Assembly: GCA_003344405.1 (NCBI GenBank)
Contig: NOWV01000145.1
Coordinates: 1 to 64,000 of the forward strand
DNA from: Trichoplax sp. H2
Lineage: Eukaryota
Length of the DNA: 64,000 bases
Direction of reading: 5' to 3'
Both the position numbers and the translations under genes were made by a program. This document shows positions 1 to 64,000 of the stretch, one piece after another. The notes under the pieces were generated by a model, which saw only the letters and a program-made list of their open reading frames with translations, searched no databases and was not told the origin of the DNA. Each line of letters begins with the position of its first letter. The stretch's first letter is position 1.

Positions 1-15
1 GTATAAAAAGTCTAT

Positions 16-410
16 TACAGTGTACTGTACAGTTGACTGTACTGTACTGTACGTGTACCGAGAGAGAATTTTGAAAGGAGTACAGTACTGTACTGTACAT
101 ACTGTACAGTACATACATGTACTGTTACAGTACTGTACTGTACTGTTACAGTACTGTACTGTACTGTTAAAAAGCATACTGTACTGTACAGTGTACAGTA
201 GTGCTAGTACTGTAATGGCGATGGCTTTTATACTGTAGGATGGTCTGAGTACAGTAGTACTTGTGCCTGCACTCAACATGTACTGTACAGTGTACAGTAC
301 TGTAGGTGTATTGTCCTGCTAATCGGTGGTCCGTTACTCTACCGTGTACAGTGTACACTGTACAGTACAGTATCATGCCAGAGTACTGCACACTGTACAC
401 TCTGTGCAGT
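16..410. repeat. Low-complexity mosaic of TACAG/TACTG (GTACWGTAC) pentamer repeats
   Basis: Dense gtactgtac / gtacagtac / gtacac units; produces spurious C/T/V/Y/Q-rich ORFs on both strands. Confidence 0.9.
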
Positions 411-975
411 AGACCGTTTAAGAACGTTTATTACTACACACTCACGGGCCACCACGACAGTAGTAAGAGAATTTTCTCTCATTAATTAAAGGTATACAGT
501 ACAGTATGATAGGATGAACTTTTCTCTTATCATATGTTCAGTCAAGCTGAGTCAACTTTATACAGTACTGTGCTGTAATCTGGTAGCGCCTTCGTACAAC
601 ATTAATACGCTGAGGTAAAGGCGACATCAATCATTTATAAGGCAATAATGAATTAACTCTGTTGAACAACTTACCTGTTCAACTGGATGCGGATGGTACA
701 TCGACCGGACATAACAGTCACCATGATACAGTGGACAGTACTCTACCGGAGGTGAAAATCGATAGAATGGCTCACTTTTTCTTTACTTATATGGCTCTGA
801 CTGCAGATGAGATGAGTTTTGCTCACTAGTACTGCACGATGTACAGTACAGTCTCTACCTGATCAGTGAGGACTGTACTGTACTGTACTGTACACTGTAC
901 GCTGTGTACAGTAAAACCGATGATTGGCATTTCGTCAATTTTAAGTCATCGGAGCAATTTCTACCCCGGCTAAAA

Positions 976-1848
976 ATGGACGAAAGATCGGATGCTGGCC
1001 TTAACGAGCAAACAGCAACCGATAGTCATCAAAACGATGAAGATTCCAATTATAAACAAATCAAACGGAAACATGAAGACAATCAAAGTGGCGATCAATT
1101 CTCCAGTATCATTAATTTATTTGAATGTCCGGTCTGTTATGATTACGTTTTACCACCTATTAAGCAGTGCACTAGAGGCCATCTCATTTGTGAAAAATGC
1201 CGATTGAAAATTCTCAAATGTCCAGTGTGCAATGAAACATTCGAAACCGACGTTCGAAATTTACAAATGGAAAAATTGGCTAGAACCTTAGTTTTTCCAT
1301 GCAAATTTAGACAATCTGGTTGTCAACTTTGCTTTTCGCCTGATGAAAGAAAGATTCACGAAGATTCTTGCCCATTTCGTATTTATAGCTGCCCTTTCCC
1401 GATTACGTGTCGATGGCAAGGCTCGCTGGATTCTGTAGTCTCTCATATTGTCAATAGTCATAAAACAGTCCCTATGCAAGATGGTGAAGATGTTGTTTTT
1501 TCATTTGTTATCACTAGTGAGGTTACTGTGTGGGCTATGATACAAAAATGTCACGATCAACACTTTTTAGTGCTTGTCCGTAAAATAGAAATGTCCCATT
1601 ACATCTATCAACTTTATGCCCTCGTTCAAGTCATTGCGCCTAAATCGATTGCTCGCAATTTCGCCTATGTTTTAACGTTGAAGGACGAACAACGCCGCTT
1701 AGCTTTGGAATCCTCACCCATTAGTATTAATGATTGTATTGATGACGCTATTGCAGTACGCGATTGTCTTTCAGTAGACTTTGTAACTGCCAAGTCTTTC
1801 AGTCAAGATGGCAATATTCGCCTCTTGGTTGCTATCAAAGCCATCTAG
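976..1848 (+). CDS. SIAH: Seven-in-absentia (SIAH/Sina) family RING E3 ubiquitin ligase, single exon
   Basis: RING CPVCYDYVLPPIKQCTRGHLICEKC..CPVC, RNLQMEKLA, two Sina zinc fingers (CKFRQSGC..HEDSC; CPFPITC..HIVNSH) and a C-terminal substrate-binding domain. First in-frame ATG is 976 (the ORF track starts at GTG 904). Confidence 0.93.
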   Translation: MDERSDAGLNEQTATDSHQNDEDSNYKQIKRKHEDNQSGDQFSSIINLFECPVCYDYVLPPIKQCTRGHLICEKCRLKILKCPVCNETFETDVRNLQMEKLARTLVFPCKFRQSGCQLCFSPDERKIHEDSCPFRIYSCPFPITCRWQGSLDSVVSHIVNSHKTVPMQDGEDVVFSFVITSEVTVWAMIQKCHDQHFLVLVRKIEMSHYIYQLYALVQVIAPKSIARNFAYVLTLKDEQRRLALESSPISINDCIDDAIAVRDCLSVDFVTAKSFSQDGNIRLLVAIKAI

Positions 1849-2528
1849 GTCAAAAGACGTAAAAATCACTTTGAATTCACTCAATTTTGGGTTTTTTAAC
1901 TTGTCGTAACCATGACTTAGACGTGCATGCATTCATATATGATCCATATATAGAGAGATAGATATATACTGTATGTAGAAAATTGTAAATTTTTCAATTC
2001 AAATTCATATCGCAAGAGATAAAATTGTAATGACATCGAGCAACTGACTTATTGTAGTGTAGAACGTTGGTAATTTGGTTATATCAATTGGATTTTAAAT
2101 CTGCCATCTCAATAATTTGTACAGTCTTTAATGTTGTCGTTTCATATTTAAAGAGCAGTTATATTATACACCTGAACAGAGTCAGACATGCATTCTGTAG
2201 ATATATTTGCAACCTATTATAACAAACCTTAACAAGCTGTATTAGTAAACCTTTTTATCTAACGACAGCAATTCTGAAGATAGTCTAAATTCTCTTCCTC
2301 TGGACCTGTTCCGTTTAAAAAATTACGATATTTTTATAAAATACTATAAGCTATGGTGGACTTCTTTTATAAGCGTAAAGCGATATCCGCTTGTCAAAAC
2401 GTTTTTATTTATAATTATAATAGATGATGATGATGTGCAAAAAGCGAATCAGCGTTGAATAATTATATTATTATTAATAACATATAATTGTACTTTTGAT
2501 TACCTAAACATCAATAAATCATGTTGTA

Positions 2529-5500
2529 TTAATTGGAATTGGAGTTTAGATTTGTAGGACGTGGAGTCCACATGTTTTGTTGTTGATATAAATTATAACT
2601 ATCGGTATTTAACTGACTGTCCTTAGTAACATTATTATTATAATTAACCGAATTATTGCTACCATATTGGAAGCTATTACTGTAATCTACAGCATCGACA
2701 TGAGGTTTCTTATTCGAGTTATCATGAGGAACTTCTTGTACAGAATGTTGTCGCTGGGATGAAAATTGTACTAGATTGTAGGCTGTTTGCAGTCTCTGAC
2801 CACCATTTACATTACTATAGTTATCTTGCCTTGGTGGCATCATTGGGGCATTATAGTTATTATTCGCTGGGTAATAATAACTATTATGATCGCGGGAATA
2901 GTTTGTAAAAACGTTGCTGCTTCTATGATACACATTTTGATTATTGACATTCAAACTTGAGTTTTGAAGATTTGCTGTCTGCGGTGCAGTAAATGGTGCC
3001 GAATAATTTACATTTGGAGAGCTAGTTCTCGTCATGTCGATATTTGTACTTAAAGAGCTACTCGATTGGCCTGCCGTTCCGGTACTTTGCGCATTTGAGT
3101 ACATAACCTGTACGGGATTTGCATTAATACCATCGTCGTTACTATATAAACTATTCGAATAGGAACTATTCGTTCCACTTGAATTGTCATACGGCTTGAC
3201 ACTGGTGGGAGGAATATAAGGTATTGACGGTAACGATTTCTTAGCGGGTATTCCAATTAGATACTCTTTGTCGTCGTAACTTGTTTCTGCTAAAGTCTCT
3301 TTCCTTGTTTCTTCAGCTGGGATAGTTGAAGGAATGTTGGCTTTAGGTGCGGTATTACAACTTTCGCTTTCCAACGGATCATGTTTCGATTGTTTAATTT
3401 TTCGCTTCCTCTTATTACTGTGTCCCAACTCAGTCATTTCAACTTTACTTGTACAATCTACACTTTCGTCTTCATGATCAATCTCGGCACTATGGTTTTC
3501 TGCAATGGAGCTTTCATTTGCGGAGGAATCGCTATTGGAGTGCGAATCCGAGTTAGGATCACCACTAGAATCGTCATCCTCACTTGCAGCATCGTCCTTC
3601 TCGGTGTCTTTGCCTTCCTTTTTCTTCGGGATCCGAGTAGGTTCTTGCCAATCTTCGACTGAAATGTCTTCCATCGGGTTGGTACATTCTCTCATGAGTT
3701 TATTTTTGATACGGGCTTGCGTACGTTGCAGTTTATAATCCCAAGGAAGAACATCCGAGAGTAACTGTTTTAGGGTTTCCAAAAGGTATTTTACTGAGCT
3801 ATCCGGATTGGATTTACTACGTCGTTTAGCTATAGGGGCTAAACTTTCACATAGTTCCTTTAAAGAATCGCAGCTATCACAAAGGAGCTCGAAATCCGAG
3901 TCGGGATTCGTAATTGTTTGCGATTTAGGCACGATTTTAGGTGGATCACGTGTTGGTGGGGAACTGTTTGCCGATTTAAACTAGAAAAAATCGATGGTTA
4001 AATGTAATTAAAAAATAGACATTCAACTAGTGATTATAGAAAATAAAATTAATTTATAATGACATTTTATTATTTTCAAGTCATTTTTGTAAATTATTGC
4101 TAATTATTACGCAAGTACCTGCCGTAATCTTTCAGGTCTTTTGTGAGGAGTAGGTAAAACCGGAATTTCCTTTACAGTTCTAGCGGGTGCCTTACGTTTC
4201 TAGAAATAAATATTGAACCGATATGATCACACTTTTCTATTGAAATTACTAATTTCTCATTCAATTTTACTGTCGCGGTGTTCAAACTTGCAACATCGTT
4301 GAATTACATTATACTGTATAGGAGCGTGCGAAATGAAAATATTACTACAGTACCTTTCTTTTTAGTATATCAGCCGTTACAGGATCGTGCTTATAAACTC
4401 TCAGGTCAAGATATAGGAATCCTGGAAAATAAAAGTAGGTTGCACCTTTGTCATCTTGGCCTAGTACAATCTCACGCAAAGTTACAGGCCCATATTGTGT
4501 TAAGACATCTCGTAATTCCAGTTCCTATATTGTATCAGAGTGAAACGATATAAAGAGAATTAAAATGTTGAAATATGCCTATACTGTACTGTGTAATATC
4601 ATATAACCAAGAATATTATTTCATATTACAGCGATTGATTTAATAATCATTTTGTTAACTTGATAGAATTTAATTGTTACAAAATAGTGAACTTTGTTAG
4701 TACTTTTATATCAATATTGTAATTACATTCGATTAACAATATATATTAACTTACCGTAACATGGTCACAAAGCGCTTTCAGTAAATATACTCGTTTCCGA
4801 AGTGATAATTCATGAAAGGGCGTAGTAATAATTTCTTCCTTATCGCCTAGTTATATTTGAATCAATTAATTTCGATCGCTACTACAAAGTTTTACGTCAT
4901 TGTTTCCAGTACAATTATTCTTATAGATATAGTGTTGATTACAATATTAAACATATTTGTAATACCTTATATTAAAATAAATTATATTTTTAAATCATAT
5001 ACACTACCTAAAACTTCAAAGAGATCAGAGGCTAATCCGAACTTATCTAGAACCTATTTATGTTAAATAAATAATGGTTAATATTATCAAAAGTTTAAAG
5101 TGATTTACGGTAGTTTGTTTATCACTTTCTTTGATCACATCGTTACAACGTACTTTTACGTCGTTACTAAACTACTACACATAAGAGTAACATTATCATG
5201 GCAACAATAGCACGCATGACGATCCGATTTTGTTATTTATATTTAATGCAAATTATCTAGACTATTTATTATGCTTATCTTCATACCATTTCCTCGTTTA
5301 ATTCATCCTTTGTTTCATACCATAATTTTAATACATTTTTTAGCTTATGATCCCAAACATTGTACGGCATGGCTTTTTTATCATCTAGACTTTAGTAGTA
5401 CAGAAATAAGATTATACAATTTAATTCTCTAACGACAAAAATGTAACCACTAGTTCAATACAGATCTACATCGTTTTAACAGTTATTGTAACGTCGTGAT

Positions 5501-7847
5501 GGATTTAATAAATTTACTACGTTATATAGAAATGACAACTGAAATATGAAGCTATTTTACATTGGATACGCAAAAGATAGAATTTGACAATTTTGTGATA
5601 ATTGCAGTATGCTTACTATTGCCGGGGCTTGGGATCCAAGAGTAGAGATGAGAATATGCGAGCCATTAGATAGCTTCGGTGCGGCATAATTAATCCTAGT
5701 TCTAATTCTTCTAAGCATACATTTCGCAAATTCAACGAATCTTGGCAAAGGAAGAATAGTTGAGCTATGGCTGGTACCTAATTATACAAGTACATGAATC
5801 ATTGTTATTATTATTTAATAGGTGAAAGACAACAGCATTGTTCAAGTCATCATTGAACAGATTTTTTATAGTGATTGATGGATTACTAACAATCAAAAAG
5901 GATCGTATCTAGTGTCGATATTACCTGCCAGTAGGATCGGATTTCTTTCACAGAGTCTAATGGGGCGTACTCTTTTTGCCAATTATTAATTTCTTCCAGC
6001 ATAGCTAAACTGGCTTCTCTAGCTTCTTGTTGTTTTTGCTTTCGTTTAATTTTTTCTTCTTCTTCTTCTTCCAATTTTACTTTAGCAACAATGGATGTTG
6101 CAAAATCGAAAGTACCTGAGCTGCGATTGCATCTACGTCTTGATGCTAATCGAATCAATAGAGATAGGTTTATGACACTTTTTAATTACTTGATTAATCA
6201 ATCTATATCTATCTATCTCTCATACAATTTTTACAGTTTAATTAATACGCTCAATACAGTATTGTATGGCTTCTATGTCTTACAATGTATTATTTATGAT
6301 GATTAAAATACCAGGCATTGCAGCTACTTACAGGTTACATTGGCGTTATCTTCTCCATCGTTTGAATTACCTCTTAGTTTATCACGAAGCGATCTGCATC
6401 AATATTTCAACTTACTTAGTACAAATAGGCATTAGACATGGACTTTGCAATGAATACATTTGAAAAACTGATCACACGTAATAAAACACAAATGATTTAA
6501 GACAGGGATATCAACTACATTTAAGTCTAGAATGCACTAAGTTAAGTTAACTTTTGAGCTAACAAGTATGAAGATTTATTGGAATGGTAGCTATGTATCG
6601 CTGGTATGCAAACGACAGTAATATCCATAAGCTGCTCTCATTTTTAGCTTGGTTTAAATGTGGAACCTAGCAGTAGTTACAGGTAGGTGTCTATAACACA
6701 TGAATGCCATAAACATATCGCTATGTATAATCTTAGTGATTTCTACTGGAGTGGTAGAACGATTAGGATGTAACTTACTTTGGAAACAGATTAATTTTCT
6801 GCTCTATGGTCTTTTCCAATTTCTGGCCCAATTTCGATATCCAATGTTTGGAGCCATTATACCGATAGCAATTTTCAATCATTAGACGAATATCACTGAG
6901 GACTTCGTTGATGGTTGTGTAGGAAGAATCATAGAATTTCTTCTTGACTGCGAGAAATAATTGAAAGAATGTAAATTCATTTTTTTGGATTGAAAATACT
7001 TTTTCTTATTTTAACCATTATTTTATCGAATTAAGTTATACTAAACACTTGTATTGATTTCAATGAAGCCATTTTAAAAGGATTTATACGGAGAAAAAGA
7101 CACGACTAAAATGATAGATAAAGCGTAACGCCGGTAAGACATGCAAATCTTGTCAGTGTCTCTTCTTTCTCACTGACCGGCAAGCAAGATTGCAAAATAG
7201 CGTGTCGTAATAAAGAGAGAAAACTACTCACTTTGTACTTAAGCGATTAGTCAATAAAGTTGAAAATTGGCATAGAACATCATTATTCTAATGGACAAGT
7301 ATAGCAATGACACTATCTCTATATTCTCTTGATGTTCATCACGATGATGATTGGTGTATAGCAAGGTAGTTGAAATTGAAATGAATCAATGAATAACAAA
7401 GGAAAAAACGATATACAGTACTATGACTGTTATGAGTAAACAGTTGTCTTCGACTAATGGATGCTATCCAGTCATTTTTCTTCCTTGCTAACATAGATCA
7501 ATCAATTTGCAATCAGTTGACAAACAAAACAAGTTGATATGCATCCACTTACTCCATACTAAACACATTGGTTGTTTAATTCGATCATAGTAATCCCATA
7601 GTCCTAATTTCTCAGTATCAACAGGTTCACGAAAAGGCCATGTCATACTTGCAAATTGATTGGAAAGGAGATCATTGACTAGTTTCCATCCTTGGAATAA
7701 TTCAGCGCTTAATGTATTGACGATATCGTCATCACTAATGGATTGTGTTGTACTTTGCTCAATGGGTGTTTCTTCTATTTCGGTTGTTGATTGCTTGCTC
7801 TTTTCATTGGAAACCAACGGTTGAGAATTCTCCTGTCCACTGTCCAT
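2529..7847 (-). CDS. BRD10: Multi-exon bromodomain protein, KIAA2026/BRD10-like
   Basis: Spliced exons give WPFREPVD..DYYDRIKQPM (7551-7847), DIRLMIENCYRYNGSKHWISKLGQKLEKTIEQK (~6779-6948), VPAIAQLFFLCQ..LEELELGLIMP (~5617-5777), MPYNVWDHKLK (~5288-5388), PFHELSLRKRVYLLKALCD (~4756-4846), REIVLGQDDKGATYFYFPGF (~4354-4524) and a long last exon 2529-3980. The order and motifs match KIAA2026 as I recall it. Confidence 0.85.
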
Positions 7848-8891
7848 TTTAATTTCATGTCAAATCAGGATATCGGACATTGGTGGAGTAGCGGTGAGAA
7901 GTTTGCTCTGCGCAAACTCAGCAAAGCACGCTTCACTTTACTTGAGTCAAACGAGTTTGGGGGTGAACGTATTGTGCTGACTGACATGTGTAACTCGACG
8001 CCGGTCGATGGTGTGTTGCAGCCGAGGCGAGTGACAAGAGGCTCAGGCGCAGTATGGCGGACGATAGTGTCCCGCATACAGTATGTTGTTCGACTCTCAG
8101 CCAATCAATCCCAGCGTCCACTGGAGCACTCTATCATGGAGCACTCTATCATGGACTACTACCGGGAGTCCCATACTCATCGTTCTTAACCCCCCCCCCG
8201 GCCAATAGTACTACATGTAGACATGTAGTAGTATATATATTTTTAAAAGGTAATGGATATTTTTAAAAGAGGTTATAAAGTCTCTAGTCGTTCATAGTGG
8301 CTCTATCATCATGGAAGTACAGGTTACTGTTCGTTTCTACTTGTTTTACGTTATCAGTGGCTGCTTATACTGTACAGTACATTGAACAGCGTGTTTTGCG
8401 CATCAGTAAAATACTCGCGCCTATGTGGTGCAAGCACACTCTGGGAATGGGACGACCAACTTTACAGTATTATATTACTGGTCATTTTACTCTGCCGAAT
8501 GACTAGAATCGTACAGTATATTGTATCGCGGTCGACCAACTTGGCGGCTACTAGGATTACACTTAAAATGACCAGGCCAAAAAAAAGCGGCCTCTCATCA
8601 CAGTTACCGTTGTTGTGGACAGACGGACATTTTTCTAGCAAAGCAGACATTATGAAAATGCCGAAAATCATGATAGTGTTGTATTGTAGATCGCTTGTGT
8701 GAGTATTCTATGATCACGACTATGAATTCAAGAGCATTCATGACGTTATACAACTGTAATTAAACAGAACTGAGCAAAATAGAATAGGATTCAATGCAAT
8801 CTTGCTTAGTTTAGTAACAGAAGCTCACTAGAGAGTTTCACGTATACAGTATAAATCCACTTGGGATTTCGGATTTTCGGGTGAATGAAGT

Positions 8892-9135
8892 AGGAAGGAA
8901 GTTGGACGGATTGCTGGAACTTCATTTTCTGTAAAATGCGCATGTGTTAATCGTAACAACAGTCCATCCGTCCACTGCCTTAAGGTTCAAGCTCTTGCGT
9001 TTCAACTTTCAAGTTGCAAACTCTCGGAAGGAAGTTGGACAGATTACCGGAACCTCATTTTCGATAAAATGCGCATGTGTCAATTGTAATAACGGTCCAT
9101 CCGTCCACTGCCTTAAGGTTCAAGCTCTTGCGTTT
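8892..9135. repeat. Tandem duplication, 2 copies of ~134 bp
   Basis: ggaaggaagttggac..ccatccgtccactgccttaaggttcaagctcttgcgtttc starts at ~8892 and again at ~9026. Confidence 0.9.
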
Positions 9136-9776
9136 CCAGTTGCAGCTCTCCTCTTTCCGTCTTTACTGTACGTCGACAATTCCATCAGGATTAAAGGGAA
9201 TTCACGTTATGGCGTTAAAGGTTTGTTAATATTGCATGATCTGTATTCATTCAGCTTCTATTTTAGCTATAAGCTGATCTGTAAGAATAATGATTTCTCT
9301 CCTGAACGCCAATCCAACGATATTTGCATGTTGTTGAATAACAAAGTCAAGAGTAGATCTACCATGTTCCTCATACGAGTAACCACAATACTGTATGCGT
9401 ATATGGCAGGATTCCCTGCTAGCCAGTGCAATCTCTATTTGCATTAGTGGATTGGATCTTTTGATGCCATCGATGCTTTATTACTCTTTGACTTAATTGA
9501 CTACTTTCCAATACAGTATTGGCGTACAGCATACGTCTACAGTCTATGAGTAAAGTCGCGTAGTAAAGACGAAAAGAATGAAAGATGAACATCGTATGCA
9601 ATGCGGTAGAATATTACCACAAAACTGGAATCTCTAGCGGTCAAGAACGATATTATAGATATGATCTTCCCTTTATAGTGTAGTATCAGCTACAACTATT
9701 CAATCATCGACACTGTGGAGCTCTACAGTAGTTTAAGCTATTGAAATTGGATTTTAGAATTGACACTACAGTACTG

Positions 9777-10320
9777 TACTGATATCCATTGTTGAATAAT
9801 TCTCCAATTAAAATCCGTCATCGTTATCATTTAAAATTGGCTATACAAGGCAAATATTTTCAGTAAATTTCGAAATACTATATTTACCTTTTACATCAAT
9901 AATCTTCTACTGATATCCAATGTTGAATAATTTTCCAACCAAAATCCATCATTGTTATCATTTAAAATTAGTTATACTGTACTGTATAGGGCAAAATTTG
10001 CAGCAAATTTCTAAACACTCGTATACCTCTTACATAAACATTCTTCTACTGTATCGATATCTAGTATTAAGGTTAAATAATTTTCCAACCAAAGTCCATC
10101 ATTATTGTTATCACTTAAAATTGCTTACACCACGCAAAATCTTCGGCAAATTTGTATACACTTTGTTATCTCTTTCATAAATATTCTTCTACTGATATCC
10201 AATGTTAAATAATTTTCCAACCCAAAATTTATCATTGTTGTTATCATTCAAAATTGTCTATAGATATCCTGTACAGCCTTACGAGGCAAAATTTTCAGCA
10301 ACTGGGCTAAAACTTATCAG
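9777..10320. repeat. Degenerate tandem repeat, 4 units of ~130-140 bp; last unit runs into the first recognisable GULO exon
   Basis: Units tactgatatcca.tgttgaataatt.tccaa..gttatcatttaaaattg start at ~9777, 9908, 10048 and 10190. Confidence 0.85.
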
Positions 10321-13300
10321 TGCCAGCCAGAGCTATATTTTATTCCTGAAAGTATCGATCAATTAAGAGATGTAAGATGAATAATAATAAAGAAATAATG
10401 ATTACCCAGCAGATTTTAATATTTGTATAAACAGAATTTAGCCCTTATGGTAGATGGAACGACAACAGTTACAATGTACAGTACACTAGTTCCATTACTT
10501 ATCCTTTACCATGAATGATTTGAAATGTCGACTTTGAAATTTTTAAGCTACGAGATATCGACTCAAAATGTAGAGCGTGACTTGTATACCTATACGAATA
10601 GCAAATACTGTGTCAAGAGACGCATATCAATCACCGATACTACAGTATGATAGTCTTAGCGAGCAGTTTATTAATATTTAACAACATTGTCGTATCATTC
10701 AATTCGTTGTGCAACCTCAATATATAAGTTCTTGCACCCATGCCGGCAGATTTAAAATCAATAAGTCATAGTACAACACACAGCACATAAGCTATTGTAA
10801 AATCATAATCTCTTTTAGAATAATAATAGGATTTTGGTCTTAGAGATTGATTAAATCGACAGATTAACGTGTATTTACTATAGAAGGTTGCCGCCCTAGT
10901 TTAACATTTTCGACTTCAATGTACGCTGTAGTTATACCATACTATTAGCTAAGGCATGGCTACTATAGTTGTATAGCTAATAACTTATTAGGATACAAAA
11001 TAGTCTTCAATTTTTGAATATCATGAACAGTTATTAGAAGATTTACAGATCGAATGAAATCTCTAAAATCATACTATTTTCTGTGAAATATTAGGTTATC
11101 AAGTTGGCTACAATTCATAAGAAAGTCGTTAGAGTAGTCGGCTGCGGCCATTCTCCGTCGGACATTACGTGCACGTCGGATTACATGATCAGTATGGAAA
11201 AATTATCCGGTATTCTTGAAGTAAGCCATTAGTAGAATCATTGTTTAGGCATGATATTTTAAGATACTGTGAAAAATTCCTATTTATTATCTATTGGTCA
11301 ACTTTTGTTTGGCTTATAGGTTGATGTGGATCGTAATCAAATAAAAGTACAAGGTGGTGTCAAGATTGAGCGGCTACATAAAGTCCTAGAAGAGTATGGC
11401 CTTGCTATTAGCAAGTTAGTATCTGTAAATTTGTAATTAACAAATAAAACTAACTGCGCTTAGACATTTGAATTCGTATCTTGTAATTAATCGGTAACTT
11501 GTAAGCTTATAGATATGGGTCGCTTTCATTAATCATTTGTAGCTAGTATAAGTAAGATGCATCTATTATCCTCACGAAATTTTTGTAATTGCTTAATTAG
11601 CATTTACAGTAATGTACAGTAGGTAGTTAACATTGGATGGTAGATATGTTTTATGTAATGATTCAGTTAAGGCTGAAGCACTTGTAGGAGATCTAAAAAT
11701 ATATGCTATTTAAACGCTGTATGATAAATTATATTAATTGGTGATGGCTACCGTAGATTGTTAAGGTTATTTCAGAATACAATGGATCGATAGTTATTAA
11801 GTTGTTTTTGACATTATAAGCAACTCTACGAGGCCTATAAAAAGCAATTCTAGTTTGGAAAATAGAGTTTGAGAAGAAATTATTTATAGAAGATTGTTCT
11901 AAAGACCTCTCTTGTTGATTTATTTATTCGTTAGATAATTCTCTTTTTTCTGTAACATTATTAGGATGTCTTAGCAATGTCTCAGAATTGCTTAATTAGC
12001 TTTTATTGTAAAAGTCTTGTTTAGTGATATTTTTTTCCTATTTGAATAGCATCGGTTCGGTATCCGATATCACTCTATCGGGAGCAATTGCTACTGGTAC
12101 TCACGCAACAGGTGTCGACTTTGGCATGCTTGCTACCAATGTAGGATTGCATGGATATAGAATAGAAATTACTGTACTTTACAATGTACTGTACATATGT
12201 CACGAAATTGACATTGCAATTCATAGTTTTATACTGTTTCATACTAGGTCTTAGAGATTGAATTATTGCTAGCCAATGGGGAGCTCATGGTATGTTCTCG
12301 ACATCAAAACAAGGAAATTTTTTTGTGTGCTTTATGCAATCTTGGTGCACTTGGTGTTGTTGTTTCAATCAAATTACAGTGTGAAAAGAGTTTCAAATTA
12401 GAGCAGCAACAATCTTCCTGTACTCTTGACGAGGTATTCGGAAGTGATATAGTTCATTATCTTTCAGAAGTAATACTATGTATTGACCACCAGTTACTAT
12501 TACAGGTATTAGATAATTTGGAAAATGAAGTACGCTCATGCGAACACTTTCGTTTTGGTTGGTTTCCACATACTAATGATGCAGTTGTATGGAAATGTAA
12601 CAGAATCACCAAGGTAATGTAATAGTTTTGTATCAACACGAGTTAGAGTGTAGTTCGTGATCAATCTGATAGTTAAGCAGATTATTACAATTTTATTATA
12701 TCCCATTAATAGTAACAAATACTAAATTCACTACTTTCGTTACTTTCTCTTTAATTTACCTAGCCCAAAGTCGATAGTTACAATTGGTTTTGGGATAGCA
12801 TTGTAGGTTATCATTCTCTTCAGTTCTTGTACTGGTTGAGGTAAATCATTAAAATCATTGAAGGAGACTATATGTAAATTTATGATAATTATATTAGTTA
12901 CAACTTATATTTGATATATATAAATATATATATTTATATATTTTTATTTATATCGTACTGACTTAACGGATGACTTTATAGAGACGCAAGCCTGAATATG
13001 TTTTATTCTATCTCCTGTGATTGTAGCTCCTACTTTGATAGTCTTATCCCATGGATAAATAGAACGTTCTTTGGATTGTTGTTCCGTAAACCAAAGTATC
13101 GTGTCGATGATAGCTATAAGGTTAAGGCTGCAGTAATATTTCACGATTTTAATAGCAAAACTTTTTAATGTAACTACCTTTCACTTTAAGATTGTTCGCA
13201 ACTGTAATAACCATACTAATTAGGGGCTTGTATATATTGTTAATGCGTTCTAGGTATTCAACTTTGAATGCTTGTTTAAGCAATACGTCACGGAATGGGC

Positions 13301-14269
13301 CATACCTAGGTAATCATTATATAATTATTAACATTTAGCCGTATTTGATAACTATTATAACCAAAAATTACAACCAAGACATAATTAAAATTCCTTTAGT
13401 GCTATGTGATAAAGTTTTTAGTTACATGTTAGAAATATATATACTTTAGTGTGTTAACGTTAGTATTTCGTGTAAGTTACAGATTAAAGGGTTATTTATT
13501 TTTTATTATTATATGGAAATTACAGGGAAAACACTGGCATAGTGCTAAGGCAGTTGCGAGATTGGCTGAACACAAATAACTTTTATGCTCATTACCCTGG
13601 TAATGGATAGTTGTAATTACATTGAATATGGAGAGTATTACAGAGCATTATTTTAATTAAAATTTTAATTTTTTAATTTCACGTTAGTTGAAGTACGATT
13701 TGTTAAAAGAGATGATGTTTACCTTAGCCAAAATTATGAACGTGATACATGCCACATCAACATCGTTATGTATAGGTATAGTAAAGAGTCTGTAAAGAAC
13801 GATATCTTTATTGTAATAGCGTCTATTTAAAGTTACTCTTGTTTTAAAATACTCAAACTTCTCAAAAAGACCTTATGGAAAATTCATTCCTCATGACCGC
13901 TATTGGAAGGCATACGAAGAAATAATGCTTGCTGCTAAAGGAAAACCCCACTGGGCTAAGGTTGGGCATAAGTAATATACAGTAATACGTACACGCCGCA
14001 TATTTAAACGCTGCTTAGCTTTTTTATTTAAACGATTAGATATTAAAGAATTTTAAAAATTCGGTTATACTACATTATCTTAACTTATGTAATGCAATAA
14101 CACTAATTGAAGCTACGTTTATTAGGCGCATAGTCTGACGTATAAAGAATTGTCGCAGATGTATCCTCAATATGATAAGTTTTGCAAAATCCGCGATGAA
14201 CTTGATCCCAATCGGATATTTATTAATCGTTATTTGACCCAAGTTCTCTTTGAAGGCCGGGAAGAGTAA
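10264..14269 (+). CDS. GULO: L-gulonolactone oxidase (FAD-linked), multi-exon; the start-codon exon was not resolved
   Basis: Exons encode FSNWAKTYQCQPE (10264-10371), VVGCGHSPSD (FAD-binding His), GAIATGTHATG, HFRFGWFPHT, NWFWDSIVG, FECLFKQYVTEWAIP, HYPVEVRF, RPYGK, GKPHWAK and DELDPNRIFINRYL..EGREE stop at 14269. Confidence 0.92.
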
Positions 14270-15258
14270 ATTACAAGTTTTGCAGCAGCATTTTTAAAGA
14301 AATGACGTACATTCTTTCAACAAATTGATAGTATCAGCATGACCATTGTATACTGTAAATTACTTATTTGGTCGTATATTAATAGAGTTTACTAGATTAT
14401 TTAAAGCTTTAGGATGGGATTTATTTACTATCACTACGGATTTATAATGTACGCGTACGGGTATTATATTAATGATTGCTTTCTTCTTCTTTACGTATAT
14501 CGGCTTATACTAATTAATGTAGCAAAAACATTTTCATCTTCCTAAGGTCCATTGCTCTCATCATAGGCATTTATGAATAAGACTCTGTATTCCTTGTTAT
14601 TTGAATTAAAATAATTGTGTTAGAATTTTTATTATCAGCTTTATGATAAATTACCTTTTGGGCTTGTTTTTATAGTTAGATTTTATACTAATGATATTAC
14701 TAGATAACAACTTGATAATCCATATAGATTAAGAGAACCCAAGGACATAACCAATTTACTGTAAAATATTTTACTTTGTCATTTCAAAAATAGATAGTTA
14801 CTACATTAAGTCATAGAAGCTACATCACCTTAAAATATGCTATATACCCCTTTATATTTATATTACAATCACTATACAGTACGTAAATCGTTGCTAATTT
14901 GGATTAGATAGTTGCAAGCCGAAATATTATAATTATACTATACATTAAACCCAATAACAATCATTTAGCAAAGAAGCGATAATTTCAACGTATACCATGT
15001 GCATCAGAAGTAATGAAAAATAAAAAATTGAGCTCAATCAATGGTGTATATAACTAAATATATAATACAGAATAGTAAGAATGGAGTCAAGGTTATAGTA
15101 TCTCATTGATCACCCAACAAGTATAAATATTTTGGCGAATTAGTGTTGATTGACGCTCTTTGTCCAATTAATTTTAGATTAGAATGTGTTCCAATAAGAA
15201 AGTGAGACGTCAATTCTCTTCATCAAATGATGTATCATCAATTTGAAAGTATTTTACT

Positions 15259-17191
15259 TTATTCTAGTACATCATCAAACGATAGTTTCCTGACAGATGC
15301 GTCCATTATATGGCCAGTATCGCGAGACTTTAATTCGCCTTGCAAATATGGGCTATTACTTGGAATAGGAGATATATCAATACAAAGCATTTCCGCTTTT
15401 ATCATTGATGATCGAGCTGGAGTTGAAGAGAATTGACTGCAGTCTGATGTATAGCTTGATTCCTTTGAAAGAGAAAATCGACATAAAATTTACAACTTAT
15501 TCGTGCTAACATTGGGACTACTATGTGTACACACATTTAGTAGAGGTAGAGTTAAATAAAAAACTTACCTGAGAAGATAATGCCAATTCACCCAAAGACA
15601 TGGGACCGATAGTACTATTATCAATACTAGCATAAGGTAGAAAAACGTTTATTATACCATTGTCCGTCATTAATATGGTTTAGAAGAGCAATTTACTGGC
15701 TGACTTAGTTCATACCTCTCACTACGACAGCTAGTATTAAGACTCATCCTCTCACACCCTACTAATGGTGATTTAGTGAAGGAATTTTGATATTGACACA
15801 TACTAGTAGCATTTCCTTGAAGAAATAACTTCTTACGTAGTGATGACAATAATATATCTTTATAAGCTTTCTGGCTAGTGGAATTTTGACAACCTATGTG
15901 TGCAAATGAAGATACAGTCTTTATTTTTGCTCTAATTAAGAAATATAACATGATCTTATTATTAGCAAGAGGATTTTCCTCATGTCCTATAATGCAATAC
16001 TCACTCTCAGGCGTAACAAACAATGCTGTAGAATTAACCGGCATAAAAGGCGATTTTGCTGAACTTTGGCTCTTAGTATGTGAATTCTCTAAAGAAATTG
16101 GATAACGTGGCAATATTGTTAACACTACTGAATGATTCATGTTGGCTATGATTACTTTTAAGACTCATATTATTCAAGAAAAAGTATTTATTGTATCGTC
16201 GAAAACTGTCAGCTAGAATGACAAACATTGAACACCATACAGTACTGCAGCCTCTATAACATTTTAGCTCTAAGTTCGTATTTTATATTCAATAGTGACA
16301 GTCACGAAGATTACTGTCAATAAGAAATGGAAGCTTTCATTTAAAGCACAATCCTTACTTGATTCTTTGTTTACCCAAGGTGACGGAGCAATTAGATTTT
16401 GACTAAAAAACTATAAAATAAATTCAACAGTGATTAGACTGGCTAGAAGTGTATTGGCATTTTAACTATGTTACGATTTCTTTTAATCGCAATCATATAC
16501 TTGAAAAGTTTTCAATTATAGCATGAAAGATGATTGAAAAATGGCAGATGGTTGTATCTAATTTTTTTTATTCATTTTCTTACACTTTCTATCGCATTTT
16601 GGGATTCTTCTTCTTGTTCTTTAGACAATCTGGAAGAGAAGAGCAAAATTAATGATTTCTATCAACAGTACTCTGTGACGCCTATCAATTATTCTTATCT
16701 ACTTACAAAACTGTTGAATCTTGGTCTGTTTGCTCATCAATATCTGCGGGATTCTATATACCATTTAAAATTTTTGATTACTGTCACGCTTTCACATATT
16801 ATGTAGATGGAAAGAATCAAGATTGATTATACGATCATCCTATTTGCAGTGGACTTACCATTACTGCAATTTGATCAATACTCCATCGAAATGTTTTAGT
16901 CTATCCAAAAAAAAAAAAAATGAATACACATTAAATCAAATCCACTATTGATGGAAGAGAATAAATGAATCCAAACTGCGAGTGTTATTATTATTATTAT
17001 TGGAGACAGTTGACAGTTCTGCGGCATTTATCGTTGAAGGACGCATTAACATTCGGACAAACCTTTGGCTTGTTTGGTGTGGATAATTTTTTCATCAAAG
17101 ATGGGCTAAAATCTGGAAAATTGATACGGTTATTATTGCACCAAGGCTCGAAAGGATTATAGGAGCACTGCAATGAAGACATGGTGTCCAT
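15259..17191 (-). CDS. BORA: Protein aurora borealis (Aurora-A/PLK1 activator), multi-exon; 5' end uncertain
   Basis: Exons encode NPFEP..FSPSL..STP (~17062-17191), FRWSIDQIAVM (~16859-16900), NPADID, EESQNAIES, FFSQNLIAPSPW (~16358-16411), SSLRKKLFLQGN and QFSSTP, which are characteristic Bora motifs. Stop TAA at 15259-15261. A short intron near 15627-15715 is inferred. Confidence 0.85.
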
Positions 17192-17432
17192 CGGCGGAGT
17201 GGATGAAGGTCGATTTACTTTCTAATTCTTACCAATGACTGCTTTCACGCAATCTTGTTCCTAAAACATCTATTGATTATACGTTGACTTCTTGTACTTG
17301 CTGATGATGATAGATAGTTTTACTAGGAATGCAAATTGCAGTAGGTAAAACTGTTTATTAATAAGGAATAGACCATCGGCGTCATTCATTAGCCACTAGG
17401 ATTTCTTTCCCATTTTTTGTTGTGCAACAAAA

Positions 17433-17577
17433 TTTGAAAGCAGCCAATGAATGACATGAATGAGACTGAGTCTGCGTTGAAGAAGTCGCTGGTAGGTCCG
17501 CTTGACATCACGTGGTTGATCAACCGTGATGATAATACTCGACGACTGTACTGAATTCAGTCTATCGTGCGCATGCG
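17433..17577. promoter_or_regulatory. Candidate BORA promoter motifs: CHR-like TTTGAA (17433), CCAAT (17444), E-box CACGTG (17509), NRF1-like TGCGCATGCG (17568)
   Basis: Motifs seen directly within ~150 bp, just 5' of the BORA coding region; function inferred from mammalian consensus sequences. Confidence 0.45.
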
Positions 17578-18444
17578 TTAGTCGTATTGAGTTGTTACAG
17601 TATATTGTACACTGTGCACTCATACTGTACTGTACTACAGTAGTATCGATCTACAGTACTGTATGGAACCGTTTGGAAGGCAACTTTAGAGGGCCAAAAT
17701 GGAATTAATTAACTTGATAAACAAATGAAGTGATTTTCTTCTTGATACAACTAGAATAATGTATCATCGTTTAAGCTCTTTACGCTGAGTATCGGAGTCA
17801 TCGGGGTTATTATGGCTGGGCCTAGTGTACACTGTACAGTAAAGCGTGCGATGAGAATGTTAAATGATGTTGAAATGGTATCATATTGTACTTCTTTTGT
17901 ATGAGTCAGTATGACTAAGATGGAGAACTTTTGTAAAAGAAAGTGGCGGGTTCTACTACACTACTGTACAAGTGTACATTGTGCAGTGTGTCATGTACGA
18001 CGGTACAGTGTGATTTCTTCGATATATATATGGATTTAAATAGTAATCAAGCATAAGTAAAACGCTTCAAAAAGACCAATGGTTGTGAACCTTCCTAAAC
18101 AGATAGGTCTCATATACCTATTAAAAGCATGCATTTGCGATCAATTATAATGATATATAAATGACAGGTCTATCAAATGGTAATACTATCTGTTAAATGA
18201 GCACATTATCGTAAACCGTCAGCAAAGCGACGGGAGTTTGCACTAGTGTATAATGAAACACGTACAGTAGGTTTGAAAATACAAAATTGTGCTGTTTATT
18301 GAAAGAATGTACCACTCAACCGAGCAAAATACCAGTTGAAATAGTTGCGAATTGAACATACTTGTACAATTGCGCATGCATTAAACTAACACACAAGTCG
18401 TCCTTGGACTTAATTAGTAAACGAAAGCCATGCTGCCATTAGCA

Positions 18445-18750
18445 TACAGTACAGTATGGAGTACAGTATACACTGTACACTGTACTGTACTGTACTGTAC
18501 GATATCACGTGGGTGAGTCTCCACTACAGTGTACAATGTACAGTACTACGCTACAGTATAATGTACTCAGTACATTGTACAGTACTGTACAGTACTATAC
18601 GATATCACGTGGGTGAGTCTCTACTACAGTGTACAGTGTACCGTACTGCACTACAGTATAATACACTCAGTACATTGTACTGTATGATGTCACGTGAGTG
18701 AGTCTCTACTACAGTGTACAGTGTACAGTACTGCGCTACATTGTACTGCA
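18445..18750. repeat. TACWG-rich tandem repeat (3 units, 100 and 85 bp spacing), each unit carrying CACGTG
   Basis: gatatcacgtgggtgagtct at 18501 and 18601, and gatgtcacgtgagtgagtct at ~18686, embedded in tacag/tactg sequence. Confidence 0.88.
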
Positions 18751-18805
18751 TACGAAACCGCTTGACGCTTGCTGTCATCTGCTTTTCACATCTAGGAGCC
18801 AAAAA

Positions 18806-21017
18806 ATGTCGATGCCAGAGATAAGTCGCAAGAAAGAAATCTACAAATACGAAGCTCCATGGAATCTTTACAGCATGAATTGGAGCATTCGTCCTGATAA
18901 AGGTTTCCGTCTAGCTTTTGGTAGCTTTATTGAAGAATATAATAATAAGGTATGCCATAAAACATGTTGTTGATGCATGGCTAAAACAACCGATCCAATT
19001 GATCAGCCGTCATCATCCGCTTCAATGACAGTAGACTAAGACGATATCACATGTTTAAGACACTCGATAGCAGTCTACTACCGACACAACACAATAACAA
19101 GACAATATAGGCAAGAAGGAAAACTATGGCTGGGGATGCTCTTTCATTCCATTTGTTTCTTTTTAGTCAGCACTCAGTCACACAGTGTCGACAAACTTTT
19201 CTTTCACTTAAACTATAAAAATTCATCATGAAAATTAGTTTTGTCCTTAATTTATCCAACATAGCTCATCGTTCTTGACTCGATGTGTCTTGTTGATCAT
19301 CACTCTTCAACTTCTTTCTACAATGGAACTCGATCGATATAAACACTAGCGATCGACAAATTGAACTACTACAAATACACTTCAATTACTGCATTTTTTC
19401 TCCTAATTTGATGCTTACTATCATCGATTAGGTTCAAATTGTATCTCTCGACAATGATGACGCTGATTTTGTTGTCAGATCAACGTTCGATCATCCTTAT
19501 CCAACCACTAAATTAATGTGGATTCCAGATGGGGTAATTTATCTCCGCTGATATTGAATACTAATAAACTACATAGCTTGATTTCACAGATCAAATAGTT
19601 GCACAACATGGATTATTCCTGTTCTAACCTATGTTCAATCAATTTTCTATTTAAAGAAAGGGATATATCCTGATCTTTTGGCTACATCTGGTGATTATTT
19701 AAGATTGTGGAGAGTAGGCGATGAAGGAACAAAATTAGAATGCTTATTAAACAATGTAAGTTAAATAATATCCGAATTATTTATTTGGATACTTTAACTG
19801 ACTTTATTAACCAATATTTGATGTTTCTTGAACAAAGAGTATGAATTCCGATTTTTGCGCTCCGTTGACTTCCTTCGATTGGAATGAAATTGATCCAAAT
19901 ATCATCGGAACGTCAAGTATTGATACTACTTGTACGATATGGAATATAGAGGTACAGGCCACAAAATGGATTGTAGTATGGTTAGCGTGATTGAACCATT
20001 CAACCACAGTAGTACTCATTAATAGTCAATGATGGAATGCCATGCCAATTTTCTTTTACTAACCTTTTTATGTAATATATATATATATATATATATATGT
20101 TAGACTGGTCGAGCAATTAGTAGATCTACACCTGTTTCAGGACGTATTGCAACACAGCTGATTGCACATGATAACGAGGTAATTTCTTCCTATCGATAAA
20201 CATTGCAGTACCTAGCCATCCTATTTAGAAAAAAACTGACCAATACATTTATTCAAACAAGGTTTACGATATAGCATTTAGTAGAGCATCTGGTGGACGT
20301 GAAATTTTTGCCTCGGTTGGCGCCGATGGCTCAGTACGGATGTTCGATTTAAGGTAGTCTTTACTAACAAATTAATCGAATACGTGGTAGCTACGACATG
20401 ACCTAGACGATGTACTCTTACTTCTAAAACTGACTGAAAAACCTGATATTGTAGGCATTTGGAGCATTCAACAATCATCTATGAAGATCAAGCGCATGCT
20501 GCATTACTGAGGTTATGCTGGAATAAACAAGATGCCAATTATTTGGCGACATTCGCTCTCGATAATTGCGATGTACGTCTCTATATCCAGCTCTTAACTG
20601 TTCATCTGTTGTTACCCTTTAAAGAAAAAGTATTAATGCACATTGTATATTCTAGGTCATCATCCTTGATATTAGAGTGCCCTGTACGCCTGTTGCACGC
20701 TTAAGTAACCATCGAGCTTCAGTAAACGGTATCGCATGGGCACCCCATTCCTCATGTCATATATGTACCGCTGGTAAGATTGAATCTCATATAGATGATG
20801 ACTGTTAATTTTATAACTTAATCCATTCGATCTATTCTATTTAGCTGATGATAAGCAAGCTCTAATTTGGGATATTCAGAAAATGCCCAGAGCTATTGAA
20901 GATCCTATCTTAGCTTATACTGCAAAAGGCGAAATAAACCAAATTCAATGGTCGTCAACGCAACCTGATTGGATTGCAATTTGCTATTCAAACTGTCTAG
21001 AAATATTACGTGTCTAA
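18806..21017 (+). CDS. DCAF7: DDB1- and CUL4-associated factor 7 (WDR68/HAN11), WD40 protein, multi-exon
   Basis: [118 protein letters not shown] and final LEILRV stop at 21017. Confidence 0.96.
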
Positions 21018-21377
21018 AGTCAAGATAACACTATTTACTTATTAATCTTTAAAAATTTTATATAACGCCAACTTTTATTTAATTAAACATTTGTATATAG
21101 ATTTTTAACTCGACATTAAAACTGTAGCATGACCGAAATACACCTAATTCCTATGTTTGTCATCTTATAGCATATGATAACAATATTTGTAACCTATGGT
21201 ATACATACAGTAGTAAAGCGTCTCACCGCCTATGTACTATATATTATCTATTCTTTATTTGTATTTAAAAAGTGCTGTCGACATCACGGTAAAAAATACT
21301 ATTGATGTCATTTGAAATAGATCTATTTCAAGTCCGAAAAATATGGAACATGCATGATTAAGTTAATGAATAAATTG

Positions 21378-24157
21378 CTATTCGTTACTGGCTTCTTTGA
21401 TCCATTTTGCTATGTGCATTTTTTCAATTTTTCTGGCATGCTTGACCGTTGCAGGATCATCTTTATTTGCATGGCGAAGATCAAGATGATGCGCACCGCC
21501 TTCAATTACAATGGCAACTAGAGATTTAGAAAGTGATTTTAAGACACCACCACCAGACCAAGGATCTAGGTTACCATTACTAAATACGATGTTGCTGGCA
21601 GCTTTAATTCTCTTGCCACCGTACTATATTTATAAAATGAAGTTAGTATGATGATAGTATCAGCTTACTTACATCTCCATGTTGACGTTAGCTAGTAATA
21701 CTGCACATTCATGGAAATTACATAATTTACAATTCGAGCTTTACATTACCAAGGTTTGTGCCCAGAATGGTCTTGTTCTAACACCATACTGTTCTTTACA
21801 GATAGCAGCCATAGCTGTGAGGTTAAATGGTGTAGGTTCAAACATATCATGTACTCCGTCCATGCACACGGGTAAAACCATTTCTGTGCAAGACTAGAAT
21901 AGTTTTCACACTCTTAGTTCAGGATTATTTAACAAGTTACACTAGTACAATTATAATTCGTAAGTTGATAATAACACATTGATAGCAGAAGTAATGTAAT
22001 ATAGACAAATTTTGCGCAACTAACGTGAACGCTGATTAAGGTCAATATGAAATTACCTGAAAATTCCATCCTGCTATACCCAAGTGTGATGTCGCATCCT
22101 GATCTGTGTTAAAACATTTACTATTACCGGTATGATTGAAATAAACATTTAAACCTTTAGCAATTCCTCGTATTAACAGAGTGTCGTTAGCCAATGGTTT
22201 TTGTAGAGAAGCGCAAACAGCCTTAACTGGTTTAGCAGGTAATGGCTCCAGAAAATTAGCTGGGTAAGGATAATCGACTAGCAATACAAGAATAGAATGT
22301 TTAATTCCACAGATTCTTTGGTAGTACAGTACTGTACATTATCAATATTGTTACGGGATAATGTCGATCGACAAGTATTACTTTAATGTCTATTTTATCT
22401 TATTTTATTTACGAATGAGTTCGTGATAACTAGCTTTAATCCATGTATAATGTTGTAAATAGTGTAAAATAATACCAAGACTATAATCGATATTATATGA
22501 ACGGCCTGGAAATACAGTAACTGCAATCATAGAATTAAATTGTATATTATTGTAAGTATCACTGGTACGCACTGCAGCTTTGCAATTATCACTTACCTTC
22601 AGCAAGGTTAACCCAGATACTTGATAGCCAATTAACTAGTGCGTCTACATCAGATGGACTCTTTAACGGGTTACAAAGTTTTAAAGTAGTGGAGAGAGTA
22701 TGTCTTCCACTTTTGGTTGATCCTAATTTTCTAATTACCTTCCAGGAATTTCTGATATTCTTTGGACACTCTGGATAAGCTAATTTGAATGTATTTGTTA
22801 CTATGCTAGAGAATCGATCGCAAGGAGTTAACCCTTCTAATTGCCAAATTGGAGCTGAAGCGGCTATAGCACCATCAACAATATTGGGATATTTTATTCT
22901 TAGCCATGCAGTTAGCATGCCTCCATAAGAGCCACCAAAAGCTATTACTGAGCTATTTTGGGTACCATGAGTTTCCGCTTTGAAGTCAACGATAAATTGA
23001 GCGAAATCAGCAAGTGCTTGTTCCGAGCTGAGATAGGCTAGATGTTCTTTATCCTTAAAGGAATCCCTAAATGCGTACAGGGACAAGGTGATATTACACA
23101 ATTATCGTTGCTGTTAAGTTGGTTTATAATATCAGTGACTATAATAATATGATTAAAATTCAATGAATAATAATGATTTTTTTTCCGCCTCTTGTAAATT
23201 AATTACATACGGTACAGATATATCATTATGTCGGTGCGGGTGGCAGCAAATTACAAGTTTTCATAGTTCATTACAGTATATAAACTATTGTATGTGGTAA
23301 TCTCGGATTGATAGATCAGCATGTGCTCTGGTTATAGGTGGCTAAGCTTGACTACAACGATGGTTTATAAAATAGTTTCACTAGTGTACGTCAAGAGTTT
23401 ACTGTTTAACGTCTAGTTGCAATAAACAAGTGCATCTATCATTTAGTAGATACTGTATACCGAATGGTTTACTGAACATGGGCTTTAATGATACAGGGAG
23501 TTTCTGTAAAAGTTCTTCAATCATGCTACTGCTGGCTTAAAAGCTGTCGAATGATGTCTGTCATATAACTAGTTGATAGAGTATTGATAGAGGTATAATA
23601 ATCATGATTACGTTTACCTAAATAAACTACTAAGGCTTAACTTATTGTAGCCGTAAGACCATTTTATGAAATGGAACGATAGCTGTAGGTATAAGTGAAC
23701 AGGTAACGGTCAAATTTGAACAGGCAGTATATGTGTACAATCCATGAGAGCATTGCAAACTAGAGCTATTTGATTTGTGAAAAAGCTTTACATACTTTCC
23801 GAAAGGCAAAGTTTTTCCGTAGTAGCGATGCTCAACAAATATCAGCATGGCGTTAAATTCTGGAGCAATATCCCACATGAAACCCGTGTTTTTAGCAAAC
23901 CAGGTAATATCCCCTTCGTTGCCAGTATAGAAGAAGATGGGTGAGCCTTTTTTCCAATATTTTTGTGAGATTAAATACCTCTGCTGGAATTTTCTATCGT
24001 CTGCTGGGCTAAAATGATCTAATCGTTGTTTGAAATATTTGGTTTGATATTTGACATTACTTTGGAAAGAATCGCTGGGCCAAGCTAAAGCGTGCCATCT
24101 TATCATCATCACCATGATGACAGCTAATAACATTCCTCCTCTTCTTAAAGTAATCAT
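21378..24157 (-). CDS. PRCP: Lysosomal Pro-X carboxypeptidase (peptidase S28), multi-exon
   Basis: Hydrophobic N-terminus, QRLDHF, FYTGNEG, EHRYYG, catalytic GGSYGG, VDYPYPANFL, CTEMVLP, FSNGNLDPW and GGAHHLDLR; stop TAG at 21378-21380. Confidence 0.93.
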
Positions 24158-24866
24158 TATGATTGTCTATGGATGGTGATAGATCGTTGATATTACTGTC
24201 GATGCGATCAATATGGTTAAAATACACTTCAAAGCTCCACACAATCAACACTAGCAATGACTAGTAGGGGATTTGAACTGAGTATTTCCAACTACAAGCG
24301 TTAGCCTCCAACAAAAGTGCAAAAAATTCACACTTTCTATCAGCTCGATATCGAGTCTATAATAGTACCGTATGAGCAGGAAATAGATTCTTAACACTTG
24401 TACTGTACAGTATAGTAGAGGAAAACCAGTATATATATATAAGTATACAAATAAATAAATAATATAATAATTATACAATAATATACAAACAAACGGAAAT
24501 TTTTTTTTGGCAAGACTGAGCGATGGGTGGGCAATAGGTTAGCGACGGCAGGTATGGCGTATACTATACAAGGATAGTGTACAATACAGTAGCAGGGGAT
24601 ATAGTGTACAGTATTGAAAATGGAGGTGTTAATAAAATAATAAGGGTTTCAATAAACAGCCTAGGCACTAGAATAACAGTTAGTCATGATCTCGCCGGAA
24701 ACAAAACGCTCATGTGTTTCTCGTGACTTTCTTGCAGAATAAAGGATAGAATAGAATCTACTATGCCATAGGGCTTTCTTCTATCCTTAGGAAGAATATT
24801 AAGATTGAAGTCTGTACAGTCTGGAGTCCATGACTGATGTCAGACAATGGATAATTGTGTCTGTGC

Positions 24867-26345
24867 ATGCTAATCGCTGAAGATTTTCAGCTTTCCGTTT
24901 GGATCGGCATAATCATTGCTACTCTTCTTCTTTCCAGTAGTCTCGGGCAACGTTAATAGGCAAAACACTGTAATTGTATTGTCATGACTATGAGTTATCA
25001 AAATTGCTGTAGACTTAAGTATTATATATATATATACTGTATACTTATTACAGTTAAATAAATTATCGCACTGTAATATCCAGGTTTCCTTCTAGCGATT
25101 CTAGTGATGACTATGAGTTATCAAGATTGCTGTAGACTTCGGTATTATATATATATATACTGTATACTTATTACAGTTAAATAAATTATTGCACTGTAAT
25201 ATCCAGGTTTCCTTCTAGCGATTCTAGTGATCCGTGATTGAGGTAATGGAAATCCGTTTTGCAATTCGGTAACTCGACACAAAATAATTCCAAGTTACGC
25301 GTATATTGTACTCGTATAACCTGCAATCGATAGTTCACGATAGATACTGTACGAGTGCCAAGATGGGCAACAATGCTTCAATTAAAATGTGCTAATTTAT
25401 TATTGAAGTTTTCTCAACGATCAATATCAGTAATCGGCACCATCTCCAGATCGAAGCAATAGGCACAAGGAGTACAGAAATTGTATTATCATAACTGATA
25501 GTATTACTCTATCATAGTTGATAGAGCCCCCTAGTGAGCAGCCTATCCTCTAAGATATTAGTAACCATCGTGAAGTAGGTTAAATAACGCTTCCTCGGTT
25601 ACCTTATATCTACATTCCATTTTTATTCACATTAATAGAGCTCATAATCACAGCCAATCATCGTAGAATGGCTCAGAGATCGGTATAGATTAGATTGAAC
25701 TTCTTATTCTCACTTTCATTCTAATCAATCAAAATTAATGCAATTAGCATTTAATTAGTAGTTTGTAATTTCGCAGATACTATCATAAGCATGCAAAGTT
25801 TATTATACAAGTGTATTATTATTTTTTTGAGCTTACAAGTTTCCAATTGCAAATATTAAAATGCATACTAATTCTCATTTCTGCTATATAGAACGGTATC
25901 TTAGTAGATAAGCTTGAGGAGTATCCTACTGTACTAAAGACATTATTTGCATAGATATTGTACGAATCAAAGCACTATACACGCACTTACTATGAAGAGA
26001 TGGTAAACTGAACAATCTACCTAACCAATACTGCAATTTTAGCATGCATGGAGTGATAATTCTATTCCAGTGCTATTGCCAATAGTAAATGATTGTTAGA
26101 AAAATAAATCAATGATGCTAATATAGCAAACTAAAATGGAATCAGCGGATCCCTATAATGAAATATACTACTAACGCTAAACCCATTAATATAATTTTTT
26201 ACGTATCATGATAACGGATTATCGATGATATTCATCAATCGAATTAAAAATTTATATTTTGTAAAGTACTATAATAAATGGCATTTTGGTAGCTTTTATG
26301 CTGGTTCTACTGATCGTTGTCTACATACTGAAGAAGAGGGCATAA
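24867..26345 (+). pseudogene. Putative decayed LRR-containing single-pass membrane protein
   Basis: Ordered fragments broken by stops and frameshifts: signal-peptide-like ORF, Cys-rich cap, LRR-like pieces, LRRCT-like FQCYCQ, and a TM helix followed by KKR. Recognised by eye only. Confidence 0.45.
24985..25230. repeat. Near-perfect tandem duplication, 2 copies of ~123 bp
   Basis: atgactatgagttatcaa..ccaggtttccttctagcgattctagtga at ~24985 and ~25108. Confidence 0.93.
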
Positions 26346-26725
26346 TCTATAGGATATAGCACGCCATCACAATATCCTTAAATATATCCTAGATCTTTAA
26401 ATAGACTAAATATTTATTGCATGATATATTGATGCTAATTACACTTGAATTTAGATGGTATGTACCTCCCAGGCGTTGCGTCAACGCGTTTACTGACAAG
26501 TTAATGTACATCGTAATCGTATACATAAAAAAGATGCAGGATAATCAGCCATCCACATTAATTAATTCATAATACAAAATTTTCGTTTGTTTACTAAAAT
26601 CACATGTACTGTACATTACATACAACACATAATTTAATTACTAGATTTTGAATTCAAAATGGTCATGCCACGTAATCAACATAAGTATAGTGCACAATTA
26701 GAAACAAATCAACGTTAGGCTACGT

Positions 26726-29700
26726 TTAGGTATCTTTGTCTTTTTCAGCCGTATCCTTTCGAAAAGGTCCTAGAGAACGCTTCTTATTATTATTGGCTTC
26801 CTGTGTCAATCATTGTAGTTTATCAGGCATAAAGTATAAATATGTTTTACTTTGAACTACTAATCCTTTCTGGTAGTTTATTTTCATTAATCATTATATC
26901 ACCAATACATGAGTAGTTTAATGAAACCATCGTTCTATATAGGCAAATAAAATCTTACCGTAATTGTAGCTTCTAACTTTTCAAGGGATTGCTATAATAA
27001 AGTAGCAAAATAACTATATCAATAACAATCTATATTGAAAGGATGAGCGTCAAAATGATTGATAACACGAACTTATAACTTTGCATTGCTTTTTCCTACC
27101 TGATATTTATCTATATAGTCGTTAAACTGTGTACAATTAACTTTAAATTTTTTGACATCGGCACGCTTTTTCCCTAGCATCGTTTTAAAAAATTTTGCCT
27201 AACGAGATCGAAATTTAAATTAAAAACAGTAAGTACAGTAACATGAGATTGCCGTCAACAATCAACTTTTATTTATAAATTAATTACGGTTATATAGTCT
27301 ATAAATGTAGCACCTCTTGTTTATGAAGCAAAGTATATGCAGTACCACTTTGACCTGCGCGTGCAGTTCGCCCCACTCTATGAATGTAAGTATTGATATG
27401 ATTTGGAACATCATAATTTATGATATATTCCACCTAAAGAAAAATCAATCAATTTGAACGAGGATGATAAGTTCTTTTATGCACATTCGAAAAGCGACCA
27501 TTATCATAGTAAATATATCAATAAGTCATAATCATGCTGTAGGCCTAATATTGAATGAATTGTGTTACTTTTTCAATATCGATACCACGCGCCACAGTGT
27601 CGGAACATATTAAACTACTCGTAGTTTTAAAGATAATAAAATTGTTACTTTCATAATATTGTATTTCTTTCGAGTAAAATGTTACATTCTATTTATAAGC
27701 CAAGAATTAAAAATGTTCTACTTACAGATCGATTTCCCCTGACGAAAATTGTTTAATGATTCGTTTTCGATCTTTTCGTGGGACCTCGGACGACAAAGTA
27801 GCAACGCGAATATCACCAAATATAGATAACAGTAGTGACAATCTATTAATAATCATAATCGTTAACGTAGGTGGCGTTAGAAATATTTACGAAAGGCGTA
27901 CTATTTCAATAAGTGGAACTGAAAGGGTGAACTTTTAATTATGTTAATAGTAGTTTACCGCTTTGTAGATTCTTTGGAGTTTGTAAAGCATAGAACTCTT
28001 AGATGTTTTAGTGCTAGCATGAAATGAATAATTGTAAGAGGCTTCTCCCCAGGTTCGCAAATTATGTAATACTCCTAAAAGATAAATAGTCAACAATATA
28101 TTTCACTTGGTAAACGTCAATAAATTGAAATAAATTCATACTAAAACTTTAGAATACTAACAGTTAGTTCAGCTGGGGTTACATAATAGTCCATTTCATT
28201 TGTGGATAAGTTCGATTCTTGATCGGATATTTGATAAAGTAATGGAGAGAATAGCTCTAACGGAGCAAGCTTTTCGGGATCATAAGTTAGAGTAGCGGAA
28301 AATAATAATTTCTGAAGCTACAAAAACAAGACATTATACGCCGGTTAGAAATTAAGCCCAGCAAACATGATCACATCAAATGACTTACCGGGAGTTTATT
28401 GTTGCAATATCTGTTTCGAGAAAGCACAATTTCGGCATAGACCAATGTGAATATTTAAACAGATCGTTAGCATTACGCAAACAGCACTTATTTCAGCGGC
28501 TATCGCAAAAAATGAAATTAAAAATAGATTATAGCTAAAATTCAGAGAATGACTAACTTGGACACAATCGATGGTATCGGAGGATCTCGAGGTGTAGTGT
28601 GTAGAATAAATCTAATTTCCATGTTAAGAATAGCGAAATAAATAAATAGAGTAAAAAGTATATGTACATCGATAACTAAAAGAAATCTATTTTGCAAGCA
28701 TACTTATTAGGAGGAATAATTTGACTTTGTTCTGCTTTGTAACAAGCTTTTAATGCTGACATAATTAGTTGATGATGTGAAGATATCAAAAGCTTGTCAG
28801 CTTCATCAAGTACCTAAGAATAGTCCGTTAAATACGATTACTAGAAGAATAGTATTTACAAATGCAATTTTCAGCTTTTGTCAAGAAGGTAAAGCAATCA
28901 AATGAAGATTAACAACAACAAAACAATAAATGTACCAAGAAGCGTAAATGTTCCAACGTAAAATGTTTGGTCATGTTAATGTGATCGATTAGCCTTCCAG
29001 GCGTTGCTATTAGGATATCAACGTTGCTACGACCTCTATGAAAATCATGGATAAAATGTAATTTAAACATGATAATAAGAGAAGATTTCGAAACCTATCA
29101 ATTCAGTATTACCCAAGAGCATCAATCAATTCTCCTTGTTCAATCTTAAAATTTCGTTGGCCAATAGCAGTTGCGATCTGTTGATTAAAGAAGTATTATC
29201 AGAGCAGTACGAAGAATCAATCGTAGACTAATAGTACAACAATGGATGTTGGTCCAACGAATAGATATATCGATATCAACCATTAAATAAATCATTCCGT
29301 GTAACAGGTTAAAAAATAAGCAAGCAACAAGAGGTTAAAATAATAAAGTCAGTTAACTCAAAGAAATACCTTTAGCCCGCTACCTTCGTTAAACTGTTCG
29401 AATACTTTCTTGACTTGATACGCCAAATCTGCTGTTGGTACTAAAATTAGCGCTCGAAGTAGCATGACACTTCGTCGCATAAGAACCTGCAGAAGAGCAT
29501 AATGGTAGCTGAAGATGAAAATTTTAATACTAAAACAGCAAGAGTAAGAAATTTTTAAGTAAAGTAGAGTATAGGTTTCTAGTTGGATTATTATCTTAAT
29601 GATGGCCTAATAATCTCAATATGAAATTAATTATATAACGCACATACTAAGAATTAATATTAGAGCACTGTAAGTACTCGTATACTGCATTTCAGTACAT

Positions 29701-30663
29701 TGGAAAAATTAATGGAGATACAAATTACCTGAATAATGGGTAGTACATAAACTAAGGTTTTACCACTGCCAGTAGGTGCAGATACGCATATGTCATGTAC
29801 AGGTAAAGGTGTACATAAGCCAAAATGCTGGTAATCTTTCAAGATTGTAGGAATAATTGTAGATTGCACTGTAATCGTAGGTGAAATGAAATAAACATCA
29901 TGCAAATTACGCCATATTGAAATTGATCAGATTATTATGCAACTTGGACTACTCTATGTTGACACAATATAAATGTAGTCCATACATAAGTGAATTTAGC
30001 GATTACTTTATGCATTAATCATCGAAAAGGCAAACCTGGAAAGAGATGAGACATTCCTTGTTTCTTTAACTTTTTAAGAATAAACTTTTGTAAATAAGAC
30101 ACTTGGTCAATTTTAATTTTATCATGAGAATTGATATAGTTCGGTTTAGCTATCCATTGGGGAAAATTGGGGGAAAGAGGTGTAGATTGAGTAGTATTGT
30201 TGGATGTCTTTTTACCCAAGATTATGTAATCACTTTGTTGCGGCTGATCGACTGGAGATCTATCCTGATCCTGACTGCTAAGGGGATCATCATGATTCGT
30301 ATCATGTTCCTCGTTTTGATGTATCGATCGGGTTCCATCGTTATTCTCTGCAAGTTGATGTAAAATTTGATCATTTTCCTTCTTTACAGCCTGCTGGGCT
30401 GGCATTTTTGTATCCGTTGACGAAATTGGTGGCTGCTTTCGATTACGACGTTTGTTGGATGCATCAGGATTGGAAGGTTGGCCATCATCAAGATGGTGAT
30501 CTTGCTTTTTGGCACGTTTTGCTGAAGGTGCAGGTGATGTCTCTTGTACTTGTCTTTTTGCAGCTCGATTACGAATTAATTGTAATCGTTCTTCTATTAC
30601 AGATGATGTAATCTTTTGTTGTGGTCCTTCCTCATATCTGCGAATTTGGATTAAGTTGGACAT
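26726..30663 (-). CDS. DDX51: DEAD-box RNA helicase DDX51/Dbp6-like, multi-exon
   Basis: HLFP|VQ Q-motif, [66 protein letters not shown] and [10 protein letters not shown]. The N-terminus [10 protein letters not shown] and the long low-complexity leader resemble DDX51. The last exon is less certain. Confidence 0.85.
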
Positions 30664-31188
30664 GTTTGTACTGTTGTAAGCAGAGTAAGATCTTGATCTG
30701 CCTTTTTCAAAATTGTTCAAGACTTGTGTTGATTGTCAGGTGTGGGGAGTCTATCATGCAACTGGTCCTACCATTATTGGCTTGACTGGTTGGTTGTAAA
30801 TCACATGTCCTTGCACAAACTAGATGCAAAGCTTATCTAAAGATTGGATAGTATTAAATAGAAAACTACTGATTGAGTGTACTGTATAGCTTTAAATTCT
30901 ACAGGGACGATGTTCTCCTTGAGCTCCTCTAATCTAACTTGGAATTCCACCCCACCTATGGTCGATTTCTTTACAGACTAGATAAGCCTTGTTAAAACAA
31001 TGGCTACATTAGATACGATGTAGTCTATTGTACTGTACTACTGAGTATTGGACTGTACTGTACCAACTGCCAACAGTAATGAGTATTGAGTAATGAGTGC
31101 TGTTACAGCAGAGACCCTGTATGAGAGACATGACAATCTATTGTTCAAATTTACACCTGTTCCCGGTGGACTGAGTAACTAAGAGACG

Positions 31189-31636
31189 CAAAGGTATAGA
31201 GGTAAAGAACAACTTTTTTAAGTTAAGGTTAAAAGGGACGGAAAGCGCAGTAAATCTTGTTACTCAGCTCAATGTAGAAGGTTTACTACTGCACAAACAG
31301 GCAATACAAATTGTAAAGCAATTCAATTGAGTTCGAAAAAGATCAGGTTAGAGCGCTGCTTCTGCAAACGATACCAGAATCAAGTCCAAGCTAGCTCTCA
31401 ACCAGTACAGCAGAGGTACAGAGGTAAAAGAAAAACTTTTTTTAAGTGAAAGGTTAAAGTGAAAGAAAGCGCAGCAAATCTTGTTCATTCAGCTCAATGT
31501 AGAAGGTTTACTACTGCACAAGCAGGCAATACAAATTGTAAAGTAATTCAATTGAGTTCGAAAAAGATCAGGTTAGAGCTCTGCTTCTGCAAACGATACC
31601 AGAATCAAGTCCAAGCCAGCTCTCAACCAGTACAGC
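31189..31636. repeat. Tandem duplication, 2 copies of ~222 bp
   Basis: gaggtaaa..tcagctcaatgtagaaggtttactactgcacaa..ctctcaaccagtacagc at ~31189 and ~31411. Confidence 0.93.
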
Positions 31637-31744
31637 CGTATGCACTGGTAATTTTAGTTTTAGCATTTCTATGCGACACTGGCGTAAGAGATTGTCATTC
31701 ATACGAGAGTATAGACTAGCAAATTTCCCTACAACCTACTGTAC

Positions 31745-32058
31745 TGTATAAGCCACTCTGAGACATTACAATTATTCTTATTATAATCTGTTCGTAGAGA
31801 TAGAAGAAAAGCTTTTATCAAGTCCAAACCAGCTGTCAACCAGTACAGTACAGCTATATCTACTGTACTGTACTGTAGAAGATTGCCATTTAGATTACCA
31901 TTAAATTTGATGCGCAATACTGTACTGAAAGAAGATATTGTTATTTCCAGCAGAAAGTAGACAGCAATTTACCTGAAACATGCAGTATATAAGCCAATCT
32001 GAGATAGTATAATCATTATTATAACCTATTGATAGAGATAGAAGAAAACCTTTTATCT
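31745..32058. repeat. Degenerate partial duplication (~75 bp, ~240 bp apart)
   Basis: agcca.tctgaga..ttattataa.ct.tt..tagagatagaagaaaa.cttttatc at ~31750 and ~31990. Confidence 0.7.
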
Positions 32059-32965
32059 CCATGATTGTCTATACAGTATAAGAAAGCCTTTCATGTCTCT
32101 AATTGAAAAATGAATTAATTAATAAATGAATTAATTTGCGTGCAGTATCGGTGGACAGTTGACGTCATATAAAAGTAAGGATGACGAAATATTGCAATGC
32201 TCAATACAGTACTTTATATATAAATAAATAAAATGACATTAATTAATCAATATTAGAGCCGAAAGCAGTACAGGTCTAGCAGTACTGTAAAAGGTAAATG
32301 GAAAAAAAAAACTGTTTCTTTTACGCAGGACTGTGTGCACAAAGGTGAAAAGGTTTTCCTTTCGCCAACTGTACATAATGTACCGTACGGCTGGTTAGTA
32401 TAAAATGACTGCAAAGTATGACAGTTTCGGTATTATTGATTAATCAGTGGTACTGGATATCATGGACAAGGTCCATGACGATGCAGTATTCGGATCCGAA
32501 ACGCAATTTTCATCCATTTCACATCGTTTTCTTTGTGTCGACAATCTCATCTGGTAAAGAAAATTACTAAATTGTAGCAATTTTAACTCGCTTGTAAAAT
32601 AATATGGCCAAGGTCTCTGACTACGGCTTAACACATCCATTACTGCGGCGACACTCAAAAGAATATAAAATAAAATCAACCGTTTTTATCAAGCTATGAA
32701 TCCATTAATGAAGCGATTCATGGAAAGGTTCATGGCATGGTATTTCGTGAAGATAGTTTTCAATTAAATTCAATTTATAATCAGGTATCTGTATATCTTA
32801 AAGCAGTCAACGACTTGGTTTCTTCTATCATTCTATGGCTATAAAGACTACAATAATTGGGTTATATTCTTTTCACACTTTTAATATCCAGACAGTTAGC
32901 CGTGCTAAACGGTACTACCAATTTTCATTTTTTGTAAAAAAGTGACGTCAAGAAATTAGACAGAA

Positions 32966-33973
32966 ATGCAGCCGATGAGTAAATCCTATTGTGGCATACT
33001 ATGTGGCCTAGCGGCATCATTCATTTTTTCTCTCATGTCTGCATGTGTTAAGCTGTCCTCCTATCGCTTCTTTCTGATCGTAGTCGTTAGAAGTATGACT
33101 CAAATCCTATTTCTGCAGCCACTCATGGTTTATCAGAGAACCAATTTAAAAAGCAGCCTCAAACCACCTCAAGCTTATTATGTATTTGGTAGGGCGATTG
33201 GTGAAACAGTGGCCGTATGTTGCCAATTTTATGCTTATCAGAATATGAACATTGGTGATGCAGCTGCAATTGTCTATTCGTCTCCGTTTATCACTGGTAT
33301 TTTGGCAGCTATCTTTTTGAAGGAAAGATTTACATTGTTTCATTTTCTGGCCACAATTGTCAGTTTTGGTGGAGTGATCTTAGTTGCGAGGCCACCATTT
33401 ATCTTTGGATCTCTAGCAGGTGATACAACTCAAACTCATTTTGCAGTAGCTGGTATTGCATTCTGTGGAACTATCTGCAACAGCCTTGGTATTTTGAGCG
33501 TCAGAAAACTTGGTAATACTGTCGATGGGAATGCCCTGACGTATTACTTTTCCATCATATGTTGCACAGCGCCATTGATCATCACCGCTATTACCGGAGA
33601 ATTTGAATTGCCGCCTTGTGGCAGTGCAAGATGGCTGCTACTTTTTATTGGTCTATTAGGTTTTGTTGGCCAACTGGTCTTTGTAAAAGCGATCCAATTA
33701 GAGGAAGCTATGTTAATAGCGGTAATCAGAACTCTTGATGTCTTGTTTGGCTATATTCTAGAAATAATTATATTCGGCTCTATACCGTCAATTCTGTCAA
33801 TTATCGGCTCACTTTTGGTAGTATCTTCAGCATGTACTGTAGGATTGAATAAAGTTTATGGGACATCGTGGATTTATGGGAGTTGTAAACAATCCCACAA
33901 CGATGGAAAAACTACAGAGCAATCCATGGTTGCAGCGAATCAAAGCCGGTACTGCAGAGAAACGCAATTATAG
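32966..33973 (+). CDS. SLC35G: SLC35G-like drug/metabolite (EamA) transporter, single coding exon
   Basis: 335 aa, roughly ten hydrophobic segments, two EamA-like halves; motifs IGDAAAIVYSSPF, IFLKERF, GVILVARPPFIFG and KAIQLEEA..IRTLDV. Confidence 0.82.
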   Translation: MQPMSKSYCGILCGLAASFIFSLMSACVKLSSYRFFLIVVVRSMTQILFLQPLMVYQRTNLKSSLKPPQAYYVFGRAIGETVAVCCQFYAYQNMNIGDAAAIVYSSPFITGILAAIFLKERFTLFHFLATIVSFGGVILVARPPFIFGSLAGDTTQTHFAVAGIAFCGTICNSLGILSVRKLGNTVDGNALTYYFSIICCTAPLIITAITGEFELPPCGSARWLLLFIGLLGFVGQLVFVKAIQLEEAMLIAVIRTLDVLFGYILEIIIFGSIPSILSIIGSLLVVSSACTVGLNKVYGTSWIYGSCKQSHNDGKTTEQSMVAANQSRYCRETQL

Positions 33974-35509
33974 AAATTGTTATTTCATGATCTTAGTTAT
34001 TTGATATTCCTGATTATATTCTTATGGATGAGCTGATTTTCATTGCTAGTGTAAGCTATGATACAGTCCGTTAATAAATAGTTGCTCAAGCTGTCAGGAA
34101 CGTTAAGCTACCCTTTCTGTAGACGAGGTTGGAGCAACGTCGATATTCCGTCGCTCGTAAATTATCATAGAAGCATCCCGTAATTTTATTAAATTCTGAA
34201 GACTGTGTGTGTGTAAAAGACTAATATGCGTAGTTGTGATATCCTGATTGGTAGTAGATCGATGATCATATTAAAAATTAATTCAAAAATAAAAATTCAA
34301 AAATAATAATAGCATCTTTGTGAATTTATCTTGTAAGTTATCCTTTGAGCACCCTCTTTCTGTACTGCTCTACGGTGCGGAATATATTGAAGTCATTCAT
34401 TTAATTAATACATAGATGAAAACTAGCTCCAGCCTCTGTACTGGAGTTCATAACGCCATATATATATAATAAGAAGAATTTATATATTAACGAAAACTGT
34501 GAATTACATATTATGGCTATTACGGCTATACAATATAACTTGCCCGTAAACTGATTGCATAATCTCTATACAACTTGTATGATCTCCATCTTGGAATAAT
34601 GTGTTGAAGAATAAATCCTGATTTTGCAATGAATCAGAATTGTCTTATAGGATGAGCTAGACCTGAGAAAGGTTCGGTTCGTATGTGTCAATTTCATAAA
34701 CGTACTGCGTATATCAATTTGAGTTTGCCTTATACGTATTTTAGCTACATGATTCGCTCTCAAGATTGGATTGCGAATGAGTAAAGTATCAATGTACTGT
34801 AAATAGAGTTACATTGCTCTTTCTCTGCACCACGAGGATAGTAAAATATTATTATTTCCGTGTCGTCTAATAGCTCTAACTAGAACTGCTAATTAATGCC
34901 TCTCTCTGTATCCACATCGGACGACATAACAGTCACTGATGCTATGGATGAGCATAACTTATTTGAACTAGTTGAGCATCAAAGTACGATCCACCTCATT
35001 GCATCCAACTCCTCGCTGTATAAAGCATACACATGTTGTCTATGCTATTTCTAAATACAAATGAATCTGCAAAATACCATGTTAGGCTATAGTATTGCAT
35101 CTTTGACGGTAGCATGGCGTGCTAGTTTAATATATTTATCTATTTTAAAATATAGAAATATGCGTGTATGTACACTATTATACAGGTATGTCTAATTGGT
35201 TAAACCATGTCTACACAACGCACTAATTACATATGTTTTGGCATTATAATTGTGATAGATTAGGCAGAGAATGGTAGAAGAGAAAATGATCGGCTACGAT
35301 ATTCGTTAAGTGTAATTCTTTATTATAGCATAAATCAACATGATAGAGGCAAATTACCCTAGTGCACGTGAGAATGTGCTTACATCTACTTGATATAACA
35401 TCTACAGCATTGTATACCAAAGCATGACAGCATGGAATGTGCTAACGTCATGATATCTAAAGGTTTAAATATACTGTATATGGTACGGCCATTGCTAAGA
35501 TTGGCTGCG

Positions 35510-35622
35510 TCCTTAAGAACATCACGGTCCATCTTGCTAATTTTATCATTCTTAAAAATAATTCAGACAATCTTAAGAATGATCAGACCATCTTAAGAAT
35601 GAAAAGACATTCTTAAGAATTC
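35510..35622. repeat. Short minisatellite of ~20 bp units with a (T)CTTAAGAA core
   Basis: ccttaagaac, ttcttaaaaa, then tcttaagaat three times at 20 bp spacing. Confidence 0.7.
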
Positions 35623-36864
35623 CTCAAAATCTTTATCATAGTAAACATCAATCATTTTACCTTCACATCCTTCTGATTCCATAAATATCCTTCCAAGTAA
35701 AATAACTGTACATCAAGACAAAGTAGGACGAATATCATCGTGACATTAATCATACAGTATGTTCGGTATTGTGCTGTATATTAACCCTAGTTATCCGATA
35801 AGGTTATATCACGGTCTGATTTGTATGACTTTCTTTACAGTTATTTGGGACTTGTCATGAAGTAAAAGGATGTTGTCGTTATGATCTTAAATTCACTTTT
35901 CTCTCTTTTAGTAGTCCCTGATACAGTATGTGCTACGATATAGGACATAGTAATTATGTTTTAGCTATTGCTATCTGAAATACAGCGGTTGACTACATTA
36001 TTTTGTTGGTCATTTCACTGTATAAAATTTCCTATTGGAAGTTCCCCCTTTGCCTGTTGGTAGCAACTTTTTAGACCGCATTTGCTAACAGTACAGTACA
36101 CAAGTGTTATTTAACACCATAGATTCTGATCCAGGATTGTATGCTTCCAACTGTAGGCTAAACTTATTAGTACTCATCATAAAAAGAAAGAATTCGTCCA
36201 AAAAGAAGGAAGGACGTAAGCGGCCTTACACGGCTGAAAGATGAGTGGGCCGGTCATTTTGCTAATCATTCTACCATGATACTAAAAGAAAGAGAGACTA
36301 TATTGTCAACCAAACCAAACTTGATCGTTCCATAGGAGTGAGGAGCAACGCTGTAAACAGTGCAAGGTGCTGGTGTACAATACAATTTAAAATGGCCAGC
36401 GAAACAGCAGGGACTACTCAATGGTCCATTTTCAATTTAATGAAAATTGCATATTGAGTAGTTCCTGGAGTTATTGCATCCATTCATTCCTGGTATATTT
36501 TCTTCTTTCTTTCTCCAGTACTTTGACTTGACAGAAAGCCTGAGGGGCTCATCTAAAAAAAAAAGTTCCTAGTCTTAGGGCAGAGTCGTTATGTTGAGTA
36601 GAGTATGAAAAGAAGAAAAAAATCTCTGTATATAGGCTAAAATTTAAATTTTAGAAGCCTAACCCTAACCCTAAAATTTAAATTCTAGATCATCAATTTT
36701 ATTTTGCCTAATAGCAAAAGAGAACTGGCTCACACGGCACAGTATACCGCCATGCACAGCCCTAGAATGTACTGTAGAGATCATTGAAATCTCTATACAA
36801 CACTATCAGAAATGGCAAGCACGGTACAGTACAAGTATTGTACTTTACAGTGTACTGGACTGTG

Positions 36865-36872
36865 TGACGTCA
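36865..36872. promoter_or_regulatory. Perfect CRE palindrome TGACGTCA, ~230 bp upstream of the LC3 ATG
   Basis: Motif seen directly, right after a TACWG tract; function inferred. Confidence 0.45.
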
Positions 36873-37100
36873 TTCTGGCGTTTATTTATCTTCAGGCAGT
36901 CTATGATGCAAAACAAAAAAATTTTTTGTTGTTGTCTTGCAGCGATCCTATCCAACGATTTATTTTGTTGCCCTTACTAACGAGGACGAAGAGAGAAGAA
37001 GAAAGAAAAATCCAATCATCCCCTCCATTCCATACTGTCATCATCGTATATTGTCTATCCTTTGCAATCCTTAGTCCAGCACTAACGTTGCCGTACAATT

Positions 37101-40174
<3,074 letters not shown>

Positions 40175-40861
40175 AGTCAAGTACTCAAAATATACGCTAA
40201 GTTGACTTTGTAACCATGTTCCAACGCATTATTTCGTACTAAGGAGAATTATCCGCTGTGAAACAACTTGACTGTAACACTCATCTCGTTATGGAAGAGT
40301 AGTTTGCATCCTTTAATACTCTGTATTCTATGGTAGATTGTGTAAGCCATTTTTATTGCATGTAAAATATGTTACATCTACTGAATTAAATCAACATCTA
40401 CAATTGCTAGATAATGTTGCAGATTAACCTTTAATACGTACCCAAATCCTAATTTAAATAACAATCACTTTTTCAATATCGTTCAACAAGATTGCAGTTG
40501 CTACAACGATATATTGTATTTATTATGACTAAAGGGGTACTCTTACGGAGTACCAAGTATATACTACATAATATGCAAATTGATGTCCATTATGCGTCTT
40601 AAGTACGTGTATCTTGATTCTCTAAAACACTTGTTCTGTTAAACGGCATATAATATATGAGAAAAACCTACTATTATATTTTGTAAATAATTCGGCTTAC
40701 ACAATATGAGTTCTTACTTAACAAATACTATAGACCTACTGATCCCTACTTGTAGAGTATGTTGACTTGTACTGTTGAAAAATAACTGTACTGGATTGCT
40801 AATAAAGTAAATATTAAAATCGATTCGCTGTAGCCCATTCTGAATGCGTTAACTCGTAAGC

Positions 40862-43800
40862 CTATTGTAAATTTTCCAAAATAACAGCTATTCCTTGACC
40901 ACCACCGATGCAGGCCGACCCGATCGCATACTTTGCACTTCTTCTCTTTAACTCGTAGATTAGGTGTCCAGCAATGCGAGCACCAGAGGCACCCACAGGG
41001 TGACCAAGGGAAATAGCACCACCATTTACGTTAGTAATTTCAGGATTTAAGTCCAATTCTTTCATTACTGCAAGCGCTTGAGGAGCAAAGGCCTCATTAA
41101 CCTGTATTGAATGAAGAAGACGTCTAGTCAAAAATCTATAACATTGCAAAATTTCGCTATCATCCGTAATACTCGTGTGCTAATTTTAATAGTTGCGTGA
41201 ATCAGTTAAAACAGTAAACGGACATAAAGAACATTGATGCGGTAAGCTAGACTATTTGAGATGAACTAGACGTGCCAACCTGTACAATAGTACAAATTTA
41301 TGCGCGTTTAAAGTGTTTAGTTACACCGATAGCGTAAAATTAAATTCCGAGATTGATCTGTAGTGAAACTTAACATAGATCCTTGGTAATTAAACTTTAA
41401 ATAGTACACATGCTAGAAATAATTCATTTACTCCTTTAAGAAATTATTATGATTGCAAGTGTATTTTCCAACCTCAACCAATGACATATCGTTCAGGCTC
41501 AAACCAGATTTACTTAATGCAGATTTGATTGCTGGAACAGGTCCAATTCCCATTACACGAGGATCAACACCAGCTATACCGTAAGCGACAAGTCGAGCTA
41601 AAGGAGTTAAATTGTGATCTTTAACTGCTTGTTCGCTGGCTAATATCACAGCTGCTGCACCATCACAGATCCCCTAATAAATTTTAAATATTCACGATAC
41701 AATTAAATATGGACTTCAATAACGATACAAGTTGTAACCATTTAAACTTTATATTGATCAGGCTTACGGTCAATCAATAAATGCATAACTGCTAATACTT
41801 ATAGAATGATAATTATACATTGCTAACTGTTTCTATAATAATACAGGTCGTAACTCGTAAGCCGTCATTAATGCTTCATAATGATTAACGCCAATTTATG
41901 AATTCATATCACTGTAAATAACTATTAAATGACGTTTGTAGACCCATCTGTAAACAACCGTCATTACTAACGCACCCTAATAGGCGTGTACGAGTATTAA
42001 ACGTAATAGGCATTTTTGCATCATACGTAGAAATACTTCAGCAATTATATATCTTCAAGGATGATACTTTACAAATTATTTTTACAAATTTTAAGGCACA
42101 AAACTGTGAAACGATATCAAGCTGTTTGTCATAATTTATAAGGTCTATATCATTCTACATTTTACATGTAATCTTTTAACCATAATTAAATTTAGATATG
42201 GATTAGCTCTGTAGTCTTACAGATGCATTGCCAGCATTCACTGTTCCACCCTTTTTAAAAACTGGTGGTAGTTTAGCCAACTTTTCCACTGAAGTCATAC
42301 GAGGATGCTCATCGGTATCGAAGTTTTCCGGCCCTTTTTTACCTTTAATAGACATGGGTTCAATTTCGTCTTTGAATTTTCCATCTTTGTTTGCTGTATC
42401 AAGTGCGATGGCGTACCATGATAAATAAAGCACGGAAAAATCGTTTCATGAGTTTTCAGCGAAATACAATTTTAACCATTACGTCAAATACTTTTATAAT
42501 AATTTAATATTTTTTATGTTATAGGGACTATATTTACAGTATAAAGTAATCATGTTGCAGAGTAAAACTTGCATCGTAATATCATGTTTGATTGGCTAAT
42601 AATATGACAGCTAATCGGATTATCGATATTTATTTAACAAACTGATTACTGTATAGTAATTACTGATAGTAAAGTTTGAATGATTTCTAGCAATTCATTA
42701 GTACAACACGCATGAAACATTACAAATGGTATCATTTTAAGTACCTTCAAACCAGCGTGTCTGCGATTGTACCGCAAACTGATTACATTCCTCCCCACTA
42801 ATGCTATATTTTTCAGCTAACGTTTCTGCAGTTATACCCATAGGAGTTTTTATGTAATTGTCTGTCAGCGTTTGCCATAATGTATCCTCCAGCTAGGTCC
42901 AGTAGTATTAAATATAAACATGACAGTCAGTGCAGTATCATTTACCATTTACTTTGTCAGTCAGTATAATGATGCCAACCCCCATGCAGCGACAAAATGA
43001 GTGTCCAACAATCTACCAACATCTAGACGTACATGCAAGAGCCTATCACATTGCATTAGCAGAATACTAACCTGCGGGCTGACACCAAGAGGGATTCCAA
43101 ATCTTGTACCTCTGACCGCGTATGGAGCTTGGCTCATACTTTCAGCACCAGCCGTTAATACGATCTTAGAGTCACCAATTTGTATCTCCTGAAAAAGAAA
43201 AGGAAATGGATCCAGATGTTAATATCTCAATTGCTAAATTGCTATTTAAAATAATAAATAAAGCCAGGATGATTTAAACTGTAGTATACGGAATAGACTT
43301 TAAAGTAGAGCTATTTCAATCACCTGGACTCCAGTTACTATCGCCTGGAATCCGGAACCACATAATCTGTTGACGGTTAAAGCGGGTGATTCAATCTTAA
43401 CACCACTCCTTAGTCCAACATGCCTGGCTATGTAAGGTCCATCTGATGAAGTCTAAAAGATAATATACGAATTTTTTTCGGTTAGTATGTTCATTACACA
43501 AAGGGCGGTCGATAAAAGTGCCTGCAATCATTTCCATTGCATGATAGTAAGAAATTTTAGTACTGTCGGACATTCACGTATCTTGCAATTGCCCATATGC
43601 TAGCTTAAATAACGCGAGGATAGTTGAACAATCAATAAATTCAGATACAATATACAATAGTACAGTTTGGATGTATAGGAGTCACTAGCACGATCTATGG
43701 GCAGCATGTGCTAATAGGGATTAAAATGCAAGTTTTAAAATAATTTAATAAATTGGAGCTATAGCACAAAGCGTAAATGTTTTCACATCCAGCACGATCA

Positions 43801-44639
43801 AAAGTCAACTACGCACCAGTAATTTAAATGGATTGATTAAACTTATCTGAGCGTACAACACTTGTGGAAATAACTGTTTATCACTGTATACAGTATACAG
43901 AAATATTGTAGTGTGGACTATCCTTTGCAGTGCCTGTACTAGGAAAAGATACGCCTGAACAATCTGACAAAAACCATGGATGATGATAATCGGACACTAC
44001 TGAATGCTTGAGCGTTTTATTGTCGGAATATTGTGTCAATAATTACAGTATGTAATTGTGTGCGTTGGTAGTAAGTCTGATCATTTCCAATTTTAAATAA
44101 TTGGGCGTCTAATTGGAGAGGCTACTATATGTAAGTAAAGCCTGCCTCCTCTCTTCTAGATTTGTCTCCAAGCGATTGGTACTAGGATCAAGGTAAGATA
44201 CAGTTACTGCATGCATACAAGAGTTATTTTACTTTCATGGACCTTGGCATTCATAGTATCTGCAGTACAGCCTGCATCATTTTATCAAAATAGGAGTTAT
44301 TATTATTTTTCCATTACTAACTGCAATTGAGCTTGAAGAAGAGAAGAAAATTCAGCGACAGCATCGTTACCAGTGTGTAAGTATGAATTATAACCATCAT
44401 CCTATTGCTGCAAGATATGTACTCAAATTTCAATTCAGGCCTACGTATTTATTTACCTGAGCAACGTTTCCAACAACAACAGAGTCTACCACCGTAGGAT
44501 CGACATTGCCGGCTTGCAAAGCTGCCGTTGCAGCCACTACTCCTAAATCTGTTGCGGTGAAATTCTTTAAAGCACCACCGAAAGTTCCAAAAGCTGTCCG
44601 CTTGGCAGCAACAAGATAGACTGGACGAGCAAGTGCCAT
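40862..44639 (-). CDS. ACAA2: Mitochondrial 3-ketoacyl-CoA thiolase, multi-exon
   Basis: [71 protein letters not shown] and SACIGGGQG. Confidence 0.95.
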
Positions 44640-45340
44640 TTTAACCTGAATTGAAGACCTAAACTGCTTGATCGATGAAAGGATGGCGATATGAGCCGAA
44701 ATGGATACCAGAAATGCGACGGAATGCTTAAAGCCTAGACTGATAGAGAGTGTATGCTGTGTAAATTGATTGCCACCCCTGATTCCATCTGAAAGGTCAT
44801 TACGAGGCTAGATGATAACAAGTATTAGCCCAAAAGAAGCTGGAAAAGATTACTAAGTGTGACATATCATTTTGCACAGTAAACTAGAGCTGTACAGTAC
44901 TGTACTTTACCGTATGATACTATAGTGTACCGTACGCTTCATCGTTGTATAGGTAAATCTATCAGGTAACAAACTGTGTTTACTCTGATAATACTGGTCA
45001 TTTATCCTAATCCATTACTATACTATTCCTTATACACCGGATGAACGTTTCCATCCAGTAGCTACAAATTGAACCGATTTACCTCCAATAAGTTATCCGC
45101 AATGTCTATTGGTAAATCCATTTTTAATTATTTATTTCCAGAACTGATGCAATATAACCTTTTCTTACATAACAACAGCTCTTTATTATGCTCAAATCCT
45201 TCTTTACTTAATGTATAATAGTATAGGGGAAAGCATTGCATATCAACGTCACTGCCAACTGTAGCATGTTTAGAAGTTGATATTATTATTTATTTATACA
45301 CTGTATTTCAATTTTGGACCCCAGCTACACTACCTAACGA

Positions 45341-46505
45341 ATCGATTGCATTGATTTATGCAGAAAGTTCTTTCGTCTAATCTACTATTTATCGATATGT
45401 AACTGTAGGAAATTCTCCACTCTAAGCTGTTGACTCAATATTAATCACTCGATCAGCTTGAAAACATTCAGAAAATTAGCTATGACACTTGCAGTCCTAG
45501 CTCATGGCTTTAAATACCTCTATGCGAGATAGTTTCGTATGCAGAATAATCAACTAGTAGTGATCCATCTCGATAAATTACTACCAGATGCATCGATTGC
45601 ATTGATTTATGCAGAGAGTAGGTCAGCTTGAAAACATCAAGAATATTAGCTATGATACTTGCAGTCCTAGCTCATAGCTTTAAACATCTCTATGCGAGAT
45701 AGCTTCGTATGCACAATAATCAACTAGTAGTGATCCATTTCGATAAATTACTACCCGATGTATCAATTGTATTGACTTATGTAGAAAGTTCTTTCGTCTA
45801 GTCTACTATTTATCGATATGTAACAGTAAGAAATTCTCCACTCTAAGCTGTTGAGTCCATATTAATCACTCGGTCAGCTTGAAACAACAAGAATATTAGC
45901 TATGATACCTGTAGTCCTAGATCATAGCTTTAAACACCTCTATGCGAGATAGTTTCTTATGTAGAATAATCAACTAGTATTGATCCATCTCGATAAATTA
46001 CTACCCGATGCATCGATTGCATTGACTTATGCAGAAAGTTCTTTCGTCTAATCTACTATTTATCGATATGTAACAGTAGGAAATTTCCACTCTTAGCTGT
46101 TGAGTCGATATTAATCACTCGATCAGCTTGAAACATCGAGAATATTAGCTATGATACTTGTAGTCCTAGCTCATAGCTTTAAACACCTTTATGCTCTATG
46201 AGATAGTTTCGAATGTAGAATAATCGACTAGTAGTGATTCATCTCGATAAATTACTACCCGATGTATCGATTGCATTGACTTATGCAGAAAGTTCTTGCG
46301 TCTAATCTACTATTAATCGATATGTAACTGTAGGAAATTCTCCACTCTAAGCTGTTGAGTCGATATTAATCACTCAATCAGCTTGAAAACATCAAGAATA
46401 TTAGCTATGATACTTGTAGTCCTAGCTCATAGCTTTTAACACCTCTATACGAGATAGACTCGTATGTAGAATAATCGAATAGCAGTGATCCATCTCGACA
46501 AATTA
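45341..46505. repeat. Tandem array, ~5 copies of a ~250 bp unit (second copy internally deleted by ~80 bp)
   Basis: atcgattgcattga.ttatgcaga starts at ~45341, 45592, 45762, 46012 and 46266. Confidence 0.95.
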
Positions 46506-46848
46506 ATCCACACAATTGACATGTAGCAATAGGAATGTAGATTACTGCATCATGCAAATATACATACGCAAATTCAATAAATCATAATGAGGTTAAAAAT
46601 TCTATTTTCTATCAATATTCTGTCTATAGAGCTATCAGAGTACAAGGTGGTACTTTACTACATCAGAAGCAGTAGCATAATTGAACATACAGGTATAAGA
46701 GTATTCCAACGTTATAAACGGTGCAATTCTAGTCAGTTACAGTACTGTAGTGATATCTTTTGACGGCATAATCGTCATATAAAGTACAGCACTAGGTGAC
46801 GTAAAAGATTCGCTTGTACTTAATAAAGTAATTATAGATAACGGACAG

Positions 46849-47265
46849 GATGAAATGGTGTATTTTATCGGCTAAAAACCTATTCGTTCTATACTCGTAA
46901 ACTGAAATTTATAACGAGGAATTAAAACTACCAAGAAGGAAATTGTACACTATCAGCCTACTATTCTCCCAGATATCTATCGATAGTGCAACTCAAAATA
47001 GTGATAACTACCTACCGCCAAGAGATCACAGTAAACTATTAGCTTCAGCTTTAGCGATGATGAAATGGTGTACTTAAGCAGTTAAAAGCCCACTCATTAT
47101 ACGCGTATAAACCGAAATTTGTAAGAAGGGATTAAAACTGCTAAGAAGGAATTGTACACTATAAGCCTACTGTCTTCTCCGATATCTACCGACAATACAA
47201 TTCAAAATACTGACTATTACCTACCGCCAAGAGGTCACAGTAAACTATCAACCCAAACTTTAAAG
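46849..47265. repeat. Tandem duplication, 2 copies of ~210 bp
   Basis: gatgaaatggtgta..tacctaccgccaagag.tcacagtaaactat at ~46849 and ~47059. Confidence 0.9.
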
Positions 47266-50200
47266 ATAAATTAGCCAATTTTATACCGTAGCTACATAAA
47301 TATTAATGATACAGTAAGTGTACATTTATCTATGCAAATACGTATCTATGAAATACTAAATAGCGGCATTATCAGTAAATATCTAATTATGCTATCTATC
47401 AAAACTAAGAGAACAATTTCTTTGCGAAAGTGATATTCATGCAGGAATATGAATATACAATGTGAAATTGTTTTAACATCTAATCGGTGCAGCACTATAT
47501 ATATAGTATGAAGCCCACAATCTCTAATTGTAAGAATAAAAAGATATTCTAATCGGTAATATATTTTATGCATAAGAGAATCAATATTAGAATCACCTTT
47601 TACAGCATATAGTATTGAATCGTTACCGTAACAGTAAATTACATTAATCTGTATATCGTTAATGCTTTGGCAGTGGATATAGTACACTTATTAAAGGATC
47701 TAATTGTATTTCATTTAAAATTTTATTTTACTTGTAATCTATTATAAAGACTTAAGATAAACTGATACATTACTTCTGCCTAGCAAGTTGCAACAACGAT
47801 TTGAACTTCTGCATCGATTGGAAGTTAAAGAAATCAATACGATAGGCATCCCAAAAATGTAAGGAGGCTTGTAATATTAGAGAAGGTCGTGAAGATGATT
47901 CCATTAGTAAAGATTGATAAAAAATTGAAATAAAAATAGAAGGCACCTTATCGGTGAGAGATTGGCGTGATAGCAGCAAGATATTATTAGGAATAAAATG
48001 AGAAATTATGCGTATTCAGTCAATTTTATCTGAGAAATCAATAGGAGTTTGTGAAGAGACCATTGGCGCTAATCATTTCTCTCGCTCATAACTAGCAATT
48101 ATGAAAGACGAAAACCGAAAACAAATCAAGATAAGGGATAAGCATCGATTAGCTTAGCTGTTAATAATATCCATCTTGGTATATATGAATAATTAATCAT
48201 TAACGTTTTTAATTAAAGTTTATAAGAAGTGATGGTGCTAATAATATATCGTACTTAATAACCATTCACTAACTGTCAATAAATACTATAGCAGCCTGGT
48301 AAATATTAAATTCTGATAGCTAAAGATATACAGGATTCAGAATGAAATTGATAGCTTACTATTCTCCACTAAATTTAAAGATCAATCGTTAAATAATAAC
48401 ACGCAGTAGAGATTCTAATTTCCAATCACACTACTAATTAATTCTAAATGAACGAATTTTTTATACATCTGAAGTTGGCCCTAAAAAGTTACCGCATGAT
48501 GGTAAGGATAAACATGAACAGAAACAGAACTAGGAATCGTACGTTAAAAGTGTAGCCGCCTAAAAATCAAATATATTTTAATTAAGAATCATTTATAAGA
48601 ATTAAATAAATAATAAGCTACAGCCATACGCCTAAAATTGATTGTTCAATGCCAAGATATCTCTTTAACACAGGCATCGTTTTCACATTCTAGTTGATAA
48701 TGATAATGTAAAGCAATTAGCCGTTTCTTGTAATACTATAGTCAATAATGTACAATTTGAAACAATGCTAGTTGTACTTTTCTAGATCGGTTATTTGGCA
48801 AATAATTTAATACCATTAATCCAACGCTATTATTATGCAATATCTGTTGATGACAGTACAGTAGAGGTATCTGCATTTTTACTCTTCATTAATTATGTAA
48901 TAATGAAGAGATAGAAGGAGAGTAATGTTAAGTTAGTCATTGCATTATTGAAAAATAGACAATTCACGTCATACAATACGTTTTTGTGATAGAAAATACT
49001 CACTTTGCTGGATGGTTAAATACAATAAATTCCATTTCTTTAACCAGAAATCGCCAATTGAAAGGATTGATAATAATCATCGATATTACAAAATAAAATA
49101 GAATAGCTAAGAGTTAATTTCAATGCAGTATCGATATGCTTTGTAAGTCATTGCCATAGCTAAGGAGCATGATCTATTATAATCTTTAATATCAAAGAAA
49201 AAATAGGGAAATCAGACAGCTAGAATTTTTCAATACCCTCGATGACTGCTTATTAATTTACTTGAGAAATAAACTATTTCATCTTTCAGCTATTGTCAAA
49301 TATTTCAAGGAATCGATTGAAGTGAATTAATCGCAACTAGGGGAAAAATAATCCATGACCGCCCAGGGAGTAAACTCTGAATTTTTATTCCATCTGGAAT
49401 TGTAATACAAACATTTTGACATTCCACATTTCAAGGTAAGACAGATTGGTAGCGAAAGATATCGTCATTGCTTTTAATAGAAGCAATTAGCAAAGTTAAC
49501 TTGTAACAAAATGAATCCATCACTAGTAACAGACAAAGAAAAATTTTCTATTTTAGCTGTATCGGATGCATTAACTGTCGAATAAATATCTTTAACGACT
49601 GTACAAAGCTAAGATTAGAAAAATTAATGGAGCATAATTGAGCGATGGAAGGCGAATTTTTGTTTATCAGCAATCTAGCCATATTGAAATCATTCTGTGG
49701 TTTAAAGATTAATTTAATAAATTAAATTTACACCCATGCGGATGTAGTTTGTTCGCTTTTTTTAAGAATAAGGATTAACGCAATTCTGTTTGAAGTAGTT
49801 TATGATGAAAGCTATCGATTTATTTTCTACTAACGTAAATGAAAGGATAGTCAGTAGAGTTAGAAGCGAAAGAAGAATACTCTATCTTAAATCATTTTAA
49901 TTGCTTATTACTTGTTTACTATACGCTACTCGATCCAATGATATTACTGCAGATGCAATTGATTCCCATTTAAACTAGTCTAGATAACTGTATCTATTCG
50001 AAATAATGTATTAGAAGAACTTGAAGATGAACGATATATTTTCCTTTTTTCTTACTAACGTTTATGGGAGAAGGCCCAGTCCAATCAGAAGATTCATAAT
50101 AACACTCCATCATCAACTATTTTAGTCGCTCGTTAACGAACGACTAAAAGCGTGTTAACTTTACACTACTGTATCCAATAATATTGTCCAATAAAACACA

Positions 50201-50504
50201 ATATCCGCATCTAAAAATATTCGATTAGTAATGCAATTGTATCCCTATTTATTTTGAATCATTTCAAAAAGTAGCCTGCAAGTCTATAGAACGACGCTGG
50301 TTCTTTTATTGTCTATCGACTTTTAAACACATCCAGTAATAATACACTTCCTGCAATTTTCTATAATTGGATTAGTGGTGATAATTTTCAAGTTTCTTTT
50401 TCAACACTATGTTCAATAAAGATAATTCATTTAAGCTTGATCATTAAAATGAACCTAATATTGAGGTGGAGAAATTTGTTATTATTTTAATAGTGTAAGA
50501 CGGT

Positions 50505-63880
<13,376 letters not shown>

Positions 63881-64000
63881 GTTTGTATAATTAATTATCA
63901 ATAAATTATAATAGTATAGTGACTATCATATGCATAATAAGGTATTCTTAGAATAGAAGCAATGATAAATATTTTAAAATTACATTATGAGATTATTAAA

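Follow-up and report, generated by a model that had tools for sequence, protein, structure and literature searches.

(GTACW)n tracts upstream of genes in a 64-kb window of a Trichoplax genome: a rediscovered promoter-proximal repeat that may cluster binding sites

The closest described system is the dominant microsatellite of the Trichoplax adhaerens genome. In the passages on this repeat, Wang, Zhang, Meyer, and Bao (2010, Biol Direct 5:18; PMC2871265) count 11,697 microsatellites, of which 7,233 are pentanucleotide repeats, with ACAGT accounting for 78% of the latter. They place 54% of the ACAGT repeats no more than 1 kb upstream of a gene and 85% no more than 5 kb, note that genes for ribosomal proteins and kinases are enriched among those linked to the repeat, and propose, already in 2010, that the repeat is a transcription factor binding site. 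By these counts there are ~5,600 perfect arrays for ~11,500 genes, and the repeat is thus the most conspicuous sequence feature of Trichoplax promoters.

The motif also appears in work on genome folding. The passages on T. adhaerens in the description of the Chimaera network (NAR 2026; PMC12817080) name "repeating motifs ACGG and ACAGT," obtained by a de novo motif search directed at insulation, fountains, and loops in Micro-C data, and insertion of the motifs that the network found changes the predicted maps. Only two sequences are explicitly linked to insulation in those passages: ACGG, assigned to the Kim et al. (2025) transposon, and a pattern of 4 nucleotides within the M1BP motif. The model for T. 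adhaerens scored the M1BP motif as important. Insulation falls at gene starts in T. adhaerens and such boundaries are said to be common to most organisms, so the network motif may only mark active promoters. According to the passages of Kim et al. (PMC12221973) that bear on this question, placozoan promoters form three-dimensional hubs, and a different promoter motif corresponds to Mutator terminal inverted repeats at loop-anchor promoters; the letters ACAGT are absent from the main text of that paper, and the letters of the Mutator motif are not given in the text. Placozoan regulation is described as mainly promoter-proximal in the relevant passages of Najle et al. (2023; PMC10580291), and in Eitel et al. 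(2018) the motif letters occur only within a primer. Our literature search with the motif letters and promoter or placozoan terms returned only the 2010 paper and the 2026 Chimaera paper; core promoters and initiators of Trichoplax were the subject of no paper found, and no placozoan factor for the motif was named in any. The earlier note on this DNA had known of no described factor, which holds for placozoans within the literature searched and fails for vertebrates, where PLZF/ZBTB16 is described, in the pertinent passage of PMC3398472, as binding exactly 5'-TACTGTAC-3'.

Here we examine one window, by which we mean the whole 64-kb stretch of DNA that was analyzed (G+C content, 33.7%). Its ORF at 32966-33970 matches an "expressed hypothetical protein [Trichoplax adhaerens]" with 99% identity across 93% of the query; further matches of 55-73% are unnamed or Trichoplax paralogues. 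The window thus derives from T. adhaerens or a very near relative. It is near certain that the tracts described below belong to the (ACAGT)n repeats found near Trichoplax promoters: the genome is placozoan, the window holds 12 perfect runs longer than 12 bp, and the majority of these lie close upstream of genes (9 of 12 within 1 kb of an ATG, and the remaining 3 at 1.0-1.1 kb). The unit, the organism, the upstream bias, and the hypothesis of a transcription factor site are shared with the 2010 description, whose passages on the repeat cover perfect repeats >12 bp only and do not mention mixed A/T tracts, a 7-bp variant, scattered single copies, or orientation neutrality. Motif and organism are likewise those of the Chimaera paper, where, in the passages concerned, the attribution was made in silico from contact maps and comes without a protein or an experiment. 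Since the same repeat and upstream bias are in PMC2871265, and the motif is in the T. adhaerens passages of PMC12817080, the finding is a rediscovery of a repeat whose promoter role was proposed in print in 2010. The details that we add (the GTACW unit, mixed strand-symmetric tracts, the 7-bp variant, orientation neutrality, the lack of shared flanks, and the identity with the PLZF site) refine the known description without changing it.

Eleven genes were placed in the window from Pfam matches on stop-to-stop ORFs and from spliced RNA contigs (Table 1); several of the start codons are inferred. The RNA contigs come from four runs over positions 1-20000, all four with GT..AG joints (run X10 is recorded as RNA); they fix no transcript start, end, or strand, and stretches that they leave uncovered are not used as evidence. 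Pfam backs the names SIAH, bromodomain, GULO/ALO, S28 peptidase (PRCP), DEAD helicase, ATG8/LC3, and thiolase that had been given to the genes from sequence, whereas BORA and DCAF7 are unconfirmed. Single ORFs of the latter two genes had no Pfam match, a PDB sequence search with the first exon of the DCAF7-like gene had no match, and the same search with the minus-strand ORF at 17000-17221 gave weak zinc-finger matches (E = 0.03-0.04). The N-terminus of the DCAF7-like product is probably that of DCAF7. The strands and 5' sides of both genes are set by spliced RNA contigs. In three runs, single RNA contigs link GULO exons to a long 3' piece (14124-15461) and also contain the minus-strand intron of the BORA-like gene, so these convergent neighbors overlap or were co-assembled. 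A search of the window with Rfam gave no match at the gathering score, and no tRNA gene was found in it.

Table 1. Positions of genes, motif tracts, and repeats in the 64-kb window
Feature	Position	Strand	Description
SIAH	ATG 976	+	Pfam, RNA contigs
Bromodomain gene	2532 to about 7849	-	Pfam; start codon inferred
GULO/ALO	exons confirmed from 10262	+	Pfam; first exon with ATG 8312 inferred
BORA-like gene (name from the earlier note)	intron 15461-15568, contig to 17312	-	RNA contigs; start inferred
DCAF7-like gene	ATG 18806, introns from 18947	+	spliced RNA contigs
PRCP (S28 peptidase)	ATG 24157	-	Pfam
DEAD-box helicase	first ORF ends 30735	-	Pfam; start codon inferred
EamA/SLC35G-like transporter	32966-33973	+	
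ATG8/LC3	ATG 37101	+	Pfam
Thiolase (ACAA2-like)	ATG 44639	-	Pfam
ABC-B transporter	about 54173 to window end (64000)	+	start codon inferred
Largest cluster	16-567		28 TACWGTA, 6 perfect period-5 runs >12 bp; 410-950 bp upstream of SIAH ATG
Proximal SIAH tract	842-913		5 TACWGTA; 22-bp perfect (ACTGT)n run at 872-893
Bromodomain/GULO tract	8368-8518		four copies adjoining divergent promoter; just downstream of inferred GULO exon 1
Copies absent from the earlier list	9724-10053		on local ~130-bp tandem repeat
BORA-like tract	17596-17663		six copies at 5' side of minus-strand gene
DCAF7-like tract	18445-18750		14 copies, 60-360 bp upstream of ATG
PRCP tract	24401-24613		four copies, 245-460 bp upstream of minus-strand ATG
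Helicase tract	30880-31062		three copies, 150-330 bp upstream of first coding ORF (minus strand)
Helicase/EamA tract	31737-31924		seven copies, two perfect runs; mid divergent intergenic region, ~1.1 kb from either ATG
LC3 tract	36770-36865		two exact and degenerate copies, 240-330 bp upstream of ATG8/LC3 ATG
Thiolase tract	44893-44904		GTACAGTACTGTAC, ~255 bp upstream of minus-strand ATG
Period-5 repeats (Tandem Repeats Finder)	21-58, 80-167, 872-893, 18479-18500, 31861-31877, 44890-44935		
Period-7 repeats (Tandem Repeats Finder)	185-199, 284-298, 340-366, 18625-18641, 18710-18729		
Self-matches of the motif-masked window	8893-9144, 9780-10256, 24981-25231, 31200-31629, 31749-32057, 45329-46505, others		local tandem duplications

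All of the tracts that the earlier note had listed were found, at or a few bases from where it placed them, and its gap of ~64 bases between tract and SIAH start codon was close to the 62 bases that separate the end of the last copy (913) from the ATG. The largest cluster, at the left edge of the window, may also serve a leftward gene beyond it. Of the 11 genes, the ABC-B transporter alone departs clearly from this pattern: its upstream DNA carries just three isolated TACWGTA copies (53639-53920), with no multi-unit tract.

The tracts have varied neighbors. CCAAT boxes lie between the bromodomain gene and GULO. At 9780-10256, three to four tandem units of ~130 bp each start with CTACTG(TA), with motif copies at 9975-10053; this repeat probably falls within the first intron of GULO. 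Beside the tract of the BORA-like gene, the divergent promoter has CACGTG at 17509 and an NRF1-like GCGCATGCG at 17569. The promoter of the DCAF7-like gene (18469-18750) is built of about three units of ~100 bp, each with a TCACGTG(G/A) E-box flanked by GTACW copies (CACGTG at 18506, 18606, and 18691), and the RNA contigs collapse two of these units (joint 18499 to 18708). A perfect CRE-like TGACGTCA at 36865 directly follows the LC3 tract, and a second copy is found at 32943, 23 bp ahead of the EamA start codon. A telomere-like CCTAACCCTAACCCTAA (2.8 units; 36658-36674) lies ~430 bp upstream of the ATG8/LC3 start, and the stretch between thiolase and the ABC transporter, which has no recognizable gene, holds a satellite (45329-46505) of 170/250-bp units whose copies are about 90% identical.

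The motif is far more frequent in the window than its composition predicts. GTACWGTAC is present 44 times, whereas 100 dinucleotide-preserving shuffles average 0.42 (largest count, 3), and TACWGTA is present 150 times, compared to an expected 14.54 (sd 3.58, largest 24). The pair TACAGTA/TACTGTA (n = 150) is the commonest 7-mer, and the runner-up (n = 87) is AT rich. Half of the TACWGTA copies (75 of 150; 8.5/kb) fall in upstream zones, defined as ≤1 kb 5' of the 11 start codons, which comprise 8,828 nt or 13.8% of the window; gene bodies (40,237 nt) hold 49 copies (1.22/kb), and the remainder (14,935 nt) holds 26 (1.74/kb). For GTACWGTAC the corresponding numbers are 34 of 44 (3.85/kb), 6 (0.15/kb), and 4 (0.27/kb). 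The claim that the tracts mark the 5' ends of most genes is upheld by these counts in the window and, genome-wide, by the upstream bias reported in the passages of PMC2871265. Counted as clusters, GTACWGTAC is upstream in 8 of 16 cases (binomial p = 6e-4), and when all TACWGTA clusters are taken, singletons included, 10 of 47 are upstream and the enrichment is not significant (p = 0.10).

Across 416 control 7-mers of the same composition, the mean upstream fraction is 0.104 (sd 0.094, largest 0.60), compared to 0.50 for the motif, and the controls that top the list are shifted versions of the motif. The zone ≤600 bp upstream (6,138 nt, 9.6% of the window) contains 44 of the 101 copies of ACTGTAC, which is present in 9 of 11 promoters, and the top enriched 6-, 7-, and 8-mers of this zone all come from the ACTGTAC motif family. 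Seven of eight copies of a variant, ACGGTAC (GTACCGT), are also ≤600 bp upstream of start codons, in six promoters; this may be a second permitted form of the site or a distinct motif. Under a first-order Markov model, the observed and expected numbers of TACWGTA are 75 and 4.6 upstream, 49 and 7.5 in gene bodies, and 26 and 3.4 elsewhere, an excess of ~16-fold in the upstream zones versus 6- to 7-fold elsewhere. With a third-order model, one that learns the motif as well, much of the excess is lost, yet 75 upstream copies still exceed the 40.3 expected (largest 59). Confident coding sequence (10,671 nt) has three copies (0.28/kb), close to the chance level of 0.23/kb, and RNA-confirmed introns (3,114 nt) have six (1.93/kb), all within GULO, in agreement with the earlier impression that copies are rare in exons.

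The nearest copies are 68 to about 330 bases ahead of start codons. Relative to the likely transcription start, tracts lie upstream (SIAH, DCAF7), apparently at the start (PRCP), or downstream (inferred GULO exon 1). On the sense strand of the upstream zones there are 41 TACTGTA and 43 TACAGTA; because divergent gene pairs force symmetry, orientation was also counted without them, giving 25 and 20. Thus, there is no orientation bias.

The repeat unit is better written as GTAC plus one base, (GTACW)n, where W is A or T. In the window, the middle base of GTACNGTAC is A in 16 copies, T in 28, C in 3, and G in none. Among 103 successive GTAC pairs ≤20 bp apart, 47 have a 5-bp and 14 a 7-bp spacing. 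The perfect period-5 runs are 13-22 bp long, none has more than four perfect units, and A and T switch between neighboring units in 5 of 13 cases. From these spacings, run lengths, and switches, the tracts are short, interrupted, and partly strand symmetric. Their self-complementarity, also claimed earlier, is borne out by folding: as single-stranded DNA, 16-410 reaches -87.5 kcal/mol, compared to -64.4 for shuffles (z = -5.48), and none of 100 shuffles folds as well.

Based on these features, we tentatively read the tracts as clusters of binding sites for a putative protein that would recognize ACTGTAC/GTACWGTAC in either orientation, marking promoters. The position of the tracts, a fifth base that is only A or T, the mixing of A and T, the two spacings, and the absence of orientation bias all point this way, as do the recovery of the motif from contact maps (PMC12817080, T. 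adhaerens passages) and the PLZF precedent (PMC3398472, passage on its site). Each promoter would hold a single kind of quasi-palindromic site (core, ACTGTAC/GTACAGT) in a group of short, interrupted copies, and a putative sequence-specific protein, for which a dimer or a multi-zinc-finger protein is a candidate, would read the site in either orientation. With many copies occupied over the few hundred bases around the transcription start, the promoter would stay nucleosome free and a local contact boundary would form, and the level of expression would be set by neighboring ordinary sites (CACGTG, CCAAT, TGACGTCA, and GCGCATGCG). Such action would be nearer to that of insect housekeeping promoter or boundary motifs of the M1BP or BEAF-32 type than to that of a directional core-promoter element. 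The wider proposal, that (GTACW)n is a placozoan-specific promoter code and that a putative dedicated protein, possibly a PLZF-like zinc-finger protein, opens promoters and builds the Micro-C contact boundaries, taking, in a genome that lacks CpG islands, the role of CpG islands or of M1BP/BEAF-32 sites elsewhere, is possible and rather doubtful. Against the binding-site reading are the nonsignificant upstream test over all clusters (p = 0.10), the varying position of tracts relative to likely starts, the small sample of 11 genes from a single window, several of them with putative start codons, and the 6- to 7-fold overrepresentation of single copies in gene bodies and other intergenic DNA, an excess outside promoters that a mutational process would give as well.

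The main rival takes up this last point and accounts for the excess in introns and other noncoding DNA. The tracts would be a by-product of mutation, a hairpin-prone microsatellite: a quasi-palindromic pentanucleotide that forms slipped hairpins, grows by replication slippage, and is kept where it is tolerated, in transcribed, nucleosome-free promoters and in introns. No dedicated protein would read it, and any influence on nucleosome occupancy or DNA flexibility would be generic. We consider this origin unlikely on the whole, while several observations agree with it: shuffled sequences fold much less stably than the tracts, 12 perfect period-5 runs exceed 12 bp, the motif is in excess everywhere outside coding sequence, introns included, copies are carried along by local tandem duplications, and long (ACAGT)n arrays occur in many unrelated metagenomic contigs. 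A metagenome scan for tracts ≥24 bp yielded at least 114 stretches (L001-L114; G+C content, 33-63%), so the repeat unit extends beyond placozoans. The motif-masked window had no blastn match to the metagenome stretches listed (at least 114); these loci are microsatellites unrelated to the window and serve here only for the contrast between pure and mixed arrays. In the at least 114 stretches listed, nearly all arrays are pure A or pure T, and 562 of 608 five-unit windows from long arrays are pure, as slippage would produce. The window, in contrast, mixes A and T and never has G; its 5 switches in 13 compare with 62 in 1,331 in the metagenome stretches listed (Fisher p = 2.5e-4), a difference that is suggestive only, as ascertainment differs. 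The tracts of the window are moreover short and interrupted with two spacings, and an upstream excess of 16-fold versus 6- to 7-fold elsewhere would need an extra bias.

Three further explanations are less well supported than either the binding-site reading or the mutational one. The arthropod initiator (Inr) is TCAGTY, with the core CAGT. The tracts have CAGT on both strands and could be arrayed initiators in which RNA polymerase II starts bidirectionally, which we regard as improbable. Tract sequence is present in contigs of all four RNA runs, and many of these contigs fuse it to diverse unrelated sequence (loose ends at 875-900 and 18710; depth of tract contigs, 59-352), so tract sequence is transcribed at several loci. 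One SIAH contig starts within the tract, at 881, although contigs fix no starts; the proximal copy pair of the PRCP tract is 20-30 bp downstream of a TATATATATA run; and ACAGT is, by the account in PMC2871265, the commonest pentanucleotide repeat in ESTs. However, the other three SIAH contigs start 28-74 bases past the tract (941, 958, and 987), tracts can be as distant as 1 kb from a start codon and also occur within introns, and the sense-strand counts given above do not show the fixed orientation of an initiator. The contig of the DCAF7-like gene (X10) reaches 18801.

The presence of tract sequence in the assemblies of four RNA runs, together with the strong self-complementarity of the tracts, would also suit a transcribed 5'-untranslated-region element whose GUACW RNA hairpins tune translation or stability. 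This is highly improbable, as most copies are too distant to be in the mRNA (e.g., 23-567 for SIAH), neither strand is preferred, and random-primed RNA libraries also catch introns and upstream transcripts. Least probable of all are remnants of transposons or MITEs that carry the motif in their ends and insert into promoters, as the Mutator terminal inverted repeats tied to a different promoter motif in the relevant passages of Kim et al. (PMC12221973) might suggest, given that each of the 24 self-matches of the motif-masked window is a local tandem duplication, with no link from one promoter to another, that the window has no ACGGACGG or other tandem ACGG run, and that transposon content is put at 0.13% in PMC2871265, in the passages concerned. 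The earlier note had named pieces of a MITE or satellite, positioned without regard to promoters, as the outcome that would count against it; within the 64-kb window, no sequence is shared among promoters once the motif is masked.

The binding-site reading can be set beside the systems that it most resembles. Naming the reader protein, if there is one, would account for the way in which a very simple animal labels its constitutive promoters. The earlier idea of a promoter or open-chromatin code retains its link to gene 5' ends, and its parallel with CpG islands is an analogy only: the CpG observed/expected ratio is lower in upstream zones (0.75) than in gene bodies (0.93) or elsewhere (0.96), and an actual CpG island was rejected, there being no local CpG enrichment. 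Vertebrate CpG islands are likewise a compositional mark of many promoters, and they act through methylation and CXXC-domain readers, whereas the tract mark is not CpG based. The PLZF site includes an octamer identical to the tract core and demonstrates recognition by a C2H2 zinc-finger protein of this sequence, which by letters recurs throughout the window (GTACTGTA, 71 copies; GTACAGTA, 76 copies). PLZF is a vertebrate BTB-zinc-finger repressor that acts at scattered single sites. Motif 1 of M1BP and the BEAF-32 motif in insects are likewise short motifs at constitutive promoters and are linked to contact insulation; they occur in single or few copies and have known proteins, whereas the Trichoplax tracts are multimeric tandem arrays.
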